Part shown: positions 1 to 64,000 of the stretch, in pieces | Numbering within the stretch: the stretch's first letter is position 1 | Layout: every line of letters begins with the position of its first letter | DNA from: Escherichia phage LHE287 | Sequence record: PP761450.1 | Strand: one strand, 5' to 3' | DNA: 64,000 nt | Notes under the pieces: model-generated | What the model saw: only the letters and a program-made list of their open reading frames with translations | The model's database searches: none | What the model was told of the DNA's origin: nothing | Program-made: the position numbers and the translations under genes

Positions 1-224
1 CAGCGTTTAAGGCTGGCGGCGAGTCCATTAACGTCGGTCACGGTCTGGTCAGCGAGGACGATTACAGGCATCGACACGCGCGGCTTACCCGTCAACTGCT
101 GAAGTTCTTCCAGCCGGTAATCTTTGTCCAGCTTGAGGATCTTGTGTTCCAGCCCTTTCATTTTGCACAGATTTTCGGCTGTTACACACTGAGCGCAACC
201 TTGTTTGGAATAGATTGTAATCAT
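1..224 (-). CDS. nrdC: glutaredoxin/thioredoxin-like redoxin, C-terminal end cut by window edge
   Basis: ATG at 224-222 preceded by AGGTGA; own translation MITIYSKQGCAQCVTAENLCK... carries a CxxC redox motif; lies immediately upstream of nrdB; partial, not in ORF track. Confidence 0.55.
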   Translation of the reverse strand, partial: MITIYSKQGCAQCVTAENLCKMKGLEHKILKLDKDYRLEELQQLTGKPRVSMPVIVLADQTVTDVNGLAASLKR

Positions 225-233
225 TTCTCACCT

Positions 234-1337
234 TTAAGCGAATTTGAGGCCATCGGATACCGAACCAGTCAGTACACCCATCAGATAATCAGGAGCTTCC
301 GCTTCCTGCAACGCGTACTGCATTGCCTTATTATCTAGCCAGTCATTAATCCATGGGACTGGGTTCTCCTTGCGAGGTTCACCGGGATATGGATGCCCGA
401 TAGCGCCCATCCGGTGGGTTGCCAGCCAGTCTACCATCTGATGAAGGATCTTGGCGTTCAGCCCCAGGATGGAACCGTCTTTGAATAGGTAGTTCGCCCA
501 CTCCTTCTCTTGATGAACTACGTCCAGGAACATCTGGGTCATCTCACCACGCAGTTCCTCACGGATGATTGCAAAGTCGGGGTCCATGCCAGGCAGGCGG
601 TTTAGCAGCGTCTGGGTCAGGATCAGGTGATCCTGCTCATCACGGGCGATCTGTCGAATGATTTTGGCATTGCCTTCCATCTTCTTCTGGAACTGTGTGA
701 ATGCCCAAGAGCATGCAAAGGACACGTAGAAGCGGATGCCTTCCAGTGTGTTGGCAGCAAACAGAGCACGCCAGAATGCGCGTTTGGCATTCATCAGATC
801 TTCTCGGGTGAAGATGCGTCCGGCCATACGCATGCCACTGTACTGTACCATGTCATCGTAGTACACACTGATCTGGTGAGCACAGTCCACGATCTCCACA
901 ACATCCAGTACGTGGTCAAACACGATACCTGGATCGTTCACAGTATTGCGCAAAATGTGGGTGTACGATAAAGAGTGAATGGCTTCCTGGCGCGTCCATT
1001 CAAGGACAGCAAACTGCATTTCAGGGGTAGACGCCCATGGACCAAACGCCTCGAACGGAGCCGCACCCTGGATAGAGTCCAGCATGGTCTGGCGCTTCAG
1101 GTTGCTGAAGTAGACATGTTTCTCTGCTTCGTTCAGGGTAGCAAAGTCGGCCTTGTCCTTGGTGATGTCCACCTCTTCAGGACGCCAGAACTGGCTGAGA
1201 CCTTTCTCATACCACTTCTGTACGAATGGCCAGGCCACGACATCGTAACGCTGGATGCTCACTGGGTCACCGAAGAACGGTAGACCAGTGTTGTCCGAGC
1301 TTGGGTCGAATACGGAGAATTGTTTCTGTTCGCTCAT
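234..1337 (-). CDS. nrdB: ribonucleotide reductase small (beta) subunit
   Basis: 367 aa; ferritin-like diiron RNR motifs (EAIHSLSYTHIL, EGIRFYVSFA); AGGAAA SD; adjacent to nrdA. Confidence 0.9.
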   Translation of the reverse strand: MSEQKQFSVFDPSSDNTGLPFFGDPVSIQRYDVVAWPFVQKWYEKGLSQFWRPEEVDITKDKADFATLNEAEKHVYFSNLKRQTMLDSIQGAAPFEAFGPWASTPEMQFAVLEWTRQEAIHSLSYTHILRNTVNDPGIVFDHVLDVVEIVDCAHQISVYYDDMVQYSGMRMAGRIFTREDLMNAKRAFWRALFAANTLEGIRFYVSFACSWAFTQFQKKMEGNAKIIRQIARDEQDHLILTQTLLNRLPGMDPDFAIIREELRGEMTQMFLDVVHQEKEWANYLFKDGSILGLNAKILHQMVDWLATHRMGAIGHPYPGEPRKENPVPWINDWLDNKAMQYALQEAEAPDYLMGVLTGSVSDGLKFA

Positions 1338-1407
1338 GTTTCTTTCCTGATTAATAAGGGGTGATCTCTCACCCCTGATGATATAACGGTAGTAGGTTTA
1401 GACCAAC

Positions 1408-3690
1408 TCAGACGATACAACTCTCACAATCAGGTTCCTCAGCCTGTTTCAGCTCTTCGTCTTCCTTGGCGTCTTTGTTTGTGTTGTAATACAGAGTCTT
1501 GCCACCCCACATATAGAACGACAGGATATCCTGCATCATCTTGGCGCGAGGGATCTTGCTGTCAGGGTACTTCTCTGGGTCATACCACGTGTTGGTACTG
1601 ATGGACTGGTCAACCCAGCGCTGGATGACAGCAGCGGTCTTCAGGTACTCAATACAGTCCAGGTCCCACTTGAGGTCATACATCGGCCCAAGGGTCTCAA
1701 CTTCCGGGACGACCTGCTTATAAGTGCCGTCCTTGCTACCCTTGATGCTCACCAAGCCCTTCGGTGGCTCAATGCCGTTCGTTGCGTTGAGGACCTGTGA
1801 GGAGCTTTCGGTAGGGGCTACTGCCAGCAGGGTGGCGTTGCGGATACCATAGGTCTTCAGATTATCCTTCAACTCATCCCAATCCAGCCCATATGCCATC
1901 CCTTCTGGCTTCTTGCCATTTGGTAGGATATCAAGTGGAAGCGGCTGAAGGTCGGCGGTGACCTGCCCATTATTGTGGATGGTTCCGCGTTTACACGCCC
2001 CGAACTTCATAGCCAGACGGTTGGACGCCTTGACCAGATAGAAGTGCAGGTGTGCCATCCACGCATCCAGCATTTCAAGACCAGCTGGTGAGCCATAGCC
2101 CGTGAAGTTCTTGGCCAGGAAGTGAGCCACGTTCACGATACCAACACCCAGAGGACGATAGTCTTCAACAGCTTTACGAGCCTGAATCGCTGGATAGTCC
2201 TGATATTCCAACAGCATGTCCAGCGCAGACACCAACACGAACGCCACGTCTTCCATTTCGGTCGGGTCTTCGAATGCTGTCAGGTTGAAGGAAGCCAGGG
2301 TGCACAGAGCCACGCGCCCGTTTTCATCGTTGTACTGCTCAAACTCACGGGTCGGCAGGGCGATTTCTAAACAAAGATTTGAAGAATAAATCGTGTCTAG
2401 GTTGAATGGACTGTATTCATTCATGTGATCGACAAATGCGATGTAGATGCGGCCTGTGTCCGAACGCTGGTCTAACAGCATCTGGAACACCTCTTCTGCC
2501 TGCAACTTCTTAGCACGAACCAAACCGGCATCGGCGGCCTTGATCATGTTCTCATACAGATTACGGAACTTGTCAACGTCAGCGAAGTATGCTTCATACA
2601 TTTCGCGGTTGTCTTTCGGGTCGAACAGATACAGAGGCTGCTTGGCAACAAGGCGCTCAAACATCACGCGGTTGATCTGAATGCCATAGTCGATACGGCG
2701 TTCGCGGTTTTCTTCAGTACCACGGTTGTTCTTCAGAACAACGACGTCATCGAACTGGTAATGCCACAGAGGGATGTACGCTGTTGCTGCACCACCACGA
2801 ATGCCGCCCTGAGAGCAAGATTTGAGTGCCCCAGTGAGATACTTGATGAATGGGATCAGGCCTGTGTGAACCATCTCTCCGCCGCGAATAGGACTACCAA
2901 TCCCACGGATTGCCCCGACATCGAAGCCGATACCCGCACGTTTGGACACATAGTCAACGATGGTCTTGGCTGTTGCGTTGATAGAGTTCAGGGTGTCATC
3001 AGTCTTGATTAACACACAGGAACTGAACTGACGGGTAGGAGTACGAACACCTGCCATAATCGGGGTGGGAAGACTGAACTTGCCTGTGCTGGCATATTCA
3101 TAGAACTTTTTCACCATCTCCAGGCGGCTGTCTTTGTCCCAGTTAGAGAACAACGCCATGGCGATGCCCATGTACATGACCTGAGGGGTTTCGTAGAAGA
3201 TCTTGCTGTCTTTCTTGGAACGGTCGCACAACAGGTACTTCTCAGTCAGCTGACCCATGGCCGCCCACGTGAAGTTCTTATCGCGTTTGTGATTGATGAC
3301 ATCGTTCAGCTCGTTGAACTCTTCGGTCGTGTAGAGATCAAGGAACTCACGATCATACACGCGCTGTTTGATGTTCTTGACGAAGATGTCCAGCAGGTGA
3401 GGCGGCTTGTACTGACCGTAGACAGCCTTGCGCAGATCATACGACTTCAGACGAGCAGCCACATACTGGTAATTGGGTTTGTCTACAGAGATCAGCGAAG
3501 CCGCAGCCTGGATGAGGATATCCTGAATGCGATCTGTTCTCATGTTGTCGGTGAACTGAATCTTAGATGCAGCGATCACCTCTGACATTGACACACCAGA
3601 CAGGCCATCACATGCGCGGTCTACGACTGCGTGTAGTTTCTCAATATCAAATGGGACAGAAGATCCGTCACGTTTTATAACGTTAATCAT
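1408..3690 (-). CDS. nrdA: class Ia ribonucleotide reductase large (alpha) subunit
   Basis: 760 aa; ATP-cone N-terminus (VIKRDGSSVPFD), active-site NxCxE (SNLCLEIALP), C-terminal CESC redox tail. Confidence 0.9.
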   Translation of the reverse strand: MINVIKRDGSSVPFDIEKLHAVVDRACDGLSGVSMSEVIAASKIQFTDNMRTDRIQDILIQAAASLISVDKPNYQYVAARLKSYDLRKAVYGQYKPPHLLDIFVKNIKQRVYDREFLDLYTTEEFNELNDVINHKRDKNFTWAAMGQLTEKYLLCDRSKKDSKIFYETPQVMYMGIAMALFSNWDKDSRLEMVKKFYEYASTGKFSLPTPIMAGVRTPTRQFSSCVLIKTDDTLNSINATAKTIVDYVSKRAGIGFDVGAIRGIGSPIRGGEMVHTGLIPFIKYLTGALKSCSQGGIRGGAATAYIPLWHYQFDDVVVLKNNRGTEENRERRIDYGIQINRVMFERLVAKQPLYLFDPKDNREMYEAYFADVDKFRNLYENMIKAADAGLVRAKKLQAEEVFQMLLDQRSDTGRIYIAFVDHMNEYSPFNLDTIYSSNLCLEIALPTREFEQYNDENGRVALCTLASFNLTAFEDPTEMEDVAFVLVSALDMLLEYQDYPAIQARKAVEDYRPLGVGIVNVAHFLAKNFTGYGSPAGLEMLDAWMAHLHFYLVKASNRLAMKFGACKRGTIHNNGQVTADLQPLPLDILPNGKKPEGMAYGLDWDELKDNLKTYGIRNATLLAVAPTESSSQVLNATNGIEPPKGLVSIKGSKDGTYKQVVPEVETLGPMYDLKWDLDCIEYLKTAAVIQRWVDQSISTNTWYDPEKYPDSKIPRAKMMQDILSFYMWGGKTLYYNTNKDAKEDEELKQAEEPDCESCIV

Positions 3691-3773
3691 GGTGTTCCTC
3701 GGGTTTGTTTACGCAGGTTTTATTATACGCCGCCCTCGTAGATTGAAGGCGGCAGGGAGGGTTGGTGAGTTAC

Positions 3774-4616
3774 TTAAATGTCGTACAGATCGTTGACTTC
3801 CAGCATCAGGCGGGTGAAGTCGCCGCGCCCGTTGCGGTCAGACTTGTCGAACTCGATGATACTGAACGGCTGAACCCATTCAGGGTACTCATCACCGACG
3901 CCAACACCATCGATCTTCAGGGTTCCGGCCTCCAGCTTGGCGTTGAAGTCGCGGAAGGAACTGACGTACTTTTCAAGGGCGCTGTCGCGCAGGCGCTTGT
4001 TGGACTGTTTGATGTCACCGTTGACAAAGATGTAAGTCGAGTCAGATGCGCGGGTCAGTAGGTTCTTCAGCTGCTCCATATCACATTCCTGCGCTTCTTC
4101 AATGATCAGGAAGGTGTCGTCGAAGGTCATCCCCTTGATGGTCTCCAGATCCTGGATCTCAATAATCCGCTTCTCCCACAGATAGTTGAAGAAACCGTCG
4201 CTACCTGTGTCAGTCTTCAGCACCTTCTTCAGCGTCTGAATCAGGGGCATCAGATATGGCATCAGTTTTTCGTATGTGTCGCCAGGGCGGAAGCCTGCAG
4301 TCTGGCCTGTTGGCAGCGGAGAGCGCGTGATGACGATCTTGCTGACCACTTTATCGATCAGGAGCTTGGCGGCGGCTGAGGCACCACAATACGATTTACC
4401 TGTGCCTGCCGGACCGATTGCGATGGTGAGGTTTTCTTCAAGAGCAGATTGATACGCGAGGTTCTGATTTTCTGAGAGGCCATTGAACGGAGCGATTCTG
4501 AAGTCACCTTTAGAGAACTTCATCCAGTCATCTTCTTTCTGGATTGTCTCTTTCTTACGTGCTGACTTGGTCTTGCCCGCTGGCTTCTTACTTACAACTT
4601 TGGTGGCAGATTGCAT
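3774..4616 (-). CDS. phoH: PhoH-like ATPase
   Basis: 280 aa; Walker A AIGPAGTGKSY; GGAAGG SD. Confidence 0.8.
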   Translation of the reverse strand: MQSATKVVSKKPAGKTKSARKKETIQKEDDWMKFSKGDFRIAPFNGLSENQNLAYQSALEENLTIAIGPAGTGKSYCGASAAAKLLIDKVVSKIVITRSPLPTGQTAGFRPGDTYEKLMPYLMPLIQTLKKVLKTDTGSDGFFNYLWEKRIIEIQDLETIKGMTFDDTFLIIEEAQECDMEQLKNLLTRASDSTYIFVNGDIKQSNKRLRDSALEKYVSSFRDFNAKLEAGTLKIDGVGVGDEYPEWVQPFSIIEFDKSDRNGRGDFTRLMLEVNDLYDI

Positions 4617-4687
4617 GGGAACCTTCCTATATCTCAGGGTGTCATCACCTCTAATTAAGGTGACAACCCCAGCATACCTGAGGATTG

Positions 4688-4713
4688 GATAAAGAAAAGG
4701 CCGTTTCCGGCCT
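4688..4713 (-). terminator. rho-independent terminator after endolysin gene
   Basis: hairpin AGGCCG-TTTC-CGGCCT followed on minus strand by TTTCTTTATC. Confidence 0.65.
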
Positions 4714-4718
4714 TTGAG

Positions 4719-5513
4719 TTAACTGAAACTCTTGTATGCTGCTGCGAGCTTCTTGTCGTACTGGTTCTTGGCATACGCCGGACCATTATAGCGCCGTGCA
4801 AATTCAGACCAGTTCTTGTCCTTCAGAGCCTGCCAGAGCTTGGCGTCAGCCTTGATGAACTTCACGAATGCCATCAAATGAGCACGTTCTCCTGTCAGGA
4901 AGTCGTTGAACATCTCCTTGGCGTTGGCATATCCACAGACCTGGCAGTTGAATCCCATGATCTGGAAGAGACCGTAAGAGGCGCTCTCGTACGCACAATC
5001 CTCATCGATGTTGATGGCCGCATGAAGTCGATCCAACTCCGCGTCGCCTCCCGTGTACCCGCCTGCGGAAGGACTGACCAACGTCGGGTACATATGTCCC
5101 ATGGCATTCGCCCGAGCCTGTCCGAACTTCGCCATCAGCTTCTTATACATGATGTGGCGCTCAAATAATGTCTTGATCTTACCTGACTTGGTGAAGCCCG
5201 TACCGCGCGACTCAACCTGATTCACCGCCTTGACAGAGGCAAGGTCAACACCCAGATCATTAGCAGCATCAATCAGGTCTGACTCAGTTAGATGATCCTG
5301 ATGGGCGTCTCCGGCGTTGCGAATAGCATAGGAGGTCTTTGGACCTACGATACCATCAATGACAAGCCCCGCACCCGCCTGAACAGTCTTGACGGCGTTC
5401 TCTGTTGCCTTGCCAAAGATACCATCAGCGACGAGGGTGAAGCCGATTTTGTTGAGGCTATTCTGAAGTGCCTTCACTTCAGTGCCACGGTTGCCAAGTT
5501 TTAGAATGGCCAT
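4719..5513 (-). CDS. endolysin: peptidoglycan-binding repeats plus muramidase-like C-terminal domain
   Basis: start refined to ATG 5513 (GGAGG SD; track start 5531 is TTG); two PG-binding-like repeats then YGLFQIMGFN...NWSEFARRYNGP region. Confidence 0.7.
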   Translation of the reverse strand: MAILKLGNRGTEVKALQNSLNKIGFTLVADGIFGKATENAVKTVQAGAGLVIDGIVGPKTSYAIRNAGDAHQDHLTESDLIDAANDLGVDLASVKAVNQVESRGTGFTKSGKIKTLFERHIMYKKLMAKFGQARANAMGHMYPTLVSPSAGGYTGGDAELDRLHAAINIDEDCAYESASYGLFQIMGFNCQVCGYANAKEMFNDFLTGERAHLMAFVKFIKADAKLWQALKDKNWSEFARRYNGPAYAKNQYDKKLAAAYKSFS

Positions 5514-5661
5514 AAGAAAATACCTCCACAATGAATGCAGAGGTATTTAAAGTGAAAGTGAACTACTCGAGGAGCTGGGGGAAGACTTTGTTCGAATGTG
5601 TCGGCAACCCAGAGAGTGCCAAAGAGGATTGAATGACTGCGATCTCCTCCCAAGACCTGAT

Positions 5662-5680
5662 AGGGGGAGTTGCCTCCCCT
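5662..5680. other. hairpin sharing sequence with the prs-nampt terminator
   Basis: AGGGGGAG-TTGC-CTCCCCT. Confidence 0.4.
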
Positions 5681-5696
5681 ATGTTACACGTCTGGA

Positions 5697-6185
5697 TTAG
5701 GCCAGTTTGCTCACCAGAGCTTCAACTGCGTCGGCGCTCAGTTTACCCATTTTGACGTACTGAGCTTTTGCTTCGCCACCAACAGCTTTCACGATGTCGG
5801 TGTTGTCATACCCCTTCTTAGGGAAGACCATCACAGAGAAGGAACCGTTGTTCAGCGGGTTCAGCTGGATGCGACCTTTACCGACTACGATGGTGCCGTA
5901 AGTTTCGGTGTTGGCTTCGACAATGTGGATGTCGTGACCCAGGTTTTTCAGCATACCAACTTTGTCGGCAGTCTTAGCAACCACAGCTTTGTCAACCACA
6001 ACCTGCTCTACCAGGGTGAAGCCGTTTGTCGATTTCACTTTACCGTTCAGCAGGTTCATGAAGGAAGTTTTACCACCAGTGAATCCAGCTGCCTGAGCGA
6101 TGCGGAACATTTCAACTTTAGCAACTTCGGTGTTCAGTTCGAAAGAGATGGTGCCGTTGGTGATCAGAGTTTTGGTAGTAGCCAT
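5697..6185 (-). CDS. hypothetical protein (162 aa)
   Basis: ATG 6185 with GAGGA SD (track start is GTG 6221); downstream of an early-type promoter; no recognisable motif. Confidence 0.55.
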   Translation of the reverse strand: MATTKTLITNGTISFELNTEVAKVEMFRIAQAAGFTGGKTSFMNLLNGKVKSTNGFTLVEQVVVDKAVVAKTADKVGMLKNLGHDIHIVEANTETYGTIVVGKGRIQLNPLNNGSFSVMVFPKKGYDNTDIVKAVGGEAKAQYVKMGKLSADAVEALVSKLA

Positions 6186-6258
6186 GATGTAATTCCTCAT
6201 AATGTAGTTGGTGCGTTTCACTTTTCATTCGGCGGTGTGTTGTCGCCCTATGTGAACT

Positions 6259-6288
6259 ATAATAGTGCATCATTATTGAAGAGTAAAG
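6259..6288 (-). promoter_or_regulatory. early-type promoter (-35 CTTTAC, 18 bp, -10 TATTAT) upstream of 5697..6185
   Basis: minus strand reads CTTTACtcttcaataatgatgcacTATTAT; same architecture as repeated cassettes. Confidence 0.5.
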
Positions 6289-6296
6289 TCTTTTTC

Positions 6297-6316
6297 AATA
6301 ATTTTTAAAAATTATT
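6297..6316. repeat. perfect 20-bp A/T palindrome
   Basis: AATAATTTTTAAAAATTATT equals its own reverse complement; between terminator and early promoter. Confidence 0.85.
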
Positions 6317-6319
6317 TTT

Positions 6320-6353
6320 GAAGTATTTTAAAAGGCCTCGTCGAATGAGGCCT
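6320..6353 (-). terminator. rho-independent terminator
   Basis: hairpin AGGCCTC-GTCGAAT-GAGGCCT followed on minus strand by TTTTAAAATAC. Confidence 0.6.
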
Positions 6354-6381
6354 GGAGGGAAGTAATGTGAAGTAAAAAGTT

Positions 6382-6588
6382 TTAGTTCGGGCGAAATCTT
6401 ACAAACTCGCGAGCCAATTCGGCCTGCTCATCACTGATGGGAACCCCATGGAAGTCCGCCTGACCATTCTTCCAGCCGTGGATGAAACTCAGAGACTCTT
6501 CCCCAGATAAGACATACCCCTCACGAGATTTCAAGTACCCCCGCACGATCTCTCCGTCGTCCAGTTTGTTCAGTTCTTCTAACGTCAT
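6382..6588 (-). CDS. hypothetical small protein (68 aa)
   Basis: ATG overlaps the primase stop (ATGA), suggesting translational coupling. Confidence 0.45.
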   Translation of the reverse strand: MTLEELNKLDDGEIVRGYLKSREGYVLSGEESLSFIHGWKNGQADFHGVPISDEQAELAREFVRFRPN

Positions 6589-7643
6589 CGCACTTTCCTC
6601 AGTTCAGCAAATTGTAATGATGCGGCCATACCTTGGTAAACGTTCTTGGCGATTAGCTTCAGGAGGTCTTGTATGGACATGTTGCCCTTTGATGGCATAA
6701 CCATGTCGTTGATATCCTTCCAAGGAACGTCTGGTGGGAACAGTACAACCTTGACACCTTTATCTATCATCTTCTGAATACCGTCACACACCTGCGGGTT
6801 CCGGTACTGATTATCAGGGATATAAATGTCACCCTTCACGCTCAGTAGATCAGCGTCGGCCGATGCAAGACAGTTGGGTAGGAACAGGCTGTCAATCGGA
6901 CCTTCCACAACCAGCTTGGTCTTGTGAATGTTCACCCGGTCTTCACCATACACCTTAGTGTCTTCATCCTTGGGCTTGACTGTTGCGTAGCGCAGTGTCG
7001 CATTCTTGTCGAATGCACGCCCCTGAACGATCTTCATGCGACCATCCTGAGTCCAGAACGGAATCACCAGGCGCTCGTCATCGGGGATTTTCAGCTGCTT
7101 CTCAGGGTTCGTTTCGAACTGGAGTAGATCCTGGCGGAAGTGCTGTGTGTAATACAGGAGGGACAAAGTGCTCTCCGGCAGTCCACGCCACTGTACGTAC
7201 TGTCGAGCCTTATGGTCAGGCGGTAGCAGATCAAGCCGTAGCATATTGCCGAGGAGGCTCTCGTCGCGTTTCGCCGCCACCGAGCCAATACGGGCGGTCT
7301 GTGTCAGCTTTGGTAACGGCTTCAGGGAAGGAAGTGGTCTGCCCGACGTATCACCCAGCAGACGGAACTTCTCCATGTTGTATTCTGTTGAGAGGCGCTC
7401 ATCGAACTTCTTCAACCAGAACTCAAATGACCAGCCATTCATCTGGTTGCAGTTGTGGCACTTGAACCGGAAGCAGTCATGATCCCGATCATAGAAGAAG
7501 TATCCACGGCGCTTGTTAGCAGACTTCGTGGAGTCACCGCACAGAGGGCAACGGAAGTTCGCAACAGAACCCACGCGCTCCCACTTGAACTTGTCAAGGC
7601 GAGGTGACACGTTGTTGATAAATTGCTCGTCAAGAAATTTCAT
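6585..7643 (-). CDS. gp61: DNA primase (T4 gp61-like)
   Basis: zinc ribbon CPLCGDSTKSANKRRGYF...CHNCN resembles T4 gp61 N-terminus; TOPRIM-like VVEGPIDSL; start set to ATG 7643 (track start 7721 is TTG). Confidence 0.8.
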   Translation of the reverse strand: MKFLDEQFINNVSPRLDKFKWERVGSVANFRCPLCGDSTKSANKRRGYFFYDRDHDCFRFKCHNCNQMNGWSFEFWLKKFDERLSTEYNMEKFRLLGDTSGRPLPSLKPLPKLTQTARIGSVAAKRDESLLGNMLRLDLLPPDHKARQYVQWRGLPESTLSLLYYTQHFRQDLLQFETNPEKQLKIPDDERLVIPFWTQDGRMKIVQGRAFDKNATLRYATVKPKDEDTKVYGEDRVNIHKTKLVVEGPIDSLFLPNCLASADADLLSVKGDIYIPDNQYRNPQVCDGIQKMIDKGVKVVLFPPDVPWKDINDMVMPSKGNMSIQDLLKLIAKNVYQGMAASLQFAELRKVR

Positions 7644-7817
7644 TAGATCTTCTGCCTCTGGAACACTTCGGTCACAGTATAGTCTACACCACGACTTTGA
7701 GCTATACACAGTTGTTGCCAAGCCCTATACAAAATATTTGTTTACCAGCCGTGTAGTGTTCGAAGTGGGCGAAGCTGTCCAAGAGATTCATGTAGCTTTG
7801 TATGTGTCGGGGTAAAG

Positions 7818-7861
7818 ATTTTGCTCATTGTCCTTTCCTTTTGGTGAATAATGAGCAAAAT
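7818..7861. repeat. 12-bp inverted repeat with 20-nt spacer
   Basis: ATTTTGCTCATT ... AATGAGCAAAAT. Confidence 0.8.
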
Positions 7862-7885
7862 TATATGCCTTTATTTCGTATTGAC

Positions 7886-8239
7886 TTACGACAGCTGTTT
7901 CAGTTTGTAGATCGTCTGGTAACACAGCGTCTTGATTTCATCAAGAGTGTTCTGAAGGTGGGAGTCACACTGCTTGTAGATGCCATCGACGTCTATCACC
8001 ACACTGTTAATATAGGAGATAGGGTCTGGGTTGTACAATTTGATATTCTCGAATGATGGAACATACTGACCACCCGCACCGATGTATGCTTCGGTAAACG
8101 TGTCCAGCAAGTCCTCTAGATCCCCGTAGAACTCCCCGAGTGCCTTGTGCTTGGCATAGGATGTTGTAACGAAGTGTAAGGCATGAGAGTGGGCTATAGC
8201 AAGCAGTCCACGGTTGATGAAAATACTCGCATTGACCAT
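7886..8239 (-). CDS. hypothetical protein (117 aa)
   Basis: ATG 8239 with GAGGA SD; followed by 12-bp inverted repeat. Confidence 0.5.
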   Translation of the reverse strand: MVNASIFINRGLLAIAHSHALHFVTTSYAKHKALGEFYGDLEDLLDTFTEAYIGAGGQYVPSFENIKLYNPDPISYINSVVIDVDGIYKQCDSHLQNTLDEIKTLCYQTIYKLKQLS

Positions 8240-8250
8240 GATGTTGTCCT

Positions 8251-8285
8251 CAGAAAAAGAAATCCCCCTGTATTTAAGGGGGATT
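8251..8285 (-). terminator. rho-independent terminator after 8325..8630
   Basis: 9-bp stem AATCCCCCT/AGGGGGATT, then TCTTTTTCTG on minus strand. Confidence 0.7.
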
Positions 8286-8324
8286 GTAATCACTGCTTGA
8301 CAAGAACCATCTTGATGGTTTCAC

Positions 8325-8630
8325 TTAGTCTTTGTCGGCAGACTTGCCAAAGAAGAATTCGAAGCCGTCATGGACAGCAACGACTTCCTGACCTTGGGAG
8401 ATACCGTGAGTCTGATCCGGAGTCAGCTTCACCTTGATGGTGTTGCCGTTGGTTAACTCCAGGTTGTAGACATCCGCCTGATTGTCAGGAGTGATCTGGG
8501 TCACGGTAGCGCCGGAACACCACTGGGTGCCGTCAGCTTGCTTGGTGATGGATACGGTCTTACCCTGAACACCAGCATGGGTCTGGGGTTGAGCGGCTTG
8601 TTCTTTAAAATATTCGATAAACGGTTTCAT
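8325..8630 (-). CDS. hypothetical protein (101 aa), probable late gene
   Basis: GAGGAG SD; exact TATAAATA box 24 nt upstream; terminator hairpin downstream. Confidence 0.6.
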   Translation of the reverse strand: MKPFIEYFKEQAAQPQTHAGVQGKTVSITKQADGTQWCSGATVTQITPDNQADVYNLELTNGNTIKVKLTPDQTHGISQGQEVVAVHDGFEFFFGKSADKD

Positions 8631-8654
8631 CTTAATCTCCTCGGGGATTTAAGT

Positions 8655-8662
8655 TATTTATA
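8655..8662 (-). promoter_or_regulatory. T4-type late promoter box TATAAATA
   Basis: exact TATAAATA on minus strand 24 nt upstream of ATG 8630. Confidence 0.55.
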
Positions 8663-8678
8663 AGCCCCCGAAGGGGCT
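8663..8678 (-). terminator. hairpin after the 1124-aa gene (terminator-like)
   Basis: AGCCCC-CGAA-GGGGCT; abuts TATAAATA box. Confidence 0.4.
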
Positions 8679-8686
8679 TTTGATGA

Positions 8687-11600
8687 TCAGATCTTAATCT
8701 GCATGTTGCCACCCAGGGACTGCTCGTACTCGCTGTATGCGCCTTCCCCGTAGTCTCGTGCCCACTGGTCAGACTGCTGGGCGCTATCCAGAGTCATCAG
8801 GTTTGGTTCAGTCGGGTTGTAACCCTTGGACTTCGCATCCCGGTACAGAGTCTGCAGGTACTGGTTGGCGCGGTCAATCTGAGCTTTGAACTCGCGATAT
8901 GCCCCTTCAGTTGTGTTGCGGCGGAAGGTGATATCCCAGTCCACGTTCAGAGTCTGACCATCACGGCTTACATAGATCTGCCAATCCAGGTCGCGACCTT
9001 TTGGTGCGTTGTCGCGGATGGAGTCGGCGTATGCCGCAAGGTCGTCCTTCGGATTGTGCGACGTGCTTTTCAGAAGTAGTGCATGACCCATACCACCGTT
9101 TGGCTGAAGAGACCATTTTCCTGTTTCTCTTCCCAGGCGTTCTATGTTGTTGAGTTGGTTTATCGACAATTCAGAAGAGTCAAATAATACCACATCACGT
9201 TTTTTGGGGGTTCTCACATAATGGGTGAGATCAATGTCGATCATCCGGTTTATAAATTCTACCACTTCAGCTTGTTTCTTTGGCAATGTGGTATTGATAT
9301 CCGGCTTGTTTGCCACTTTCTCTAGGCGTTTGTTTTCTGCGCTTATCATGGACAGCATAATTTGTGTAACTTTGCCGTCAGACAAGTTGTAATCATTCCA
9401 AATCACTTCACCTTTATCCGTGATGGTTATATCGTTCAAGAACACCTGGTTTGGGTTGTATGACTGACTTTTCAACTGTTGGAGGTTTCTGGAAAGATAT
9501 TCCATTCTTGATGATATTTCATCAATCATACTCTGGACCACATCTTTGTTCAAAGTAAGTTCATATGTCTTCGGATTGTTCAGGGTACGCCCTTTCTGAG
9601 AGACAATTGGGGTGAATGCAACTTTACCTTTGTCGTAGTAATAGGTCACGTTGGTTATCATAGAAGTACCGGCGTATTTTCCCGTTTCGGGGAAATTGAC
9701 ATCCCACCGAATGGACATACCGTTGACAGTCTCACCAAACACCATGGCGTTGCGCGGTATCTTCAAATTATCCAAAACGGATTGTTCCCCAGAATCAGTG
9801 TTCGGTGGGGTGATATTTTTCTGTTTCCACCAGGCAGTCGCCGCCTTCGTAAACTCTTTAGCCACACCAGACGGAATCGGTGGGAGTTTCAAGGTTTTGG
9901 CCAGGACACCCAAGTCTGAGCCGGACACTTCTGCAAAGGATCTTAATTTTGAGGAAGCACCGTAATACACACCATATACTGGAGTGCCAGAACTTGGTAT
10001 CACATTGATACCACCACCATACATACCTGATTTCTCACGGAACTCCAATACTGGTTGTCCATCAGGTGCCGTTTTGTTATACCAACCAACGACGACGTTC
10101 TCCAAGTTCTTTTCAACGTAGTCCGTTGCTGTTTGAACAAAATCATCAATAATCTTGGGGAATCGTTTTGGATCGCTGATGTCAACATTTTCTAACACAC
10201 CCACAGATGGCGGGAATGCTACCCATTTTTCTGCTGTTGCGTTCCAGGCATTAACAGACATCTGGACTGATTGATTACGTCGCGCAATTGACAGAGTCAG
10301 TTTGTAACGGTCTTTCACAAAGTTCTTGATGTATTCATCATCACCAAATAATTTGCCGCCAGCTGCCTTACTGTAGCCAATGTAATTCAGTAAATTGAGC
10401 CACTTGGATTTGGTAAGTTCACCGCTGTTGTCATTGCCGGTGTCATTGCTGGTGTCAACGTCCACCACCAGAATTATTTGAGAACCTTTCTTGAAAGTGT
10501 ACTGATCGTACATGCCTTTCTTCTGTTTGGTCATGGACGCACCGACCAAGTCTTGGTTGGTGAAGCCGCGCTTCATATTCCAAGATACCTCAGTCCCGTC
10601 TGGATATTTGTCAAAATTATAACCATAGAATACGGCTACTTCTTTCGAACCGCTTATCAGGCGGACGTAGTTTCCACGAATCGGGTCGCGCCCGCTCTTC
10701 AACTCCAGACCAGTGTCCGAGCTGTTGTACCACTCGCGGTTGACTTCGATTTCAGAAGAACCAGCCCCGGTTCCCACACCCCGAGCACCAATAGTGGTGT
10801 TGGAGTCAGCTGGCGCGGACTTCTGCTGAGAACCTTTCCAAAATTTTGTGGACGCCATGGTGAAATCATTCAGGATACTGATAGGGACTTGCGGTAATTT
10901 CAACTGACGAGCAATGAAATCAGCACTTTGCCCACGCACAGGTTTCTCATTCATGTATGCGCCAACATACACGCCCGGCTCATTGTAGTGGGGAGCGATA
11001 TTTGCCGTGTTCATGCGGCCTCTCTCCTTACCAGCCCATAACAACATGGGCTGATCCCCGTTTGAAGTTAATTTCCATCCGTTGGAATTATCAACAGAAG
11101 ATGAAGAACCAGCCCCGGTTCCCAAGTTTGTTTTTCTGGAATCTTCTACGTTTAGATTGAACAATTGTTTCCCAGATGAGTCGGAAGCAATAAATTCATA
11201 TTTCTTGCCACTGCGGGTACTCGTGCTGTTAACTTTGATGTTTCCAGTGTATCTTCCTGGATTCGTTTTTTGCATGAAATTGGTAATTGCAGCAGAAGGG
11301 GTTTTCATCCCAGAAATGATCCTAGCTGTCTCGGGATCAGTGAAAGACACTACGAGTTTGCGCCCATCCATCACTGTGATATCATTTCCAGACACCGAAA
11401 TATCCAAGTCTTCCATTTCAGAACGGAAATCAACACCAACAACAATGGTTTGACCAGTTCCACCCACAACGCCATCAACGCTGTTCTGAACCGGAACGTC
11501 ACCGACCTTGTCTGGATCATCCCAGGTGATACCCTGCATCTTCGGACCGTCAAATACCTGAGCCGGATCTTTACCCTTGCGCACAAGCCACACATAACCA

Positions 11601-12061
11601 CGGTCAGGGACAGGCGCGTAGGTCAGGTCCATGACATTCAGTTTCTGTTTCAGGCCGGACTGGCGGATGATCTTAGGAATCAGGGTCATACCGCGATCCA
11701 GCGCTTTCTTAGAGAAGTTGACAGCAAAGCCATCGATGGTCTTGCCCAGAGGAGTCGCCATGAATTGTTTGGTCGCTTCGATCATGGAAGCGATAACGCG
11801 CATTGGGTTCTTGAAGCGAGCGATGGCGTCAGGATAGACGGAGCCGCGCTTCTGGCCGATGAAAACCTGACGAACGCTCTTACCCAGCCCCTGAGGAGTA
11901 TAGAACTGAATGCGGTATTCCTTATCATCTTCGTCGACGAAGGTAAAGAACACATCGCCTGCGTTCTTCTTACCCATGGTCAGCTCATACGGAGCGGAGT
12001 TGAACGCTTCGTCTAACTGATCTCTTTCCTGCATGAACTGGAGGAAACTTAGCTTTGACAT
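8687..12061 (-). CDS. large repeat-containing protein, possibly a fibre/adhesin-type virion protein
   Basis: 1124 aa, G/S/T/N-rich; internal duplication (...LKLPQVPISILNDFTMASTKFWKG... vs ...LKLPPIPSGVAKEFTKAATAWWKQ...; two GTGAGSS segments); CAGGAG SD; function is inference. Confidence 0.6.
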   Translation of the reverse strand: MSKLSFLQFMQERDQLDEAFNSAPYELTMGKKNAGDVFFTFVDEDDKEYRIQFYTPQGLGKSVRQVFIGQKRGSVYPDAIARFKNPMRVIASMIEATKQFMATPLGKTIDGFAVNFSKKALDRGMTLIPKIIRQSGLKQKLNVMDLTYAPVPDRGYVWLVRKGKDPAQVFDGPKMQGITWDDPDKVGDVPVQNSVDGVVGGTGQTIVVGVDFRSEMEDLDISVSGNDITVMDGRKLVVSFTDPETARIISGMKTPSAAITNFMQKTNPGRYTGNIKVNSTSTRSGKKYEFIASDSSGKQLFNLNVEDSRKTNLGTGAGSSSSVDNSNGWKLTSNGDQPMLLWAGKERGRMNTANIAPHYNEPGVYVGAYMNEKPVRGQSADFIARQLKLPQVPISILNDFTMASTKFWKGSQQKSAPADSNTTIGARGVGTGAGSSEIEVNREWYNSSDTGLELKSGRDPIRGNYVRLISGSKEVAVFYGYNFDKYPDGTEVSWNMKRGFTNQDLVGASMTKQKKGMYDQYTFKKGSQIILVVDVDTSNDTGNDNSGELTKSKWLNLLNYIGYSKAAGGKLFGDDEYIKNFVKDRYKLTLSIARRNQSVQMSVNAWNATAEKWVAFPPSVGVLENVDISDPKRFPKIIDDFVQTATDYVEKNLENVVVGWYNKTAPDGQPVLEFREKSGMYGGGINVIPSSGTPVYGVYYGASSKLRSFAEVSGSDLGVLAKTLKLPPIPSGVAKEFTKAATAWWKQKNITPPNTDSGEQSVLDNLKIPRNAMVFGETVNGMSIRWDVNFPETGKYAGTSMITNVTYYYDKGKVAFTPIVSQKGRTLNNPKTYELTLNKDVVQSMIDEISSRMEYLSRNLQQLKSQSYNPNQVFLNDITITDKGEVIWNDYNLSDGKVTQIMLSMISAENKRLEKVANKPDINTTLPKKQAEVVEFINRMIDIDLTHYVRTPKKRDVVLFDSSELSINQLNNIERLGRETGKWSLQPNGGMGHALLLKSTSHNPKDDLAAYADSIRDNAPKGRDLDWQIYVSRDGQTLNVDWDITFRRNTTEGAYREFKAQIDRANQYLQTLYRDAKSKGYNPTEPNLMTLDSAQQSDQWARDYGEGAYSEYEQSLGGNMQIKI

Positions 12062-12136
12062 TTTATATCTCCTGATTGAATTAATGGCGGTTTCTTCTAA
12101 TTAGCGAAACCAAAAGGGAGCGTCAGCCCCCTTATC

Positions 12137-12472
12137 TTATTTTTGAACTTGGGCTACAGACATCGCCCAGAGCGGGAGGGTGTGGGGGTCCAGGGCTTCC
12201 AGTAGATATTCGACGCGCTCTGACATGATACCTTCAGGGAAGTTTACTTCTTCTGGTTCGTTGTTGGCCGTCCAGCCCAGAGATAACCCTTCAGCGTGAT
12301 GAATGATATAAACGAAGTCGCCTGGTTCGTAGTCCTTTTCCATCAGGGCGAAGAAATCTTCCATTTCTTCGTCGGAGAAGTAGTAGATGCGAGGTACGGA
12401 GCCGTCAGCAAAGTGCTCAGCACCCTGGAAGGCAAACATGTCATCGGCGGTGAAGTTCTTGAGTTGTGTCAT
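12137..12472 (-). CDS. hypothetical protein (112 aa), moron-like
   Basis: ATG 12472 inside conserved leader ...AGGAACTATATCATG shared with loci at 57.2 and 47.9 kb; own promoter and terminator. Confidence 0.55.
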   Translation of the reverse strand: MTQLKNFTADDMFAFQGAEHFADGSVPRIYYFSDEEMEDFFALMEKDYEPGDFVYIIHHAEGLSLGWTANNEPEEVNFPEGIMSERVEYLLEALDPHTLPLWAMSVAQVQK

Positions 12473-12514
12473 GATATAGTTCCTGCTTTTCAAGTTGGTG
12501 TTGTACTGCTTATG
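12473..12514 (-). repeat. conserved 5' leader, cassette copy A
   Basis: minus strand ATAAGCAGTACAACACCAACTTGAAAAGCAGGAACTATATC-ATG; near-identical at 57179-57220, related at 47921-47963. Confidence 0.8.
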
Positions 12515-12520
12515 GAATGA

Positions 12521-12550
12521 AGTATAGGGAAGGATATTGAAGAAGTAAAG
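12521..12550 (-). promoter_or_regulatory. early-type promoter, cassette copy A (-35 CTTTAC, -10 TATACT)
   Basis: minus strand CTTTACttcttcaatatccttcccTATACT followed by conserved 45-nt leader to ATG 12472. Confidence 0.55.
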
Positions 12551-12564
12551 GGGCAAAAGCCCCT
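12539..12564 (-). terminator. terminator hairpin upstream of cassette A promoter
   Basis: AGGGGC-AAAA-GCCCCT flanked by T/A runs. Confidence 0.5.
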
Positions 12565-12578
12565 TTTATTGAATTATT

Positions 12579-13217
12579 TTACGGCGTCAGATTCACAACC
12601 GGAATGTGGGATCGAATACCTGCGATGATGTCCTTCAGCCGAGGATTCCATCCATCCACCAAACGGGGGAGAGCGATAGCGCCAGGCTGGACCAAAATGA
12701 TGTCGCTGCCTGTGATATTGTGCTGAGGGAACTGGGCAAGGTACTGCTCCATGGTGACACCCTCATCAATCAGAACTGCACCGACGTCAGACGATGCGTA
12801 GGTTGCACCCAGGCCGTCAACACCCCATGCCAAGATACCCCAGTCAGGGATGTTAGCTTCAGATGTGATGGTGAATCCAAACACGGTGTTCAGCGAAGTA
12901 AAGGAGTAGACATCGTGGGTGATGTCATACACCAGATACCCCTTGGCCAGCATATCGGCAAAGATCGCGTCCGTATCGCCAGCAGCCGGAGTCGGTACAG
13001 TAAACAACAGCTCGCCATCAGGAGGAGCAGGATACGTGCCGAGGGCATAGAGGCACCATGCGTCAATACACTTCTTGATAAATGCCTCTGGCGCGACATA
13101 ATCAGCAAGGCGAACCGTACCTGAGTACTCTGATACGATAATGCCTTCCTTCGCACCCTGTAGAGCAATGAAGACCAAGATATGTTCATATCCGGCCTGA
13201 GATGGAGTGATGTTCAT
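12579..13217 (-). CDS. hypothetical protein (212 aa)
   Basis: ATG 13217 overlaps upstream stop (TAATG); AAGAGGA SD. Confidence 0.55.
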   Translation of the reverse strand: MNITPSQAGYEHILVFIALQGAKEGIIVSEYSGTVRLADYVAPEAFIKKCIDAWCLYALGTYPAPPDGELLFTVPTPAAGDTDAIFADMLAKGYLVYDITHDVYSFTSLNTVFGFTITSEANIPDWGILAWGVDGLGATYASSDVGAVLIDEGVTMEQYLAQFPQHNITGSDIILVQPGAIALPRLVDGWNPRLKDIIAGIRSHIPVVNLTP

Positions 13218-13831
13218 TATCTTGTCCTCTTCAGTTTCTCTATTGTGTGCTTGTTCATGGCGATCACCTGAGGATCTACCTCGGAGATGGTCCGGCCTTC
13301 GAAAGACACACATTTCTGAAGATATTTAGCTTTCTTCACGACGTCGGCAGCATAAGCGTTCGATGCGGGATTACGGGCGAAGCCAGCATTGTAAGAGGAG
13401 AGGGATTTGCGGATATTCTGATTGTGATAGGTCAGCCAGAACTGCATCTCATCGAGGGCGGCTTGCGCGGCATATTCTTGGTCGGTCAGCAACTTTATGG
13501 CGACATTGGCATAACACTTGCGATTCTTACAACCTTCGCGATCACCAACTGTCTTCACCTTGTTCTGAAAGGCTCCCATGTTGGCCGCCTTGAGGCCGTA
13601 TCGCATTGACACTACATCTTCGCCAGCGCGGCTCTCTCGCCAAGATATGGCGGCCAGCGTGTAGCCAAGATCTTGTGTCTTGCCTACGTGATAGGCGGTT
13701 GCCATCGTATTAAGTTGTTGCTCGGAGAAATTATAAACACATTGACTTGTATTTTGGGAAGCGTGCACATTCCCGCTGGCAATGGTAAAGGTCACGGACA
13801 AGGCCATGGCCTTCAACGTTGTCATCGTCAT
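13217..13831 (-). CDS. secreted protein, possibly lytic-transglycosylase-like
   Basis: N-terminal signal-peptide-like segment MTMTTLKAMALSVTFTIASGNVHAS; ISWRESRAG...MGAFQ loosely resembles SLT ES...GxMQ pattern; AAGGAA SD. Confidence 0.45.
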   Translation of the reverse strand: MTMTTLKAMALSVTFTIASGNVHASQNTSQCVYNFSEQQLNTMATAYHVGKTQDLGYTLAAISWRESRAGEDVVSMRYGLKAANMGAFQNKVKTVGDREGCKNRKCYANVAIKLLTDQEYAAQAALDEMQFWLTYHNQNIRKSLSSYNAGFARNPASNAYAADVVKKAKYLQKCVSFEGRTISEVDPQVIAMNKHTIEKLKRTR

Positions 13832-13886
13832 GATGGCGTTCCTTATGTTTTGTCGACTTGCAGCTCGCTTGAGCCTCCTGACAGGG

Positions 13887-13923
13887 GTTAAAAGATAAAG
13901 GGCACGTGGTATTTAGTGCCCTT
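13887..13923 (-). terminator. rho-independent terminator after 13929..14213
   Basis: 8-bp stem AAGGGCAC/GTGCCCTT then TATCTTTTAAC on minus strand. Confidence 0.65.
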
Positions 13924-13928
13924 CAGCC

Positions 13929-14213
13929 TCATTCGTAGATGAGGTGGTAGGATTCCTCGATACACTCCAGCCAGCCATAGACGAACTGTAGAGGGTCATC
14001 CCATGCCGTCTTGGTCGCGACGGTAAAGTTGCCGTCCAGGATCTGCATATCTTGGTACTTGTTGAAAGCGAGTACAGCATCAACCACAATCAGGCCGCCC
14101 TGCTCAAGATAACGATTCGGAGTGACGGTCACTTGGTAATGAGGATTCCTGCGATTCCATATCTCCACAGCAATGTCACAGGATTCCTGAATTTCATCTT
14201 TGTTTTCTGACAT
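13929..14213 (-). CDS. hypothetical protein (94 aa)
   Basis: ORF followed by strong terminator hairpin. Confidence 0.45.
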   Translation of the reverse strand: MSENKDEIQESCDIAVEIWNRRNPHYQVTVTPNRYLEQGGLIVVDAVLAFNKYQDMQILDGNFTVATKTAWDDPLQFVYGWLECIEESYHLIYE

Positions 14214-14523
14214 ACGTTTGTCTCAGATGTTCAGTAAAGGATTTACCCAGCTTGCGGAATAGTTTAATACGCCCGACGACTTTGACGTAAACATCTCCGT
14301 GGCAGGGGCGCGGCTTACACCAGCACCCCAATACCTTCCCGTCAAGATCAAGGAGTTCATCCTCAGTGATATCCCCTTCAATCAGGCGCACATACAGGTC
14401 GTCCTCAAACAGTTCGATACAGACGCCTCGTCCATGGTCTTTGACCTCAAACGGGTTCCCCCATTTACCAGGCCGACCAATGTAGACGTCATATGGCTCC
14501 TTCTTGAAGTGGACGACTTTCAT
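14194..14523 (-). CDS. small conserved protein with YIGRP..WGNPF and CWCKPRPCHGDV motifs (DUF4326-like)
   Basis: 109 aa; motif pattern recalled from a widespread uncharacterised family; start ATG overlaps stop of upstream small ORF. Confidence 0.5.
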   Translation of the reverse strand: MKVVHFKKEPYDVYIGRPGKWGNPFEVKDHGRGVCIELFEDDLYVRLIEGDITEDELLDLDGKVLGCWCKPRPCHGDVYVKVVGRIKLFRKLGKSFTEHLRQTYVRKQR

Positions 14524-14684
14524 TTCAGGATTTGACCTGCAAGTAGATAACAGAACCAGACAGAGAACCCGAGATACCCCAGTGATTTCAGGTAGTTTTT
14601 CCTTTCGACTTCACGAGAAAATGCAACGATGTCAATGATGCATGCAAAGATCAGTATTGCGAGTTTAATTTGTTCGTAGTTCAT
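14520..14684 (-). CDS. small hydrophobic membrane protein (54 aa), not in ORF track
   Basis: own translation MNYEQIKLAILIFACIIDIVAFSREVERKNYLKSLGYLGFSVWFCYLLAGQILK; AAGGA SD 7 nt upstream; start 2 nt after gp46 stop, stop overlaps next start. Confidence 0.4.
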   Translation of the reverse strand: MNYEQIKLAILIFACIIDIVAFSREVERKNYLKSLGYLGFSVWFCYLLAGQILK

Positions 14685-14686
14685 GA

Positions 14687-17032
14687 TCAATCCTTCTTGA
14701 TAACTTCAGTCAGGCCGTTTCGCAGGCCGTAGCGAATATTGTGTTGGAAGTATTCCTGGAACTCCTGCTCACGCTGGCTGATGACAAACAGGTTGTTCCC
14801 ACCGAACTTATGCTTCAACATCTCAACCGATTCCTGCACCCCGCGCTCGCTCATGTTCTCAAGGATCTCGTCCAGAACGAACAGGTTACATTGTACAGAC
14901 GCCTTGAGGTTAGCCACATCGCGCAGAGCTAATGTCACCGCCAGATTCAGGCGGCTCCGCTGGCCAGTAGACAGGGAGAAGATACTCTGTCCTTTGCGGC
15001 CTGCTGCGCTCATGGTGATCTCAAAGGTATCGTCAACAACGATGTCCAAGAACATGTTGAGGGCTTCAAGATACTCGTTGATCTTGCTATTGAGGAATGG
15101 CAGATACAGGGCGATGATACGCGCCTTGGTCTGGTCATCTTTCAAGAAGAACAGCAGGTGCTGTAAGTCCTGGAGTTCCTCATCTGCATCTTCACGGAGT
15201 TCATACAGAGACTCCAGTTCACCTTCCAACGCAGCGATAGAGTTCTCTAGGTCGGTGGTAGGTGTTGGCTGTACAGCCAGTTTACGCTCCAGATCGGCAA
15301 TAGACGCCACGAGAGGAGCACGACGGGCTTTCAGCTCGGCGATCTTATCATCGACGGCTTTAATCCCGCTGACGGCGTTCTCTCGCGTCTGTTGCAGCGA
15401 CGCAGTGATGTCTTCAAAACGAACGTTCAGTGCCTTACGGATGTCAAGGATCTTCTGTTGGCATTCACGGTTCAGCGAATTACACTCAATCGTGGCGGCA
15501 TCATGAAAACCTTGAATATCACGGCGCAGCTGCTTGATGTTGTCAACGATTTCGTCGGCCTGCTTGCGCATTGCATCCAGTTCAGCATCTAACACAGCAA
15601 TGTCAGCAACCAACTTATCGTCCTGAGCCTTGTGATCATCGATCAGCACAGTGACTTCAGCGGTGACTTTGTCCAGTTGATCTAACTTCGACTGTAGTTC
15701 CTGGATCTGAGGATTGTACTCGCTTTCAATACGCGCCTTGGTATCGTCGGACACCAGTTGGGTACATGTTGGGCAAGTCCCCATATCGTGGAAGCGCTTG
15801 ATGGCCGACTGGTGGCCATCCATTTCGGTCTGGAACTTGATGCGGAAGTTCTCACCCTGTTGGCGACGCTGGATAGCAGCGTTCAGGGCGTCCAGATTTG
15901 TGTTGCGCTCGGTGAGCAGGGTGTTCTTGCGTTCGGCCACTGTAAAGGCGCGGTCACGCAAGACCTGAAGATCATGCTCCGCAGTAGACACTTCGATGCG
16001 CTCATAATCGTCAGCCTTGTCCTGCGCGGCGTCCTTCACCGCCTGGATCTTGGTATCAAAGTCTTTCTTGACAGCCTCGATCTCTACCATGGATTCATCA
16101 TGCAGGCGGCTTTCCACCGTCTTCATTTCCTGGGTGGCTTCAAACTCCACAGCCGTGAGGCGGGTGCGCTCTTCATTCTGGGCGGCGATGTCAGCGTCTA
16201 GGGAAGTCAGGGCTTCCTGTTGCTGTAGAAGGATATCGGCCGATTGCTGTCGGATCAGGGCGTTGGATTGCTCGATCTGCTGAAGCTGCGTCTTCTTGTT
16301 GGTGTGGTCAACAACCTTCAGTGCGCATTCGTTAGATATAGAGTCCAGAGTTGCATTTGTCCTTTTGATGGCGACCTTGACATCTTCGTTCATCAGGCTG
16401 AAGAAGCCCAAGTCCCAGATAGTCTCCACCATCGCGCGGCGGTCGGCTGTGTACATCTCCGTGAACGGAATGAACTTCTCTTTACCTAACACCAGAGAGT
16501 TCTCAAACATCTTCTGGTCCACGCCGATGAGGTTCACGATGTACTTGTTCATGTCGGCTTTGGCTGCTTCGTTATCGATCTGCAACCACTTGCCGTCCAC
16601 CATCTGGTAGACTTCAACAAAGTCGGGCTTGATACCCCGGCGAACCTTCCATTCGCTACCACGGCAGGCAAACTCCACCTCACCCACACATTCCTTGCGG
16701 CTCTGTGAGTTAACCAGGCCTGCCTTCTTCTCCTTCTTGCTGTATGTGTCGTTGTACAGTACGAAAAACAGCAGCCATACCAGCATCGTGGATTTACCCG
16801 CGCCGTTGTCATCAGACGTGACAAGGGTGGCCGGGTTGCGCTGATAATCAATCTCCATGAACTGATTGCCGATGGAGCGGAAGTTCTTGGCGCGGCCTTT
16901 GCGGAAGGTTAGTTTGTGTGTAACAACGTTACGCACTTCAAATGGGACTTCAACCTCGACCGGGGCGTCGGCTTCCTTCAAAAGATTACCAAATTTGGTC
17001 AAGATATCTGTGCTCTGAGTCATGTTATGCAT
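14687..17032 (-). CDS. gp46: recombination/repair ATPase, SbcC/Rad50-like (T4 gp46-like)
   Basis: 781 aa; Walker A DDNGAGKST, zinc-hook CPTC, ABC signature LSTGQRS, Walker B LFVLDE; long coiled-coil middle. Confidence 0.9.
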   Translation of the reverse strand: MHNMTQSTDILTKFGNLLKEADAPVEVEVPFEVRNVVTHKLTFRKGRAKNFRSIGNQFMEIDYQRNPATLVTSDDNGAGKSTMLVWLLFFVLYNDTYSKKEKKAGLVNSQSRKECVGEVEFACRGSEWKVRRGIKPDFVEVYQMVDGKWLQIDNEAAKADMNKYIVNLIGVDQKMFENSLVLGKEKFIPFTEMYTADRRAMVETIWDLGFFSLMNEDVKVAIKRTNATLDSISNECALKVVDHTNKKTQLQQIEQSNALIRQQSADILLQQQEALTSLDADIAAQNEERTRLTAVEFEATQEMKTVESRLHDESMVEIEAVKKDFDTKIQAVKDAAQDKADDYERIEVSTAEHDLQVLRDRAFTVAERKNTLLTERNTNLDALNAAIQRRQQGENFRIKFQTEMDGHQSAIKRFHDMGTCPTCTQLVSDDTKARIESEYNPQIQELQSKLDQLDKVTAEVTVLIDDHKAQDDKLVADIAVLDAELDAMRKQADEIVDNIKQLRRDIQGFHDAATIECNSLNRECQQKILDIRKALNVRFEDITASLQQTRENAVSGIKAVDDKIAELKARRAPLVASIADLERKLAVQPTPTTDLENSIAALEGELESLYELREDADEELQDLQHLLFFLKDDQTKARIIALYLPFLNSKINEYLEALNMFLDIVVDDTFEITMSAAGRKGQSIFSLSTGQRSRLNLAVTLALRDVANLKASVQCNLFVLDEILENMSERGVQESVEMLKHKFGGNNLFVISQREQEFQEYFQHNIRYGLRNGLTEVIKKD

Positions 17033-18140
17033 CCAGTTTGTTCAGGCGTTGTTGGGCAGCATTATAGAAGTGCTCTGCCAGTTTACAGACATTGTCGGGG
17101 CGCTGAATGTTGTTCCCGGCGCGGATATCCTTCTTCAGGACTTCCACCGCATCGGTCGCCACCATCTCTTCTGTGACCTCAACCTTCTCGGCAGCAACAG
17201 TAATCGTCCGGTCGATGAAGTTGTAGTCAATACACTTGCATCGCTTCATGGCATCACAGAACTTTTCATAATGCTTAGCATTGTCACGGTTCTGTACAAT
17301 AACCTTAACGATTTGCCCTTCAATACCCAAGCCTGTGTTCAACCATTCCGGGTCGATCCAATTACCTTCTTCATCAGAGGACAACTTGGTGTAATCATAT
17401 TCCACATAGCGGAACAGCGTCTGGTGCTCGGCGTTCGGGATAAAGATCTCACCACCACGCATGTCGTCCACATAGAAGCCACGGTTAGTGCCGTCTTTGT
17501 AGTCTTCCCAGTTCAGGTGATATGGAGTCCCAATATATTGAATGTTACCTTCCATCGAACGGGTATGGAAATGACCCGTGTCGACTCTGGTAAACTTGGA
17601 AAGCAGAGCAACGTCGATCTGACCGTGATCACAAGTAGAAGACTGGTACATTTTGAACCCCGCCAGCTCCAGATGCGCAAAACAGTACTCGGCGTCTGTA
17701 TCTTGTATCGCTTTAATAGACGCATCATAGTTCTCCTTGTTGATCCAAGGCAGCAGTAGAGTCTTGACACCCTCGATCATCACTTCGGTCGGTTCGCTGT
17801 AATAGCAGTACACATCCGGGTCGAGTTCGTTCAGGTAGGATGGCCAGTTGATGCGGTTGGACTCTTCCAGGGTGATGTCATGGTTGCCCACGATACCATT
17901 CCACTTGATACCAGCCGCTTTCAACGCAGGGGTGAGTTCATCCTTCAGCCAGTCTTTGTCACGACCGTACATGAATTTGCGGACATCAAACGTATCACCG
18001 AACTGCCAGACCTCTTTGATATCAGAGTCGGCAAGTTCAGGAATGAAATAATTGATGAGATAGTTCTTGATGAAGTCGCGAACGTATCGAGAACCATTAC
18101 GGCTCCCGATATGCAGATCACCAATTTTAGCAATCGCCAT
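17025..18140 (-). CDS. gp47: recombination nuclease, SbcD/Mre11-like (T4 gp47-like)
   Basis: 371 aa; phosphoesterase motifs IGDLHIG and GNHD; overlaps gp46 start. Confidence 0.9.
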   Translation of the reverse strand: MAIAKIGDLHIGSRNGSRYVRDFIKNYLINYFIPELADSDIKEVWQFGDTFDVRKFMYGRDKDWLKDELTPALKAAGIKWNGIVGNHDITLEESNRINWPSYLNELDPDVYCYYSEPTEVMIEGVKTLLLPWINKENYDASIKAIQDTDAEYCFAHLELAGFKMYQSSTCDHGQIDVALLSKFTRVDTGHFHTRSMEGNIQYIGTPYHLNWEDYKDGTNRGFYVDDMRGGEIFIPNAEHQTLFRYVEYDYTKLSSDEEGNWIDPEWLNTGLGIEGQIVKVIVQNRDNAKHYEKFCDAMKRCKCIDYNFIDRTITVAAEKVEVTEEMVATDAVEVLKKDIRAGNNIQRPDNVCKLAEHFYNAAQQRLNKLDA

Positions 18141-18868
18141 TATTCTGTTTCTCCTTCGGTTTCGTCTAGGCCGAATTGGGTATTGCCGAAGTCCTGATCT
18201 AAATTTTCTTCGACCTGCGCTGGTGTCGTATTCTTAGCCTGCGCCATGTATTGAAGTATGCCTTTCGCAATCTTTTTATTCGATTCTGCGAGACGAGCTG
18301 CTTCCACCTTCTCTCGTTCCTTCTGCCTTTGAGCGTCCTTTTTGTTCTCAAAGTTACCGATACGTTCACGGAAGTCCATGCCAATTCCTGTAGCATCAAC
18401 AAAGATCTCTTGTTGGAAGTCGGGATCGTCTGCCAGGCCTGAGAACCCACCCGCCTCTTCAAATGAGCGCAATTTAATGTACGTGTGCTCTTCTTCGATG
18501 TTCAGTTTACGGGCAAATGAGCGATCAGCACACATGGTCACCCAAGAGAAGAAGTTGATCTTCCCTTTCTTTCCAATGTGTTCGACGTCAAATGTGTGGA
18601 GGTAGCGCAGGATGTTGACTATTGCTTCAGAGACCATGTCTTCACGGAAGGGATAGTCGCGATAGTTGTAGCGGGTACTCATCTTGGTGATGATGCGCTG
18701 GACCTGCAGAGCAACATAGTTGGGGATCTTTGGAAGCCTGGTGCCTTCAGCCAGAGCCTTCTTACGAGCAGGGATCCAATCACGAAGGATACTGATGACA
18801 CGCTCGTTATCTTCGTCTGTGAAATATTTGACGACATTCTCCCCTCTGTCCACGAAGTTCATTCCCAT
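18140..18868 (-). CDS. gp55: late-transcription sigma factor (T4 gp55-like)
   Basis: position 5' of gp47 as in T4; segment IPNYVALQVQRIITKMSTRYNYRDYP...AIVNILRYLHTFD resembles T4 gp55 core; longer than T4 gp55. Confidence 0.6.
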   Translation of the reverse strand: MGMNFVDRGENVVKYFTDEDNERVISILRDWIPARKKALAEGTRLPKIPNYVALQVQRIITKMSTRYNYRDYPFREDMVSEAIVNILRYLHTFDVEHIGKKGKINFFSWVTMCADRSFARKLNIEEEHTYIKLRSFEEAGGFSGLADDPDFQQEIFVDATGIGMDFRERIGNFENKKDAQRQKEREKVEAARLAESNKKIAKGILQYMAQAKNTTPAQVEENLDQDFGNTQFGLDETEGETE

Positions 18869-18879
18869 TGTGATAGCCC

Positions 18880-19407
18880 TCAGATACCGATAAATTCATC
18901 AAAAGATCCAACAACCTTCTTCACCGAGATCTTGTCATTCTCAATCAGGAAGTTGCTGTCGTTTTTGGCTGCTGTAGCCCAGTCATCGGCAAGTTCGTTG
19001 CCTTCGTGTCCCGCATGACCCTTAACCCATTTTAGTTCAACATCACAAATTGAACAAACGAGATCATAGATTCTGAACAGATCTTTGATGAGTTCAACGT
19101 TCTTTTCTGGGAAACCCTGATACTCCCACTTCGTTCGCCATTCGGTGACACTCTTGATGGCATATTGGCTGTCAGACCAAATTGTTGCCTTTGGTATTCT
19201 GCGCTCACCCTTTCCTGAGAATGCCCACAGTAGCTTCAATGCGTTGGTCACACCCAACAACTCGGCGATATTGTTAGTGGAAGGGGGAGGTAGATGGCCG
19301 AAGAACACCTTCCATTGCATACCAGTTATTGGCCTGATGACAAATGCCCAGCCTGCGGCCTGGTTGGTCTTCGGGTTAGAACCCCCGTCAGAATAAATTT
19401 CTATCAT
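18880..19407 (-). CDS. rnhA: ribonuclease HI
   Basis: start set at MIEIYSDGG by analogy with E. coli RNase HI N-terminus; catalytic motifs SDGG, AELLGV, WSDSQY, GHAGHEGNELADDWA. Confidence 0.8.
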   Translation of the reverse strand: MIEIYSDGGSNPKTNQAAGWAFVIRPITGMQWKVFFGHLPPPSTNNIAELLGVTNALKLLWAFSGKGERRIPKATIWSDSQYAIKSVTEWRTKWEYQGFPEKNVELIKDLFRIYDLVCSICDVELKWVKGHAGHEGNELADDWATAAKNDSNFLIENDKISVKKVVGSFDEFIGI

Positions 19408-19409
19408 GA

Positions 19410-19417
19410 TATAAATA
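19410..19417 (+). promoter_or_regulatory. T4-type late promoter box TATAAATA (plus strand)
   Basis: exact TATAAATA 35 nt upstream of plus-strand ATG 19453; overlaps RNase H start region. Confidence 0.5.
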
Positions 19418-19452
19418 TCCCAAACTGGTTTTATAGAAAGAGGAATGAAACT

Positions 19453-20220
19453 ATGGCACCCCGCGCATATCGTTTCAGTCTCACCGCCCCGCAGATTGAG
19501 CAATTGCTCCTCTCTATCTATGATGCTATCAAGTCAGAAGATATCATCTATGATTATGCTGCAGGTGGGACTGCTGGACAAGTCGCAGCAGCGTCTGCTG
19601 TCAAGAACATGTGGTTGAAGCTCAACGAGATGGTGACAGGCCAAGGTCTCAAAGATGCCATCAACGATGCAGAAGACAGCAACGTGTTCACCGACTATTA
19701 TAAGTCTTTACTGGATCGCGAAGGTTGGAAATTTATTGGATCTCCAGCAGATGAACTTCAGCGAGGCGACATCGATACCTCGAACTTCACAGGTGGTGAG
19801 GTCATTCTACTTCAGAAGAACGCTTCAGGCAACCCGGAATTCCAATACTGGAAGCGAACCCCTGTTGCTGGGGGTGATCCTACCTTTGCATGGGCTTCGG
19901 TCTATGAAGGGAACTCCAATGATTCCAGCATAGAGATTCCCGTGGTTGGTACCAGCGTACTCAAGGACATCCCCAAGGCACTCTTCCATATGATCGAGTT
20001 CAGAGTGCATGTCTACGACGAGACACTGGGTCATTGGCAAGACACAGACGGGAAGGTAGGGTATCGTGGCGAGGATTTGATCTACAGTGTCTACAACCAT
20101 ATTCAGACCAAACCTCTCGCCACCATTGACTTCAGCCAAGATACGGACAATATGACGGTTTCTGTGACGTCGTTGGAACCGAATGTCAAGTGCCATCTGT
20201 CCTTCGTTGCGGGTTACTAA
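19453..20220 (+). CDS. hypothetical late protein (255 aa), plus strand
   Basis: ATG 19453 with GAGGAA SD; exact TATAAATA box at 19410-19417; stop abuts DinG stop. Confidence 0.55.
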   Translation: MAPRAYRFSLTAPQIEQLLLSIYDAIKSEDIIYDYAAGGTAGQVAAASAVKNMWLKLNEMVTGQGLKDAINDAEDSNVFTDYYKSLLDREGWKFIGSPADELQRGDIDTSNFTGGEVILLQKNASGNPEFQYWKRTPVAGGDPTFAWASVYEGNSNDSSIEIPVVGTSVLKDIPKALFHMIEFRVHVYDETLGHWQDTDGKVGYRGEDLIYSVYNHIQTKPLATIDFSQDTDNMTVSVTSLEPNVKCHLSFVAGY

Positions 20221-21935
20221 ACCTCAAACACGGCATCAGTGAACCAAGCGGGGAAGAACTCTGGGTTGCGCATCATCAGTGATTCAAAAGAAGAATCAAG
20301 GATGTACGTCGCAGCCCAGTCATTCACGCCCCTGACCGAACGCCCACACATCTGAACGATACGCAGTACCGCCATCCTGAAGTACGCCGATGGGTCCACA
20401 CTGTTGACGTGGGCCACCAGAGGATCACCAAGGTAATCGTATGGCACCTTGATCAAGATCTGAAATCGACTATAATCGCCTTTGAAGTCATACCCCTCTT
20501 CCATGGCCGGACTGGCGATGACACAAGGCGTCTTCGTCCTGAACGCGTGTTCCATGATGTCCATCAGAGCCTTACGAGTACGAGGAACGTGAATCATATT
20601 CCGGTACTTACTGAACTTTTGTAGAGCCAGGGCGCGGTCATAACTGACTGTGTGAATGATGCCAGACTGCCCAGGGTGGAACGCGATAATTTCATCCACG
20701 TATTCAGCCAGCTTCTTCATCTCGTAGTCGCCCATGTTCGCTGTCATCTTCATGATGGGCATGTAGTTGACTTTCCGGTTCTCAATCGGGATAGGGTTGC
20801 CGATCTGTATCTTGTGGTACTCACCCTCGCGGATACCCAGTGACCGGGCGTACGAGTCAATCCCACAAATGGTAGCCGACATGTGGACGTGGTAGTCACC
20901 CTTGCGGAACAGGCCGAACTGGGATACATCAGAGGCGATGACAGGCTTGAACTGAATCATACCCTTGTCCTTCTCCTGTACGATGAAAGTGCTGGCGTTG
21001 GTCTGCCCCATGATACCACAGTAGTCGCTGAGGTTGTGAAGATTATCAATAATATCAGACAGCTTCATCACCTGGGCTTCAGTCAGGCGCTCATCCTCTA
21101 CCAGTTCCTCAAGAGTTTCCAACAGGGCTTCAACCTTGCCGTGTAGTTCATCAAATATCGCATGCATCTCACCAGACAGGGAATACAGCTTGCCCAATTC
21201 ATAGTTCTCTGTGCGGGTGATGATATCCTTGATGGTCTCCACGATAGGCACTCCCTCGGGGATCGTAAGCAACCCTTCCACAGCCTTTATGTTGTATTCC
21301 ATGATCGTGTGCTCTAGGAGCGTAGAGGGCATTTTATGACACTCGTCAAGGATCAGCATATCGGCACGGTTTTCCGGCTTCATACAAATCGTCGTACACA
21401 TCTCCACCATCATGGCGGCGTTGGTGCAGCGCAGGGAGGAGACGTCGGTCCACTGTCGACGCGCCTGAACATATGGGCAACGATTCTTACTACAGTGGCC
21501 ATCACGGCATGCCATACGGCACTGAATGGCGTTGTAGTATAGGTCGGGACTGATGTGGCAACGGTAGTTCTTCTTGCCCTTCAGGATGTCTATCGCCACG
21601 GCTTTCTCTGCTGCATACTGATCCTGTAAACCTTTGGTCGGCGTCGTGATAGACGTGCGGAACTGACCATACGGGTTGTGCTCAAGAACCAAATGGCGAA
21701 GCACGTTATGGATGGTAGTGCCGATGAGGGATTTACCTACACCAGTCGGAGCCTCGATGATCACGTGTTTGAATTTCTTATTCACAAGGGCATCAATGGC
21801 TTCAACGATGCATTCCATCTGGCCGGGGTTGGCGGTGTCATACGGGAAGAACTCAGTGGCAAGAGACTTGATGCGGTCTATGCTGACTGGTCCGACGCCG
21901 TCAAGCGCCTTGGTATATTGGTTGAATGCTGTCAC
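20217..21935 (-). CDS. dinG: DinG/Rad3-family ATP-dependent helicase
   Basis: 572 aa; Walker A APTGVGKS, DECH box (ILDECHKM), Cys cluster CRMACRDGHCSKNRC; GTG start with AGGAGGAAG SD. Confidence 0.8.
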   Translation of the reverse strand: MTAFNQYTKALDGVGPVSIDRIKSLATEFFPYDTANPGQMECIVEAIDALVNKKFKHVIIEAPTGVGKSLIGTTIHNVLRHLVLEHNPYGQFRTSITTPTKGLQDQYAAEKAVAIDILKGKKNYRCHISPDLYYNAIQCRMACRDGHCSKNRCPYVQARRQWTDVSSLRCTNAAMMVEMCTTICMKPENRADMLILDECHKMPSTLLEHTIMEYNIKAVEGLLTIPEGVPIVETIKDIITRTENYELGKLYSLSGEMHAIFDELHGKVEALLETLEELVEDERLTEAQVMKLSDIIDNLHNLSDYCGIMGQTNASTFIVQEKDKGMIQFKPVIASDVSQFGLFRKGDYHVHMSATICGIDSYARSLGIREGEYHKIQIGNPIPIENRKVNYMPIMKMTANMGDYEMKKLAEYVDEIIAFHPGQSGIIHTVSYDRALALQKFSKYRNMIHVPRTRKALMDIMEHAFRTKTPCVIASPAMEEGYDFKGDYSRFQILIKVPYDYLGDPLVAHVNSVDPSAYFRMAVLRIVQMCGRSVRGVNDWAATYILDSSFESLMMRNPEFFPAWFTDAVFEV

Positions 21936-21981
21936 TTTCTTCCTCCTATGGGATTCGCCTATAGTTTACCCGATCCCCAAG

Positions 21982-22012
21982 AACGAAAAAGCCGGAGTAC
22001 AATGCTCCGGCT
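21982..22012 (-). terminator. rho-independent terminator after HU gene
   Basis: 8-bp stem AGCCGGAG/CTCCGGCT with T-rich flanks on both strands. Confidence 0.7.
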
Positions 22013-22063
22013 TTCTCTTTGCCATGCCCTGTAATGCAGAGCCTGGCCGCGCGTCAGATAGAA

Positions 22064-22342
22064 TTACTTGCCGTTGGCAGCGTTCTTCAGACCTTCGCCC
22101 ACTTTGAATTTCACAACGTTTTTCGCCGCGATCTGAATGGTCTGGCCGTTCAGAGGGTTGCGACCTTCACGCGCTTCTTGGTGTTTAACTTCGAACGCAC
22201 CGAAGCCAACCAGCTGTACAGATGCGCCTGCAGCAACTGCAGTTTTAACACCGTCGATAAAGGATGCCACTACTTTCTCCGCTTCGCCTTTGGTGATATT
22301 CTGGGTCGAAGCAATGTGGGCAACAAATTCAGTACGATTCAT
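22064..22342 (-). CDS. HU/IHF-family DNA-binding protein
   Basis: 92 aa; GFGAFEVKHQEAREGRNPLNGQTIQIAAKNVVKFK matches bacterial histone-like arm; GGAG SD. Confidence 0.85.
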   Translation of the reverse strand: MNRTEFVAHIASTQNITKGEAEKVVASFIDGVKTAVAAGASVQLVGFGAFEVKHQEAREGRNPLNGQTIQIAAKNVVKFKVGEGLKNAANGK

Positions 22343-22432
22343 CTGGATTTCTCCGTTGGATTAATGTTTACTTTCATGTTCACTACAAGAGGACTACATC
22401 TTACCTAACAAAACATATTGAATAAAGCGAAA

Positions 22433-22717
22433 TTATTGGGTGTTTCCTTTAGAGATGAATGATTCCATGTCTGTCCGGGAAATAATCGTTTCTACACGAT
22501 CTTCATCGATCAACATTTCGTTCAGAAGATCGTACCCCAGGACTTGTACATCACGCACACCACAAGATCGTTTGTTCAGTTCTGCCTCAACATTGAGAAC
22601 CCGCTGAACCGTCAGGCCACCAGAGGAGAACGGTACTGGATAGAAAGCAGAACACACTTGCGTGCTCCCATTTACGCTGTAACGAACCAGCAAGACATCA
22701 CACCATACACCAGCCAT
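22433..22717 (-). CDS. hypothetical protein (94 aa)
   Basis: ORF only. Confidence 0.45.
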   Translation of the reverse strand: MAGVWCDVLLVRYSVNGSTQVCSAFYPVPFSSGGLTVQRVLNVEAELNKRSCGVRDVQVLGYDLLNEMLIDEDRVETIISRTDMESFISKGNTQ

Positions 22718-22718
22718 A

Positions 22719-23381
22719 TTACACCTCCACCGCGTGAGACTTCAGGAGTTCATCAATCTCTTTCTGTCCCATGTATGAGAACGGGGTGCGCTGGTAGAAC
22801 GCCCAGAGTACTAACTGGACAACAGCACGGGAACGGGTTTCGGCCGTCATCACCAGGCCACTGAAATGAGGAGACTCAGCTGTCCATTGTATCTCTTCGC
22901 CCAGGTCTTGATTACAGGTCACCGAGATGCGGAACTTGTTGCACAGATTGTCGACTTCTTTGTACGCATCGGTAGACACACGAAGTTGTTCCGCATGCGC
23001 CCACGGAGTTGTGACGATTCTTTCACCCATCACTTTATCAGAGATAAACCAATCAATACATTCGGTAAACTCACTAAAATGGTCGATACGATAAATGCAG
23101 TCTCCCCCTTCCATAGAACGCATGGCATGATAGCGAGCGTCGATTTCGTTGTTGTGCATCGCGTTGAAGTCGATGAACACGCGACGCGCCAGCACAACAT
23201 CTTCTGGTTGAAGTGCCAAGAAATCGTTCAGGCGGCTATAATGGAGGATATTGGAACCGTCGTGGCCACGTGTGCAATATGCGTAATAGCTACCGATACG
23301 GGCGTGGGCAATATAAGACAACGGGGCGAAGAATAATCCGTCAGGATCAGGACCGACGATAATAGAATAAAGTTTTTCCAT
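22719..23381 (-). CDS. hypothetical protein (220 aa)
   Basis: ATG 23381 in ...GACTATATCATG leader-type context. Confidence 0.5.
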   Translation of the reverse strand: MEKLYSIIVGPDPDGLFFAPLSYIAHARIGSYYAYCTRGHDGSNILHYSRLNDFLALQPEDVVLARRVFIDFNAMHNNEIDARYHAMRSMEGGDCIYRIDHFSEFTECIDWFISDKVMGERIVTTPWAHAEQLRVSTDAYKEVDNLCNKFRISVTCNQDLGEEIQWTAESPHFSGLVMTAETRSRAVVQLVLWAFYQRTPFSYMGQKEIDELLKSHAVEV

Positions 23382-23437
23382 GATATAGTCACTCAAATGA
23401 AAGGGCAGCTTTATGATAAGCCGCCCGAGGTTATTGA

Positions 23438-24292
23438 TTATTGGAAATCGCCAACATACATGTTCAGCTTGTCGTCCCAGTTCAGAACGACACGGATCGT
23501 TCCGGTATCTTCTGGGAAGGTCAGTCTGTCACACATGGCGCGATTAACATAAGTCCCGCTCTGGTTGACGTTGTAGTCCTTGCCTTGCATGATACCAAAA
23601 CGCTTGAAGTCGCGAGTGACCATCATGTTCAGAGTTGTCCAAGGGATTGCATCGCGCAGGGCTTTGCACAGGATGATCTTACCATCCGACCTGAACGACA
23701 CAAACAGCTCGTTGGCGATACGACGGCGAGTAGGCGGTTCAAGTTCACGCAGGGAAATGAATTGTGAATTCTTTACCTTTTCTGCCAGCGTCTGTACTTC
23801 TGCTGGATCCGGCTTGAACGACTCCACTGAAGAGTCAGACTTCATCACAACGTCACCCTTGCGCTTCTCAACCAATTGCTCCACAGCCTTTTGACTGTAT
23901 TTGGACTTAGGAACAACCGCTGGCTTGATGACAGGGCTTGCATCTGGTTTCGCCTTTGGGGTACTCCGAGCCGCACGCAGCTTTTCCTGGGCTTCCAGAA
24001 TGCGCTCTTGACGAGAAAGCGGAGCCTTTGGGGTGATCTTCGTACTGAAGTCAGAAACGCCGACCCAGTCACCCTGGTCATTACGCTTGGCGACCAGAGT
24101 CAGTTTGTGGATGATACCCTGAAGTTTGCTCTCACGTAAGTTGTCGGCATACCAGAACTTCGCGCCCATCTCGAACTTCTCGGCGAAGATCACGCGAGCG
24201 TCTTCGTGTACCAACATAACTTTGGCTGCGTTGGGGGCAAAAGCCTTATTCTTTTCGATAATCGCCGCAGCGATTGTTTTGGTCAGGAGCAT
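23438..24292 (-). CDS. hypothetical protein (284 aa)
   Basis: ATG 24292 with GAAGGAA SD. Confidence 0.5.
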   Translation of the reverse strand: MLLTKTIAAAIIEKNKAFAPNAAKVMLVHEDARVIFAEKFEMGAKFWYADNLRESKLQGIIHKLTLVAKRNDQGDWVGVSDFSTKITPKAPLSRQERILEAQEKLRAARSTPKAKPDASPVIKPAVVPKSKYSQKAVEQLVEKRKGDVVMKSDSSVESFKPDPAEVQTLAEKVKNSQFISLRELEPPTRRRIANELFVSFRSDGKIILCKALRDAIPWTTLNMMVTRDFKRFGIMQGKDYNVNQSGTYVNRAMCDRLTFPEDTGTIRVVLNWDDKLNMYVGDFQ

Positions 24293-24332
24293 CACAGTGT
24301 ATTCCTTCAGTTCACAATGTAGGGCTAAAATT

Positions 24333-24662
24333 TTAACCCGAAACTTTATTTTGAAATCCGACAAAGTCCTGGGCAATCCCCCGGCAATACATCAGGTCTT
24401 TCTTCGTTTGTGGACTGTTATCAGCCGCAGTCAGCATCATGGGAAGATCCAGCGCATTCTCTATCTGATCAACACTGAACAGATCAAGGCGCTTCAGCTC
24501 TCCCTCGAAGTCAGACAGTAGGATAGATGTGTCTTTGTCATCTGGGTGGAACTGCTGATACGTCTCCATCCATGCCACACATGTGTTCAGTTTGGACGGT
24601 GGTGCGGCGTTTACACACCCGGCTATCAGTACCAACAAGAGCAGGATTTTACATTTCATCAC
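24333..24662 (-). CDS. putative lipoprotein (109 aa)
   Basis: signal peptide with lipobox MKCKILLLLVLIAGC; start overlaps upstream gene end. Confidence 0.55.
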   Translation of the reverse strand: MMKCKILLLLVLIAGCVNAAPPSKLNTCVAWMETYQQFHPDDKDTSILLSDFEGELKRLDLFSVDQIENALDLPMMLTAADNSPQTKKDLMYCRGIAQDFVGFQNKVSG

Positions 24663-25345
24663 TCGTTCTCCTTCATCATATTGTCACAGTCAACACGAGT
24701 CTGCTGGAGTTCGCGCGACATGCGAGGATCATCAAGGTTCACGCTCAGATTCGTGGCCAGGTCTTTCAGACCGTTCTGAACCCTGTCTTCAAAGTAATAA
24801 TCGTTCTCAACCAGCCAGGCTCTGAGACCAAGAGCGCGGGTGCGCCATTCCTTCTTCAGGATGCGATCAGAGGTCTGCGTGGCGCTGTATTCGAATACTT
24901 TGACGCACTGGTTGCCATCGTTGATGAGGTTCAGGTGACGGCGGCCTATCTGCACACCCTTCTGTAATGCCGGAGAAGGGAGCGAACGGCACTGTCTTAC
25001 GGTCATTCGGCCTTGGGTGCCCATACGCCCAGTCATGATCAAATCGCCAGCCTCCATGCCTCCACGGTTAAATTCGTCGTCATTGAGGTAGCCTTTGAGG
25101 TTATAGGCTCCCTGTTTGTAACGGTTGAACTCAATTCCGGCATTGACGACAGCGGTGGAGACGTTGCCTGTGTTCCAGAGTTCAGCGAAGTTCTCTATGG
25201 AACCAGACTTGTCGATGGCAACCGCCTGGGAGAACCCAGCACAATAGGAAAGGTCGGACCACAGTTTATCACCTGTGGAGTTCAGCTTGGCAGCGGCGGG
25301 TAATGCCAGACCAGCCAGCACAACCCCGAGGATTAAACGTTTCAT
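24659..25345 (-). CDS. secreted or membrane-anchored protein (228 aa)
   Basis: ATG 25345 with AAGGAGAA SD; N-terminal MKRLILGVVLAGLALPAAA. Confidence 0.5.
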   Translation of the reverse strand: MKRLILGVVLAGLALPAAAKLNSTGDKLWSDLSYCAGFSQAVAIDKSGSIENFAELWNTGNVSTAVVNAGIEFNRYKQGAYNLKGYLNDDEFNRGGMEAGDLIMTGRMGTQGRMTVRQCRSLPSPALQKGVQIGRRHLNLINDGNQCVKVFEYSATQTSDRILKKEWRTRALGLRAWLVENDYYFEDRVQNGLKDLATNLSVNLDDPRMSRELQQTRVDCDNMMKENE

Positions 25346-25424
25346 GGCGATTCTCCTTATTTCATTGGATGAAATGATAGGCGGCTCACCATGATGAGTA
25401 AAGGGATTCAATAAACTATCGTAT

Positions 25425-25874
25425 TCAGAAACGGGTATCGCTGACCGTTCTGTATCGCACACCCTGAAACTGTTTAGCGAGTTTAACAAATTCCATCGCT
25501 GGCAAATCAACTTTGTAGACCTTCATGCGCTGTTTGCCGTCCATGTTCAACGCAGCGACAAATCGGTGAGAACCGTCAACAACGTAATTGTCAGAAGATA
25601 CCCAAACTCGACCCATAGGTTTCTTATTTCTGATCTGCTTCATAATCTTCCAGACCTTCATTTTATTGATTTCGTTCTGGGTAAGACGAAGCGTTTTGAT
25701 GGGCACTTGCGCAGCATCTATGGACACGCCGTTGTCTTCAAGATATTTGTGAAAATCTTCTTGTTTGTCGGCATCGATTTGCGGCATAGAAGAACGAGAA
25801 AGCCCGAGGTTCCCAACAGGAATCCTCAGGCCGTTAATGATGTTCAACCAGTCAATAAAAGATGTAAGGAACAT
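25425..25874 (-). CDS. ParB/sulfiredoxin-like nuclease-domain protein
   Basis: 149 aa; DGSHRF motif resembling ParB-type DGxHR; GAGGTG SD. Confidence 0.4.
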   Translation of the reverse strand: MFLTSFIDWLNIINGLRIPVGNLGLSRSSMPQIDADKQEDFHKYLEDNGVSIDAAQVPIKTLRLTQNEINKMKVWKIMKQIRNKKPMGRVWVSSDNYVVDGSHRFVAALNMDGKQRMKVYKVDLPAMEFVKLAKQFQGVRYRTVSDTRF

Positions 25875-25906
25875 GACACACCTCGGGATATAGGGTTATC
25901 CCTTAG

Positions 25907-26107
25907 TTAGCGCATCCATCGATCCTTTCTCTCTTTCTCCTTGCGTTCGCGACGTTTCTGGTCGGATCGGAATAACCAATAGAAGAAGTTCCCACCCAAG
26001 ATGAAAACCACCGCGATTATTACTAGGACACCCTTCACAATTTCCCAAACCAATTCTTTATCCAAATTATACCTCTTCTTCTTCTTCTTCTTCAGGTCCA
26101 CCGTCAA
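25907..26107 (-). CDS. doubtful small membrane ORF (poly-Lys then TM helix)
   Basis: no ATG start (TTG/GTG only), no SD; overlaps upstream gene across (AAG)6 repeat. Confidence 0.25.
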   Translation of the reverse strand: MTVDLKKKKKKRYNLDKELVWEIVKGVLVIIAVVFILGGNFFYWLFRSDQKRRERKEKERKDRWMR

Positions 26108-26363
26108 TCAGGATACGAGCGGCGTCGAAAGTTTCCCCGCCCGTGTTCAGCAGCTTGGTCAGATCGTCAAGATATCGGACCGTGCCAAGATCAGATGACC
26201 GCGATATGAACTCCAGCATACCATACAACGCTGTTTGGAATCGGCTGTTATCGATATCGTTCTTTATTACCATCAGGCGCAAGATGTTCTCTGACTGAGT
26301 ATGGCCAACACACGCCTTGTCTCTGATCATCTCCTTGATAGAACTTCTCTCTGATGGTGTCAT
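26067..26363 (-). CDS. hypothetical protein (98 aa) with poly-Glu C-terminus
   Basis: ends ...GGPEEEEEEEV encoded by (GAA)6 repeat. Confidence 0.45.
   Translation of the reverse strand: MTPSERSSIKEMIRDKACVGHTQSENILRLMVIKNDIDNSRFQTALYGMLEFISRSSDLGTVRYLDDLTKLLNTGGETFDAARILIDGGPEEEEEEEV
26075..26092. repeat. (CTT)6 trinucleotide repeat, (AAG)6/(GAA)6 on coding strand
   Basis: reads as EEEEEE in one ORF and KKKKKK in the overlapping frame. Confidence 0.85.
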
Positions 26364-26734
26364 AACGTACCCCCGACAGAGATCAAGAACTCTTCTTGCA
26401 TGGTCTTGACCGGGTGGTGGTTGCGGGTTTCGAACATGAAGCCCCAGCCACCGTCGGCGACGTTGCCAAAGGTCTTGACGCCAAAGGACTTCGTCCCGTT
26501 GGAGCAGGAATAGATGTCCAGGACGTATGGGCTACCCTGATTGTCGATCCCACGATTCACGTCGTCTGATACGCAGCGCTCAATCATCTTCCCGTTCTTA
26601 TACAGAACGAGGTCTTGGCCATACGCCTTGAAAGCATAAACACCGTTGGTAGACACTCCGGTGATGACAGGAGGGGCGGAAACAGCAGCAAAGGAAGCGC
26701 CCAGCAGGGCAACAGCGAGGATTAACTTTTTCAT
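26360..26734 (-). CDS. secreted protein (124 aa)
   Basis: ATG 26734; signal peptide MKKLILAVALLGASFAAVSA. Confidence 0.55.
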   Translation of the reverse strand: MKKLILAVALLGASFAAVSAPPVITGVSTNGVYAFKAYGQDLVLYKNGKMIERCVSDDVNRGIDNQGSPYVLDIYSCSNGTKSFGVKTFGNVADGGWGFMFETRNHHPVKTMQEEFLISVGGTL

Positions 26735-26749
26735 GATATAGTCTCTTGG

Positions 26750-26778
26750 TTTCAAATAGACGGGGTAATCATACCCCG
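26750..26778 (-). terminator. rho-independent terminator after 26794..27033
   Basis: CGGGGTA-ATCA-TACCCCG then TCTATTTG on minus strand. Confidence 0.65.
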
Positions 26779-26793
26779 CCCAAAGTTATAGAA

Positions 26794-27033
26794 TTAACTG
26801 ATGTGCTTCAGAAGAGCGAAGAGGATCGCGGCCTTGGCCTTTACCTTTCCTACGATGCCTGTTTCGACATCAACTTCTTCAGCAACCCACTCTTTTCCCT
26901 TCTTGCTGATGATAACGTCACGACGCTGTGCGTAGACTTCTTTGGTCGCATACACACGGCGGAACCCTTTAGCGCGGAGCAATCCCCAATTGCGATCAAT
27001 TTCTACTGAGGTTTCTACCATTTTGTTCTTCAT
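26794..27033 (-). CDS. hypothetical small basic protein (79 aa)
   Basis: own promoter-terminator cassette (copy 1 of 57-bp repeat). Confidence 0.5.
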   Translation of the reverse strand: MKNKMVETSVEIDRNWGLLRAKGFRRVYATKEVYAQRRDVIISKKGKEWVAEEVDVETGIVGKVKAKAAILFALLKHIS

Positions 27034-27084
27034 GATATAATCTTACCTTTCAACCCGGTGAACCCATCGTTCGCCAGTTATTGA

Positions 27085-27114
27085 ATAATACGCATTTACC
27101 TTATAGAAGTAAAC
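27085..27114 (-). promoter_or_regulatory. early-type promoter in 57-bp repeat copy 1 (-35 GTTTAC, -10 TATTAT)
   Basis: minus strand GTTTACttctataaggtaaatgcgTATTAT upstream of 26794..27033. Confidence 0.55.
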
Positions 27115-27118
27115 CCCT

Positions 27119-27149
27119 AAAAGTAAAAATCCCCAACAAACGTTGGGGA
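27119..27149 (-). terminator. rho-independent terminator (repeat copy 1)
   Basis: CCCCAAC-AAAC-GTTGGGG then ATTTTTAC on minus strand. Confidence 0.7.
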
Positions 27150-27166
27150 TTTAATAAAAGTTATGC

Positions 27167-27391
27167 CTATTTAATTTCTCGGCTTGAATTTTCTAGTTCT
27201 AATTTTCTTATAGCGGAAATTCTGCCTTCATCAGTTGCGGGAAACTCCCAAACAGCACGACGCCCATTGTTGGTATCACAACTTGCCAGCCAGCAGAAAT
27301 TAGAGGGGTCCTTAAACAAGACCAACTTCGGATTTCCTAAATTGATGAGGTTAAACGGGGTGAGGTCAACAACACATGATATAGCAGACAT
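27167..27391 (-). CDS. hypothetical small protein (74 aa)
   Basis: flanked by both copies of 57-bp promoter/terminator repeat; GAAGG SD. Confidence 0.5.
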   Translation of the reverse strand: MSAISCVVDLTPFNLINLGNPKLVLFKDPSNFCWLASCDTNNGRRAVWEFPATDEGRISAIRKLELENSSREIK

Positions 27392-27440
27392 AACATATAC
27401 CTTCTTTCAATGAACGGGAACGCCCCGATCTATGAATTCA

Positions 27441-27470
27441 ATAATACGCATTTACCTTATAGAAGTAAAC
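27441..27470 (-). promoter_or_regulatory. early-type promoter in 57-bp repeat copy 2 (-35 GTTTAC, -10 TATTAT)
   Basis: identical to copy 1; upstream of 27167..27391. Confidence 0.55.
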
Positions 27471-27474
27471 CCCT

Positions 27475-27505
27475 AAAAGTAAAAATCCCCAACGTTTGTT
27501 GGGGA
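27475..27505 (-). terminator. rho-independent terminator after ACP-like gene (repeat copy 2)
   Basis: CCCCAAC-GTTT-GTTGGGG then ATTTTTAC on minus strand. Confidence 0.7.
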
Positions 27506-27511
27506 CTTCTG

Positions 27512-27835
27512 TTATTTGCGCAGGGCAACCACGAGTTCAGCGAGTTCACCCATGGTCGGGTCGTCGCCTTTACTACCTAGCCACCCGTCGTCGATTTCGA
27601 CCTGAAACTCTTCTTCGAGGTCCATTACAATTTCGATAGCGTCCAGTTCATCACCGCCGAGGTCTTTCTTGGTACGGAGGCCAGCCAGCTTGTCCAGGGC
27701 GTCCTCGTTCTGAGATGCCACGTCGTCCAGCAATTTGCGCTTGTCATCGTCACGCCACAGATCCATATTCAGATTGTCAGTGGCGTACTGAGCCAGATGA
27801 CGCATGACTTCAACATATGTTGGCTTACTGCTCAT
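27512..27835 (-). CDS. acyl-carrier-protein-like protein with Glu at the phosphopantetheine-site position
   Basis: 107 aa; DLGGDELDAIEIVMDLEEEFQVEID aligns with E. coli AcpP [26 protein letters not shown], with Ser replaced by Glu; GGGAGAAG SD. Confidence 0.7.
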   Translation of the reverse strand: MSSKPTYVEVMRHLAQYATDNLNMDLWRDDDKRKLLDDVASQNEDALDKLAGLRTKKDLGGDELDAIEIVMDLEEEFQVEIDDGWLGSKGDDPTMGELAELVVALRK

Positions 27836-27840
27836 GCTAC

Positions 27841-27870
27841 TTCTCCCAAAGAAAGGCGGGTTGCCCCGCC
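27841..27870 (-). terminator. hairpin between vWA gene and ACP-like gene (attenuator-like)
   Basis: GGCGGG-TTGC-CCCGCC then TTTCTTTGGG on minus strand; only about 20 nt before ACP start, so read-through must occur. Confidence 0.45.
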
Positions 27871-27877
27871 CGTTGGA

Positions 27878-30079
27878 TTAGATTTTGATTTCTTTCTCTG
27901 TCAGTTCGGCAGTGACCTTGTACTTCACGCCATCCACTTCAACTTCCATGGTGGACTCTTCCAGGTCGAGGTCGGTGAACCAGCCGTGGCCAGCAACGAT
28001 ACCATACACCACTTTAGACAGTGTCTTGTTCAGGGCACGGACTTCGGTGATGGCCGCCTTGGCAGCAGCGTCGATCCAGTTTTCGATCAGCTGTTTCTGT
28101 AAGGCTTCAGGCACGGCAGTGATCATAGGAGACTTCACGAATGCTTCGTACTCTTTCAGAGCATTGGCGATGAACAAGTCACCAGCATTGAGTTTCTTGT
28201 TCTCTGCGATCTTCTTCTGTACTGCCGCGATGCTCGGTAGTGAAGACGCCCCGGCGATCTTCACGTTCAGCTCACGGCTCATGTAGAAGTCGGTAGACTC
28301 TTTGGTCTCAGTCTTCGGTGAGAAGCCGTAATCGCGGATGCCGTAGGAGGACAGGAACTCGGCCGCCTCAGCGCCGTACTGTACTGCCAGGCCTTTGGCG
28401 TTACCCTTACCAACCAGGGCGTCTCGATAGAACTTCAGCACCTTCTGCTTGCCTTTCAGGGCTTCCAGACGGACATTATCCGCAAAGAACTGAGCAGCAC
28501 TGATGTTCTTGACCATGGCGCGGTTGACCAGCGGTACGCTTTCCAGGTTCAGGACAAACACTTCCGGGCCACCAAACACGTGGACGCCCATTTCGATCAG
28601 CTTCTGTACAACTTCGATATCAGCCTTGAACGGCAGAGTCTTCACGTTAATGATACCGTCTTTGACGATGGTGTAGTTGCGCCACTGGAAAGTATCCAGT
28701 TCTTCAGGCAGGCCAAACTTCTTCTGTGCGAATTCAGGCACAGCCACAGTACCGTGTTGAATTGTACGCACACTGATGTTCGGGCGCTCGGAGTTATAGA
28801 CCAAATCACTGATTGGCACAACACCCAGATCGTTGGTAGGTTCGAACGTCGGGTTCCACTCTTCGTGTTCTGCCAGCTTGAGAGCCAGGGCTTTACGCTC
28901 TTCTTTGGACTGAGCATTCGCGATCTGTTCTGCCAGCTTGTCTTCGGTGTCGTCGGTTTTCTGCACAGTACCGCGCCCGATACTCTTATAGGAGAACATC
29001 GGATGCTTGGTAGCAACAGGTACACCAGCTTCAGCCAGGTACGTCAGCACATCAACGACGGTGGTCGCATCTTCAGCCGGAACCAGGTCATAGTCAATAC
29101 CGTCAACGCCGCGCAGCTGGTCGTCAACAATCGCCTGAACCAGATCGTTCTTGATGTTGGAGTAGTCCTGCTTGGTGAAGCAGTTGCTGTACTGTTTGAT
29201 GAAGCGAACGTCGCCCGTCTTCTTCAGCGCAGCCCAAACCAGATCTGCGTCCATAGTGTGTACACCGTAGAACGCCAGCACGTATGCCGCCTGGATGTCC
29301 GTCAGGCTATCCATCTGGTCGATCATGTTAGGGTTTACAACCCACAGCTTGGTGACGCTCTCAGGGATGCTCACATAGCCGACCGGGTGAGAGTCATCGT
29401 CCTGCACCGCCAGTACTGTTGCCACACCGTTTTCGACGTAGATGGCATGGGTGTAGATGACTGGGACATCAACTTTCACCTTCGGCACTGATGACTTCAG
29501 CACGTTTTCCAGTTCGGTCTGGTATTCGGTCTGACCTTCGGCAAACACATGAGTCGCGCCAGAGCGCTCGGACATCAGAGCCAGCAGTTCGCGGTTACAG
29601 TGCCAGCCGTATTCGATGAAAGTAATGTTATCGAACGCAGAAGGCAAGGTTTCGGCGACGGCCAGGATTTCGTTTGAGCGCCAGCAGTTGTCATAACCAT
29701 CGGTCATGAATGCCAGGTTGTTGACGTAACCAGGTTTCTTCAGGTCACGCGCAGTATCCATCGCCAGTTTCAACGGCTCAACGAAGCCAGTACATCCGGA
29801 CGGTTGCAGGAAGCGATCGATCAGTTTGTTCAGCTCGCTCAGGTCAGACGCAGCACTAACCTGGCGGCCAGCGAACACAGTACCAAAGTCGCCTTTGGAG
29901 GAGAAATACAGAACGCTCACAGTGTCTTCCGGTTTCACCAGGGAAGGCAGGTTCTCCTTCAGATGCTTACGGACTTCAGGGAGCGCACGGTACATAGAGC
30001 CGGAAATGTCTACAACGATTACATGGTTGGACGGGGTAGCAGTCGCAACCGCATTCTTAAATTCTAATGATTCAATCAT
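27878..30079 (-). CDS. large protein with N-terminal von Willebrand factor A domain
   Basis: 733 aa from ATG 30079; MIDAS motif VVDISGSM plus downstream T and D (FMTDGYDN); rest unassigned. Confidence 0.7.
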   Translation of the reverse strand: MIESLEFKNAVATATPSNHVIVVDISGSMYRALPEVRKHLKENLPSLVKPEDTVSVLYFSSKGDFGTVFAGRQVSAASDLSELNKLIDRFLQPSGCTGFVEPLKLAMDTARDLKKPGYVNNLAFMTDGYDNCWRSNEILAVAETLPSAFDNITFIEYGWHCNRELLALMSERSGATHVFAEGQTEYQTELENVLKSSVPKVKVDVPVIYTHAIYVENGVATVLAVQDDDSHPVGYVSIPESVTKLWVVNPNMIDQMDSLTDIQAAYVLAFYGVHTMDADLVWAALKKTGDVRFIKQYSNCFTKQDYSNIKNDLVQAIVDDQLRGVDGIDYDLVPAEDATTVVDVLTYLAEAGVPVATKHPMFSYKSIGRGTVQKTDDTEDKLAEQIANAQSKEERKALALKLAEHEEWNPTFEPTNDLGVVPISDLVYNSERPNISVRTIQHGTVAVPEFAQKKFGLPEELDTFQWRNYTIVKDGIINVKTLPFKADIEVVQKLIEMGVHVFGGPEVFVLNLESVPLVNRAMVKNISAAQFFADNVRLEALKGKQKVLKFYRDALVGKGNAKGLAVQYGAEAAEFLSSYGIRDYGFSPKTETKESTDFYMSRELNVKIAGASSLPSIAAVQKKIAENKKLNAGDLFIANALKEYEAFVKSPMITAVPEALQKQLIENWIDAAAKAAITEVRALNKTLSKVVYGIVAGHGWFTDLDLEESTMEVEVDGVKYKVTAELTEKEIKI

Positions 30080-30287
30080 TGTTCTCTTCGCCTTGTGCGT
30101 AAGGGTTAAGTTCAGACTCATCAGCGGCTTCGATGCGCGTCTTTACAGAGTCCAGCATATTGTTGATAAATTCACGAGACTGCTCCAGCTGAGCCAAGAG
30201 CACATCCTTTGGAGCATAGTTCTGAATGCAAGCCGGAATACTTTCAGACGTCGCCTTCAGGTCGGTAAAACATTCTTTCAGTATCAT
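30072..30287 (-). CDS. hypothetical small acidic protein (71 aa)
   Basis: stop 5 nt before vWA ATG; weak SD. Confidence 0.4.
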   Translation of the reverse strand: MILKECFTDLKATSESIPACIQNYAPKDVLLAQLEQSREFINNMLDSVKTRIEAADESELNPYAQGEENND

Positions 30288-30354
30288 TTGATCTCACTTA
30301 ACAGAGACGACGCCCTGTTGGGATTTAATAGCGGTCTTCACAGGCATCAGGTTT

Positions 30355-30382
30355 CCCTCAAAACAGGGGAGTTGCCTCCCCT
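30355..30382 (-). terminator. rho-independent terminator after prs-nampt operon
   Basis: AGGGGAG-TTGC-CTCCCCT then TGTTTTGAGG on minus strand; same hairpin sequence recurs at 5662-5680. Confidence 0.65.
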
Positions 30383-30389
30383 TCGGTTA

Positions 30390-32054
30390 TCAGATTTGTG
30401 AGGCCAGTTCTGTCACCAGAGGAGCGGCACGAACACGCGCATCTTCCAGTGTTTGAGTATTGAAGAACTCGCCATCACGATACACCAGCTGGTGCTGGTT
30501 GTCGGCGTCTTGCACCTGATCAAAGGTGATACCGTCAACCAACACTAGTTTACCCTGAGAGTCTTTAATGACTTTAAGGAAACCACGCGCAGACTTTTTA
30601 GTCCCGCCTTTATCGGTCTTCGGCTCTTTGAAGATCTCACGGAATTCACCGTTCACTTTACCAGCCGTGGCTTTCACTGCTGTGCCAGTACTGTCACGGG
30701 TGTTCATCTGGTAGGTGTAGGAACCGATACCGAACACCACGTTGATGGAAGCGAAGTTCCGGTCAGCCAGACGGCTAAAGATCTGGTCTTCACGCGCCAG
30801 GGTGATAGAATCACCGTAGATCAGGCCGATGTGCTCATCCAACAGGAAGTGCCCAGTTTCAGTCTGGGTGCCACCAAAGATCTCCCACAGGCGCTGGATA
30901 GAGCCGACCGCTTCTGAACGGCTGATGATATTACGGTCATCTACCATCAGAGAGTTGATCGTGCCTTCGCCTGTGATCAGGTGATAGGTGTTCGTCTCTT
31001 CGATGTGGATAACTTCGGTGCTGCTAGACACGCCGCTGATGTTCAGCGTAGCGCGGTCTTTGAACCCCTCGATGCGGTAGCCGCCAACGATGTGTACAGG
31101 GTCGCCCGAGTCGGGGCGAATCACGACTTTACCATTGCGCGCCATGATAATGTCTTTCAGGCGAGGCAGATAGTCGTCGATGACCTGCCAGTAATCCCAC
31201 GCATCAGACACGATGCTGACGATGCCATCAGGATACACGTCCTGCACCAGGCGGCGGAAGGTTTCGAATTCGCCATCCTTCGTGCCCATACACATCACCG
31301 CATGTTCCGTTGCGGCAACCGACCCAGCAACGACATAGTCTTCGTCGATGTCTGCGCCATAATACTCTTCTACGAAGTCCAGGGCAGGGTTGGTATCGGT
31401 GCCTTTGAAGAACACCAGATGACCGGAACCGGAAGACGCGGCATCATGCCACCCGCTCATACCACGAAAGGAGAAGTCGTGGCCTTGGTAGTCGATGAAC
31501 CAATGGTCCGGTGATACTCCCGTAGCGAGGGCAGCTTTCACCATCAGTGCCTTGTAATGCAAAGCTATGGTGGCGTTCGTCATCGGCTTCCAGATCTCAG
31601 AGCTGAACACAGTCTCCAGATAGTTGGTCAGCCAGTAGAACTCCGGCAGGGTATTGAACATCACATACACCGGAACGCCATACGGGCACATGGTACCTTC
31701 AGGCAGCGCGCGGACTTCGATAGGCAGGTAGCCGAGGTCATGCAGGGCTTCAATATGCTCTGTGCCGACGCGGCCTGGACCCAGGACTTTGTTCATGCGA
31801 CGGGCATACTTCTTCAGCACCTTGGCCTTCGGGCGCTGGAAGAATGCTTCGTCAAACAGTTCGTGGAACCAGGTCATGAAGCCCTGGATGCCCCAGACCA
31901 CCACGCCGTTCTTCGGCAGGTGAGAGTTGAACAGTTTGTTAGAGCGCGGAGTTCCGTTGGAGAACACCAGCTCACTGCCTTCAGGGAACTGATAGATGTG
32001 CCCCGATTTGTAGAAGTCGATCGCATGGATTGGGTCTAAGTGGCGCATGCTCAT
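30390..32054 (-). CDS. nadV: nicotinamide phosphoribosyltransferase family protein (NAMPT/NadV-like; possibly Namat)
   Basis: 554 aa; start ATG overlaps Prs-like stop (ATGA); family call by recognition of length and N-terminal region typical of NAMPT-type enzymes. Confidence 0.8.
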   Translation of the reverse strand: MSMRHLDPIHAIDFYKSGHIYQFPEGSELVFSNGTPRSNKLFNSHLPKNGVVVWGIQGFMTWFHELFDEAFFQRPKAKVLKKYARRMNKVLGPGRVGTEHIEALHDLGYLPIEVRALPEGTMCPYGVPVYVMFNTLPEFYWLTNYLETVFSSEIWKPMTNATIALHYKALMVKAALATGVSPDHWFIDYQGHDFSFRGMSGWHDAASSGSGHLVFFKGTDTNPALDFVEEYYGADIDEDYVVAGSVAATEHAVMCMGTKDGEFETFRRLVQDVYPDGIVSIVSDAWDYWQVIDDYLPRLKDIIMARNGKVVIRPDSGDPVHIVGGYRIEGFKDRATLNISGVSSSTEVIHIEETNTYHLITGEGTINSLMVDDRNIISRSEAVGSIQRLWEIFGGTQTETGHFLLDEHIGLIYGDSITLAREDQIFSRLADRNFASINVVFGIGSYTYQMNTRDSTGTAVKATAGKVNGEFREIFKEPKTDKGGTKKSARGFLKVIKDSQGKLVLVDGITFDQVQDADNQHQLVYRDGEFFNTQTLEDARVRAAPLVTELASQI

Positions 32055-32905
32055 TTTACACGTCCTGTATTTTCAGTTTTGAAAGGGAGCCCGTCGGCGG
32101 TGATGTTCTCCCACCAGACGGTGTCGGCATACACAGCATCATAGATCCCGTCGAAAACAGAGAGACCTTTGCTGAAGATGCCATGGGTAACGAAGAGCGT
32201 CATGTGCTTAGGCTTGTGCTTCTGAAGCTCTTTGCCTAACTCAACGAACGTGCGCCCACCGTCGCAGATATCATCGACCACCACCAGATAGCGGTCTTTG
32301 ATCAGTTCAGGGTTTGTAACACTCACCCCAATGATCTCACCAGTCTTGGTGTCACGGTTCTTGTGACCGTAGACAACAGGAACACCGTCCAACGACAGGC
32401 TGAGGGCTTCGGTCTTCTTAGCCGCGCCGCCGTCAGGGGCTACCAACACAGCGTTGTTCCCACGGATGAACCAGCCCAGATACTGACGCACGATGTAATC
32501 TTGCGGGACAACATGGACGTTGTTGATCAGAGAAGACACAACATGGCTGTGAGGATCTTTGATCGCCACGCGGTCAAAGTTCATGCTATTGATGAACTCA
32601 GCTGCCCACTTCACAGACAGAGGCTCACCGAAGTCACAATGGCGGTCCTGGCGAGCATACGGGAAGTAAGGGATATACGCATGGAATGTCGTCAGACGGT
32701 CCACGTTACCCAGACCACGAACGGCGTTTACCAGAAGCGCCAGCTCAATGAAGTCAGCCGATGATTTGATGTGAGCATCAATCGCCACGTTCTGAACGTG
32801 GCCGATAGGGATACCAGACTTTTGAATCTTGATATGTTCCTCACCACCTGGGAAGGTGAAGTGTTTGTAGAACACATCTTGGTCGTTCAATTTCAAACGA
32901 AACAT
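32051..32905 (-). CDS. prs: ribose-phosphate pyrophosphokinase family protein (Prs-like; possibly ADPR-PP synthetase)
   Basis: 284 aa; PYFPYARQDRH, KDPHSHVV, VAPDGGAAKK and PRTase loop VVVDDICDGGRT align with E. coli Prs; GAGG SD. Confidence 0.85.
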   Translation of the reverse strand: MFRLKLNDQDVFYKHFTFPGGEEHIKIQKSGIPIGHVQNVAIDAHIKSSADFIELALLVNAVRGLGNVDRLTTFHAYIPYFPYARQDRHCDFGEPLSVKWAAEFINSMNFDRVAIKDPHSHVVSSLINNVHVVPQDYIVRQYLGWFIRGNNAVLVAPDGGAAKKTEALSLSLDGVPVVYGHKNRDTKTGEIIGVSVTNPELIKDRYLVVVDDICDGGRTFVELGKELQKHKPKHMTLFVTHGIFSKGLSVFDGIYDAVYADTVWWENITADGLPFKTENTGRVK

Positions 32906-33013
32906 AATGTAGCCTCATGGTGTATTGTACAGCCGTATTATACTGTGATGCACAAATTGAAACGCCCAGCATTTACGCTGGACGTTATTGATATTGAAAA
33001 GGTTTTGACAAAC

Positions 33014-33247
33014 TCAGGATTTGGAGGAAGCGCCCTTCCATGTCTGACGTTTGTAGTAGGAAGCCATGGCCATCGACCCGGCGTATTGCGTTTCACCCCT
33101 GACTACCACAGCCACAACCAGCTTATGTCGCAACAGGAAGTCCAGACCTGACTTAGACGGGATATCGCCAATGCTCAGTGGACCACGATTGTACAGGGCA
33201 TACATGGTGTCAAGCGCCGCCCCGGTAAAGATAATCTCTTTAGACAT
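33014..33247 (-). CDS. hypothetical small protein (78 aa)
   Basis: start at MSKEIIFTG; same MSKEI N-terminus as neighbouring gene. Confidence 0.4.
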   Translation of the reverse strand: MSKEIIFTGAALDTMYALYNRGPLSIGDIPSKSGLDFLLRHKLVVAVVVRGETQYAGSMAMASYYKRQTWKGASSKS

Positions 33248-33254
33248 GGCGGTC

Positions 33255-33560
33255 TCACTTAAACGAGTCAACGATGGATGTAAGAATTTCGGGGGTGGGT
33301 TTGGCGTCTTGTGGTTCACGGAAACCCACCTTTGCGATGCGACCCAATACATTGTACACTTCGCGCGGAAGGGTGTCTACGACCGTGTCCGACATGAACA
33401 CCACGTCTTCTTGGATGGCGTTGTATTCGGCCAGTTTAGCCAGTTCTGATTCTACCAGGGACTTCAGCTTTTGCAATGGGTCGTTGCAATAGTTGAGACG
33501 GTTACAGTTGGTGAGCGCCTGAGTTAGATTCTCAAACGCTTCTTGTATTTCCTTTGACAT
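33255..33560 (-). CDS. hypothetical small protein (101 aa)
   Basis: ATG 33560 with GAGG SD (track start 33593 is TTG). Confidence 0.4.
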   Translation of the reverse strand: MSKEIQEAFENLTQALTNCNRLNYCNDPLQKLKSLVESELAKLAEYNAIQEDVVFMSDTVVDTLPREVYNVLGRIAKVGFREPQDAKPTPEILTSIVDSFK

Positions 33561-33942
33561 TGATATGTGCCTCGTATTGTTGACAGACAACAACTACTTT
33601 ACGGCACATGTCGATATCGAACAAGCCAATATGACACTCACGCTTCTTTATCCCCAGCTTATGCGCCAGCCAACTGTAAGCGTCGCTCCTGCTCCTCTCT
33701 CCGCTTTTCCACAATGGGTCAAACGATCTATGGGCTTCCTGCTTAGCAGCACGGAGAGCGGCATTCGCCATCCTTCCCAAAGGTTGTCTGCCGTCGCCAT
33801 GGGCATGGCAACCGACACGGGCATCACATGGAGTGCACACCCAGAACTTCAGATTGCGGAGGTCAGGGCGATGAGGGTAGAGAACATCACCACCGACGAA
33901 TTCGGCTGGGAGGCCACAGTAATCACATATAACAGGTTTCAT
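33532..33942 (-). CDS. zinc-ribbon protein (CxxC...CxxC, HIGLFD motif)
   Basis: start at MKPVICDYCG; Cys pairs CDYC, CTPC. Confidence 0.45.
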   Translation of the reverse strand: MKPVICDYCGLPAEFVGGDVLYPHRPDLRNLKFWVCTPCDARVGCHAHGDGRQPLGRMANAALRAAKQEAHRSFDPLWKSGERSRSDAYSWLAHKLGIKKRECHIGLFDIDMCRKVVVVCQQYEAHINVKGNTRSV

Positions 33943-34002
33943 ATTCTTTGTCCAAAAGAAACCCCGCACATGGCGGGGTTGCTCAGGCTGAGGTCAGACA
34001 GA

Positions 34003-34374
34003 TTATTTCAGGAGTGCTTCCAGTTCTTCAACAGATTTGCTTTCCAGCTCTTGCTGTTTCTTACGCTGGATCAGCTCCAGGATAATCTGGTTGTTCGCCT
34101 TACGCTCTGCCGCGTCTCTGCTGTCGTCACGTTCTTTCAGCTTAACACCGATGATGTGCTTGACAACGTCGAAGCGCAGCTGCAGTTCGGAGTCAACGTT
34201 GCTTTTGGTGCCAATGAAATCTTCTTCATCGGTTTCTGCTGCTTTCACCTGACGGCTCAGACCTTTCGCCATTTCGTTCAGGGCAGTCAGGCTCAGGTCC
34301 CAGACCTGCTCAACAGACAGCAGACCTTTGTTAGACTCGAAGCGCAGTTTCATACGGGTTGCTTTATCAAACAT
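34003..34374 (-). CDS. hypothetical protein (123 aa), charged helical
   Basis: ORF only. Confidence 0.5.
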   Translation of the reverse strand: MFDKATRMKLRFESNKGLLSVEQVWDLSLTALNEMAKGLSRQVKAAETDEEDFIGTKSNVDSELQLRFDVVKHIIGVKLKERDDSRDAAERKANNQIILELIQRKKQQELESKSVEELEALLK

Positions 34375-34418
34375 TTTACTATCCTCAATGATGAATGGGT
34401 TACAATTTCAAATCAGGT

Positions 34419-36437
34419 TTAGAACACAACTTTCACAGTGCGGTTGAACGAACCGCTCACCTTCACGAACACGTGGTTGCGTTGGGTGGTAGAGAAGCCC
34501 AGACCGGACAGCTGCTCAGTGCTTGGCTGTACTTTAATCTTACCACCTAACATTTCAAAAACCTTGCGGTGTTTATCAAGTTCCGGCTTCAGATATTCGT
34601 TATAGAAACCACGGGTGCCGACAGGGTTAGCACAACCTTCCAGGATGAAGAACACGTGCTTGTTGCCAGTCTGCTCGCCGTCCCAATGGTTTGGTGAGTT
34701 CAGAACCAGCTGTACCTTCTGGAAGACGGAGGTCTTGATGCCCCAGATTTCCTGAGAGCGAGCGTCGTCTTTCAGGGTAGAACTGATGTCAACCACCTGA
34801 CCAGCGCGAACCTGAACCACAACAGCCAACGTGCGATCTTTGTTACCCAGGCCAGGGTGTGAGAAGCGCTTAGTCTGACCTTTGTATTCAACTTCGATTT
34901 CGAAACCAACGTCACAGGTTTCACGCTTGTTGAAGTTGGTGACATAGAACTCATAATTCCCGTCACGCAACTTGCGTTCATCGCTAAAGAAGATGTTCTC
35001 CACCGGACGGCGGTTTGGATCAATGCCGTCCATACCGTTCATGTCGATGTCCAGAGTTGCGCCAGTTGTCGAACGACGGTTGCGAAAATATACGTGGTTG
35101 TGAAGAGGATCGTTCATGCTCAGATCCAGGTCGTCGTTGTTATGCCAAGCCAGTGACACGCGGAGGAAGCTGTCGACATTGCCGCCTGCGGTCTTCACGC
35201 GCTCTTTGATGGAGTCGGCCACTTCGCCATTGTACGACCAGCTGAAGCCGTTGTTCCACTTGAACAGGTTAGGAGCGCCTGCGGTAGCCGGAGCGATCAG
35301 GGACATCAGGTTGCCAATGTGAGAGTTTTCGACCAGCACTTCCAGGGAATGCGCCTTTGGCAACACGTTGGTCAGGAAGTCGTCGATCGTGATCTCTTCA
35401 ACCTTGTCCAGGGACTTGGTCGGAGTCTTCACTTCAGACGCCAGCTGAGCAAACGGGTCCATCTTCTTCTGAGCTGCCAGATCGGCGAACAGAACGTTGT
35501 TGATGGTCAGATCGTCATACACGGCATAACGGCGACCCAGTGAATCGGTCAGACCCAGCGCTTCGACTTCTTTCTGCGCGTTTTCAATCATCGACTTCGT
35601 GACCAGCGCGGTTGGGCGCTTGTAGTTCGTCGGAGCGACTTTGGCTTCAAAGGACTTCACGGCGGTTTCCAGATCCCGGCCTTCATTGAGGTCTACCAGC
35701 AGAGAGCCAATCACGGTATTACGAATGCCGTGAGGGGTATGACCGTTTGCACGGTAGCCAGTGCGCCAAGCCCACAGAGCGCGTTTCTCTTCTGCAGTTT
35801 GTTCGTACAGGGTCTTGTTCACCACGAACGCCTGCACTGCCGCTTTGTGCTCTTCACCGCGATACAGAGAATTCTGGTCAATCAATTCCAGAACGATTTC
35901 AGCCGATTCCAGAGACAGTTCACGCAGGCCGCGCTCAAACACTTCAATCGCCTGGCGGATTTCACCCTTCTTAGAAGCGATGGTATCTGCCCGCAGAACA
36001 TAGCTGCCCAGCAGGTCGGTGTGGAAGTGGTTGTAGGTACGGACAATACCATCTTTCATTTCGTGATTCGACTCAACACCAACTTTCTTGGTGTCGTTGA
36101 AGTACACGTCGACGATTGCGTGCTGCTTAACATATGCTGACAGCGCCGCAGCGACAACGTCGTATTCGTTACCCAGCTGAATGTTATCCCAGATAGAGAT
36201 CACGTTCAGATCGGAGTCGATGGTGACTACACCGCCGATGTTACGGATGAATTGTTTGCAGCAGGTGCAGTCGTGCTCGGTACGCTCACGATAAAGCGGG
36301 TTAGTGCCAGCAGGGAAAGAAGACAGATACAGATCCCACAGAGCATCTTTATCGATGTTGGTCATGAACAGACCAGTTGCTGACATGGCCAGCACGTTAT
36401 TGTTGACAGCTACTGCGAAGGGCTTAAAATCTGACAT
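34419..36437 (-). CDS. large hypothetical protein (672 aa)
   Basis: no P-loop or polymerase motif; CTCC and His-rich segments; function unknown. Confidence 0.6.
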   Translation of the reverse strand: MSDFKPFAVAVNNNVLAMSATGLFMTNIDKDALWDLYLSSFPAGTNPLYRERTEHDCTCCKQFIRNIGGVVTIDSDLNVISIWDNIQLGNEYDVVAAALSAYVKQHAIVDVYFNDTKKVGVESNHEMKDGIVRTYNHFHTDLLGSYVLRADTIASKKGEIRQAIEVFERGLRELSLESAEIVLELIDQNSLYRGEEHKAAVQAFVVNKTLYEQTAEEKRALWAWRTGYRANGHTPHGIRNTVIGSLLVDLNEGRDLETAVKSFEAKVAPTNYKRPTALVTKSMIENAQKEVEALGLTDSLGRRYAVYDDLTINNVLFADLAAQKKMDPFAQLASEVKTPTKSLDKVEEITIDDFLTNVLPKAHSLEVLVENSHIGNLMSLIAPATAGAPNLFKWNNGFSWSYNGEVADSIKERVKTAGGNVDSFLRVSLAWHNNDDLDLSMNDPLHNHVYFRNRRSTTGATLDIDMNGMDGIDPNRRPVENIFFSDERKLRDGNYEFYVTNFNKRETCDVGFEIEVEYKGQTKRFSHPGLGNKDRTLAVVVQVRAGQVVDISSTLKDDARSQEIWGIKTSVFQKVQLVLNSPNHWDGEQTGNKHVFFILEGCANPVGTRGFYNEYLKPELDKHRKVFEMLGGKIKVQPSTEQLSGLGFSTTQRNHVFVKVSGSFNRTVKVVF

Positions 36438-36551
36438 GATGTAATCTTCCTGTTTCAGTTCAAATGTGCGCCCCGTTTGCTAGGGCGCTTCGTTTAAGTG
36501 AGGTCAATATACGCTGGATTGAGTTATTGAAGAACGAAGTAAAGGAAATCT

Positions 36552-37775
36552 TTATTCAGGTTTCTTCAAACGGTCCAGCAAATTGACGGAACCACGTTTG
36601 AGAACGACTTCATCACAGCGCTTTTTGTATTCCCCACCGCCGTCATAGCTGACCTTGCCCCGAGGTTTTTCACCGCGCCCAACCGCCTCAACACAGCGAG
36701 TGTACTTGCTCAGTTCACAGAACATGTTCTCCAGCTGCATAACGTTCATGCACTGATCTACAGGCTCTTCAGCCGACCAGAATTGCTCACGAACATACCC
36801 ATATTGGGAATACACCGCGTCCTGATTGTCCCGCAACCAGAAGATGCATTCTTCATGCGTCATGCCATCTTTGTCCTGGAACATCAGATCAATCCCTGCG
36901 CGACAGCCTGGTCCAGCAACCGTGAAGTGGTTCTCACTGAAAGGATATCCAGGAATGTACGTGAAATCAACCCAGATCTGGTAGGCCAGGAATGGACCAA
37001 GCCCTTCGATGTCGTCATACATGCGCTGGTATACTTCCAGAGGAGTACCAAGGCGCAGCAAGTCATGGAAATAGTTTGGATACTTGTTGACGAATGCCTT
37101 CAGGGAGCGGATGACACGCATTGGCATGTACGGTTCCCATCCCTCGATGGTATATTCACCAGGATTCTCTTCGACCAGCTTCTTGGCGACCTTGTAGTCC
37201 ATCTCTTCCACAATACCCTGGCCAACACGATACACTTTCACCATCATCCCACCGAAGCGCTGCTCCTTGTGGTTGACAACCATCTCAGGGAAAGCCAGGC
37301 ATTGTTTCAGGCCGCCCGTGTTGAAGGCATTGGTGAATACCTTACCACCGTCGGCCTCGAACTTCTGAAGTCGTTCGCGGGTTGCATCGAGGTTGATCTC
37401 GGCGAATTCTTTGATCGTCATCGCGCCGCCGATAGCCTGGATTGGATCCCAGAGGTTGAACATGCGGAACAACACGCAGTTGAACATCTTGTCGGCCATA
37501 CCCAGAGCATCATTCTTGGCGATGTTGTTGATCAGGTTGAGAGACTGCCTGTCGTGCTCTCTCCGGACGTTACAGAATTTAACCTGGCGTAATATGGGAT
37601 TATCAGTCCAAGGAGCAGGAAGGCGCTGGACGTCCTTCTTGACGTGGATCTGATAACGATCGCGCATCCATTCGTAAGACAGGCAGGTATGGGTCGGACT
37701 GAGAACCGGTTTGGCCGACTTTATCTTTTCTTCACGGACACCGCAGTACGGGACGTCCAGGGCTTTATCTTTCAT
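36552..37775 (-). CDS. hypothetical protein (407 aa)
   Basis: no nucleotide-binding motif recognised. Confidence 0.6.
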   Translation of the reverse strand: MKDKALDVPYCGVREEKIKSAKPVLSPTHTCLSYEWMRDRYQIHVKKDVQRLPAPWTDNPILRQVKFCNVRREHDRQSLNLINNIAKNDALGMADKMFNCVLFRMFNLWDPIQAIGGAMTIKEFAEINLDATRERLQKFEADGGKVFTNAFNTGGLKQCLAFPEMVVNHKEQRFGGMMVKVYRVGQGIVEEMDYKVAKKLVEENPGEYTIEGWEPYMPMRVIRSLKAFVNKYPNYFHDLLRLGTPLEVYQRMYDDIEGLGPFLAYQIWVDFTYIPGYPFSENHFTVAGPGCRAGIDLMFQDKDGMTHEECIFWLRDNQDAVYSQYGYVREQFWSAEEPVDQCMNVMQLENMFCELSKYTRCVEAVGRGEKPRGKVSYDGGGEYKKRCDEVVLKRGSVNLLDRLKKPE

Positions 37776-37843
37776 GGTATCCTCTTAGAATACGAAAACA
37801 GAGGCCATTATAGCCTCTGTTGTTTAGTGAATAACTGTATATC

Positions 37844-38716
37844 TTAATCGATACGGGTCAGTTGGGTGATAGATGATTGCACTGGGCTGGCCACATAGAT
37901 ACGGACGTTGGCTTTCCATTCACCCCAGATCAACGGCAGAGTTGGGAAGTTGTCTTCATTGAAAACAAACACGGGAATGTAGCTCTCGACTGTTTCGCCA
38001 GAGAACGCCTGAAAGCCCATCTTGGTGTATCCCATGATCTCGTCAATAAAATCGAACGGAGCGAAGGCAACACCAGCGTGTTCGTTGCATCCGAGCTGGC
38101 CTGGAGTGGCCGTACCTGTCAGAATGATTTCGGTGATCTGGCGCTTAGGCTCGGCGGTCAACATATCAGAGAAGTCAGGCTCTTTGAAGGTTGCCATGTT
38201 CTTCAGGAACTTGCCAGCCGGGTACTCTTTGCCGTCGACAGTGATGGTGTCTACCACTTTGATGCACGCCTGAGGGAATTCCCCTTCGATGCGCAGACTT
38301 TCGCGTGGGAAGCCTTTGTTGTAGTAGTAATCCAGTGCTGGCACAACTTCACCTTCATTACGGATGAACTTGCTCATGTTAGAGGCATACACGCGCTGTA
38401 GACATTCGTCACCGTCGAAACCAGCAATATGAGCCACACCGTCGTTGACTGTTGTGATGTCGCCCTGGGCATCCATGATCTGGCGCATAATGTCTTTGAT
38501 GTCGACAACAACGGGTTCTTTCAGGACTCGCGGAGATGCGGTGAACTCAATTTTCACCTCGTGGTCGAAATACGCCGCTTCCAGCAGTTCACGGGTTTCT
38601 TCCAGCACCAGTTTCGCCTGATTGCGGATCTTACCAAAGTCGGGCGATGTGACGTCGCCCTTTGCATTACCGAAAGCCAGATTCAGATTCACGTTCTTGG
38701 AAAATGTAGTTGTCAT
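37844..38716 (-). CDS. hypothetical protein (290 aa), possibly all-alpha NTP pyrophosphohydrolase-like
   Basis: N-terminal acidic helical pattern (KLVLEETRELLEAAYFDHE ... DIKDIMRQIMDAQGD) loosely MazG/dCTPase-like; weak. Confidence 0.5.
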   Translation of the reverse strand: MTTTFSKNVNLNLAFGNAKGDVTSPDFGKIRNQAKLVLEETRELLEAAYFDHEVKIEFTASPRVLKEPVVVDIKDIMRQIMDAQGDITTVNDGVAHIAGFDGDECLQRVYASNMSKFIRNEGEVVPALDYYYNKGFPRESLRIEGEFPQACIKVVDTITVDGKEYPAGKFLKNMATFKEPDFSDMLTAEPKRQITEIILTGTATPGQLGCNEHAGVAFAPFDFIDEIMGYTKMGFQAFSGETVESYIPVFVFNEDNFPTLPLIWGEWKANVRIYVASPVQSSITQLTRID

Positions 38717-38732
38717 GATTTAGCGACTCCAG

Positions 38733-39197
38733 TTATTCGCTTTTTGCCTTCGTAGGCCGGATGATGTATTTTGGAACCAGTTTCCATTCAGGAACCTGAT
38801 CGTGTTTAACCACTTTAATGCGAGACATATCGGCTGCTTCAGTGACCTGCTCAGGATGAATGACCTTCACCATGTTCCACTGCTCCAGCAGCTTGATGAT
38901 TCGGTTCATCCTCAGGACATCTTCGCGGTTAAATCCGTTGTAATGCCCGTCCAGCATAAATAGATGCTTAAAGTGGACGATATAATACTTGCCACACTTA
39001 TGAAGAATATGGCAAGTCTGATACAGAGTATTCGGCTCTTGGCGCGTGTTTACCCCAATTCGACTCAGTGTTTCCTTGATCCCCAGGAATATACCTGGCC
39101 GATCTTGGTTCAATTGAACTTCAACCATACAATCAACGATGCTGGCCTCATCGTTGACTGCTGAAATATTCAATATGTCTAGCGTATTACGCGCCAT
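38733..39197 (-). CDS. regA: translational repressor RegA
   Basis: YQTCHILHKCGKYYIVHFKHLF and EWKLVPKYIIRP resemble T4 RegA (YQSCHILQKKGLYYIVHFKEM, EWKLVPKYTIGN); first ATG has AAGGGGA SD, internal start at 39128 is alternative. Confidence 0.75.
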   Translation of the reverse strand: MARNTLDILNISAVNDEASIVDCMVEVQLNQDRPGIFLGIKETLSRIGVNTRQEPNTLYQTCHILHKCGKYYIVHFKHLFMLDGHYNGFNREDVLRMNRIIKLLEQWNMVKVIHPEQVTEAADMSRIKVVKHDQVPEWKLVPKYIIRPTKAKSE

Positions 39198-39226
39198 GAC
39201 TCATTCCCCTTTTACAATAGTTTGAA

Positions 39227-39649
39227 CTATTTAGCCTTGCGCGGTTTCGCTTTGGCGTTCAGCTCAGTGCGTCTCATCTTCTCGCGTATCTCGGCCAGGA
39301 CTTCCTTCGGCAAGAAACGGACGTACTCCGATGCCTTCTCCATGCTGATGTAGAAGTACTCGGAGAGTAACTTCACGTCAGGATCAATCGGACCTTTCTT
39401 AGACCATTTGTCGTAGCGTTTCCGAGCCGGAATGGTGTAAAAGGCATATGACCATTGCATCCATGGAGTGATAGCATGTAGCTTATTCATCTGTTGTGCA
39501 GCCACTAGTGTGTCTTTGCTCTGAGCTAAACCACGCCGCGTCATAAACGGGTCGAATCCTTTCAACACTTCTGGGTCATCAGACCGCAAAAGGTTTTCTT
39601 TGCTGCTGTTCAGAGCAGCCAGGTAATCGAACAATCCAAGGGCGGCCAT
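39227..39649 (-). CDS. gp62: clamp-loader small subunit (T4 gp62-like)
   Basis: AFYTIPARKRYDKWSKK vs T4 gp62 AVPRGKRYGKWAK; follows gp44 as in T4. Confidence 0.65.
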   Translation of the reverse strand: MAALGLFDYLAALNSSKENLLRSDDPEVLKGFDPFMTRRGLAQSKDTLVAAQQMNKLHAITPWMQWSYAFYTIPARKRYDKWSKKGPIDPDVKLLSEYFYISMEKASEYVRFLPKEVLAEIREKMRRTELNAKAKPRKAK

Positions 39650-39653
39650 AATA

Positions 39654-40643
39654 TCACTTCCACTTGATGTTGAGCATGACATTGGTCAGGAAAAACACAG
39701 CATGCAGCCAGACATCGCCGACTTGACGGTGTTCAATCTGAGACTGACCACACACGCATACCAGATCAGGGATAGACTCATTCTGAACCAACATTTGCTT
39801 CTCTTTATCCTGTGGTACACAGAACTGGAAGAAGCGGGAATAGAAGTCTTCAGTGATATAGTTCTGGTTGTCGGTCACCCACTGCTTCATCCCAGCCCAG
39901 TCATTATCCTTCAACATATTCACCAACATGCCCATATCGGCCGATTTTAACACAGCCAGTGCACGTTCGTCGATCTTGCCGTAAGTGGTGACGTTATCCT
40001 GTAGAACACCCATGATGCGGCGGTTATCAGGGAAATGGCGCTTGACAATAGCAGCCAACACAGGAGGGTCATACTCAACACCTTCGCAGCGAAGGATTTC
40101 AGCACAGCGGCGCATGAACTGAAGTTTTACCTCATCAGCCTCAGCCTCATTCCAGATAAAGTCGATTTCACGGCAACGAGAGCGCAGAGGTTCGTTCACA
40201 CGTTGCTTGGCGTTGGTGGTCAAGATGAATGAACAGTTCTTGGAGACCTTCTCCACAATACCCTTCAGCGACTCCTGTGCCGCCATAGACAGACGCTCTA
40301 CTTCGTCGAGGATAACGACTTTGCGGCCACCGAATACGCTCACACCAGTAGAGTACTGAATCACGCGGTCACGGATAACGTCAATGCTGTTGTCCAGGGA
40401 TGCGTTGATCATCAGTGGTTGCTTACAACCGATTTCATTACACACGGCCAGGGCAGAGGTAGTCTTGCCAGTACCAGGCTGAGGAGAGTAGAACAGCATA
40501 GACGGGATGTTGCCGTTGCCGCTGGTGATGTAGCCATGGATTTTAGCGCGGACGTCTTGAGGGATGATAATCTCGTCCAGGTTGTCAGGGCGATACTTGT
40601 TTTCCCATGCGTACTGGTCGGAAACGATAGTGATATTAGACAT
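39654..40643 (-). CDS. gp44: clamp-loader ATPase (T4 gp44-like)
   Basis: ENKYRPDNLDEIIIPQ, P-loop YSPQPGTGKTT, SRC motif; C-terminus IKWK vs T4 MQWK; start ATG 40643 with GAGG SD. Confidence 0.85.
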   Translation of the reverse strand: MSNITIVSDQYAWENKYRPDNLDEIIIPQDVRAKIHGYITSGNGNIPSMLFYSPQPGTGKTTSALAVCNEIGCKQPLMINASLDNSIDVIRDRVIQYSTGVSVFGGRKVVILDEVERLSMAAQESLKGIVEKVSKNCSFILTTNAKQRVNEPLRSRCREIDFIWNEAEADEVKLQFMRRCAEILRCEGVEYDPPVLAAIVKRHFPDNRRIMGVLQDNVTTYGKIDERALAVLKSADMGMLVNMLKDNDWAGMKQWVTDNQNYITEDFYSRFFQFCVPQDKEKQMLVQNESIPDLVCVCGQSQIEHRQVGDVWLHAVFFLTNVMLNIKWK

Positions 40644-40723
40644 TTCAGCCTCGTGTAGAAGAATCATTTCAAATAGGCGGGGAACGCCCCGCCCACACAT
40701 TATAGCATCAGGCTGGAGATTGA

Positions 40724-41392
40724 TTACTCAATCTGTGCGCCGACGAAGTAATTGATCGTCGCGTCGGATGATTGGAAGTTCACCATCTGTAGATCAGCAC
40801 AGGCACGCAGAGTGTAGTTGCCTTCGATCATTTTCAGGTTGGCAACATCCAGTGGCATTACGAAGTCCGGCAGCGCGGTTTCGCCCAGCTCAACAGTGTA
40901 GTTGTTGGAGTTGTCTAGGGTAGTGGTGGTTGCAACCAGGCGTGTTTTGCCACCCTGAGCAACCAGACGCACAGTCTTGTGTCCGAGGGTAGAGCAGGCG
41001 CGGGTCAGTTCTTTCATCTTCTCTGGAGTGATGATCGCTTCAAAGTCAACAGACGGCAGTTCAATAGTATCAGCCGGAACAACAGTGAGTTCTTTAGCAG
41101 AACGCCAGAATTGCAGCTGAGAGCTTTCGCCTTTCAACAGGATGTAGTCCTGATGAAATTCGGCTTTGGCACCTTTGAAGGAAGGTAGGCGCTGGATGGC
41201 CAGAAGTTTGGTCAGGTCCAGAATCGGGAACTCAAACGGGAAGTCTTCTTCGATCTGCGCCACGGCGATCACAGTAGAAGAATCATTAATACTGCGCAGC
41301 ATCTTGCCTGGTGTCAGAACGATAGATGGGTTGATGGTCTCAAAGTTGGCCAGCAACTGAAGTGTACGTTCGGAGAGAGTGATCTCTTGCAT
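40724..41392 (-). CDS. gp45: sliding clamp (T4 gp45-like)
   Basis: 222 aa; LQLLANFETINPSIVL vs T4 gp45 TALLKNFATINSGIML; GAGGA SD. Confidence 0.85.
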   Translation of the reverse strand: MQEITLSERTLQLLANFETINPSIVLTPGKMLRSINDSSTVIAVAQIEEDFPFEFPILDLTKLLAIQRLPSFKGAKAEFHQDYILLKGESSQLQFWRSAKELTVVPADTIELPSVDFEAIITPEKMKELTRACSTLGHKTVRLVAQGGKTRLVATTTTLDNSNNYTVELGETALPDFVMPLDVANLKMIEGNYTLRACADLQMVNFQSSDATINYFVGAQIE

Positions 41393-41502
41393 TTGTATGT
41401 ATCCTCAAAATATAGTGGGGGTTCAAGTCATGTTTGACGCAATCTAGTATCGCTGTGTTTTGCTTATAGAACAAGTGGCAAATTGCGCTACGCGTTATTA
41501 AT

Positions 41503-41519
41503 AAATGCCTTCGGCATTT
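41503..41519. other. AT-flanked hairpin AAATGCC-TTC-GGCATTT in divergent intergenic region
   Basis: 7-bp stem, A/T flanks on both sides. Confidence 0.5.
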
Positions 41520-41524
41520 ATGGA

Positions 41525-41571
41525 CTTTATTAAAGATAATAACCTTTATTAAAGATAATAACCTTTATTAA
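41525..41571. repeat. 19-bp tandem repeat, 2.5 copies
   Basis: CTTTATTAAAGATAATAAC x2 plus CTTTATTAA. Confidence 0.85.
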
Positions 41572-41753
41572 TCCTATTCGCTTCGCTCATAAAACAAATA
41601 CTCGTTGTTCGCTAACGCTCACAACTCGTATAATACCACGCCATTGTTCAACAAGAAAGCAGTTTTTATTCAACAGCAAAAATAATTTATTTGGTCTAAA
41701 CATGCACGCGAAATAATATGTATGTCATGTTAACCAACACACGAGAGTAATAT

Positions 41754-42125
41754 ATGAAACAGTTCGTAGGATTATACGCAGTCGGGTGTAGTAAGCCAGA
41801 CGCCAACCTCACCACAGGTCAATTTATCACAGGCACCCCAGTTTATCTGACACAGCTGGCGTCAGACAAGAACTTACCATCGGAGCCGCGATTTGTCCCT
41901 CTGGGTTTGATGACAGGCCTGAAAGTTGGTCTGTATGTCGGTGCGGTGACGTTTGAAAACGGCATCGAAGCGAAGGTTCTGCCATTCAAATTGGGTAGCG
42001 AACAAATGCTGAAGGATACGATCAGTGAACACCTGAACTCACAATGTCTGGCTTCTCTGGACAAATTGTTCGGTGTAGTAACTGATGAAGGCGAGGCCAC
42101 CCCCGCCTATGTGAATCAAGATTAA
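41754..42125 (+). CDS. hypothetical protein (123 aa), plus strand
   Basis: ATG 41754; follows 360-bp divergent intergenic region containing TATAAT. Confidence 0.5.
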   Translation: MKQFVGLYAVGCSKPDANLTTGQFITGTPVYLTQLASDKNLPSEPRFVPLGLMTGLKVGLYVGAVTFENGIEAKVLPFKLGSEQMLKDTISEHLNSQCLASLDKLFGVVTDEGEATPAYVNQD

Positions 42126-43630
42126 TCGTGATTACCCAGCGCCACCTTCATGAATTCCACAGGGTGGCGCTCTGCCAGGTAAAACTTGTAACGCTCGTGA
42201 GAGTGCCTAAGAGCGTGGTTCGTGCTGGCGTTGTACGATGCATCATCCACTAAGTCCCATATCCACGCGACGTCCTTAGAGGAGTGCTGACGCATCAGAC
42301 GACCCAATGTCTGTATGACGCGGATATATGACTTGCTCGGGTGTGCAAGTACAAGGTGGTGTAGTTTCTTGATCGACACACCCTGCTGCATTGTCCCGTA
42401 TGATGCCAACAGGGTGATGTCCTCTCCATCCTCCATCGCTTTCTGTATGCGGCGGCGGTCTTCGATCTTCACTTCCCCGTTGATGACAAACACGTTGGGC
42501 TTGACTGCGCTCAGCATATCATACACGACCATCATGTGACCATCAATACGCTCGAACATGATGGCCACGTTTCCTTTCAGATTCAGTGCCATCTTGGCGA
42601 TCAGTTCGTTGCGGGACTGGTGTGTGATAAGGTATTCTATTTCCTTGGAATAATCCCCGTCCAGACCAACAGCATCCGCCGGAGTGTGCTTCAGCTGAAT
42701 CATCTTCACTTTGATGTCAGTGGCGTACCCGAGATTGATAAGATCGCGAGCTGTGATGATCTTATGGTACGCCCCGAAGTGAGCCACCACCTGAAGCCCG
42801 GCAACTTTGGTGTTCGCCAGCGTACCTGTAACCCCCAGGCGCTGGTCGGCATAGATGCAGTTGTTTAGGATGTAAGACAGTTTCTCAGACTTGGAGGTGT
42901 GCACTTCATCCACCACGATATCACCGAACTGGTGGAACCATTCCTTCGGTTGATCTTGAATGCCTTGCCATGTACTGATGACGATTGGTTTGCTGATCTC
43001 CTTTGTCGCGCCCTCAAAAATCAGCTGGGTGTTAACAACGGGCTTCCAATCACTGCCATGCGCATACTCTTCGAAGTTGTCGTACAGCTGAGTGACTAAG
43101 TGGATTGACGGCACCACGATAAGCGTCTTCAGAGGACTTTCGAGAGCTTCTCTGCGTCGCCTGTAGTACCGCGCCATGACATACAGAATAAAGGACTTAC
43201 CGGCACTCGTAGCCAGTTCACAGACGCATCTGGTTTGACGCATAGCCTTGGCGATGGTGTCGTACTGGTAGTCACGAGTCTCGGCATCGATATATTCGTG
43301 ATTTTCGGTACGGATCTTTGGATGCAGACTGTCGATGAATTCACGGATTTCTTCATCTGGGATGTCCTGAATGTACTTCAGCGCCGGATCCAGTTCAATG
43401 GTGTATCCGTTGTTCTTACAGAACTTAAATACCTCAAACAGCAGACCGATATCGATTAGACCAGATGACTTGGTAAATAGGCGGACAACCCCGTCCCATT
43501 TAGAGAAGGGGTTGGGAACGAAGTTCGGGTCTTCGAATTTGAAGTAGTCATTAAGTTCTTCCCTGATAGAAAGATCTGCGATGCAACGCATGCGGACTTC
43601 GTTAACCTTAACAATCTGAATGTCTGCCAT
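42122..43630 (-). CDS. uvsW: UvsW-like SF2 DNA helicase
   Basis: start ATG 43630 (GGGAG SD); FKFCKNNGY and ELATSAGKSFILYVMARYY match T4 UvsW; DEVH box, QTLGRLMR motif VI. Confidence 0.85.
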   Translation of the reverse strand: MADIQIVKVNEVRMRCIADLSIREELNDYFKFEDPNFVPNPFSKWDGVVRLFTKSSGLIDIGLLFEVFKFCKNNGYTIELDPALKYIQDIPDEEIREFIDSLHPKIRTENHEYIDAETRDYQYDTIAKAMRQTRCVCELATSAGKSFILYVMARYYRRRREALESPLKTLIVVPSIHLVTQLYDNFEEYAHGSDWKPVVNTQLIFEGATKEISKPIVISTWQGIQDQPKEWFHQFGDIVVDEVHTSKSEKLSYILNNCIYADQRLGVTGTLANTKVAGLQVVAHFGAYHKIITARDLINLGYATDIKVKMIQLKHTPADAVGLDGDYSKEIEYLITHQSRNELIAKMALNLKGNVAIMFERIDGHMMVVYDMLSAVKPNVFVINGEVKIEDRRRIQKAMEDGEDITLLASYGTMQQGVSIKKLHHLVLAHPSKSYIRVIQTLGRLMRQHSSKDVAWIWDLVDDASYNASTNHALRHSHERYKFYLAERHPVEFMKVALGNHD

Positions 43631-43658
43631 ACAAAATCTCCCAAGGATTATGGGGTAT

Positions 43659-44405
43659 TTAGTGATCCGGCCAGACTCCGTTTTGTTCTTTATCCATGCG
43701 ATGATACAGACGAACACGCTCAAACATCTTTGTCAGAATGTCATCACGGTTGAACTCAATGACGGTTGGTAGAGGGGAAGACTCGTTGGCAATCACGTTG
43801 ATGAGGCGGGTGATCTTGACGCCGAACATCTGCTGGAACATGACCGAATATAAGCACAGCTGGATACTGTAATCCTCGATCATGCCCCGCGTCTTCATGG
43901 TGTTCGATGTCTTGAAGTCGATGACAGCAGGTTTACCCTCATAAACCCCGATAAGGTCTACACGGCCTGCAAGACCAAGCACCTCGCTATATAATGGGAT
44001 CTCCTGAGCATAGATCTTTGTCATCTTGTTCAGGTAAGGGAACAGCTGCTTGAACATGAACATGTATTCACCAGCCGCTTCCAACACTTCTTTCATTGGG
44101 CGGTTCTTTAGATACAGTTCACAAGCAAGGTGCAGCTTCTCCCCTCGGTCAGCACAGCGCATGGTCTCAAGATCAGCGGCCTCTGCGCCCAGCTTCTTCC
44201 TCCAAGACTCAAGCCATTCATGATCTCCAGTGCGTCCCAGCATAGTCGTGACGGATGTCAGTTTAACACCAGACGGTGAAACGTAATGACGACCATTCTC
44301 CGTCGTAACACACTCCAGTTCCTTATGAGGAAGTTCGTATTGCTGGAATGTGTAATGACGGTTTTCGAAGTCATTCAGCTTGCGTAGATCCTGGAGAGAT
44401 GCCAT
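43659..44405 (-). CDS. PD-(D/E)XK family nuclease (Cas4/RecB-like)
   Basis: 248 aa; GRVDLIGVY...AVIDFKTS and YSIQLCLY (QxxxY) motifs. Confidence 0.55.
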   Translation of the reverse strand: MASLQDLRKLNDFENRHYTFQQYELPHKELECVTTENGRHYVSPSGVKLTSVTTMLGRTGDHEWLESWRKKLGAEAADLETMRCADRGEKLHLACELYLKNRPMKEVLEAAGEYMFMFKQLFPYLNKMTKIYAQEIPLYSEVLGLAGRVDLIGVYEGKPAVIDFKTSNTMKTRGMIEDYSIQLCLYSVMFQQMFGVKITRLINVIANESSPLPTVIEFNRDDILTKMFERVRLYHRMDKEQNGVWPDH

Positions 44406-44420
44406 TATGTGTGATCCTCG

Positions 44421-44873
44421 TTATACACCATCAATATATTTTCTCCACTCAATAGCATTTTTCACTTCGTATCCCAGTTTGTTCAGGCGATCCAAACAAG
44501 TCTCTATGAACTTGACTTTTGCTTTTTGTTCTTGTAACAGAACAGACAACTCCACATAGTCATCGTCTGCTTTGACCCATGTATCTAGGTCAGACTTCAG
44601 GGGGCGAACCTTCAGGGGGCGATCTGCGTAGATGTTAGGGGGTAACTCCCCTGCATAGTAGCGGCGCAGATAGAGATCGATTTGGCGGAAGCGCCCGTTG
44701 AGAAATTCAAGATAACGTCCCTCGCGCAGATAATGCCGCTGTACAGCCATCCAAGAGCGCCCGATTTTCAGTGAGATCTGGTCAAGGTTCATGTCTTCTG
44801 GGTCCACTGTGATCAGCGGCTCCAGTTCGTTCATGATGTCCTCGGTAGCCATTGTCTGTAGTTGTTCTTTCAT
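44421..44873 (-). CDS. uvsY: UvsY-like recombination mediator
   Basis: 150 aa; weak but consistent similarity to T4 UvsY (YYAGE..., C-terminal LDRLNKLGYEVKNAIEWR vs LDAIKSRGFAIKHIQDMR); sits next to uvsW. Confidence 0.55.
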   Translation of the reverse strand: MKEQLQTMATEDIMNELEPLITVDPEDMNLDQISLKIGRSWMAVQRHYLREGRYLEFLNGRFRQIDLYLRRYYAGELPPNIYADRPLKVRPLKSDLDTWVKADDDYVELSVLLQEQKAKVKFIETCLDRLNKLGYEVKNAIEWRKYIDGV

Positions 44874-44915
44874 AAAATATCCCAGCTTGTCAATGTCATA
44901 GAATTATACCGCATT

Positions 44916-45719
44916 TCATGGATTAGAATCAATCGCCTTCCCACCAGATAGTGGAACCAGCTGTTGGAACTTGAAGGTCACTGTTGTCACCAGCTGAGGT
45001 ACAGCCGCGTCTACGTCCACCAGTACGTTGTCCAAAGCAGTCGGGCGGGCTTCCTCCAGCACGAGAGTGAGGCCAATCGGTCGGTTGAGGTTATCCAGCA
45101 ATTCAATGGTAATGTCCTTGCTGACAGGCAAATCCTTGCCGACGTTGCTGGTAATCCATTGGTGGATCTGTAACCATGATTTCCAGTCCTCGTCTATAAC
45201 GAAAGTAAATACGACGGGATCATAGGTTAAACGCTCTGAAGGTATAGAAACCAACACGTCACCAGGAGACGGACCATCGATGCCTTCGGAGTACACCCCT
45301 GGTATACTGAAGTCGTGGATGTTACGGGTTAGGAGTACAAGGTCTCCGATAGTCAGACGCCACTTATCGGACGCCGCGAAATTAGGGTTTTCGTTCTTGA
45401 ATTGTACGTTGGACATAATAGCACCTTTGCTGTGGAGATATTTTGTGACCCTGATGCGCGGGATCAGTAGATTGTTGTTGGCATGCTCGATGCTCTTGTT
45501 TACGAGCTGTCGCATCTTTGTCACGCCAATAATTTCTGTTTCCGAACTCTGGAACCCAGAAGTGCGCACTGTACCTGTGACGTTGTCGGCCAGCGTTCCC
45601 ACTTGTAACAAGGGTATGCTGGACATCATCGTGCAAGAGTTCCAGCCCTTCCAGAAGCTCGTACCTTTAGGTTGCTTTGATGAGAACATGAGCACCCTCA
45701 AGCCATACTGGAAGACCAC
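44916..45719 (-). CDS. hypothetical protein (267 aa)
   Basis: GTG start 45719 with strong AGGAGAGGAA SD; internal ATG 45417 alternative. Confidence 0.5.
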   Translation of the reverse strand: MVFQYGLRVLMFSSKQPKGTSFWKGWNSCTMMSSIPLLQVGTLADNVTGTVRTSGFQSSETEIIGVTKMRQLVNKSIEHANNNLLIPRIRVTKYLHSKGAIMSNVQFKNENPNFAASDKWRLTIGDLVLLTRNIHDFSIPGVYSEGIDGPSPGDVLVSIPSERLTYDPVVFTFVIDEDWKSWLQIHQWITSNVGKDLPVSKDITIELLDNLNRPIGLTLVLEEARPTALDNVLVDVDAAVPQLVTTVTFKFQQLVPLSGGKAIDSNP

Positions 45720-46095
45720 AATTCCTCTCCTGCGGCATGGCGATGAAGGGAAGATTCCATACCTATCAGCAAGTATTTATTACTCTCAGAACAACAGCAT
45801 CATTATCACCTTTAATCCATCATTCTACGCCAAGCTGAAGCAACAAATGGTTGGACGACTGGGTACAACATCAGATATAATCGTGACGTTCAAGATCATG
45901 AATGACTCAGATAAACCAGTACGAATCGCAACTCAGGGTGTGTTCGTTAACAACGAAGCGGTTGGAAATGGGATGAGTATCTTTGAAGTTAACCCAGGGG
46001 GAACGATCTTGATCAGACTGAGTAATGTGGGTGTGAACTCCCTGCTGTTGGATGGCATCGAACCAGTGGGAGTTCTTCCGGCGCGGGAGCACTGA
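45688..46095 (+). CDS. hypothetical protein (about 135 aa), plus strand
   Basis: C-terminal half of track ORF 45280..46095 looks protein-like and ends abutting next minus-strand stop; start uncertain. Confidence 0.35.
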   Translation: MSTLKPYWKTTIPLLRHGDEGKIPYLSASIYYSQNNSIIITFNPSFYAKLKQQMVGRLGTTSDIIVTFKIMNDSDKPVRIATQGVFVNNEAVGNGMSIFEVNPGGTILIRLSNVGVNSLLLDGIEPVGVLPAREH

Positions 46096-46824
46096 TTACT
46101 TCAGCGCGTTCTTCAGATTATCGGAACCGATGCTGTTGATGACACCTCCGGCGCAGATATCTTTCGCCCACTCTGATATCACGTTGGCAAAAGAGAAGTT
46201 AAGACACTTACCAACCATGTCTTGGATATGGGCTAACTCTGCTGCAATACCGTTCGTGATGTCTTGAGCAATAGAGGCTACTGATGCGACAGCAGTGTCG
46301 ATGGCTTGAGTAACTTCAGCAGCCAGTGCCCGAATAGCATCAAGACCAGCACTGACACCCTGAGCTACCAACTCAGCCAGCTCATTCATCTTGTTTGTGA
46401 TAGTTGTGAGAACACTTTGCATGGTGTTGATCCACTGTTTGCCGAGGTTCTGAATAACCCCAAATGCATTATTGATCAGATCACAGTTGTTCGGTTCTCG
46501 ACCTATAGACTTCAGGGCGGACTTATACGACACAGATGTACCGATGCGGGAATATGCCTCGTTCACTGACTGGTCGCCATAGTTGTTCAAAGTAGTGATG
46601 CTGTTGTTGGCTGAGTTGAACATTGCTGTAGATTCGTTGAGTTTGGCTGTAGTCAACCCACCTGCCGTCAGCGCTTCCTGAATCTGCGCATTTCCGGTGT
46701 TAGCCAGTGACGCTGCAGTCGCCTTACCACTGGTGATTAACCCCTGTGAGGCGCTGCTGAGGGACGGGAGAGGATTGGTAAAGGCGTTGCCCTGTGATAG
46801 GGCGTCATAGATCTGTGCGTTCAT
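46096..46824 (-). CDS. hypothetical A/S/T/N-rich protein (243 aa), possibly structural
   Basis: ATG 46824 immediately after 10-bp-stem terminator hairpin. Confidence 0.55.
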   Translation of the reverse strand: MNAQIYDALSQGNAFTNPLPSLSSASQGLITSGKATAASLANTGNAQIQEALTAGGLTTAKLNESTAMFNSANNSITTLNNYGDQSVNEAYSRIGTSVSYKSALKSIGREPNNCDLINNAFGVIQNLGKQWINTMQSVLTTITNKMNELAELVAQGVSAGLDAIRALAAEVTQAIDTAVASVASIAQDITNGIAAELAHIQDMVGKCLNFSFANVISEWAKDICAGGVINSIGSDNLKNALK

Positions 46825-46856
46825 AAGAAAATACCCCCATGGATGATGGGGGTATT
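46821..46856 (-). terminator. rho-independent terminator
   Basis: 10-bp stem AATACCCCCA/TGGGGGTATT then TTTTCTT on minus strand. Confidence 0.6.
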
Positions 46857-46862
46857 TAGGGA

Positions 46863-47033
46863 TCATGGTAGTTTGTAAACGAAGTTGGACCAGAACTTAC
46901 GAACAAACTTCTTGACATAAACCATTCGGTTGGCGTATTCCCCATCCTTCAGGTCATTGTAGGTCTCGATCCCTACCGCGCCCAAGAAGTACGCCGTGAA
47001 GATATAGCAGAACAGATTGATGACGACAAACAT
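46863..47033 (-). CDS. small membrane protein (57 aa)
   Basis: ATG 47033 with GGAG SD; hydrophobic helix FVVINLFCYIFTAYFLGAVGI. Confidence 0.4.
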   Translation of the reverse strand: MFVVINLFCYIFTAYFLGAVGIETYNDLKDGEYANRMVYVKKFVRKFWSNFVYKLP

Positions 47034-47072
47034 GATGTATCTCCGCTGTGTGCTCAAATTATTTATGATATG

Positions 47073-47495
47073 TTACAAAAGGCGCTTGGTCTTCGGCTTA
47101 CCCATTAGAGTGATATCCACAGGGAGGCCAGCTTTCTTGCAACGGTTGATCATGTCCAGGGTGCCAGTGGACGAACCATCCCACATCGCAATCGGATACA
47201 CTTCCAGCTTGGTCTGTCTGACGAGATCCAATGCCTTGTCTAACATGTCCTGATTGCGTTTGTTGCCCATCCCTTTCCCATACTTTTCATAATAGCTCGG
47301 AGGTATTGGCATAGGAGTGATATGAACATAATTGATTTCAGCCCAATCACGGCAAATCTTGTCCACACCAGAGGCTTCACCCTCAATCAGTGTATAGACC
47401 TCACGAGGATCCAAGAGTTCGTCCAGCTTGGCGAATACCTTATCCCGCTCGGTGATTGAGCGGGAACCCGTAATGAGAACGATATACTTCTTCAT
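47073..47495 (-). CDS. Rossmann-like SLOG/YpsA-family protein
   Basis: start at MKKYIVLITGSRS; motifs IVLITGSRS ... LIEGEASGVDK. Confidence 0.45.
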   Translation of the reverse strand: MKKYIVLITGSRSITERDKVFAKLDELLDPREVYTLIEGEASGVDKICRDWAEINYVHITPMPIPPSYYEKYGKGMGNKRNQDMLDKALDLVRQTKLEVYPIAMWDGSSTGTLDMINRCKKAGLPVDITLMGKPKTKRLL

Positions 47496-47500
47496 AGAAC

Positions 47501-47821
47501 TCACAGCGCCCCAAGATTGCCGATTACGTACAGGGAGCACAGAGGAGTGCCTGACGAACGCGGTTCGATCGTCATCCCGCTCAGGCGGATCAGTTCCAGT
47601 AAGCCGTCAGTGGTCTGATACGCGCGTGTCGAACCGTTCGGTCGATATAGCTCCAGCTCAGTTCGCCCTTCCTTTATTGCATTTCGAATGCGAGTGAACA
47701 CGCTGTGGTCGCCGAACTTCTGTTTCAGAAGATCCAGCTTGGTGGTCAGGCGGCGACGTGGTTTGCGCGCACGAGGGTTCTCTTTTACGACCGCTTCTAA
47801 AATCGGGATGCTGTTAGCCAT
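47501..47821 (-). CDS. hypothetical basic protein (106 aa)
   Basis: GAGGA SD; downstream of cassette copy C and 8-bp-stem leader hairpin. Confidence 0.5.
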   Translation of the reverse strand: MANSIPILEAVVKENPRARKPRRRLTTKLDLLKQKFGDHSVFTRIRNAIKEGRTELELYRPNGSTRAYQTTDGLLELIRLSGMTIEPRSSGTPLCSLYVIGNLGAL

Positions 47822-47920
47822 GATAAAGTCCTCTATTTGTAGGGGATAGGGTATGCGGTTAACATACCCTGTTCAAAGGTTTAGAACAAATTGCTGCAAT
47901 GTTACTTTGTAACGAGAGTG

Positions 47921-47963
47921 GTGATAGTTCCTTCATTTCAGAGTCAGTGTTGTGCTGCTTATG
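47921..47963 (-). repeat. conserved 5' leader, cassette copy C (start codon lost)
   Basis: ATAAGCAGCACAACACTGACTCTGAAATGAAGGAACTATCACC, no ATG at the homologous position. Confidence 0.7.
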
Positions 47964-47969
47964 GAATGA

Positions 47970-47998
47970 AGTATACGGGGTTTATTGAAGAATTAAAC
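47970..47998 (-). promoter_or_regulatory. early-type promoter, cassette copy C (-35 GTTTAA, -10 TATACT)
   Basis: minus strand GTTTAAttcttcaataaaccccgTATACT; -35 sits inside a 10-bp-stem hairpin (47975-48003). Confidence 0.5.
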
Positions 47999-48023
47999 CC
48001 CGTATATTGAATAAATTTAAAAT

Positions 48024-48260
48024 TTATTTGAAGCGATCAGGAAGGGTGTCGTGAACCTCGGCGCTCAGCACCAGAAACTTACCATCCGTCGTTGGGAAGC
48101 AATAGTCTTTCTTGATGTGACGCAAGTGTTCAGCTACAGCTGCTACGCAGTCATCTGTCACGTCGGTCTTCTCACCAACCCACATGCTGGTTTTGGTGTT
48201 CAACCTGCCCTGGAATATAGTACCAGTGAGAGGACTTGCGCCGATCTTTTTGATAATCAT
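48024..48260 (-). CDS. hypothetical protein (78 aa)
   Basis: ORF only. Confidence 0.45.
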   Translation of the reverse strand: MIIKKIGASPLTGTIFQGRLNTKTSMWVGEKTDVTDDCVAAVAEHLRHIKKDYCFPTTDGKFLVLSAEVHDTLPDRFK

Positions 48261-48268
48261 GTTTAACC

Positions 48269-48712
48269 TCAGTTGTTAACGCGGAATGCCGCCGGATACC
48301 CACCTGGATGCCCTTCTCCGGTCACGAAGACCTCGTACCGGGCACCTTTAACCAAACCAGGCAAATTGCCTGAGTCAAGCAGATAGCGGATTTTATCCAT
48401 AGTCTCCATCCAGGACTTAGCAGGTTCGGCCTCGGCCTCCCCACGGTTGATTTTGATCACACCCTCTGAATAATACTTCCCATTGTCCTTCATGTAGTAC
48501 AGCTTGACATCGATAAACTGTGGGGATGGAACTTCTGTCCAACCCTCATCGTTCAAATCCTGGCGATCATTGTCGAAACTCTGAAAATCAACATCACCGC
48601 ATGCCAGGCGATAATCTTTGAATTTACGGAAACCTTCCACCTTGTCCCCAACGGAGCTACGGAAGAACTGTTTCTTGGCGGGACTAATGAAAATGAAATT
48701 CTTGTTACACAT
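48269..48712 (-). CDS. hypothetical protein (147 aa)
   Basis: ATG 48712 with AGGAAGGA SD and ...CTATATCATG context. Confidence 0.5.
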   Translation of the reverse strand: MCNKNFIFISPAKKQFFRSSVGDKVEGFRKFKDYRLACGDVDFQSFDNDRQDLNDEGWTEVPSPQFIDVKLYYMKDNGKYYSEGVIKINRGEAEAEPAKSWMETMDKIRYLLDSGNLPGLVKGARYEVFVTGEGHPGGYPAAFRVNN

Positions 48713-48812
48713 GATATAGATCCTTCCTTTCAAAGAATGTTGTGTTCGTCGATATCGGACTGCGTTGCAATCTCCCAGCGGACGATGTTCTCGGTTGTGA
48801 CGAAATCACGGT

Positions 48813-48956
48813 TCAGGTGAGAGGCTGGCACATACACCATCGTGTCTCGACCATGAAGTAACACTGCTCATTGTTACAAGAATCAACGTAAACCTCGATG
48901 AGGCACACCTCGGCAACACCGGCTTTCGGCTTCTTCACAGTCTTTTTCAAGTACAT
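48813..48956 (-). CDS. small Cys-rich ORF (47 aa), not in ORF track
   Basis: own translation MYLKKTVKKPKAGVAEVCLIEVYVDSCNNEQCYFMVETRWCMCQPLT; GAGGG SD. Confidence 0.3.
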   Translation of the reverse strand: MYLKKTVKKPKAGVAEVCLIEVYVDSCNNEQCYFMVETRWCMCQPLT

Positions 48957-49019
48957 GGTACAACCCTCGGATAGTAGACGGGGCAATAATACCTCTCACC
49001 CCGTTATTGAAATGTTCTT

Positions 49020-50492
49020 TTAGTTCAAGACATATTTGATCAGTCCACAATTCCAAATCCTGACCAGCCCGGCTTCGGTTGCTAACTGGCTTTCTGTTTT
49101 GCCTTCTACGTCATACCCCATGCGAGCAAATGAACCTTTTCTGAAACCGAATTTGTGCTCACGCATAAATGTGCCAGGCTTGTGGTATTTGTAGTCTGGC
49201 TTCTGTACTTCCTCTTCTACGAATCCGTGGGATAGGTAAATGTTGGACAACCTGCTTACAACACACCTATCCCCAAAGGAATAGATTTTGGTGTCGGTAA
49301 ATTTTCTTCTGAAGTGTGAAAGAAGTTTACTGAATGCCCCGTGGCAATCATTAGAGGCAAATCTGACTAATTCCAGGCCATCTTTCCTTTTAGTGAATAG
49401 CATCACGGCTTGTATGACCCCACTCTTGTCAATTAACGACAAATGGTGGGTGGAAGAAACGGAACCTTGTATGTGGTGGTTGTCTAAAAACTCCCTCAAG
49501 CCGCTTATATTCCCCCAAACGACTTTGTGTTGGCGAGCATATGACGCGGGTGTTTTAATGCCAAGTTTAGCTTTCAGAAGAGATTTGACCACTTCCTGTT
49601 TCTCAACCCATTCATCTTCCCAGATGTGGATCAACTGGATACCCTGAGTTTCACATATTTCAGTCTTTTCCAGGTGATAATGTTTCTCTTTAAAAACTTC
49701 TGAATGCCAGTACAGGCCATTAAATTCGATCGCCAATTTGTGTTCAGGGCAATAGATATCCAGTTGTTTACCGGATAATATACTGTAATCAGAAACAGTG
49801 TTTACAACTCCCATTGAGGTGAGAAACTCGGATATTTCCTTTTCATAAGAAGATTTCTTGTTCCTGATAGAACCATTGCTGAACAACGCACGTTTTAGTA
49901 TGTTCGAGTTTTTCATAGGGTTGTCAACACCATAACGTTCTTGTAACGTTGCCAACGCCTTCTCCCTCACACCAGGTAATTGTAGTGTGGAGCAGCTTCC
50001 GTATTTGGATATATTCGAATTCTCTATGGCTTTCCGACCAATCCCACCTTTACACATAGAAACCTGATAACATTCTTCAGAACAATATGTTCTGTAATCT
50101 TTATTATTGATATAAAAGTTGGTTTCCTTGGAACACACCGGGCATATTTTCACGGTTCTATTGTACAGCCAAGCTGTGACTTTACAAGCCAAATCTTGTA
50201 GGGTGTTGTGGGTATTGGCGAACACTAAAAGGTCTACATTGATGTGCTTCATAAGCAGTTCAGATTTGCATTTTTGGATATCCAATTTGTTGTTCTTGGT
50301 AAACATATATTTGTAGAAAAATTGGCGATATGATTCCTCGTCAGACAATTCATTCACTGCTTCAAGGAAACCTTCCGGGAGGTTCTTTAGGGTGTTCGAT
50401 GCGAAGGTCTTGCAAGCATCTGAACAAAATTTCTTATCTTTCCTGGATGCTTTGAACTGTTCATGGCAGACACTACAGATTACCTGATACAT
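49020..50492 (-). CDS. nuclease-like protein with N-terminal zinc ribbons; candidate free-standing homing endonuclease
   Basis: ATG 50492 with GGAGGA SD; CxxC pairs (CSVCHEQ, CSDAC, CPVCSKE, CSEEC); IEFNGLYWHSE block; AT-rich codon usage versus neighbours. Confidence 0.55.
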   Translation of the reverse strand: MYQVICSVCHEQFKASRKDKKFCSDACKTFASNTLKNLPEGFLEAVNELSDEESYRQFFYKYMFTKNNKLDIQKCKSELLMKHINVDLLVFANTHNTLQDLACKVTAWLYNRTVKICPVCSKETNFYINNKDYRTYCSEECYQVSMCKGGIGRKAIENSNISKYGSCSTLQLPGVREKALATLQERYGVDNPMKNSNILKRALFSNGSIRNKKSSYEKEISEFLTSMGVVNTVSDYSILSGKQLDIYCPEHKLAIEFNGLYWHSEVFKEKHYHLEKTEICETQGIQLIHIWEDEWVEKQEVVKSLLKAKLGIKTPASYARQHKVVWGNISGLREFLDNHHIQGSVSSTHHLSLIDKSGVIQAVMLFTKRKDGLELVRFASNDCHGAFSKLLSHFRRKFTDTKIYSFGDRCVVSRLSNIYLSHGFVEEEVQKPDYKYHKPGTFMREHKFGFRKGSFARMGYDVEGKTESQLATEAGLVRIWNCGLIKYVLN

Positions 50493-50540
50493 AATTATTC
50501 TCCTCCATATGGTATCTAGTATAACCTGTTCGATAATATG

Positions 50541-50568
50541 AACAAATAAAAACCCCGCCGAAGCGGGG
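50541..50568 (-). terminator. strong rho-independent terminator after major capsid gene
   Basis: CCCCGC-CGAA-GCGGGG then TTTTTATTTGTT on minus strand. Confidence 0.8.
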
Positions 50569-50596
50569 TTTGTCAGGGTTAAGGACAACTATTCGA

Positions 50597-51919
50597 TTAG
50601 AAAAGTCCCTTAATTAACCCTTTGCGGAAATACACGTTGGTGTCCTTGGCGATACCATCCGCAGTCACATAGACCTGTGGATCCTGGTTCGCTGGGATCT
50701 GAACGAATGGGTTAGCACAAATCCCGTAGCGGGTCTTGAACGCCATACGTGGTGCGAAGGTGGTTTCACCCTGGGTGCGGTACATTTCCAGCGGTACATA
50801 CGGTGCGAAGAAGATACCAGCGTCCAGCGCAGTTGCGCCTTTGTATGCCAGGGTGATGTATTCTGCTACTGCATACGGGTCGATGTAGACACGCATACCG
50901 TTAGACAGCACACCAGCGAAGGTCTGACCAGTCGGATCAATCGCCAGCTTGGTGTTTTCCTGCAGCGCCGGAGCATAATCCAGCATACCGGACATCGCCA
51001 GGGCAGACGCTACGTTCGGGGAGCACAGAACACGGTTGCCTTTACCACGACGGGTGTCAACACCGATGCCGTTCGCTTCAACTTCCAGCATGAAAGTCAT
51101 GTACTTCCATTTTTCCAGCGCCCAACGACCGGAGATGTCAGTGGAGATGTCTACGATACCGTTGGTGCCGAATTTTTTGAAGCGTACTGCGCTGAAGTTC
51201 ATGGTGCGGATAAACTCACGGTTCATCTCTGCCTGAATTTCAGTTACCATCACGTCGGACAGGATGCTGTCAACGTCTTCGCCGTGGATCGCCATCATGT
51301 CCTGGCGCAGTTCATGGCTGTAGTCAGCGTACAGGCCGCGAGACTTCGCAGTCACGGTTGCTTTCTGAACGGTGATACCGACACGTGCCCATGGGTTGGT
51401 GGTGGTGCCCAGCAGTTCAGCGTCGGAAGTTGACATACCTTTACCGATGGTGGTGGTAGCAGCGCCGGAACCTTCGATCTCAGTCTGGGAGAAGCCAGAT
51501 GGGTCGCCAGCCTGTGCAGTGTCGTCACCAGAGTAGCCAGAATCAGCTTCCTGCATGAACAGTTCTTTACGGGACTGTGCGGTGTTGGAACCGTCTGCAA
51601 CACCTTGGCGAGCACGCAGTGCGAAGATCTGACCGTCAGGACCAGACAGCGGTTGAACACCGAAGAAGTCCATCGCGATGTTGACCGGAGCCAGACGTTT
51701 GGCCATGTCGATCAGGACTGGCTGCCATTTACCCACAGAGGTGTTCACGGAGCCAGGAGCGTCGGATTCGCCCAGGTTTTTGGCGTTCCACTCAGCCTGG
51801 TTTTGCAGCAGACGGACGGCAACGTTTTCGGCAGAAAGCGGCTGGATGCTTTCAGATTCTTTCTGAAGAACTGGCAGCCACTGCTCGCGCATTTGTTCAG
51901 TAACAAGTTTCTTAGCCAT
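50597..51919 (-). CDS. gp23: major capsid protein (T4 gp23-like)
   Basis: AQPLSGPDGQIFALRA and C-terminal MAFKTRYGICANPF...YFRKGLIKG match T4 gp23; start at second ATG (AAGGA SD). Confidence 0.9.
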   Translation of the reverse strand: MAKKLVTEQMREQWLPVLQKESESIQPLSAENVAVRLLQNQAEWNAKNLGESDAPGSVNTSVGKWQPVLIDMAKRLAPVNIAMDFFGVQPLSGPDGQIFALRARQGVADGSNTAQSRKELFMQEADSGYSGDDTAQAGDPSGFSQTEIEGSGAATTTIGKGMSTSDAELLGTTTNPWARVGITVQKATVTAKSRGLYADYSHELRQDMMAIHGEDVDSILSDVMVTEIQAEMNREFIRTMNFSAVRFKKFGTNGIVDISTDISGRWALEKWKYMTFMLEVEANGIGVDTRRGKGNRVLCSPNVASALAMSGMLDYAPALQENTKLAIDPTGQTFAGVLSNGMRVYIDPYAVAEYITLAYKGATALDAGIFFAPYVPLEMYRTQGETTFAPRMAFKTRYGICANPFVQIPANQDPQVYVTADGIAKDTNVYFRKGLIKGLF

Positions 51920-52011
51920 GATGGTCATTCCTTACATTGATATTCAGTTAAGTTGAAATTACTTAGTAGTTCAAAATCAAGCCCCCTTTTCGAGGGCTGT
52001 GGCTGCTAAAA

Positions 52012-52863
52012 TTAGCCGTTGATGCCGAAGCGACGATTATAGTCGGCCAACTGACGCTTGATAGATTCTTTCAGCTCTTTGTCTGTTTCATCTTCATCGT
52101 CATCTTCATCGCCTTCTTTCTTAGGCTTTTTGCCTTCGGCTTTAACATCTTTGTTGTCGTCATCGCCGTCTTTACCGCCGACTTTGTCCTGGAAGTCATC
52201 GTCATCGTCATCGCCTTCTTTCTTCACGGACTTACCTTCTACCAGGTTGCGGAAGGTGTGTACGCGGGAAGCGAATTCGCTTTCGGTGGTGAACTGCACA
52301 GCTTCCAGCAGATTGACAACCGTTGCTTTCTTGGTGTCGACCATACCTTCACAGATACGGGCGATCACAGAGTCACGCAGAGTCGCATTCGCGGCTTCTT
52401 TGATTTGACGGTTTTCGCTTTCGGCAATCGCAGCACGTCGTTCTGCTTCGGTCAGGCGGGCAGTCAGCGCAGCGATCTGGCCGTTTTCGTCGGTGGCAAA
52501 GTTGATACCAGCTTCTTTCAGAACACCAGTCAGGCCAGTCAGCAGATTTTCAGCCGCTTCACGTTTGATCTGAGCATCGATTGCAGGAGCGTTCTTGTTA
52601 GCCCACTCTTCTACAACAGCATTCAGGAAGCCATCGACTTTGGTCGCGATTTCCATCAAGTGAGACTCTTTCAGCTGAGCAATCTCAGCCTGATGAGCTT
52701 CAACCAGACGCAGGCGCTCAATATTGGCAGCGTTTTCGGTTTCTTGAATAGCGGTCAGGCGAGCGGCTTCTACTTTAGATTCCAGCAGACCAGACACTTT
52801 ATCCAGGAAGTCGGTGCTGAGGCCGTTAACACCCTCAAACAGTTTTTGCAATTCAGGTTTCAT
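52012..52863 (-). CDS. gp22: prohead core scaffold protein (T4 gp22-like)
   Basis: 283 aa, coiled-coil with acidic D/E/K-rich C-terminus; position between gp21 and gp23. Confidence 0.8.
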   Translation of the reverse strand: MKPELQKLFEGVNGLSTDFLDKVSGLLESKVEAARLTAIQETENAANIERLRLVEAHQAEIAQLKESHLMEIATKVDGFLNAVVEEWANKNAPAIDAQIKREAAENLLTGLTGVLKEAGINFATDENGQIAALTARLTEAERRAAIAESENRQIKEAANATLRDSVIARICEGMVDTKKATVVNLLEAVQFTTESEFASRVHTFRNLVEGKSVKKEGDDDDDDFQDKVGGKDGDDDNKDVKAEGKKPKKEGDEDDDEDETDKELKESIKRQLADYNRRFGING

Positions 52864-52908
52864 GATTGTTTCCTTCTGAACGATTTTCAGTATTTAGTGA
52901 GGCTGAAT

Positions 52909-53577
52909 TCAGCCCAGATGTTTCAATGCGATATCGAGGCGGCGCAGGAAGTCGTCTTCTAACTGAATATTGGTTTTTACCAATGAATCGACCACATGCC
53001 CCTTAATGTCCTTAGGAACCCAAATTCCTGAAGATTCATCAAGCTGCCATTCCACAGATTCGCTCACAGCCTTTACATAACAAACTTGTCCAGAAGGACG
53101 GTCGACTGCATCAACAGCAGTGAGCATAAAGCCGGGTTGAACGTCATCATAGCCGTTCACTGACTTGGTCTCACCAAGGCCACGTGTAGACACTGCCAGG
53201 TTGAAGTCTGCTTCAGCCAGAGCACGAATGATCTGACCTTTCGGTGTATTCAGGATCCGCGCTCGACCGATAGCGTTGGTGCCTTCCCAGCGCAAAGATT
53301 CGGTTTTGAGTGCAGCGTGTTCGATATCGGGGAAAGGATAATCCGGATGCTTGAGTTCACCGATTGCACGACGATCCTGGATATACTCTTTGTCGTATGC
53401 TTCGACAGCAGGGATACCCACTTTTTGGAGATCGTAGTTGCGACCATTACGGTTCACCTGGTTACACATCACGAATGGACCTTCGATGTACATGGCTTTG
53501 CCGCCAGTAGCCGTGGCCGCTTCACCAATCTGAAGGTCTTTCCCTATCGCAGTGATCTCACGCAACAGTTTCATCAT
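52909..53577 (-). CDS. gp21: prohead protease (T4 gp21-like)
   Basis: MYIEGPF..NRNGRNY, AIGELKHP, IGRARI, STRGLG match T4 gp21. Confidence 0.85.
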   Translation of the reverse strand: MMKLLREITAIGKDLQIGEAATATGGKAMYIEGPFVMCNQVNRNGRNYDLQKVGIPAVEAYDKEYIQDRRAIGELKHPDYPFPDIEHAALKTESLRWEGTNAIGRARILNTPKGQIIRALAEADFNLAVSTRGLGETKSVNGYDDVQPGFMLTAVDAVDRPSGQVCYVKAVSESVEWQLDESSGIWVPKDIKGHVVDSLVKTNIQLEDDFLRRLDIALKHLG

Positions 53578-53584
53578 TCGCTCC

Positions 53585-53890
53585 TTAACTCAGTCCCATC
53601 ATACGACGGAACTTCATTGCTTTTTTCTTACGACGCTCGATTTTGCGTTGGTATCCCATACCCATGCGTTTCTTGGCTCGGATCGCCTTGCGGTTGCCCA
53701 GCTTGCGGGTACGGCGCTCACTGGCGACCATCACCTCACAACGGGAACCATCCGCAGACAGTTTGAAACCAGGAGCACACTGCAGACGGCGACGGCGTTT
53801 GCCTTTTGCGTTCACCTTGTCAATGACTTTCTGCTCATCCATGCGGGAAGCCAGGAAATCAGCGAACGTTGCAACTTCTTCGATTTCCAT
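53585..53890 (-). CDS. gp68: prohead core protein (gp68-like)
   Basis: 101 aa, highly basic; position between gp67 and gp21. Confidence 0.6.
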   Translation of the reverse strand: MEIEEVATFADFLASRMDEQKVIDKVNAKGKRRRRLQCAPGFKLSADGSRCEVMVASERRTRKLGNRKAIRAKKRMGMGYQRKIERRKKKAMKFRRMMGLS

Positions 53891-53902
53891 GATACATTCC
53901 TC

Positions 53903-54124
53903 TTACTGGTCGTCGCCGAAAGGACCCATGTCTTGGCTCAGGGAGTTCAAGACATATTCAGTACCCTGCTGGACCAGTTCTTGGGCGCGAGCGGATAGCT
54001 CCATTTCGCATTCAGCAGCAGCGGCATCAGTATCACCGGCGATGATTGCTTTTACCAGATCGATAGCAGCCATGTTCATATCCTCTAAATGTTTTCTATA
54101 CTTAGTCGAATTATTCTTCACCAC
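53903..54124 (-). CDS. gp67: prohead core protein (gp67-like)
   Basis: small acidic ORF between portal and gp68; start uncertain. Confidence 0.5.
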   Translation of the reverse strand: MVKNNSTKYRKHLEDMNMAAIDLVKAIIAGDTDAAAAECEMELSARAQELVQQGTEYVLNSLSQDMGPFGDDQ

Positions 54125-55805
54125 CAGGAGGGTTAGTCGCTGGGATGACGTTAGGTCTGAATTTCAGTGGACTGACTTCCCCGCTGCCGAAGCCGCCGGA
54201 CTCATCTGCCTGCACTTCAGGGTATTTGCCTTCTTTCTTCTCTTTCGCGATCTTCTCTTGCTGGTCTTTGATGTCTTCATCGGACATACGCAGCAAATTT
54301 CGTTGAGCAAAATCGATAGAGAAGAGAGTGCCGATATATGGTTCGATCTGACCGAGAGCCGCCATACGCTGTGACAAGATTTCGTTCTCTTGTTGTTCAC
54401 GGATGAAGCTGTCAGAAGTGAATTCGAACTTGACGAACGGCTTGATCTTCTCATTCCAGTCAGCCTGATCTGTAATGCCTTTCAATATCAGTTGACGGCG
54501 CAGAAGTTCCAGGAAGATACCAGAAGAATAACGACGGCGCAGGCTCGCACAGAACTTGTTGAAGCGCAGTTCTTCCTGTGTGATTTCAGCAAGATTGGAA
54601 CCACCGATGTTGATGGAACCTTCCTCTTGCAGGCGGCTCTTAGGGATCATCAGAGCCTCGTAGAGCTTCTCGCGGAAGTATACCACATGATCCATTTGAC
54701 CCAGTTGATCGCCACCGCCTACGTTGGAGATCTCGGTTGCGTTCTGCCCTTCGCGACGTGGTAGCCAGTAGTCCTCAGCGATACCCATCAAATGAGTGTT
54801 ACCAGCCACCTTACCAGTGGTGCGATCATACGCCAGACGGTTCTTGAATTTGCCCATCATGGCTTGCATGTATTCTTCGGCCGACTTCTTACCCAGCGTA
54901 CCCACGTCGAGATAGAACGCTCGCTTCTCAGGAGCACGTGTGATCGCATAGATCACCGTTGCATCTTCAGTTGTAACAAGGTTGTTCAGGGGACGGATAG
55001 CTGGGTTCAGCAGGCTTGGTACAACCCCATTTGCCAGAGGCTCTTCACCACTGTCCAGATACACTATGCTCTCATCATCAAACACCAGCTCTTGCTGTGA
55101 CGGTTGGAAGTTCTGAGACGTACCGGACTGGCCAGTGAATTGGTTGCGGTTGTAGTTCGGGTTGTAGTAGTATTGAAGTTTTACGTCATTGATGACTTCG
55201 ATACCGTCGCGCATCGCCTTTTGAACGATGTACACTGGGCGGATACAGCGTGAGTCCATCATGATGAGTTTGGCGATACCCGCTTTCTTGTTCTTCGGGT
55301 CCACCACAACGTGGAATGCCTGACGGCCTTCAATATACCATTTGCGGATCTTCTGATACGCTGTGTTGTCAAAGTCAAGGAGATGCATGATCTCTTTGAA
55401 TGCGTCAGTGATCTTCTCTTTGACTTCGTCTGTGATGCCATCTACCTTTTCCAGGTTGATGGTTACAGGAGTCTCTTCCTCTTCACAAGTGACGACGTCG
55501 TTGACAATGATATCCACAGCCTTACGAATCTCAGGCTGCTGAGCCATAGACTGGTACTCTTCGACCAGCTGTTTGACGTTGAGCAACTCATTCTCAACAC
55601 CAACGAAATTGAATGTGTTCGCGCCGCCCTGGAGGATGATGGAACCATCCTGAGAATCGTCCAGCGCAACAACAGTCGCTTTTGAAAGCAACTTCTCTTC
55701 TTGGTTCGTGACCATCTTGTCGGTATCAATCGGCGCTTCTACTTTGCCGCCTCTGCCGAACAAGCCGAAGAACCCATTTCCGAATGCACCATTACCGAAT
55801 GCCAT
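54111..55805 (-). CDS. gp20: portal vertex protein (T4 gp20-like)
   Basis: PEKRAFYLDVGTLGKKSAEEYMQAMMGKFKNRLAYDRTTGKV ... EDYWLPRREGQNATE matches T4 gp20. Confidence 0.9.
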   Translation of the reverse strand: MAFGNGAFGNGFFGLFGRGGKVEAPIDTDKMVTNQEEKLLSKATVVALDDSQDGSIILQGGANTFNFVGVENELLNVKQLVEEYQSMAQQPEIRKAVDIIVNDVVTCEEEETPVTINLEKVDGITDEVKEKITDAFKEIMHLLDFDNTAYQKIRKWYIEGRQAFHVVVDPKNKKAGIAKLIMMDSRCIRPVYIVQKAMRDGIEVINDVKLQYYYNPNYNRNQFTGQSGTSQNFQPSQQELVFDDESIVYLDSGEEPLANGVVPSLLNPAIRPLNNLVTTEDATVIYAITRAPEKRAFYLDVGTLGKKSAEEYMQAMMGKFKNRLAYDRTTGKVAGNTHLMGIAEDYWLPRREGQNATEISNVGGGDQLGQMDHVVYFREKLYEALMIPKSRLQEEGSINIGGSNLAEITQEELRFNKFCASLRRRYSSGIFLELLRRQLILKGITDQADWNEKIKPFVKFEFTSDSFIREQQENEILSQRMAALGQIEPYIGTLFSIDFAQRNLLRMSDEDIKDQQEKIAKEKKEGKYPEVQADESGGFGSGEVSPLKFRPNVIPATNPPGGEE

Positions 55806-55871
55806 GATTAAGTCCTCAACATTTTCTTGTAATTAGTGAGGGGGAATAAAGATCCCCCAGCACTGAGGACA

Positions 55872-56405
55872 TTAGAGAGACTTGTCTGAAATGGCCTGGA
55901 AGTAACGCAGGTCAACAGTGAACTGAGTATAAGAGTCCATTGCAGACATGTCCAGTTCCAGCTGACCGAGGTTCTGAGGCCAGGTGCCCTGAAGGGTCCA
56001 GGTCTTGGTGACGTTGTCATTCGCATCCAGCAGTTCCATGATTACATCACGGAAATAATCATCTGGGTTAGCAGACGCACGGTTGTTGTTGCTGCCGTTG
56101 ATATACTGCTGCCAGACTTCGAATGCGTTGTACGGGGCGTTGTCCACGACGTTGATGAACGTCACAGGCAGAGCCTCGAAACGACGGTCGCCTGGGAATG
56201 GAAGTTCACGACCACCCCATGGGACGAGTATTTCCCCGAGCTGGCCTGTTGGGGTATTTGTGGTCACCGCTAACAGCGAAACATCACGGATGGTATCGCT
56301 TCCAGCCACGAAGGAAGGGAAGTTAACAGTCACACGCCAACGGTGTTGGCGCTGAACGCCGCCCCCGCGTGACATAGCTGCTCTGAATTCATTAACTGTA
56401 GCCAT
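55872..56405 (-). CDS. gp19: tail tube protein (T4 gp19-like)
   Basis: C-terminal TWPQNLGQLELDMSAMDSYTQFTVDLRYF vs T4 gp19 LWPTNVGELQLDWDSNNEIQTFEVTLALDYWE. Confidence 0.85.
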   Translation of the reverse strand: MATVNEFRAAMSRGGGVQRQHRWRVTVNFPSFVAGSDTIRDVSLLAVTTNTPTGQLGEILVPWGGRELPFPGDRRFEALPVTFINVVDNAPYNAFEVWQQYINGSNNNRASANPDDYFRDVIMELLDANDNVTKTWTLQGTWPQNLGQLELDMSAMDSYTQFTVDLRYFQAISDKSL

Positions 56406-56430
56406 GGTCGTTCTCCTCTGAATAGTGTAA

Positions 56431-56438
56431 ATATTTAG
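56431..56438 (-). promoter_or_regulatory. candidate late promoter variant CTAAATAT upstream of tail tube gene
   Basis: minus strand aaCTAAATATt 25 nt upstream of gp19 ATG. Confidence 0.35.
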
Positions 56439-56821
56439 TTTTGAAATAAATGGGGGTTAAAATACCCCAAAGTGAGGATATTTATTATGTCATTCCCCCG
56501 ATAAAATTGTTCATGCTACCACAAACCGTTCACCCCAACCAGGAAGGCTGCGTTGTATTGTAGTGACGAATGTAAATCATTCATGCTGGGAACGATGAAA
56601 CGCAACTCAGATTTATTGGTCAATCTTCCGGCGACCGAAACTGAATGCCGCTCTTGGGTTGATAGTAAACTCAGGAAGAAAGATGGTTCGTTGAACTTGG
56701 ATACGATACAGAAGGAAAACAGAGGATATGCTGGCGATAGAAGCCGGGTTGGGTGTATCTGGGGTGTGGTCTTATCCGGTATGAACTGGAAACTAAAACC
56801 CCGCCTCAGCGGGGTAAACTA

Positions 56822-57178
56822 CTATTTGCGAATGCTAACCTGAGCATAATACACATGATAATCACCATGGGCACGGAAGCTGGTGAGGTGGAATGTGACG
56901 AGGTGGCTCCCGAAAGCTACAACTTTGGTATCTGGGGAGCATAAATCATTAGCCAGTTCACCCAGAACCTTACCACAAAACTCCTCAACGATAGCGTTAA
57001 ATCTGTCAATGTGTGGACTGGTCACCGTCATTGGACCAACATCTGCACAGTAGATCCCTTTTATCATCTTTCCCTGGCTGTCGCGTACTGGCTTTGCAGG
57101 CTGGTAAGGATTGATGCGGCGTTTCAGGTTACAGAGGCCGATTTCTTTCAGGATAGCGTTAATTTCAGTCTTGGTCAT
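56822..57178 (-). CDS. hypothetical protein (118 aa), moron between tube and sheath genes
   Basis: ATG 57178 inside conserved leader ...GAAGGAACTATATCATG (cassette copy B). Confidence 0.5.
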   Translation of the reverse strand: MTKTEINAILKEIGLCNLKRRINPYQPAKPVRDSQGKMIKGIYCADVGPMTVTSPHIDRFNAIVEEFCGKVLGELANDLCSPDTKVVAFGSHLVTFHLTSFRAHGDYHVYYAQVSIRK

Positions 57179-57220
57179 GATATAGTTCCTTCGTTTCAAG
57201 TTGGTGTCGTACTGCTTATG
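57179..57220 (-). repeat. conserved 5' leader, cassette copy B
   Basis: ATAAGCAGTACGACACCAACTTGAAACGAAGGAACTATATC-ATG. Confidence 0.8.
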
Positions 57221-57226
57221 TTTAGA

Positions 57227-57255
57227 ATTATACGTGAGTTATTGAAGAAGTAAAG
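57227..57255 (-). promoter_or_regulatory. early-type promoter, cassette copy B (-35 CTTTAC, 17 bp, -10 TATAAT)
   Basis: minus strand CTTTACttcttcaataactcacgTATAAT followed by conserved leader to ATG 57178. Confidence 0.6.
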
Positions 57256-57278
57256 TAATTCAATAAAATAATCTGGGA

Positions 57279-57305
57279 AAAATTTAAAACCCCGCCGAAG
57301 CGGGG
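57279..57305 (-). terminator. rho-independent terminator, same hairpin as after gp23
   Basis: CCCCGC-CGAA-GCGGGG then TTTTAAATTTTT on minus strand. Confidence 0.8.
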
Positions 57306-57310
57306 TCTTG

Positions 57311-57613
57311 TTACACTTTGCTGTATTTCTTAAACAATTTACCGAGTTCACCTGGGGCTTCTCGAGTTCCAGCAGCTTTGCTAACAACCTGTTTATCTTT
57401 CTTCAGGTCGAATACTTTGATCTCTTTGCCATTATATGTATATTCAAAATCATCAATGGTTATGCGGAAGAAATCTCCAAATACTCCATTTTCGATATCA
57501 CCCTTTTTGAGCCTTACATCTTGGTCTTCCAACCATTCAATCACGGAGTCTTTAACTTTCTGAAGGTCACCTTTTAGGCCTGCTTCTGCTAAAAATTGAG
57601 AAAAACTTTTCAT
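57311..57613 (-). CDS. hypothetical protein (100 aa), moron between tube and sheath genes
   Basis: GAGGT SD; followed by terminator identical to the one after gp23. Confidence 0.5.
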   Translation of the reverse strand: MKSFSQFLAEAGLKGDLQKVKDSVIEWLEDQDVRLKKGDIENGVFGDFFRITIDDFEYTYNGKEIKVFDLKKDKQVVSKAAGTREAPGELGKLFKKYSKV

Positions 57614-57628
57614 AACAATACCTCAATG

Positions 57629-57646
57629 TGCCCTCCGAAGAGGGCA
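57629..57646 (-). terminator. hairpin after tail sheath gene
   Basis: TGCCCTC-CGAA-GAGGGCA; weak U-tract. Confidence 0.45.
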
Positions 57647-57655
57647 TGGAGTAAA

Positions 57656-59551
57656 TTAAGAAACGGCTACGATACCACCACCAGTTTCGATCTCGCTGAA
57701 CTCCATGTCCGGACGTACCGCAGCAAAGTCCAGATACACCCAGTTGATGGAGTATTCTGGTTTCAGCCAGATACCCGCGACCATCTGGTTCGCAGCGATA
57801 ACATCAGCGGTGTTGTTGTCCTCGTCACACTTCACCATCCCGTCATAGATCGCGCCCATGTTGGCCAACTGGCGGATATATGGGCGGACAGCGTTGCTGA
57901 ACAACCCACGAGTGAATGCATCGTTGTTCTCACCAAGGTAGTATTTGGCGATGGCTGCGATGTTCTGCTCTGCCATAATGAACAGACCACGAACGTTGAT
58001 GCGGTCGAACGCAGATGGGCGGGTCAGGCCAGTCTTGTCGCCGTACAACACGATGCCTTCGTTGGAGAAGGTGACGATGCTGTTGATCTGGTTGCGATAC
58101 AGCACAGCACGCTCATCAGAAGACGCAGACCACGCCATTCGATTATAGTTGTTGTATTTACCACGGTTGTGGAACGCTGGAGACTTGTAGATACCCGCGA
58201 TTTCAATGCTTCGCGCCCAAACACCTGCGGTGCCGCCACAAGCCGGAATCCAACGCATTTTGTCGTTGTACTTGTCGTACACATACGCCCAGTTGTCATC
58301 CATGAAGAAGTAGGAGGAGTCGCGAACAAGGCTTTCACGCCAGGCCACAACATCATCCATCTCACGGCCACGGTTTCCGACGACCGTATCGCGAAGAGGA
58401 GACACGAAGGACACTGTGTCTTTACGCTCAGTGGACAGGTCGATCAGCGCCTGCTGCTCAATCAGTTCTTCACAGAAACCGAACACTGGCTTGGCATCAT
58501 ACGCTTCGGCGTTGTTCAGTGCCTGGATAGCCGCAACACGGTTCCCAGTGTAATCGTCTACACCACCTTCGAGTTCAATGACACCAGCAGCCAGGGTATT
58601 GGCGAAGGCGTACACCCAATTTGAGGTGCCGTTGATCACGTCTTTGAAGTACGCATTGGATCCATCAGATTTCTTAGAACCCTGAGCGGTCTGCACCAGT
58701 TCATACTTCTCGATGATCGTACCGGAAGCACCAACAGTGGTGACGGCAGCGGTAGCAGTCAGACCATTCGCGTCTGGAACAATCGCAGTCGCAGCCTGAG
58801 GACCGATTGCTTTGTGAGTGACGGTGACGGTGTTGGACTTCACGACAACAGAAGAATACACTTCAGACAGGGACGTCAGCGCAGTTCCGATCTTTGTCGC
58901 CAAGGTCGCCGGGGTGTCAGCGTCAGTGTACGCCACGGCTTCACCAGCAACAGAGATGGAACCAGCAGCGGTGGCAGTACCGGATACAGAGATACGATCA
59001 ACCTGACTAACAGCGCCAGAAGAGTCGGTGATGCGACCTACTTTGTCAACGATGGCGATATGGTACTCGCCATCCTGCGGAGCATATGCGAAGTTGTTAC
59101 GGAATTCCCAGGTCGGGAACAGCGCAGCGTCACAGATGTTCACAGCAATGTCGTTACCCAGAGAGCCAGCATAGCGGCCTGTCCAGGTAATAGACGCAGA
59201 TGGAGACGCAGTTTCGAAGTCTAGTTTGTTGCGGATAAGGATTGCAGTCTGACCTTTGGTTACAGCGTTGCGTGCCGCCGGACCGACCACACGGGTCACC
59301 CATGCAACAGAGCTGTAAGACAGGAAGTCAGCAATCACCAAGAAGTCGGTGGCAGTTGCATCGTTTGGCTTGAAGAATTTCTTCACCAGACCAGTTTCGC
59401 CACCAGTGACCAACACAGGGAGTTCTGCTTCACCCCATTGGAATTTGCCGACAGTCGCACCCTGAACAACAACGGATGGAGACGTCTGAAGCGTGGCATC
59501 ACGCTCAGTCCACTGTACGGACGGCGCAACGCTGAAGCTTTGAGTTGCCAT
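57656..59551 (-). CDS. gp18: tail sheath protein (T4 gp18-like)
   Basis: start ATG 59551 (AAGGA SD); YDKYNDKMRWIPACGGTAGVWAR, DRINVRGLF match T4 gp18. Confidence 0.9.
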   Translation of the reverse strand: MATQSFSVAPSVQWTERDATLQTSPSVVVQGATVGKFQWGEAELPVLVTGGETGLVKKFFKPNDATATDFLVIADFLSYSSVAWVTRVVGPAARNAVTKGQTAILIRNKLDFETASPSASITWTGRYAGSLGNDIAVNICDAALFPTWEFRNNFAYAPQDGEYHIAIVDKVGRITDSSGAVSQVDRISVSGTATAAGSISVAGEAVAYTDADTPATLATKIGTALTSLSEVYSSVVVKSNTVTVTHKAIGPQAATAIVPDANGLTATAAVTTVGASGTIIEKYELVQTAQGSKKSDGSNAYFKDVINGTSNWVYAFANTLAAGVIELEGGVDDYTGNRVAAIQALNNAEAYDAKPVFGFCEELIEQQALIDLSTERKDTVSFVSPLRDTVVGNRGREMDDVVAWRESLVRDSSYFFMDDNWAYVYDKYNDKMRWIPACGGTAGVWARSIEIAGIYKSPAFHNRGKYNNYNRMAWSASSDERAVLYRNQINSIVTFSNEGIVLYGDKTGLTRPSAFDRINVRGLFIMAEQNIAAIAKYYLGENNDAFTRGLFSNAVRPYIRQLANMGAIYDGMVKCDEDNNTADVIAANQMVAGIWLKPEYSINWVYLDFAAVRPDMEFSEIETGGGIVAVS

Positions 59552-59592
59552 AATCTTATTCCTTCTCTGTAGAGTTTCGCTCAATTTGAAAG

Positions 59593-59600
59593 ATATTTAG
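59593..59600 (-). promoter_or_regulatory. candidate late promoter variant CTAAATAT upstream of tail sheath gene
   Basis: minus strand CTAAATAT about 42 nt upstream of gp18 ATG. Confidence 0.35.
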
Positions 59601-59603
59601 TGA

Positions 59604-61814
59604 TCACCGTCTCAGCCATTCTTCCATAGACACACCAGAGCGTTCATCATAAACCTGAATTCCACCGAACCCTGGGATGTTCTCCACAGAGTGAGGATCT
59701 GGTGTCGACATCATACCCCCAAATGGTAGCATCTGAGATTCTTCCATCGCAGACAACCGTCCTCTCATGTCCACAGAGATATTTGAATTGGTGAGATCAC
59801 TAAACCATTCTTGTTTCACCGCCCATGCATACAACACGAGGGGCATTACACAGTCATCATGACAACCATCATCGGCTTCATACCTTGTTCCAGTCCATAC
59901 GAATGTACTGAGTTCATCTATCGTGTCCTGGTCATCTATCACCAGCATTTCACGTTCAATCAGGGCTTTCAGGTTGGCACAGCCGTTTGTGCGCACCTTC
60001 TTGTTGGTATTGATACCAGGCTCAGGGCGGCGACCACCGATTCTCTTGCCTGTACCCTTGGTATCTGTTGTAGTGAAGATGATCTCGGGATATTCAATTT
60101 CCTGGTATAGAATTGTGATTACCTGACCACCCACGTCGTTGTTGGTCTCGACTAGCATCGGGCACGTTCCATACTTCTCACCCATATCGGCGATTGTGTA
60201 CGCGTACATCATTGGAGGTATCGTGTTATTTCGATACTTGGCTGCGATCTTGTGAGGATAGTCTGTGATGTCGATAATGGTCAGCACAGAATAATCCCCT
60301 TCGACACCCTTGCCTGTATCTGCGATACCCATATAGATGCGCTTAGGATCGTAGTCGTGATAAATCTTGGTGAACTCGTTCGGCTCCTGATACAGCTTCG
60401 AGGTCATCTTGTCCAGACACTTGGCAGGTATCAGTGATCCCACAGAACCACGGAACTTAATGCCAAATTCTTGATCGAAACGTGCATCACCCAGCTTCGC
60501 CCTTTGTTTGGATTCCCAGTCTGGATCTTTGGTGTACGTTGGAACACGATACCATGGGACCTCTGTGAGTTTGAAGTCGTTGTATTGTGGATGTTCTGGG
60601 TTCGCCTTGGTGACGATGTCGTAGAACAACCCGCGCTGACCTTTCGGCGTACTGGTCAGAATACAACGTGAAGTCTCTGCAGATGCAATCGCCGGGAATG
60701 TAGACTCCCAGAATTCAAAGTCGTTTTCAATGAACGCCACTTCGTCCACATACAGGAGCGATACAGATCGACCACGGATGGAGTCGGAAGATGTCGCATA
60801 GGCGTAGATCTTTGATCCGTTTTCGAACTCTATCAGCGTGGAACCGAACTTCTCACAACCCTGTTGGAGGAAGAATGGCAAATCTTGATATGCTTTGCGA
60901 ATACGATCTAGGATTTCAATCGCCTGCTTCTCTTTGTTCGCCAGTACTGCGATCTCTTTGTCGGAGTGGAACATCGCATACCAGAGCAGGAACGCTGCCA
61001 CGACAGTCGTGTTGTGGCTGAGGAAGCCGTTGGTGTAGTAGCGCTGATCACTAGATTTCACCTGTAGGTCATACATGTGATGCGTCTCACCAGTCTGCCA
61101 AACCTCACGGATTTCTTCTGGACCTTCTGACGTCATGATGTATGACCCAGCATTCAGGTCTTTGGCAAATATCTCCTTCATTTCCGGAGTGAAGAATATA
61201 TGTTCGTCGGCCACGTTAATTCGCCGCCCAGTAACAGTCACAATAACGAATTCCGCATATTTCTTCGTCTTATGCGCTGCGATAACCGGAACCCAGCCAC
61301 TATCGGATTGCACAAAGTAACGCTTGCCGAAGCGGCTGTCCACGAACTTGTCATGGTTGCCAATGGTATTCAGCGGCACAGCGTGGTTGACGTCCTCGAA
61401 GCGGCTGTGAAGCTCCCCTATGGTCAGGAGCAACTGCTCTTGGCTGAGAGTATCGTAAACTGTGACAAGCGTGTCACCTTTTACACATTTCCCAGACTGA
61501 CGAGCCTGGACGACCGCATTGAATCGATAGTCCTGGAAGTCATGGAACAACTGCTTCTGGTAATCGTGCATGTCAAAGAGGATGAAGCCTTTATCGATGG
61601 TCGTGATCTTGTAGTAGTTGGCGGCGAAGTAATGGGCGTCCATCGCACACTCGACGAACTCCGATTCTTGTTCGTCGGTTAGCATCAACTCCACACGAGG
61701 TGCACGCACAGACGGCTTGCGCATGAACGTTTGGTCCATACGCAGTCTGACGTCTTCTGTCTTAAACCCCGTCTTGAGCGGGGCGTATTCTACATCACGC
61801 TTCTGATACGCCAT
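59604..61814 (-). CDS. gp17: terminase large subunit (T4 gp17-like) interrupted by an in-frame mini-intein
   Basis: YYKITTIDKGFILFDMHDYQ and RQSGK/TTVVAAFLLW match T4 gp17 Walker A SRQLGKTTVVAIFLAH once residues 116-274 (track numbering) are removed; start at ATG 61814 (GGAGAAGGTG SD). Confidence 0.9.
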   Translation of the reverse strand: MAYQKRDVEYAPLKTGFKTEDVRLRMDQTFMRKPSVRAPRVELMLTDEQESEFVECAMDAHYFAANYYKITTIDKGFILFDMHDYQKQLFHDFQDYRFNAVVQARQSGKCVKGDTLVTVYDTLSQEQLLLTIGELHSRFEDVNHAVPLNTIGNHDKFVDSRFGKRYFVQSDSGWVPVIAAHKTKKYAEFVIVTVTGRRINVADEHIFFTPEMKEIFAKDLNAGSYIMTSEGPEEIREVWQTGETHHMYDLQVKSSDQRYYTNGFLSHNTTVVAAFLLWYAMFHSDKEIAVLANKEKQAIEILDRIRKAYQDLPFFLQQGCEKFGSTLIEFENGSKIYAYATSSDSIRGRSVSLLYVDEVAFIENDFEFWESTFPAIASAETSRCILTSTPKGQRGLFYDIVTKANPEHPQYNDFKLTEVPWYRVPTYTKDPDWESKQRAKLGDARFDQEFGIKFRGSVGSLIPAKCLDKMTSKLYQEPNEFTKIYHDYDPKRIYMGIADTGKGVEGDYSVLTIIDITDYPHKIAAKYRNNTIPPMMYAYTIADMGEKYGTCPMLVETNNDVGGQVITILYQEIEYPEIIFTTTDTKGTGKRIGGRRPEPGINTNKKVRTNGCANLKALIEREMLVIDDQDTIDELSTFVWTGTRYEADDGCHDDCVMPLVLYAWAVKQEWFSDLTNSNISVDMRGRLSAMEESQMLPFGGMMSTPDPHSVENIPGFGGIQVYDERSGVSMEEWLRR
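61011..61487 (-). mobile_element. mini-intein (159 aa) within terminase large-subunit P-loop
   Basis: begins CVKGDTLVTV, ends YTNGFLSHN followed by Thr +1; excision restores RQSGKTTVVAAF; length implies no homing-endonuclease domain. Confidence 0.7.
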
Positions 61815-62496
61815 TGTCTTCACCTTCTCCATTCGGCTCTGCCTGAACGTCGATTACATCTTCTTCGGGATCAGGTCCTTTGGACGCAGCTTTCGCTGCA
61901 GCACGTTCTTCAGCACGTTTACGGGCGTCTTCGATGGTCTTCAGTAGATCACGGGAAGACCTGGCCTGTTTACCGACGTTGACCGTGGTTGTGCCATCAG
62001 GGGACGTGGTGACCTCGACGGTTGTTTCGTCTCCAGGAGGTGGCTCTCTGTCGCCCGTGACCGCCTTGATAGTTTTCTGGTTCTCCATCAGGTCTTTGTT
62101 CAGACCGCGCATGAGTTCACCCAACTCTTTGAAGACTGTGAAAGCACGGGGTGCTTCAGTCGTCGTCGCAAGTTTGGCTGCCTGTCCCATCATGAACATC
62201 GTGGCTTCCTGCATGGCATAAGTCGTGTCACGGATGCGTTTGTAGTCGGTGGTGGCATCAGTATCTTCGAAGTCTGGAACCTTAGACTCCTTGGGCTTCA
62301 GCTCTTCTGGGTCCAATGAAGGAGGAAACACCACAGGCTCATACCCCGCAGGCTTTTCACCCAACCATTCGCCTGTATCCGGATCGTAATCTTTTCCGGC
62401 CATAGGCGAGGTCTTCTCCATGACTTCTTGAGCGACCTCATCCCGCGCTTGGATAGCACTGAGGGTGGATAATAGGCGTTCTGACATAGCACTCAT
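61795..62496 (-). CDS. gp16: terminase small subunit (T4 gp16-like)
   Basis: TTDYKRIRDTTYAMQEATMFMMGQAAK...FTVFKELGELMRG resembles T4 gp16; ATG 62496 with GGAG SD. Confidence 0.7.
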   Translation of the reverse strand: MSAMSERLLSTLSAIQARDEVAQEVMEKTSPMAGKDYDPDTGEWLGEKPAGYEPVVFPPSLDPEELKPKESKVPDFEDTDATTDYKRIRDTTYAMQEATMFMMGQAAKLATTTEAPRAFTVFKELGELMRGLNKDLMENQKTIKAVTGDREPPPGDETTVEVTTSPDGTTTVNVGKQARSSRDLLKTIEDARKRAEERAAAKAASKGPDPEEDVIDVQAEPNGEGEDNGVSEA

Positions 62497-62498
62497 AA

Positions 62499-63194
62499 TC
62501 AATCTCCAGGATGATGTACACCGTCTTTATCAACACGGAACCACTCCGGCAGTTCCGTCCACGGTGTTTTCAAATCATTAGACATTTCGATAATTATCTC
62601 TTTGATCCCGTTAGGATCCCCGCCTCCCTCGTTGTCCACCCAATAGTCATACCCGTAGATGAAGCCGCTCAGCTGGAACATGAAGGAGCAGTCGACGTGT
62701 GGTGAATCAGAAGCATCCCCTTCCCAGTTATCGGACATCTGGTGGCTGATCAGTTGGATCTTGATCTTCTGGTCTTGCTGTAGTGTATCGTTGTCCTTGA
62801 TACCACAGTCTAGAGAGGGAGTGAATACCGAATAAACCTGCTCTAGCACCTGTAACATCTCAACCAATTTCTTGGTTCGGATATTGTACTCAAAATCGAT
62901 AATCAGGGGGATTCGCTGCTTCGCCCCTGCTGTTGGTGTCGATTGTCGATTGTGGTACGTCTTCGTCACCTGTTTGTTGATCTCAAACTGACCAAAAGAG
63001 AAGGTCGCAAATGGAAGCATGTTGGACGGCACGTTCCTGTTGAGGTCATTGCGTCTCCCGATGGCCATGTGTAATGGGACTTCCATAAGACCACGCTCTG
63101 TGTTCACCTTCAGATCAGACATAATGGTGGCAAACAGATTGATGTATTTCATCAATGAATCATGGTAGAAGTAATTTTCAAATGGTCTGGCCAT
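62499..63194 (-). CDS. gp15: tail sheath stabiliser/terminator (T4 gp15-like)
   Basis: N-terminus MARPFENYFYHDSLMKYINLFATIMSDLKVNTERGLMEVPL vs T4 gp15 MFGYFYNSSFRRYATLMGDLFSNIQIKRQLESGDKFIRVPI. Confidence 0.75.
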   Translation of the reverse strand: MARPFENYFYHDSLMKYINLFATIMSDLKVNTERGLMEVPLHMAIGRRNDLNRNVPSNMLPFATFSFGQFEINKQVTKTYHNRQSTPTAGAKQRIPLIIDFEYNIRTKKLVEMLQVLEQVYSVFTPSLDCGIKDNDTLQQDQKIKIQLISHQMSDNWEGDASDSPHVDCSFMFQLSGFIYGYDYWVDNEGGGDPNGIKEIIIEMSNDLKTPWTELPEWFRVDKDGVHHPGD

Positions 63195-63196
63195 GA

Positions 63197-63847
63197 TTAT
63201 TCTCCAAAGTCGATCTTCATCTTGTCTGTTGCAAGCCCCTTCTCAAGATCATCTGCTAAAGCATTGTCGGTCTGCAGAGAAGAATCCTTGTACACGTCCG
63301 GTTCGTTCTCTTCGTCCAAGATGGACAGACGTTTGTCGATATCGTCGATCTCCGGAACGCCCGTATCGAAGTTTTCGTTGCCGTACTGGAACAACGTACA
63401 CGGCAGAGAGAACGTATACCATTTGCCAAATTGCATGAAGTCTTCATCGTTGTTCGGGTTGTTGACCTTGAAGATCTTGTTCGCCAGTGGTAGATAGATC
63501 AGGTCACCTTCCTGAGGTTGTTGTTCAAACCCAACACCGTTGCCTATCACCTCGGCAAATCGGCGGCGCGAGATAGAGAACGTCACTTCGTCTTGCAATT
63601 GGATACCCCCAAACTTCTCCCACATCTGGGTGTTGAAGCCCTGATAATCCTGCATGTATGCTTCGATGTCGAACGCCTGATCGAATCTGTGGTTAGCATC
63701 GTTGGTGATAGGAAATTTTTCAACGATGGAACGGGGTATATACTTGATGTCTATCCCGCGCAACTCAATCATTTCCTGTACCAAATCTTCAATCAGCTTC
63801 TGTGTGCCTTGGTGATTGGTGGCGTTGAAATATTTAGAAGTGGCCAT
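63197..63847 (-). CDS. gp14: neck protein (gp14-like, by position)
   Basis: 216 aa directly 5' of gp15; GAGGG SD; CTAAATA-type box 23 nt upstream. Confidence 0.55.
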   Translation of the reverse strand: MATSKYFNATNHQGTQKLIEDLVQEMIELRGIDIKYIPRSIVEKFPITNDANHRFDQAFDIEAYMQDYQGFNTQMWEKFGGIQLQDEVTFSISRRRFAEVIGNGVGFEQQPQEGDLIYLPLANKIFKVNNPNNDEDFMQFGKWYTFSLPCTLFQYGNENFDTGVPEIDDIDKRLSILDEENEPDVYKDSSLQTDNALADDLEKGLATDKMKIDFGE

Positions 63848-63869
63848 ATCGATACCCTCAATTTTGAAG

Positions 63870-63877
63870 GTATTTAG
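63870..63877 (-). promoter_or_regulatory. candidate late promoter variant CTAAATAC upstream of gp14
   Basis: minus strand CTAAATAC 23 nt upstream of ATG 63847. Confidence 0.35.
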
Positions 63878-63906
63878 TCGAAGTTTATTCTTTTGAGGAA
63901 TAGCTC

Positions 63907-64000
63907 ATGCAAGTGGAAGACATCAAAGAAGTTCGCAGCGGTCGTCGCGTCCGAATCATCTGTGTGGACGCCAAGATTGGAGGTGGTGATTACGACATCG
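63907..64000 (+). CDS. hypothetical protein, 5' part only (continues past window end)
   Basis: ATG 63907 with GAGGAA SD; translation MQVEDIKEVRSGRRVRIICVDAKIGGGDYDI... Confidence 0.4.
   Translation, partial: MQVEDIKEVRSGRRVRIICVDAKIGGGDYDI

What the first reader, a model, noticed from the sequence alone, without database searches (positions are those of the whole stretch)
12473..12578. Three-copy promoter-leader cassette family driving small moron-like genes (12.5, 47.9 and 57.2 kb)
Three distant loci share the same block on the minus strand: a terminator hairpin, a -35 CTTTAC/GTTTAA, a -10 TATACT/TATAAT, then a near-identical 45-nt leader ATAAGCAG(T/C)AC(A/G)ACAC...GAAGGAACTATATC-ATG. Copies A and B run straight into different small ORFs; copy C has lost the ATG and is followed by an 8-bp-stem hairpin before the next gene. 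The GTTTAC-type -35 matches T4 early promoters. The conserved leader suggests a shared RNA-level regulatory site or a recombination-mobilised cassette.
Basis: seen in the sequence. Interest (0 to 1): 0.6.

Follow-up and report, generated by a model that had tools for sequence, protein, structure and literature searches.

The report
Repeated phage promoter-leader gene-swapping cassette
A ~95-base block (terminator hairpin, host-type promoter, unstructured leader and ribosome-binding site) occurs three times in this Ackermannviridae phage window and throughout the family, always ahead of small genes that differ between related phages, so it is probably both an early expression switch and the crossover point where accessory genes are swapped.

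Summary
Three minus-strand copies (A 12470-12563, C 47921-48002, B 57176-57254) match one profile at E about 1e-23 each. No other full copy is in the window.

The window is an Agtrevirus-like Ackermannviridae phage. The block occurs 3-4 times per genome in 282 phage records of that family, and is absent from E. coli genomes and from Rfam.

The leader is unstructured, so it is not a riboswitch or sRNA.

Comparison with relatives shows what the block does in evolution. The slot behind copy A holds five unrelated small ORFs in different phages, and the slot behind copy C holds three. One cargo family sits behind the cassette at three different loci. Flanking genes are about 70-75% identical where the leader is 91-96% identical, and crossover points fall inside the leader or ribosome-binding region.

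In the window, copy C is decaying. Its gene has been destroyed by two microhomology deletions and its -35 carries a unique down-mutation.

This matches the PeSL (promoter-early stem-loop) cassettes described for T4-like phages, which I did not find described for Ackermannviridae. Promoter activity, early timing and any RNA-level regulation (a RegA homologue is encoded) are inferred, not shown.

Verdict: a real feature and a new member of a known kind, of moderate interest.

The parts
12550..12563 (-). Copy A stem-loop GGGGC-TTTT-GCCCC. It abuts the -35, and its T-rich 3' side is the -35 itself.
   Evidence: The tool calls it terminator-like on the + strand; on the - strand it narrowly misses the T-run rule. 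It is conserved at locus A in 15 phages with variable loop sequence.
12521..12549 (-). Copy A promoter: -35 TTTACT (12544-12549), 17-nt spacer, -10 TATACT (12521-12526).
   Evidence: 9 of 12 consensus matches, the only call in 12000-12700.
12473..12513 (-). Copy A 41-nt leader, ATAAGCAGTACAACACCAACTTGAAAAGCAGGAACTATATC. It runs from the predicted start to just before the ATG and contains the SD AGGA.
   Evidence: Unstructured: MFE -2.5 kcal/mol, z +0.87.
12137..12472 (-). Cargo ORF of copy A, 111 aa, phrog_9866, unknown function.
12114..12133 (-). Terminator hairpin after the A cargo gene. The conserved right boundary of the slot (TTTCGCTAATTA...) begins just beyond it.
57286..57309 (-). Strong terminator (10-bp stem plus T-run) about 30 nt upstream of the copy B promoter. 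It belongs to a three-copy terminator family.
   Evidence: D5.
57227..57254 (-). Copy B promoter: -35 TTTACT, 16-nt spacer, -10 TATAAT.
   Evidence: 10 of 12, the best-scoring call in 46000-59000. The same promoter module is listed as Porf138 in the Ag3 paper's Table S2.
57179..57219 (-). Copy B 41-nt leader, ATAAGCAGTACGACACCAACTTGAAACGAAGGAACTATATC.
   Evidence: MFE -1.5 kcal/mol, z +1.35.
56822..57178 (-). Cargo ORF of copy B, 118 aa, phrog_13016. Relatives of this gene sit behind the cassette at two other loci in other phages.
   Evidence: AF2 pLDDT 92, with no informative fold match.
56798..56815 (-). Terminator after the B cargo gene, a direct repeat of the terminator left of the cassette.
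   Evidence: D5.
47970..48002 (-). Copy C promoter region: CGGGG arm, -35 TTTAAT (47992-47997), spacer ending in the CCCCG arm, -10 TATACT (47970-47975).
   Evidence: The -35 C-to-A change is unique among 24 locus-C copies. The site fails the sigma-70 scan.
47921..47962 (-). Copy C leader, intact as far as GGAACTAT. The ATG is gone.
47885..47924 (-). Remnant of the 93-aa cargo gene (phrog_10263). Relative to ZQ1 there is a 51-bp deletion between ACTAT repeats (junction about 47923/47924) and a 222-bp deletion between ATTTGTT repeats (junction about 47891/47892).
47848..47870 (-). 9-bp hairpin AGGGTATGT-TAACC-GCATACCCT. It is part of the conserved right boundary of the locus C slot, ahead of the next gene (ATG 47819-47821).
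48710..48744 (-). Promoter-less copy of the ribosome-binding module, TTGAAAGGAAGGATCTATATCATG, ahead of ORF 48269-48712.
   Evidence: D2.
26732..26759 (-). Hairpin followed by a promoter-less ribosome-binding module, TTTGAAACCAAGAGACTATATCATG.

Best explanation
The three blocks are paralogous copies of a composite regulatory cassette, the Ackermannviridae counterpart of the PeSL (promoter-early stem-loop) elements of T4-like phages.

Each cassette has four modules:
1. An AT-rich stretch holding the upstream gene's stop codon and a GGGG...CCCC stem-loop, which ends or dampens incoming transcription.
2. A host sigma-70 promoter, TTTACT, 16-17 nt, TATA(A/C)T.
3. A 41-nt A/C-rich leader starting at the predicted start site, CATAAGCAG, and kept free of secondary structure.
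4. A ribosome-binding module, TTGAAA-n-G-m-AGGAAC-TATATC-ATG.

Expression role (inferred): host RNA polymerase starts here without phage factors, so the cargo gene is made early, strongly, and insulated from its neighbours.

Evolutionary role (shown by comparison): the roughly 90 nt are nearly identical between copies and between phages, so they act as a portable homology patch. Homologous recombination within the leader or ribosome-binding module replaces, stacks or removes the small ORF behind it. The other crossover falls in a conserved right-hand boundary, which is a hairpin plus the next gene's ribosome-binding module, or a repeated terminator. Gene conversion keeps the copies alike.

In this window, A and B are intact and each drives a small ORF of unknown function. 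C is decaying: its cargo gene has been destroyed and its -35 weakened.
For: Shown:
- Three copies match one profile at E about 1e-23 each, against no other full copy in 64 kb.
- A 91-nt query finds 809 places in 282 phage records, all Ackermannviridae genera infecting enterobacteria. There is no match in 5,426 E. coli genomes. Of 109 seed matches in bacterial genomes, only one carries the full cassette, and that is an 827-bp contaminant contig.
- Sigma-70 hexamers with correct spacing are called for A (9 of 12) and B (10 of 12, the best in 13 kb), with terminators alongside.
- The promoter fits the published PeSL consensus TTTACW-N17-TAYWAT. The copy A hairpin fits the published stem-loop form A3-4G3-loop-C3T3-4.
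- The leader is less structured than shuffled controls in all four intact versions tested: MFE -1.5 to -3.9 kcal/mol, z +0.6 to +2.0. There is no Rfam match.
- The locus A slot holds five mutually unrelated ORF families and locus C holds three. The diverged copies D and E also have different genes behind them in ZQ1 and CBA120.
- phrog_13016 lies behind the cassette at three loci: after the sheath gene region here, at locus A in L007 and L028, and after the capsid gene in L018.
- Conservation exceeds that of the flanks. At locus C, phage pairs with 70% identical upstream genes have 97.8% identical promoters and 90.9% identical leaders. At locus A, 73% identical upstream genes go with 93.7% identical leaders.
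- L013 and L038 have flanks about 75% identical but a cargo gene 92-100% identical, which indicates recent transfer with the left breakpoint in the cassette. L007 and CBA120 are 94-100% identical up to the leader, then unrelated, then 84-94% identical.
- Both promoter types occur with both cargo genes (A or B type, MKIILD or MNAIKT), and leaders are mosaic, for example locus C in Taipeivirus-like phages.
- Tandem stacks are joined by the bare ribosome-binding module (L029, L014).
- The B unit is bracketed by direct repeats of one terminator family.

Inferred: promoter activity, early timing, terminator activity, and homologous recombination as the exchange mechanism.
Against: - There is no transcript or reporter evidence for any copy, and I found no Ackermannviridae transcriptome in the library.
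- The promoter lacks a TGn extended -10, and its -35 matches only 4 of 6 consensus positions.
- Copy numbers are low, about 5 per genome plus 2 of a second type, against dozens of PeSLs in RB49/phi1. Most slots are not flanked by two cassettes, so the mini-circle route is plausible only for B.
- The two deletions that destroyed the cargo of copy C used 5-7-bp microhomologies, not cassette homology.
- The sheath-tube site alternates with homing endonuclease genes, which could drive turnover there.
- High leader identity could come from purifying selection on an unknown RNA function rather than from gene conversion. These data cannot separate the two.
Confidence: 0.7

Rival explanations
1. The conserved leader and ribosome-binding module is mainly an RNA-level operator. 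A phage regulator, most plausibly the RegA-type translational repressor encoded at 38733-39197, binds the shared sequence around the SD and AUG and shuts off this set of early messages together. Sequence identity would then be kept by selection for that binding site. This is compatible with the cassette also being a promoter.
For: - Conservation starts at the predicted +1 and runs to the ATG, beyond what an SD needs.
- The leader is 91-94% identical where neighbouring genes are 70-73% identical.
- The module CTATATCATG, allowing one mismatch, occurs 11 times against 3.2 expected. Ten of these are on the coding strand, and most of them sit at start codons.
- A RegA homologue is present (PF01818, E 2e-34).
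- An unstructured target is what a single-strand RNA-binding repressor needs.
Against: - No binding data exist.
- T4 RegA sites are short and AU-rich around the AUG (own knowledge), and nothing ties them to the 5' leader CATAAGCAGYACRACAC.
- That 5' part is replaced by other sequence in the diverged copies D and E and in Ag3 Porf138, while the promoter and ribosome-binding module stay. It is therefore dispensable.
- Mosaic leaders point to gene conversion.
Confidence: 0.15
2. These are ordinary paralogous strong promoters with no role in recombination. The copies stay alike only because promoter and ribosome-binding function are under selection. Gene turnover behind them comes from illegitimate recombination and homing-endonuclease activity, and is seen there simply because those sites tolerate change.
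For: - Both deletions in copy C's cargo used 5-7-bp microhomologies.
- The sheath-tube gap carries homing endonuclease genes in fGh-Ecl02, CBA120 and ZQ1.
- The B block's outer boundaries against fGh-Ecl02 are not cassette sequences.
Against: - Left breakpoints of replacements fall repeatedly within the 41-nt leader or at the ATG.
- Four-gamete combinations of promoter type and cargo exist.
- The cargo gene is 92-100% identical between phages whose flanks are about 75% identical.
- Leaders are mosaic between paralogous loci.
- The 5' leader is kept at about 94% identity although the D and E copies show it is not required for the promoter or ribosome-binding function.
Confidence: 0.12
3. The leader encodes a structured cis-regulatory RNA (riboswitch, thermosensor or attenuator) or a small RNA.
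For: Only the sequence conservation of a transcribed non-coding stretch.
Against: - MFE is -1.5 to -3.9 kcal/mol for 65 nt, weaker than shuffled controls in every intact copy (z +0.6 to +2.0).
- No Rfam family reaches its threshold, and the only matches in the relaxed search have E of 0.8 or more.
- The variable positions show no paired pattern.
Confidence: 0.02
4. The block is a self-mobile element (MITE-like or transposon end), or a site for a dedicated site-specific recombinase as in integron attC sites.
For: - The same terminator-promoter-gene-terminator unit sits at different loci in different phages.
- The slots behave like cassette arrays.
Against: - There are no terminal inverted repeats or target-site duplications around the copies.
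- The family was found only in Ackermannviridae.
- Breakpoints are spread along the leader rather than at one fixed point, as expected for homologous rather than site-specific exchange.
- T4-type recombination proteins (UvsX, gp46/47 homologues) are annotated in the close relative ZQ1. No integrase is annotated in ZQ1, though I did not search for one.
Confidence: 0.03

Closest known systems
PeSL (promoter-early stem-loop) cassettes of T4-like phages RB49/phi1, T4/PST and KVP40/nt-1 (Arbiol et al. 2010, PMC2839356; Comeau et al. 2014, PMC4122927)
   Same: - The composite layout is the same: AT-rich region with the upstream stop codon, a GGGG...CCCC stem-loop in variable register with the promoter, sigma-70-type hexamers, then the SD and start codon, with about 100 bp conserved.
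- The promoter fits the published T4/PST PeSL consensus TTTACW-N17-TAYWAT. The copy A stem-loop fits the nt-1 form A3-4G3-loop-C3T3-4.
- The cassettes sit ahead of small ORFs of unknown function that differ between related phages. Crossovers fall between the -10 and the ATG, as mapped for PeSL mini-circles (one search compared).
   Different: - The host family differs: Ackermannviridae, which is not covered in either paper.
- There are only about 5 copies per genome plus 2 of a second type, rather than dozens clustered in hyperplastic regions.
- The copies are single rather than flanking pairs, except for the terminator repeats around B and the 27-kb pair.
- The transcribed leader is much more strongly conserved, and this holds across several genera.
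- Promoter and terminator activity and mini-circles were shown experimentally for PeSLs. None of that is shown here.
Morons of lambdoid phages (Juhala/Hendrix concept, as summarised in PMC2839356)
   Same: A single accessory gene with its own promoter and terminator sits between conserved genes. Copy B with its ORF lies between the tail sheath and tail tube genes and is bracketed by terminators.
   Different: Morons are thought to move by illegitimate recombination, and their regulatory sequences are not shared between morons. Here the regulatory block itself is the repeated, conserved part.
T4 early promoters (Hinton 2010, PMC2988021)
   Same: They are recognised by unmodified host sigma-70 polymerase, have an AT-rich upstream region and a TTTAC-type -35 (own knowledge for the hexamer), and are expected to fire immediately after infection.
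   Different: - T4 early promoters are described as UP/-35/TGn/-10 promoters. The cassette has no TGn ahead of its -10.
- T4 early promoters do not share a conserved transcribed leader.

Membership tests
PeSL cassette | Sigma-70-like -35 and -10 hexamers at proper spacing, with an AT-rich region upstream | tested here: met
   A: TTTACT-17-TATACT, 9 of 12. B: TTTACT-16-TATAAT, 10 of 12. The family consensus fits TTTACW-N17-TAYWAT. The window's copy C fails because of TTTAAT.
PeSL cassette | GC-rich stem-loop (GGGG...CCCC type) within or next to the promoter, in variable register | tested here: met
   A: GGGGC-TTTT-GCCCC abutting the -35. C: CGGGG and CCCCG arms bracketing the -35 and spacer. 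B: no adjacent stem, but a 10-bp terminator 30 nt upstream.
PeSL cassette | SD and start codon of the downstream gene form the 3' end, with conservation spread over about 100 bp | tested here: met
   Conserved from the hairpin to the ATG, about 95 nt.
PeSL cassette | Many copies per genome, clustered in hyperplastic regions | tested here: inconclusive
   ZQ1 has 3 near-identical and 2 diverged copies, and CBA120 has 2 plus 2, with a second 2-copy type at 27 kb. These are far fewer than in RB49/phi1 and are scattered, including inside the structural module.
PeSL cassette | Preferential association with ORFans that differ between related phages | tested here: met
   Five unrelated cargo families at locus A and three at locus C. 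Loci D and E also differ between ZQ1 and CBA120. All are PHROGs of unknown function with no Pfam match.
PeSL cassette | Insertions, deletions and replacements with the crossover inside the element | tested here: met
   Identity profiles and the cassette alignment place left breakpoints between the -10 and the ATG.
PeSL cassette | Demonstrated promoter and terminator activity | not testable with these tools
   Needs reporter fusions or transcript mapping. No transcriptome paper was found.
PeSL cassette | Formation of excised mini-circles by recombination between flanking elements | not testable with these tools
   Needs inverse PCR on infected cells. The B unit has the required flanking direct repeats, 56798-56815 and 57286-57309.
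Moron | Accessory gene with its own promoter and terminator inserted between conserved genes, and absent from close relatives | tested here: met
   B lies between the sheath and tube genes and is flanked by terminators. It is absent in fGh-Ecl02, whose tube gene is 98.7% identical, and in CBA120.
T4-type early promoter | UP element, -35, TGn extended -10 and -10 together (PMC2988021) | tested here: not met
   There is no TG ahead of the -10 in any copy. AT-rich upstream DNA and the -35 and -10 are present.
T4-type early promoter | Transcription immediately after infection, independent of phage protein synthesis | not testable with these tools
   Needs RNA from infected cells with and without chloramphenicol.
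Any Rfam RNA family | Covariance-model score at or above the gathering threshold | tested here: not met
   No matches in the whole window. Around copy A the only matches in the relaxed search have E of 0.8 or more, on the opposite strand.

The most novel reading that the evidence does not exclude
The leader and ribosome-binding module would be more than a homology patch. It would be the operator of a dedicated post-transcriptional circuit. The phage's RegA-type repressor, or another early protein, would recognise the shared unstructured sequence and switch off all cassette-driven accessory genes together. Any gene captured behind the cassette would then inherit promoter, translation signal and timed shut-off in one step. 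That would make an integron-like capture-and-regulate system working by homologous recombination.
Probability: 0.12. Interest if true: 0.7.

Novelty: new member of a known kind. Interest (0 to 1): 0.45.

Why it matters
- Promoters. The CBA120 genome paper states that early promoters could not be identified by informatics in ViI-like phages (PMC3184105). The Ag3 paper lists one of these promoters only as an isolated hit. The cassette gives a concrete, testable set of about five immediate-early promoters per genome with a shared leader.
- Accessory genes. It marks the slots where these phages, several of which are therapy or biocontrol candidates (Kuttervirus, Agtrevirus, Limestonevirus, Taipeivirus), exchange small unknown genes. 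These are the natural places to look for host-takeover or anti-defence functions.
- Engineering. The slots tolerate unrelated inserts and come with a native promoter, leader and ribosome-binding site, so they offer ready sites and expression signals for payloads.
- Evolution. It extends PeSL-type modular shuffling from the T4-like phages proper to a separate family.

Tried and rejected
- Structured RNA: folding of four intact leaders and the long copy C leader showed no excess structure in the leader, and Rfam was empty.
- Host origin: there was no match in E. coli complete genomes. The 17-mer seed hit 109 bacterial contigs, within my estimate of a few hundred chance matches in 596 Gb. Only one of them, an 827-bp contaminant contig, carried the cassette.
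- Promoter 15-mer scan: scanning viral contigs with TTTACTTCTTCAATA was too AT-rich and unspecific.
- T7 gene 10 leader: I checked the recalled T7 sequence against T7 records. The alignment score of the cassette's ribosome-binding region ranked only 31st to 130th among 632 background ORF starts, so I dropped this lead.
- RegB cleavage: the leader has no GGAG. The 'putative RegB' annotated in ZQ1 next to copy A (window 13217-13831) only weakly resembles an SLT transglycosylase.
- Literature: searches for Ackermannviridae transcription start sites or RNA-seq, and for the motif strings themselves, found nothing relevant.
Full report
**1. What the window is**

Megablast of 11500-13500 finds 173 phage records. 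The best matches, at 96-98% identity, are Escherichia, Salmonella and Enterobacter phages vB_CECAV_050, fGh-Ecl02, vB_EcoM-ZQ1 and PC3. Shigella phage Ag3 follows at 93%. ZQ1 is filed under Ackermannviridae, Aglimvirinae. Window position 1 corresponds to about ZQ1 79467, and nearly all genes run on the minus strand.

**2. Check of the observation**

- The leader core ATAAGCAGYACRACAC matches 3 times against 0.10 expected. GAAGGAACTATATC, allowing up to 2 mismatches, matches 4 times against 0.35 expected.
- A profile built from the three copies finds them at E 7e-24 to 1e-23. The next hit (48711-48744, E 0.006) covers only the last 24 profile positions.
- The block is the largest direct-repeat family in the window.

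The anatomy needs some correction.

- In A, the stem-loop GGGGC-TTTT-GCCCC (12550-12563) abuts the -35 (12544-12549).
- In B, no stem adjoins the promoter. A 10-bp terminator (57286-57309) lies about 30 nt upstream.
- In C, the arms CGGGG and CCCCG bracket the -35 and spacer.

The consensus scan calls A (TTTACT-17-TATACT, 9 of 12) and B (TTTACT-16-TATAAT, 10 of 12, the best of 20 calls in 13 kb). It does not call C, whose -35 is TTTAAT.

With the -10 ending at 12521 and 57227, the start should be the C or A at 12514/12513 and 57220/57219. Sequence identity between the copies therefore resumes at the first transcribed bases (CATAAGCAG) and runs 41 nt to the ATG.

**3. Not an RNA structure, and not from the host**

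Leaders plus 20 nt of coding sequence fold at only -1.5 to -3.9 kcal/mol. They are weaker than dinucleotide shuffles in all four intact versions (z +0.63 to +1.96). Rfam gives nothing at gathering thresholds in the whole window, and only chance-level hits around copy A.

The block has no match in 5,426 complete E. coli genomes. A 17-mer seed scan of 185,579 bacterial and archaeal genomes gave 109 hits, within my estimate of a few hundred chance matches for 596 Gb. Only an 827-bp contig, evidently phage contamination, carried the full block.

**4. Distribution**

A 91-nt query (copy B) finds 809 places in 282 phage records, all covering at least 80% of the query. They are from Salmonella, Klebsiella, Escherichia, Dickeya, Serratia, Shigella and Enterobacter phages with genomes of about 150-160 kb, that is, Ackermannviridae, at 2-4 places per record.

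In the complete ZQ1 genome the profile finds the three near-identical copies plus two diverged full-length ones.

- D lies upstream of ZQ1 16198.
- E lies at ZQ1 79018-79109, just left of the window's start.

CBA120 has copies at loci A and C plus D and E, and none between the sheath and tube genes. A regular-expression scan for the promoter (xTTTAC-15 to 17-TATAMT) finds essentially only these sites in both genomes.

D and E keep the promoter and the ribosome-binding end but have a different 5' leader. Ag3's Porf138 has the identical promoter module followed by a hairpin and the ribosome-binding module. The block is therefore modular: stem-loop, promoter, 5' leader and ribosome-binding module.

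The last module also stands alone. CTATATCATG, allowing one mismatch, occurs 11 times against 3.2 expected. Ten of these are on the coding strand, and most of them sit at start codons.

**5. What lies behind the cassettes**

From IMG/VR loci plus ZQ1 and CBA120 I collected 44 cassettes with their flanks. The upstream gene defines the locus.

- Locus A lies after a DUF7270 gene ending ...IPVVNPTP.
- Locus C lies after a DUF7446 gene ending ...LPDRFK.
- Locus B lies after a 100-aa ORF that follows the tail sheath gene.

Behind locus A there are five cargo families in different phages: phrog_9866 (this window), 5704, 31745, 13302 and 13016. Behind locus C there are three: 6516, 10263 and 17538. 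These families show no BLASTP similarity to one another and have no Pfam match. D and E also have different first genes in ZQ1 and CBA120.

phrog_13016 sits behind the cassette at three loci.

- Locus B in this window.
- Locus A in L007 and L028.
- Directly after the major capsid gene in the Menlow-like L018. In the window that site holds the same terminator followed by a homing-endonuclease-like ORF.

Between the window and L018 the whole unit is preserved: terminator, AT-rich spacer, promoter, leader, gene and terminator.

**6. Evidence for exchange through the cassette**

- Identity profiles.
  - Window against CBA120 at locus A: flanks about 75%, leader window 88%, cargo unalignable, right flank about 75%.
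  - L007 against CBA120: 94-100% up to the leader, unrelated cargo, then 84-94%.
  - L013 against L038: flanks about 75%, cassette 96%, cargo 92-100%. This indicates a recent transfer between diverged phages with its left end in the cassette.
- Binned over all pairs.
  - At locus C, pairs with 70% upstream-gene identity have promoters 97.8% and leaders 90.9% identical.
  - At locus A, pairs at 73% have promoters 75% and leaders 93.7% identical. Two promoter types there follow the flanking lineage.
- The cassette alignment shows all four combinations of promoter type (A or B) with cargo (MKIILD or MNAIKT). The same cargo also occurs with different ribosome-binding variants (L007 against L028). 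Locus C leaders in Taipeivirus-like phages carry the A/B-type 5' half.
- Right boundaries are conserved too. At locus A it is the sequence TTTCGCTAATTA... after a cargo-specific hairpin. At locus C it is ATTTGTTCTAAACC..., a hairpin, and the next gene's ribosome-binding site. In stacked arrays the junction is the bare module TTTGAACCGAAGGAACTATATCATG.
- The B unit is bracketed by two copies of one terminator family (D5).

**7. Copy C in this window**

Against ZQ1, the 93-aa cargo gene has lost 51 bp between ACTAT repeats, which removes the ATG, and 222 bp between ATTTGTT repeats. The -35 C-to-A change is unique among 24 locus-C copies and drops the site below the scan threshold. Copy C now can only feed the next gene (47501-47821) through a leader of about 140 nt.

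**8. Mechanism**

The best-supported reading is a PeSL-type cassette.

- Expression side (inferred). An upstream stem-loop insulates the unit. A host-type promoter fires without phage factors. An unstructured A/C-rich leader with AGGA placed 8 nt before the AUG gives efficient translation.
- Evolution side (shown by comparison). The shared 90 nt act as the crossover site for replacement, stacking and loss of small ORFs, and gene conversion homogenises the copies. T4-type recombination genes (UvsX, gp46/47) are annotated in ZQ1.

Rivals:

- An RNA operator for the RegA homologue (38733-39197, PF01818). This is not excluded and could coexist with the main reading.
- Ordinary promoters with unrelated turnover. 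The microhomology deletions and neighbouring homing endonucleases argue for it, and breakpoint clustering argues against it.
- A structured RNA, which I reject.
- A self-mobile or site-specific element. No inverted repeats, no target duplications and no fixed junctions were seen.

**9. Comparison with what is known**

PeSLs were defined in RB49/phi1 as composite elements about 100 bp long. They have an AT-rich region, a sigma-70-like promoter, a GGGG...CCCC stem-loop in five alternative registers, an SD and a start codon. They are associated with ORFans that differ between phages, and crossovers were mapped between the -10 and the ATG (PMC2839356).

The 2014 paper gives TTTACW-N17-TAYWAT for T4/PST and A3-4G3-loop-C3T3-4 for nt-1 (PMC4122927). 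The cassette here fits both. Neither paper mentions ViI-like phages.

The CBA120 paper says early promoters could not be found. The Ag3 paper lists one such promoter among nine. The LIMEstone paper mentions an insertion with its own promoter and terminator. I found no paper containing the motif strings.

Differences from PeSLs are the low copy number, mostly single rather than paired elements, and a much more conserved leader across genera. Promoter and terminator activity and mini-circles are untested here.

**10. Verdict**

It is a new member of a known kind: PeSL-like cassettes in Ackermannviridae.

Interest is moderate. It supplies candidate immediate-early promoters and accessory-gene exchange slots for a phage family where neither was defined. 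The concept itself is already published for T4-like phages, and function is inferred from sequence only.

Noticed in passing
window 27080-27152 and 27436-27508 (minus strand): A second cassette type. It is a 73-nt direct repeat (92% identical) made of a terminator hairpin CCCCAAC...GTTGGGG plus T-run, then TTTACT-16-TATAAG. The two copies bracket a small ORF (27180-27392), and the second copy precedes ORF start 27031. At the orthologous site, Ag3 has the type-B promoter module instead.
   Followed up: partly
window 50550-50571, 56798-56815, 57286-57309 (minus strand): A terminator family, AAACCCCGC-loop-GCGGGGTTTT. One copy lies after the major capsid gene and two bracket the copy B unit. In the Menlow-like locus L018 the same terminator after the capsid gene is followed by the cassette and a phrog_13016 gene.
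   Followed up: partly
window 49020-50588 (minus strand); ZQ1 133605-135389; L164 2782-3480: Homing-endonuclease-like genes occupy the same variable sites as the morons. The window has a 522-aa ORF after the capsid terminator. fGh-Ecl02 and CBA120 have a GIY-YIG gene in the sheath-tube gap. ZQ1 has an extra endonuclease gene next to the B moron, where the window has only a 415-nt gap (56406-56821).
   Followed up: partly
window 38733-39197 (minus strand): A RegA-type translational repressor homologue (PF01818, E 2e-34). The gene just downstream starts with CTAAATCATG, a one-mismatch match to the ribosome-binding module.
   Followed up: partly
window 13217-13831 (minus strand): This ORF is annotated 'putative RegB' in ZQ1. 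It matches only the SLT transglycosylase domain, weakly (E 4e-4, below the cut-off). Other records call it Vs.1-like or a lytic transglycosylase, so the RegB label looks wrong.
   Followed up: partly
window 52082-52225: Short tandem-like repeats TCATCGTCATC... (families D3 and D8). On the coding strand they would encode an acidic Asp/Glu-rich stretch.
   Followed up: no
L173 (Flavobacterium poyangense assembly, 827-bp contig); phage records OR844942/OR844944 'Enterococcus phage Efm 3-10': Public records that carry Ackermannviridae sequence, including a full cassette in L173, under unrelated organism names. These are probably contamination or mislabelling.
   Followed up: no
window 8687-12061 (minus strand): A 1124-aa ORF of unknown function immediately downstream of the locus A slot. 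It is conserved across the family, and its upstream region forms the slot's right boundary.
   Followed up: no

What the first reader, a model, noticed from the sequence alone, without database searches (positions are those of the whole stretch)
14520..14684. Unannotated small ORFs: a 54-aa hydrophobic protein after gp46 and a 47-aa Cys-rich ORF at 48813-48956
Both fall below the ORF-track size cutoff but have good Shine-Dalgarno sequences and tight coupling to neighbours. The 54-aa ORF starts 2 nt after the gp46 stop and its stop overlaps the next start; it contains two hydrophobic segments. The 47-aa ORF has six Cys.
Basis: seen in the sequence. Interest (0 to 1): 0.35.

Follow-up and report, generated by a model that had tools for sequence, protein, structure and literature searches.

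The report
One known mini-gene, one frameshifted fragment
The 54-codon frame is a genuine small membrane-protein gene already annotated in relatives of this Ag3-like phage, while the 47-codon "cysteine-rich" frame is only the front half of a conserved 74-codon gene that a 2-base insertion has broken in this genome; both results are ordinary.

Summary
The window is an Ackermannviridae (Ag3-like) phage, and both ORFs lie on the minus strand.

ORF-A (14684..14520, 54 aa) is as described:
- It starts 2 nt after the gp46 stop, has a GAAGGA Shine-Dalgarno, overlaps the next gene by ATGA, and has two hydrophobic helices.
- It is a real gene. It matches PHROG 34593 full length, is under purifying selection, and its exact protein is called in 109 blocks of public assemblies.
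- It is not new. Shigella phage Ag3 annotates it as a two-transmembrane protein, and the 2011 Ag3 paper lists it as a formal holin candidate.
- It is an accessory cassette in a variable slot between gp46 and a DUF4326 gene.
- It lacks holin hallmarks and lies 9 kb from the endolysin. Its function is unknown; I favour an intramembrane modulator.

ORF-B (48956..48813, 47 aa) exists but has 5 Cys, not 6, and is not tightly coupled to its neighbours:
- It is the 5' part of a conserved 74-aa gene (PHROG 7113), disrupted by a GA duplication at 48848..48845 that no other public sequence carries.
- Two of its Cys lie in the out-of-frame tail, and the other three are not conserved.
- The family's invariant core is lost from this frame.
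- Whether the insertion is a real mutation or a sequencing error cannot be decided here.

The parts
14520..14684 (-). ORF-A: a 54-aa two-helix membrane mini-protein, MNYEQIKLAILIFACIIDIVAFSREVERKNYLKSLGYLGFSVWFCYLLAGQILK
   Evidence: Searches give the coordinates. It matches PHROG 34593 over its full length at E 5e-40. It is annotated in Ag3 as a 2-TM membrane protein. The exact protein is found in 109 blocks of public assemblies.
14687..17032 (-). Upstream gene: gp46 (Rad50/SbcC-like recombination endonuclease subunit, 781 aa). Its last codons carry ORF-A's Shine-Dalgarno.
   Evidence: One search lists the ORF. Relatives annotate it as gp46. Homologues on related contigs hit Pfam SMC_N.
14691..14700 (-). 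First copy of the 10-mer TCAAGAAGGA, at the gp46 3' end. It contains ORF-A's SD.
   Evidence: The window has 3 copies against 0.15 expected by chance.
14498..14507 (-). Second copy of the 10-mer TCAAGAAGGA (codons 6-9 of the DUF4326 gene). The two copies bracket ORF-A.
   Evidence: The same 10-mer is the fusion point of a chimeric junction in L017.
14194..14523 (-). Downstream gene: a 109-aa DUF4326 (T4 NrdA.1-like) protein whose start overlaps ORF-A's stop (ATGA).
   Evidence: Pfam PF14216 at E 3e-23. The overlap is shown.
48813..48956 (-). ORF-B as reported: 47 aa, made of residues 1-36 of a 74-aa gene plus an 11-residue out-of-frame tail (ETRWCMCQPLT).
   Evidence: It matches only positions 3-38 of the 76-position PHROG 7113 profile.
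48845..48848 (-). GAGA on the gene strand where all relatives have GA. This 2-bp duplication sits in codon 37 and causes the frameshift.
   Evidence: Alignment; coordinates. It is absent from every other sequence searched.
48730..48864 (-). Displaced 3' part of the 74-aa gene. It holds the family's invariant core (VYVPASHLNRDF...RWEIATQSDIDEH) and is now in another frame. Possible starts are GTG 48864 or ATG 48840.
49020..50492 (-). Upstream neighbour of ORF-B: a 490-aa homing-endonuclease-like gene.
   Evidence: Relatives annotate it as a homing endonuclease. It gives sub-threshold Pfam matches to MTES_1575 and DUF559 nuclease domains.
13217..13831 (-). Context: a 204-aa protein with a signal-like N-terminus and a GH23 lytic-transglycosylase fold. 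Many records mislabel it 'RegB'.
4719..5510 (-). Context: the phage endolysin (PG_binding_1 + N-acetylmuramidase), 9 kb from ORF-A.
   Evidence: Pfam PF11860 at E 6e-59 and PF01471 at E 8e-15.

Best explanation
ORF-A is a genuine gene. It encodes a 54-residue protein made almost entirely of two transmembrane helices joined by a short, positively charged loop. By the positive-inside rule this predicts a hairpin with the loop in the cytoplasm and both ends outside (inferred). It is translated as part of the gp47-gp46-ORF-A-DUF4326 run of same-strand genes. Its ribosome-binding site lies in the last gp46 codons and its stop overlaps the next start; that arrangement is shown, while actual coupling is inferred.

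ORF-A is an accessory, exchangeable cassette. The slot between gp46 and the DUF4326 gene holds none, one or several such mini-proteins in different relatives, in at least five or six sequence types. The slot is bracketed by a shared 10-mer (TCAAGAAGGA), and in one relative that 10-mer is the fusion point of a recombination scar.

The biochemical function is not known. Because the protein has almost no soluble part, the likeliest mode of action is contact with another protein inside the inner membrane, for example superinfection exclusion or modulation of a host membrane protein (inferred, about 40%). A holin role is less likely.

ORF-B is not a gene in its own right. It is the first 36 codons of a conserved 74-codon gene of unknown function (PHROG 7113) plus 11 out-of-frame codons. 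A 2-bp GA duplication in codon 37, unique to this sequence, created it. The insertion may be a very recent inactivating mutation or a sequencing/assembly error.
For: ORF-A. The anatomy is verified. It matches PHROG 34593 over its full length at E 5e-40. tblastn finds it in 37 phage records, 25 of them above 92% aa identity and 12 at 40-50%. Divergent copies keep the length, two hydrophobic segments and the ATGA overlap. dN/dS is 0.23-0.28 at dS 0.8-1.0 between BPS6/3HA11 and Kamild, and variable sites fall 19/6/21 by codon position. The exact protein is called in 109 blocks of public assemblies, and all five places examined show the same synteny. Ag3 annotates it as having two TM domains by Phobius and TMHMM.

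Accessory cassette. S8 and Mooltan lack it. KP6F1 has a different 51-aa hairpin. L017 has four small hairpin ORFs plus a chimeric DUF4326-5'/gp46-3' junction fused at the 10-mer. The 10-mer is enriched in the window, 3 copies against 0.15 expected. In ORF-A, Ag3 and allotria differ by 1 nt in 165 while their flanks are about 85% identical.

ORF-B. The 2-bp insertion is seen against ZQ1 and RPN242. Deleting one GA restores a 74-aa protein that differs from RPN242's at one residue and from ZQ1's at two. The intact gene is under purifying selection across the junction, with omega 0.17-0.25. The 47-aa ORF matches only profile positions 3-38 of 76, whereas the intact protein matches 3-76. No Cys is conserved and the invariant columns are residues 40-68. 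The insertion is absent from 41 phage records, IMG/VR and JGI metagenomes. The exact 47-aa product is on no public contig.
Against: No direct expression data were found for either ORF. The Ag3 and Sajous1 proteomics covered purified virions only. dN/dS within ORF-A type 1 rests on 5-11 substitutions and is not significant on its own. The proposed intramembrane-modulator role is inference from architecture and from the accessory, laterally exchanged pattern; nothing tests it. For ORF-B, a real mutation and a sequencing error cannot be separated without reads. The displaced C-terminal core could still be made from the ATG at 48840, because a natural 49-aa version carrying only that core exists in SilasIsHot (P0056).
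Confidence: 0.85

Rival explanations
1. ORF-A is the missing holin (or pinholin/antiholin) of this phage family. It would accumulate in the inner membrane and trigger lysis by releasing or activating a muralytic enzyme.
For: It is small and has two TM helices. Anany et al. 2011 list the Ag3 orthologue (gene 117, 54 aa) among five formal holin candidates and found no holin otherwise. Later papers also report no holin or spanin for ViI-like phages. A different mini-protein type in the same slot is labelled 'holin' in Maynard, RefSeq and PHROG 35473. A signal-bearing GH23 lytic-transglycosylase-like protein lies three genes downstream.
Against: There is no charged hydrophilic C-terminal tail: the protein ends 2-3 residues after TM2. 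The predicted topology has the loop in the cytoplasm and the ends outside, opposite to class II holins and pinholins (own knowledge of those families). There is no dual-start motif. It sits in the DNA-replication/recombination module beside gp55, gp47 and gp46, not with late genes. It lies 9 kb from the real endolysin. It is absent from the commonest Kuttervirus layout, as seen in S8 and Mooltan, which still lyse their hosts. The 'holin' label has no stated experimental basis, and ORF-A's own PHROG is 'unknown function'.
Confidence: 0.12
2. ORF-B is a functional 47-aa cysteine-rich (for example metal-binding) protein in its own right.
For: It has a good SD and ATG and five Cys in 47 residues, including a CxC pair.
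Against: The CxC pair (C41, C43) lies in an 11-residue tail that exists only because of a 2-bp insertion unique to this sequence. In intact relatives C27 is W and C32 is R in the family consensus, and C18 alternates with R; RC-2014 has no Cys at all. The exact product is in no public assembly. It loses the family's invariant core.
Confidence: 0.03
3. The 74-aa gene is not really broken in the phage. The extra GA is a sequencing or assembly error, and the virus makes the normal 74-aa protein.
For: The insertion is unique among all sequences searched. The displaced 3' half is identical to RPN242 at the nucleotide level, with no secondary decay. The gene is otherwise under purifying selection.
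Against: The context (GTC-GA-GA-CAC) is a dinucleotide duplication, not a homopolymer, so it is not a typical error site. The gene is dispensable or remodelled in other lineages: it is frameshifted in LIMEstone1 and has its N-terminal half replaced in allotria/SilasIsHot. A real loss is therefore plausible.
Confidence: 0.4
4. After the frameshift the gene works as two pieces. The conserved C-terminal core (36 aa, MVYVPASHLNRDF...) would be re-initiated from the ATG at 48840.
For: A natural 49-aa version that keeps only this core with an unrelated N-terminus is annotated in SilasIsHot (P0056). An in-frame ATG is present, and the insertion itself creates a GAG 6 nt upstream of it.
Against: The SD-like element is weak. 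There are no expression data. The N-terminal half is itself under purifying selection in intact genes (omega 0.14-0.17), so it is not a dispensable leader.
Confidence: 0.1

Closest known systems
Shigella phage Ag3 gp106 / orf00117 (YP_003358593.1), 'hypothetical membrane protein'; PHROG 34593
   Same: It has the same length (54 aa), 94% identity, the same position between gp46 and the NrdA.1/DUF4326 gene, and the same two predicted TM domains.
   Different: Nothing of substance: three amino-acid substitutions.
Maynard/MK-13 53-aa 'holin' (PHROG 35473)
   Same: It occupies the same slot, ends in the same ATGA overlap with the DUF4326 gene, and has the same size and two-helix architecture.
   Different: There is no significant sequence similarity to ORF-A. 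It follows a DUF7175 gene rather than gp46 directly. Its 'holin' name is an annotation without published evidence. Both types co-occur in L017, so they are not simple alleles.
Class II holins / pinholin S21-68 (own knowledge of the family)
   Same: They are small proteins with two TM helices.
   Different: ORF-A lacks the charged C-terminal cytoplasmic tail and a dual start. Its predicted topology is inverted. It is not next to an endolysin and lies in an early/middle-type module.
T4 small early membrane proteins such as Imm (superinfection immunity, 83 aa, two TM segments; own knowledge)
   Same: These are small inner-membrane proteins encoded among early or DNA-metabolism genes of a T4-related phage. 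They are non-essential and variable between relatives.
   Different: No sequence similarity was tested or claimed. ORF-A is shorter and has almost no extramembrane residues.
PHROG 7113 / Ag3 orf00181 (YP_003358641.1), a 74-75-aa hypothetical protein
   Same: ORF-B residues 1-36 align to the N-terminal half, with the same start codon, SD and neighbours.
   Different: The window copy carries a 2-bp insertion in codon 37. It therefore ends after 11 foreign residues and lacks the invariant C-terminal core.

Membership tests
PHROG 34593 (Ackermannviridae 54-aa membrane mini-protein) | Full-length match to the family profile | tested here: met
   E 5.1e-40, residues 1-54 on profile positions 1-54 of 54.
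PHROG 34593 (Ackermannviridae 54-aa membrane mini-protein) | Conserved position between gp46 (or DUF7175) and the DUF4326 gene, with an ATGA stop/start overlap | tested here: met
Holins (class II / pinholin type) | Small protein with at least one, typically two, TM helices | tested here: met
   The hydropathy profile shows two segments. Ag3's record cites Phobius/TMHMM predictions of 2 TMDs.
Holins (class II / pinholin type) | Highly charged, hydrophilic C-terminal cytoplasmic domain | tested here: not met
   The sequence ends ...LLAGQILK, leaving 2-3 residues after TM2.
Holins (class II / pinholin type) | Encoded next to the endolysin, in a lysis cassette, or among late genes | tested here: not met
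   The endolysin is at 4719..5510, 9 kb away. The neighbours are gp55, gp47, gp46 and DUF4326. The timing of expression itself is not testable here.
Holins (class II / pinholin type) | Required for lysis across the phage group | tested here: not met
   No small membrane ORF occupies this slot in S8 and Mooltan, and only about 46 of the 271 related records matched any of types T1-T3.
Holins (class II / pinholin type) | Hole formation or lethality on expression, triggerable by energy poisons | not testable with these tools
   This needs experiments.
PHROG 7113 (74-aa Ackermannviridae protein) | Full-length match including the invariant core VYVPASHLNxDF...RW.IA.Q.DI | tested here: not met
   The 47-aa ORF covers only profile positions 3-38 of 76. 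The invariant columns are residues 40-68. The locus as a whole (48956..48730) is a member, interrupted by a frameshift.
Cysteine-rich / zinc-binding small proteins | Cys residues conserved in homologues in a CxxC-type pattern | tested here: not met
   No Cys column is invariant. The consensus has W27 and R32. C41 and C43 are out of frame. There is no Pfam or NCBIfam hit.

The most novel reading that the evidence does not exclude
The gp46-DUF4326 junction of Ackermannviridae is a dedicated hot spot. Two-helix membrane mini-protein genes of several unrelated or barely related types are gained, lost and stacked there by recombination at a 10-bp microhomology (TCAAGAAGGA), and they move between subfamilies. 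These mini-proteins might be the family's still-unidentified lysis-timing proteins or host-range/exclusion determinants.
Probability: 0.15. Interest if true: 0.5.

Novelty: already known. Interest (0 to 1): 0.18.

Why it matters
The main value is for annotation quality. ORF-A should be annotated in this genome as the orthologue of Ag3 gp106. The ORF-B locus should be flagged as a frameshifted copy of a 74-aa gene, or re-sequenced, rather than called a new Cys-rich protein. More broadly, no holin or spanin has been identified for ViI/Ag3-like phages, which are widely proposed for biocontrol. A short, well-defined list of candidate membrane mini-proteins is therefore useful to anyone who wants to test lysis or superinfection exclusion experimentally, and so is the knowledge that the 'holin' label on one of them is unsupported.

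Tried and rejected
- **Family libraries for both proteins.** Pfam, NCBIfam and PADLOC gave nothing meaningful.
- **Structure of the 74-aa family.** The prediction was low-confidence (pLDDT 50), so I ran no fold search on it.
- **Transcription signals.** Sigma-70 promoter-like sites were at background level around both loci, and no terminator separates gp46, ORF-A and DUF4326. Timing therefore could not be inferred from signals.
- **Expression data in the literature.** Searches for transcriptomics or whole-cell proteomics of Ackermannviridae found nothing usable.
- **Programmed -1 frameshift rescuing ORF-B.** I rejected this because there is no X XXY YYZ slippery heptamer in the 50-nt overlap between the two frames (sequence).
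- **The 204-aa neighbour as the endolysin partnering ORF-A.** I weakened this idea. The protein does have a GH23 fold, but the phage has a canonical PG_binding_1 + muramidase endolysin elsewhere, and AV101 labels the 204-aa protein Vs.1.
- **A common origin for all mini-protein types.** T3 and T4 are clearly homologous, T4 is weakly similar to the T1+T2 profile, and T5 is unrelated.
- **Known RNA families.** Rfam found none in the window.

Full report
**Identity of the window.** Megablast places both loci in Ackermannviridae, subfamily Aglimvirinae. The closest records are Escherichia phages YX22, RPN242, A221 and ZQ1 at 96-98.5% identity, followed by Shigella phage Ag3. None of the searches made found a 100%-identical record. 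All genes at both loci are on the minus strand.

**ORF-A: the observation.**
- On the gene strand, gp46 ends ...ATC AAG AAG GAT TGA at 14701..14687, followed by a 2-nt spacer (TC).
- ORF-A runs from the ATG at 14684 to the TGA at 14522..14520 and encodes 54 aa.
- Its stop overlaps the ATG (14523) of the next gene as ATGA. That gene is a 109-aa DUF4326/NrdA.1-like protein (Pfam E 3e-23).
- The Shine-Dalgarno GAAGGA lies in the last gp46 codons.
- The protein is MNYEQIKLAILIFACIIDIVAFSREVERKNYLKSLGYLGFSVWFCYLLAGQILK. It has two hydrophobic stretches separated by SREVERKNYLKS.

**ORF-A is a real gene, and a known one.**
- It matches PHROG 34593 end to end at E 5e-40.
- tblastn finds it in 37 phage records. 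Twenty-five are above 92% aa identity, and 12 are at 40-50% in Kuttervirus (BPS6, 3HA11, heyday, moki) and Limestonevirus (Kamild, Ds3CZ).
- The divergent copies keep the 54-aa length, the two hydrophobic segments and the ATGA overlap.
- Between BPS6/3HA11 and Kamild, dN/dS is 0.23-0.28 at dS 0.8-1.0. Variable sites fall 19/6/21 by codon position.
- Within the window's own type, omega is about 0.3-0.4, but on only 5-11 substitutions.
- The exact protein is called as a gene in 109 blocks of public assemblies. All five places examined show the order gp47, gp46, ORF-A, DUF4326, 94-aa, 204-aa, DUF7270.
- Ag3 annotates it (gp106/orf00117) as a 'hypothetical membrane protein, two transmembrane domain found using Phobius and TMHMM'. 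A221, AV101 and CAU_YEP3 call it a 'putative membrane protein'.
- Anany et al. 2011 (PMC3121705) name gene 117 (54 aa) as one of five small TM proteins that formally fit holin criteria, and state that no holin or lysin was detected.
- ORF-A is therefore already known as a gene. Its function is not known.

**The slot is variable.**
- The commonest Kuttervirus layout, seen in S8 and Mooltan, has gp46, DUF7175 (102 aa) and DUF4326, with no membrane ORF.
- BPS6, Kamild and MK-13 have DUF7175 plus a mini-protein.
- The window, Ag3, A221, allotria, EspM4VN and CAU_YEP3 have the mini-protein alone.
- Taipeivirus KP6F1 has a different 51-aa two-helix ORF.
- A 33-kb metagenomic contig (L017) has four small two-helix ORFs in the gap, of 55, 57, 52 (uncalled) and 53 aa, plus DUF7175.
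- The MK-13/Maynard type (T3) is 49% identical to the uncalled L017 ORF (T4). T4 scores weakly above 300 shuffles of itself against the T1+T2 profile. T5 is unrelated.
- The gp46 3' end and the DUF4326 5' end share the 10-mer TCAAGAAGGA. In the window it sits at 14700..14691 and 14507..14498, bracketing ORF-A. The window holds 3 copies against 0.15 expected.
- L017 contains the junction ATGAAAGTCGTCCACTTCAAGAAGGA|TTGATCATG. This is the first 26 nt of DUF4326 fused, at that 10-mer, to the end of gp46 and the start of the next mini-ORF. It is the footprint expected from microhomology-mediated stacking of cassettes.
- Ag3 (Agtrevirus) and allotria (Kuttervirus) differ by 1 nt in the 165-nt ORF while their flanks are about 85% identical. 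T3 is 100% identical in Maynard, Marshall, EP75 and MK-13. Both patterns point to lateral exchange.
- ORF-A is 40% G+C against 49.5% for the window.

**What ORF-A does.** Nothing tests its function directly. The arguments on the holin idea are as follows.

For a holin role:
- It is small and has two TM helices.
- The literature reports no holin or spanin for ViI/Ag3-like phages.
- T3 carries a 'holin' label in the Maynard record, RefSeq and PHROG 35473.

Against a holin role:
- The Maynard paper gives no basis for that label.
- ORF-A has no charged C-terminal tail and no dual start.
- The positive-inside rule puts its loop in the cytoplasm, which is opposite to class II holins and pinholins (my own knowledge of those families).
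- It lies in the DNA-metabolism module with the helicase, RNase H, gp55, gp47 and gp46.
- The true endolysin (PG_binding_1 + N-acetylmuramidase, 4719..5510) is 9 kb away and has no TM ORF beside it.
- Relatives such as S8 and Mooltan lack any mini-protein in this slot.

I therefore favour an accessory intramembrane modulator, of the superinfection-exclusion or host-membrane-protein type, at about 0.4. I put the holin/pinholin reading at about 0.12. Both are inferences.

**ORF-B: the observation.**
- The ORF exists at 48956..48813 on the minus strand, with GAGGG 7 nt upstream of the ATG.
- It has five Cys, at positions 18, 27, 32, 41 and 43. Six are obtained only by starting at the TTG at 48986.
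- It begins 63 nt after the stop of the upstream homing-endonuclease-like gene and ends 100 nt before the next start. It is therefore not tightly coupled.

**ORF-B is a frameshifted fragment.**
- ZQ1 and RPN242 annotate a 74-aa CDS with the same start.
- The alignment shows GTCGAGACACG in the window where they have GTCGACACG. This is a GA duplication at 48848..48845, in codon 37.
- Removing one GA restores MYLKK...DTMVYVPASHLNRDFVTTENIVRWEIATQSDIDEHNIL. That protein differs from RPN242's at one residue, and its 3' half is identical to RPN242 at the nucleotide level.
- Intact genes are under purifying selection across the junction, with omega 0.17-0.25 overall.
- The 47-aa ORF matches PHROG 7113 only at profile positions 3-38 of 76. 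The intact protein matches 3-76 at E 3e-27.
- In 15 clusters of 74-75-aa homologues, the invariant block is residues 40-68. This is exactly what the 47-aa frame loses.
- No Cys is conserved. The consensus has W27 and R32, and C18 alternates with R. Ag3 has one Cys and RC-2014 has none. C41 and C43 are in the out-of-frame tail ETRWCMCQPLT.
- The insertion is absent from all 41 matching phage records, where RPN242 differs from the window only by the 2-bp gap. It is also absent from IMG/VR and from JGI metagenomes.
- The exact 47-aa product is on no public contig.
- No slippery heptamer lies in the frame overlap, so there is no case for programmed frameshifting.
- Reads would be needed to tell a real mutation from an error. 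I put the error reading at about 0.4.

**Other lineages of the ORF-B gene.**
- In LIMEstone1 the N-terminal half is replaced and the remainder is frameshifted.
- In allotria/SilasIsHot only residues 40-74 remain, behind a different N-terminus. This version is annotated as 49 aa in SilasIsHot.
- The gene is therefore dispensable or modular.
- The window's displaced core could conceivably be re-initiated from the ATG at 48840, but this is speculative.

**Function of the 74-aa family.** It stays unknown. There is no Pfam, NCBIfam or PADLOC hit, and the structure model is poor (pLDDT 50).

**Verdict.** ORF-A is real, conserved and already annotated and discussed in the literature. ORF-B is a truncated reading of a broken known gene, and its 'Cys-rich' character is an artefact. 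Interest is low. The only mildly new element is the cassette-array picture of the gp46-DUF4326 slot.

Noticed in passing
window 13217-13831 (-): Many public records name this 204-aa protein 'RegB' or 'RNA endonuclease'. It has a signal-like N-terminus (MTMTTLKAMALSVTFTIASGNVHA). It also carries the lytic-transglycosylase motifs with invariant E66 and S146-Y-N-x-G150. A confident AlphaFold model (pLDDT 86) finds its best PDB matches among GH23 enzymes (MltD, Slt70, MltE, EtgA). AV101 labels it Vs.1, and the Mooltan record notes an SLT domain. The RegB label looks like a propagated error.
   Followed up: yes
L017 4424-5519 (Logan ERR12726229 contig): The gp46-DUF4326 gap holds four two-helix mini-ORFs plus DUF7175; one of them (52 aa, about 5171-5329) was not called. 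It also holds a chimeric junction made of the first 26 nt of DUF4326 fused to the gp46 3' end at the shared 10-mer TCAAGAAGGA.
   Followed up: partly
window 14520-14684 versus L013 (allotria) and L002 (Ag3): ORF-A is 94-100% identical at the nucleotide level between a Kuttervirus and Agtreviruses, while the flanking genes are 81-88% identical. Likewise the T3 mini-protein is 100% identical across Maynard, Marshall, EP75 and MK-13. This suggests recent lateral exchange of the cassettes.
   Followed up: partly
L005 (LIMEstone1) about 1200-1320; L006 (allotria) about 1200-1305: The 74-aa gene family is decayed or remodelled in other lineages at about the same point (residue 37-40) where the window is frameshifted. 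The C-terminal half stays 87-94% identical even when the N-terminal half is replaced or the frame is broken.
   Followed up: partly
window 49020-50588 (-): The mechanical 522-aa TTG ORF of the homing-endonuclease-like gene runs through a strong terminator-like hairpin (50571..50550, AAACCCCGCTTCGGCGGGGTTT followed by a T run). The real start is probably the ATG at 50492, giving 490 aa as annotated in ZQ1. RPN242 and Ag3 carry an extra 66-aa gene next to ORF-B that the window and ZQ1 lack.
   Followed up: partly
window about 48978-49004 (-): A hairpin, ACGGGG-N15-CCCCGT, lies in the 63-nt gap between the endonuclease stop and the ORF-B start. Its stem is kept in ZQ1, RPN242 and Ag3. No Rfam family matches it.
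   Followed up: no
window 4719-5510 (-): This is the phage's canonical endolysin (PG_binding_1 + N-acetylmuramidase PF11860). It is flanked by a PhoH-like gene and a 174-aa ORF, with no small membrane ORF beside it. Lysis genes are therefore dispersed here, as in T4.
   Followed up: partly
window 14520-14684: ORF-A is 40% G+C against 49.5% for the whole window. This fits either a hydrophobic-codon bias or foreign origin.
   Followed up: no

What the first reader, a model, noticed from the sequence alone, without database searches (positions are those of the whole stretch)
24333..26755. Cluster of secreted, lipoprotein and membrane proteins
Consecutive ORFs encode a lipobox lipoprotein (LIAGC), a 228-aa protein with a signal sequence whose end overlaps the lipoprotein start, a 124-aa signal-peptide protein, and a possible poly-Lys membrane ORF. 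The overlapping periplasmic-protein/lipoprotein pair resembles i-spanin/o-spanin architecture, but the endolysin is 20 kb away, so superinfection exclusion or envelope remodelling are equally plausible.
Basis: inference. Interest (0 to 1): 0.4.

Follow-up and report, generated by a model that had tools for sequence, protein, structure and literature searches.

The report
Exported phage protein pair, mislabelled spanin
The cluster is real, but the pair that databases call a spanin (a protein bridge that bursts the bacterial outer membrane) looks like two secreted periplasmic proteins made early in infection, so how these phages break the outer membrane remains open.

Summary
The window comes from an Ackermannviridae (Aglimvirinae) E. 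coli phage, 97-98% identical to RPN242 and AV101. On the minus strand lie a 108-aa lipobox protein (A, 24333-24659), a 228-aa signal-sequence protein (B, 24659-25345) whose stop overlaps A's start, a 124-aa signal-peptide protein (F) and a 52-aa one-helix membrane protein (D). D's "poly-Lys" is only the out-of-frame reading of the neighbouring gene's poly-Glu tail.

B/A is the pair annotated "i-spanin/o-spanin" in phage Marshall and "Rz-like spanin" in RefSeq and PHROGs. That label fails comparative tests:
- A's lipobox cysteine occurs only in a shallow clade (6 of 36 protein clusters). All other orthologues carry plain cleavable signals.
- B has a short h-region with an invariant A-x-A site in every homologue, no heptad pattern and four invariant cysteines.
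- A folds as a compact helical bundle with no structural relatives.

The field's own spanin census lists the sister phages as spanin-less. A conserved T4-type early promoter sits directly upstream of B.

Best reading: an early-made periplasmic pair acting on the envelope, possibly in superinfection exclusion. Its function is unproven. Interest is modest.

The parts
24333..24659 (-). Gene A: 108-aa exported protein. In this phage it has a lipobox (LIAG|C15, Val +2) followed by a residual SPase-I site (VNA|AP). The mature domain is a compact helical bundle of about 85 aa with two invariant Cys (C27, C92).
   Evidence: lipobox, RBS. (alignment A2: Cys15 not conserved; C27 and C92 invariant). (AF2 pLDDT 86, about 96 over residues 21-100, five helices). 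(no fold relatives except the Erwinia phage phiEa2809 orthologue).
24659..25345 (-). Gene B: 228-aa exported protein. Its Sec signal has a 12-13 residue h-region, Pro at -4 and an invariant A-x-A|K site. It has four invariant Cys. Its stop overlaps A's start by one base (TGATG).
   Evidence: The family has only 10 representatives in 1.8 billion proteins. The AF2 model is unreliable (pLDDT 37).
25374..25402 (-). Sigma-70 / T4-early-type promoter (TTTACT-17 nt-TATCAT) about 30 nt upstream of B.
   Evidence: The motif class occurs 5 times in the window against 0.03 expected, always on the minus strand and in intergenic DNA. Its hexamers are conserved upstream of B in 19 of 21 related loci while the spacer diverges.
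23438..24292 (-). 284-aa cytoplasmic-looking gene (phrog_3828, function unknown) that follows A with no terminator. Probably co-transcribed with B-A.
   Evidence: The PHROG alignment starts at the Met at 24292.
23403..23426 (-). Terminator-like hairpin plus T-run that would end the B-A-284aa transcription unit.
   Evidence: 9-bp stem, 6 GC pairs.
25425..25874 (-). Gene C: 149-aa protein with no signal, weak ParB-like similarity and a DGSHR motif. It is always found directly upstream of B-A and is more conserved than either.
   Evidence: phrog_2859; ParB-like E=0.0015. (C-B-A order kept in 21 of 21 IMG/VR loci and in two distant metagenomic relatives).
25907..26065 (-). Gene D: 52-aa single-pass membrane protein with a cationic C-terminal tail. 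The poly-Lys extension up to 26107 is an artefact.
   Evidence: Present in only some relatives.
26067..26363 (-). Gene E: 98-aa acidic protein with a poly-Glu tail and no export signal.
26360..26734 (-). Gene F: 124-aa secreted protein (signal ...AVSA|PP, two Cys, probably beta-rich). Present in about half of the relatives.
   Evidence: Signal conserved (AVSA|PP, or AAQA|DR in Klebsiella-type phages).

Best explanation
B and A are a translationally coupled pair of Sec-exported periplasmic proteins specific to Ackermannviridae. They are not a membrane-spanning spanin.

Proposed mechanism:
1. Host RNA polymerase transcribes B-A, and probably the next gene, from a T4-type early promoter directly upstream of B.
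2. Both proteins cross the inner membrane.
3. B's signal is cut at A-x-A, releasing a soluble protein of about 209 aa that is probably disulfide-bonded.
4. A is a small helical bundle that is soluble in most phages of the family. In the shallow clade to which this window belongs it has acquired a lipobox and is probably tethered to the outer membrane.
5. The two most likely act together in the periplasm from early in infection. They may condition or protect the envelope, for example by excluding superinfecting phage or blocking a periplasmic host or phage activity.

Shown: the sequence features, their conservation pattern, the fold class of A and the promoter motif. Inferred: cleavage, disulfides, early timing, complex formation and the envelope or exclusion role.

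F and D are further exported or membrane proteins of the same early region. They are dispensable across the family and need not belong to the same machine.
For: Lipid anchor of A:
- The lipobox Cys is present in only 6 of 36 cluster representatives, all at least 95% identical to the window; a 93% relative has Ser instead.
- It is present in 3 of 19 IMG/VR loci.
- It is absent in Serratia MAM1-type phages and in two distant metagenomic relatives, which have AQA|A, VLA|T and ARA|D signals.

N-terminus of B:
- A17 and A19 are invariant, with Pro16.
- Distant homologues have AWS|E, ASA|A and ANA|G.
- The uncharged N-terminal run is 16 residues, against 23 in lambda Rz.

Periplasmic character:
- B has four invariant Cys and A has two.
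- A is a confident compact helical bundle.
- B has no heptad pattern (0 of 209 residues against 71 of 127 in Rz). A is 5% Pro against 24% in Rz1.

Linkage and expression:
- The stop/start overlap and the C-B-A order are kept across the whole family, down to about 30% identity.
- The early-type promoter is conserved upstream of B.

Literature: Kongari et al. 2018 list Maynard, Vi01, SFP10, CBA120, PhaxI, AG3 and RC-2014 as spanin-less. Marshall is a singleton with the longest periplasmic length in their set, 300 residues.
Against: - No signal-peptide or lipoprotein predictor could be run, so cleavage of B is inferred from textbook rules.
- In this window A does have a good lipobox, so in this lineage a membrane-anchored role cannot be dismissed.
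- The B structure prediction failed (pLDDT 37), so its fold and any enzymatic activity are unknown.
- Early transcription rests on a promoter motif only; no transcriptome was found.
- No homology links A or B to any known exclusion or envelope protein.
- The specific function is therefore a guess: about 0.8 for the topology claim, about 0.3 for the exclusion or envelope role.
Confidence: 0.5

Rival explanations
1. B/A is a genuine two-component spanin, at least in this lineage. B stays anchored in the inner membrane by an uncleaved signal-anchor. A is an outer-membrane lipoprotein. The complex spans the periplasm and fuses the membranes after the murein is degraded.
For: - Gene order and overlap fit the 'separated' spanin architecture, and A has a canonical lipobox with no Asp at +2.
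- It is annotated this way in Marshall, RefSeq and PHROG 3843.
- No other canonical spanin or u-spanin candidate was found in the whole Maynard genome.
- Early transcription does not exclude a spanin, because spanins are harmless until the wall is degraded (established knowledge of lambda and T4 lysis).
Against: - The lipid anchor is missing in roughly 75-90% of orthologues, although the mature protein is well conserved.
- B carries an invariant SPase-I site and a short h-region.
- There is no coiled-coil signal, and A is a globular bundle held on a tether of about 8 residues.
- The same laboratory's census calls the sister phages spanin-less.
- MAM1-type phages keep only the N-terminal half of B.
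Confidence: 0.12
2. The pair is a periplasmic lysis-timing device analogous to the T4 RI antiholin. Secreted proteins would sense superinfection or bind the holin's periplasmic face to delay lysis.
For: - A resembles RI in size, secretion, helical content and paired Cys (the RI properties come from established knowledge).
- These phages carry rIIA, rIIB and an rI.-1-like gene.
- The promoter is of the early type.
Against: - No structural match to RI or to any PDB chain.
- The only annotated holin candidate (14520-14684, 54 aa) has no sizeable periplasmic domain to bind.
- No sequence similarity to any known family.
Confidence: 0.1
3. The pair is a non-fusogenic outer-membrane or envelope weakening system that substitutes for spanins. 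For example, B could be a periplasmic enzyme acting on OM-murein tethers or on lipid, with A as its partner or inhibitor.
For: - Canonical spanins are absent from the family.
- The pair belongs to the family's core genome and is strictly conserved.
- B is large, Cys-rich and highly conserved, as an enzyme might be.
Against: - No catalytic motif or domain hit of any kind.
- The early promoter fits a lysis effector poorly.
- In MAM1-type phages B is cut down to 126 aa.
Confidence: 0.1
4. There is no joint function. A, B, F and D are unrelated small accessory genes that happen to sit together in an early-gene region rich in exported proteins.
For: - F and D are missing in many relatives.
- Two cytoplasmic-looking genes, C and E, are interspersed.
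Against: B and A never separate, and they keep their stop/start overlap across the whole family, including relatives at about 30% identity. The enrichment estimate is about 0.01.
Confidence: 0.1

Closest known systems
Lambda Rz/Rz1 two-component spanin (and the 'separated' class of Kongari et al. 2018)
   Same: An upstream gene with an N-terminal hydrophobic segment is followed, with overlap, by a small gene that carries a lipobox in this phage. Both products face the periplasm and contain Cys.
   Different: - A's lipobox is not conserved in the family.
- B has a cleavable signal (16 uncharged residues, A-x-A) instead of a 23-residue anchor.
- B has no coiled-coil pattern, and A is a folded 85-aa helical bundle rather than a short Pro-rich chain.
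- hhalign probability is 0.3% for both comparisons.
- The pair is not next to the holin or the endolysin.
T4 superinfection-exclusion proteins Sp and Imm, and the T5 Llp lipoprotein
   Same: Small phage-encoded envelope proteins made early from host-type promoters. Llp is an outer-membrane lipoprotein, as A probably is in this clade.
   Different: No sequence or fold similarity was detected. Sp and Imm are inner-membrane proteins, whereas B and most A orthologues are predicted to be soluble. No exclusion phenotype is known for B/A.
T4 RI antiholin
   Same: A small secreted, mainly helical, Cys-containing periplasmic protein in a large T4-like myovirus that also carries rII genes.
   Different: No structural hit was found. 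RI acts alone on the large periplasmic domain of holin T. Here there is a second, 209-aa partner, and the candidate holin is tiny.
phiKT gp28 'disruptin' (spanin-less outer-membrane disruption)
   Same: It belongs to a phage group listed as spanin-less, so some alternative OM-disruption route must exist.
   Different: gp28 is a short cationic amphipathic peptide. A and B are folded, exported, near-neutral proteins. Only D (52 aa, cationic tail) is even loosely reminiscent, and it is not conserved across the family.

Membership tests
Two-component spanin (i-spanin + o-spanin) | The o-spanin has a type-II (lipoprotein) signal with a lipobox Cys and an OM-sorting residue at +2 | tested here: met
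   The window protein has LIAG|C15 with Val at +2. No lipoprotein predictor was available.
Two-component spanin (i-spanin + o-spanin) | The lipid anchor is conserved among orthologues, as expected if anchoring is essential to function | tested here: not met
   Lipobox present in 6 of 36 clusters (49 of 203 member sequences), in 3 of 19 IMG/VR loci and in 0 of 3 distant relatives.
Two-component spanin (i-spanin + o-spanin) | The i-spanin is a type-II inner-membrane protein with an uncleaved N-terminal transmembrane domain | tested here: not met
   The h-region is 12-13 residues and the uncharged run is 16, against 23 in Rz. Pro at -4 and Ala at -3 and -1 are invariant, and distant homologues have equivalent sites. 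This is a heuristic test; SignalP was not available.
Two-component spanin (i-spanin + o-spanin) | The o-spanin gene is embedded in, overlaps, or directly follows the i-spanin gene | tested here: met
   TGATG, a one-base overlap, conserved across the family.
Two-component spanin (i-spanin + o-spanin) | Typical periplasmic domains: coiled-coil i-spanin and short Pro-rich o-spanin (typical, not strictly defining) | tested here: not met
   Heptad-like residues: 0 of 209 in B against 71 of 127 in Rz. A is 5% Pro and a confident helical bundle.
Two-component spanin (i-spanin + o-spanin) | Outer-membrane disruption after murein degradation (complementation of Rz/Rz1 mutants) | not testable with these tools
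   Needs genetics and microscopy.
Unimolecular spanin (T1 gp11 type) | N-terminal lipobox plus a C-terminal transmembrane domain in one protein | tested here: not met
   No C-terminal hydrophobic segment in A or in the two other lipoprotein candidates of the genome.
T4 RI-type antiholin | Small secreted helical periplasmic protein structurally related to RI, paired with a holin that has a large periplasmic domain | tested here: inconclusive
Phage superinfection-exclusion / early envelope proteins (functional class) | Early expression and envelope location | tested here: met
   Conserved sigma-70 / T4-early-type promoter upstream of B and export signals on both proteins. Timing is inferred from the motif only.
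Phage superinfection-exclusion / early envelope proteins (functional class) | Exclusion of incoming phage when the genes are expressed alone | not testable with these tools
   Needs plating or efficiency-of-plating assays.
Periplasmic lysozyme inhibitors (Ivy, MliC/PliC, PliG) | Match to the family profiles or fold | tested here: not met
   No Pfam, NCBIfam or PDB sequence hits for A, B or F. A is all-helical.

The most novel reading that the evidence does not exclude
B/A could be the missing outer-membrane-disruption device of the 'spanin-less' Ackermannviridae. It would be a soluble periplasmic two-protein system that breaches or detaches the outer membrane without bridging the two membranes. 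The lipobox in this clade would then be a recent step towards anchoring.
Probability: 0.08. Interest if true: 0.75.

Novelty: new member of a known kind. Interest (0 to 1): 0.3.

Why it matters
Ackermannviridae (Vi01, CBA120, LIMEstone and the Kuttervirus and Agtrevirus phages) are widely used in therapy and biocontrol. Many of their genome records carry 'Rz-like spanin' or 'i-spanin' on these two genes. If the label is wrong, as the comparative evidence suggests, three things follow:
- An annotation error is propagating through RefSeq, PHROGs and pharokka-type pipelines.
- The family really is spanin-less, so how it opens the outer membrane is still an open question.
- A strictly conserved, early-expressed periplasmic protein pair of unknown function becomes a defined target for simple genetic tests.

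The result is useful housekeeping and a sharpened question. It is not a discovery of a new mechanism.

Tried and rejected
Dead ends:
- The AlphaFold2 model of B was unusable (pLDDT 37), so no fold search was made for it.
- The afdb50 fold library was not available.
- Pfam, NCBIfam, PADLOC and PDB sequence searches gave nothing for A, B, E or F.
- The exhaustive HMMER search with the B profile found only 10 representatives, all phage-like.
- IMG/VR and JGI metagenome scans for the distant B homologues found nothing. Their contigs were recovered by exact look-up instead.
- Literature searches for Ackermannviridae transcriptomes or a disruptin in this family found nothing relevant.

Ideas rejected:
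- An embedded Rz1-like ORF inside B: the all-frame lipobox scan found none.
- A better spanin pair elsewhere in the genome: the other lipoproteins, Maynard_19 and the DUF7424 protein, have no TM-bearing neighbour and no C-terminal TM segment.
- The T4 late promoter TATAAATA near the cluster: only 2 copies in the window, neither near it.
- Homology to lambda Rz or Rz1: hhalign probability 0.3%.

The third homologous-protein search was not used.
Full report
**Identity of the window.** The region 23400-27100 is 97-98% identical to Escherichia phages vB_EcoM-RPN242 and AV101. It is 93% identical to Salmonella phages Marshall and Maynard, and 275 phage records match it. AV101 is classified as Ackermannviridae, Aglimvirinae. 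All genes of the finding lie on the minus strand.

**Check of the observation.** ORF listing and translation give six genes.
- A, 24333-24659, 108 aa: MKCKILLLLVLIAG|CVNAAPP...
- B, 24659-25345, 228 aa: MKRLILGVVLAGLALPAAA|KLNS...
- C, 25425-25874, 149 aa, no signal.
- D, 25907-26065, 52 aa, one transmembrane helix and an Arg/Lys-rich tail.
- E, 26067-26363, 98 aa, ending in EEEEEEV.
- F, 26360-26734, 124 aa: MKKLILAVALLGASFAAVSA|PP...

B's TGA stop and A's ATG share one base. The poly-Lys stretch is upstream of D's real TTG start. It is E's GAA/GAG run read out of frame, and one orthologue has ATG at the short start. The endolysin (PG_binding_1 + Muramidase) is at 4719-5531, about 19 kb away. 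A candidate holin, annotated as such in Maynard, corresponds to 14520-14684. Four of the six N-terminally hydrophobic proteins found in the 64-kb window lie in these six consecutive genes.

**What the databases say.**
- Marshall annotates B and A as i-spanin and o-spanin. The GenBank record of Maynard, from the same laboratory, calls A a 'conserved hypothetical lipoprotein'; its RefSeq copy calls A an 'Rz-like spanin' and B hypothetical.
- A hits phrog_3843 'Rz-like spanin'. B hits only PHROGs of unknown function.
- Many RefSeq records carry 'Rz-like spanin' on the A orthologue.
- A comparative paper lists both genes in the Vi01-like core genome.
- In the reference census of spanins (Kongari et al. 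2018, PMC6139136), Marshall is a singleton family with the longest periplasmic length of all, 300 residues. That figure matches mature B plus mature A.
- The same census lists Maynard, Vi01, SFP10, SJ2, SJ3, CBA120, PhaxI, ECML-4, AG3 and Dickeya RC-2014 as spanin-less.

**Test of the o-spanin feature.** An o-spanin must be an outer-membrane lipoprotein.
- Among 36 cluster representatives of A with intact N-termini, only 6 have the lipobox, and all are at least 95% identical to the window. A 93% relative has Ser in place of the Cys. The rest have ordinary signal peptides ending A-x-A just before a conserved (A/S/T/V/E)P...LN.C.AW.
- By member counts this is 49 of 203 sequences.
- In IMG/VR, 3 of 19 loci have the Cys.
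- Serratia MAM1-type phages have AQA|A.
- Two distant metagenomic relatives have VLA|T and ARA|D.
- In the phage collection, A occurs in 277 records. Of these, 219 fall in the 60-80% identity band that corresponds to the lipobox-less types, and 19 Dickeya phages match only from residue 18.
- The mature domain is well conserved, with two invariant Cys.

The lipid anchor is therefore a recent, clade-limited feature and not a property of the family.

**Test of the i-spanin feature.** An i-spanin needs an uncleaved N-terminal transmembrane anchor.
- B's hydrophobic core is 12-13 residues. It is ended by an invariant Pro, with invariant Ala at -3 and -1.
- All 30 close homologues and the distant ones (AWS|E, ASA|A, ANA|G) show the same signal-peptidase-I pattern.
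- The uncharged N-terminal run is 16 residues, against 23 in lambda Rz, whose sequence was fetched for comparison.
- B has four invariant Cys and 8.6% Gly. It has no heptad-like stretch (0 of 209 residues, against 71 of 127 for Rz).
- A is 5% Pro, against 24% for mature Rz1.
- Profile comparisons with Rz and Rz1 give 0.3% probability.

**Structures.**
- A is predicted with high confidence (mean pLDDT 86, about 96 over residues 21-100) as a compact five-helix bundle.
- BFVD returns only the orthologue of Erwinia phage phiEa2809.
- B could not be modelled (pLDDT 37).
- The B family is tiny: 10 representatives at 50% identity among 1.8 billion proteins.

**Context and expression.**
- The order C-B-A, with the B/A stop-start overlap, is kept in all 21 IMG/VR loci and in both distant contigs. 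F and D come and go.
- In MAM1-type phages B is only 126 aa, the N-terminal half.
- A sigma-70-type promoter, TTTACT-17-TATCAT, lies at 25402-25374, just upstream of B.
- The motif TTTACT-N16-18-TATNAT occurs five times in the window, all on the coding strand and in intergenic DNA, against 0.03 expected.
- Two of those copies sit in a 73-nt repeat that combines a hairpin with the promoter.
- Upstream of B the two hexamers are conserved in 19 of 21 loci while the spacer has diverged.
- TTTAC in the -35 region is the hallmark of T4 early promoters (established knowledge).
- No terminator separates A from the next gene (23438-24292). A hairpin with a T-run follows at 23426-23403.
- The T4 late motif TATAAATA is absent near the cluster.

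**Is there another spanin?** An all-frame lipobox scan of the whole Maynard genome found only two other credible lipoproteins. Neither has a TM-bearing neighbour or a C-terminal TM segment. By canonical criteria the family is therefore spanin-less, in agreement with Kongari et al.

**Interpretation.** The best-supported reading is a pair of Sec-exported, probably disulfide-bonded periplasmic proteins. They are translationally coupled and made early from their own promoter. In this clade the small partner has secondarily gained a lipid anchor. The function is unproven. By analogy with early envelope proteins of T4 and T5, I favour action on the envelope early in infection, such as superinfection exclusion or protection. 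I put about 0.3 on that specific role and about 0.8 on the topology claim.

The rivals are:
- a true spanin in this lineage (0.12);
- an RI-like lysis-timing device (0.1);
- a non-fusogenic envelope-weakening system (0.1);
- no joint function (0.1).

**Verdict.** The spanin resemblance is superficial and the database label is probably a propagated misannotation. Interest is modest at 0.3. The work corrects an annotation and sharpens the open question of how these phages disrupt the outer membrane, but it reveals no new mechanism.

Noticed in passing
window 27080-27152 and 27436-27508: A 73-nt direct repeat (92% identical). On the minus strand it combines a GC-rich hairpin with a T-run and a TTTACT-17-TATTAT promoter. 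The motif class TTTACT-N16-18-TATNAT occurs 5 times in the window (also at 6259-6287, 25374-25402 and 57227-57254) against 0.03 expected, which looks like the phage's early promoter class.
   Followed up: partly
window 13217-13831 (-), with 12579-13217 (-) and 14520-14684 (-): A 204-aa protein with a signal peptide (…GNVHA|SQ) and a weak SLT lytic-transglycosylase match (just below Pfam's cut-off). It lies next to a DUF7270 protein and about 0.7 kb from the 54-aa two-TM protein annotated as holin in Maynard. This could be a second, secreted murein hydrolase separate from the muramidase endolysin at 4719-5531.
   Followed up: partly
window 45445-46095 (+): A second lipobox protein (LFTS|C, 216 aa, DUF7424, phrog_3832) sits among structural genes on the opposite strand. 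It has no TM-bearing neighbour and no C-terminal TM segment, so it is not a spanin candidate.
   Followed up: partly
window 25425-25874 (-): Gene C (149 aa, DGSHR motif, weak ParB-like hit) matches the middle of the 740-position profile phrog_2859. It is more conserved than B or A (68-98% identity where B falls to about 30%) and always lies directly upstream of them. Its function, and any link to B/A, are unknown.
   Followed up: partly
PMC6139136 (Kongari et al. 2018) versus GenBank KF669653 / KF669654: The census counts Marshall as having a two-component spanin but lists Maynard as spanin-less. Maynard's B and A genes are near-identical to Marshall's, including the lipobox. RefSeq later spread 'Rz-like spanin' to lipobox-less orthologues such as LIMEstone1, RC-2014, SFP10 and Det7.
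   Followed up: yes
L025 3624-4004 and 4628-4921 (Serratia MAM1-type phage): B is reduced to a 126-aa form (the N-terminal half only) and still overlaps A. About 0.6 kb downstream there is an unrelated small ORF with a lipobox-like FLAS|C signal.
   Followed up: no
window 25316-25346 versus 26705-26735: The DNA encoding the signal peptides of B and F is 77% identical over 31 nt (MKRLILGVVL / MKKLILAVAL). This could be convergence or an old duplication of the export signal.
   Followed up: no
window 22719-23396 (-); L029 3890-4396: Gene content around the cluster varies between close relatives. Of the 225-aa ORF at 22719-23396, Marshall (L007) shows only a short match. AV101 has an extra 168-aa gene between F and the 79-aa gene.
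   Followed up: no
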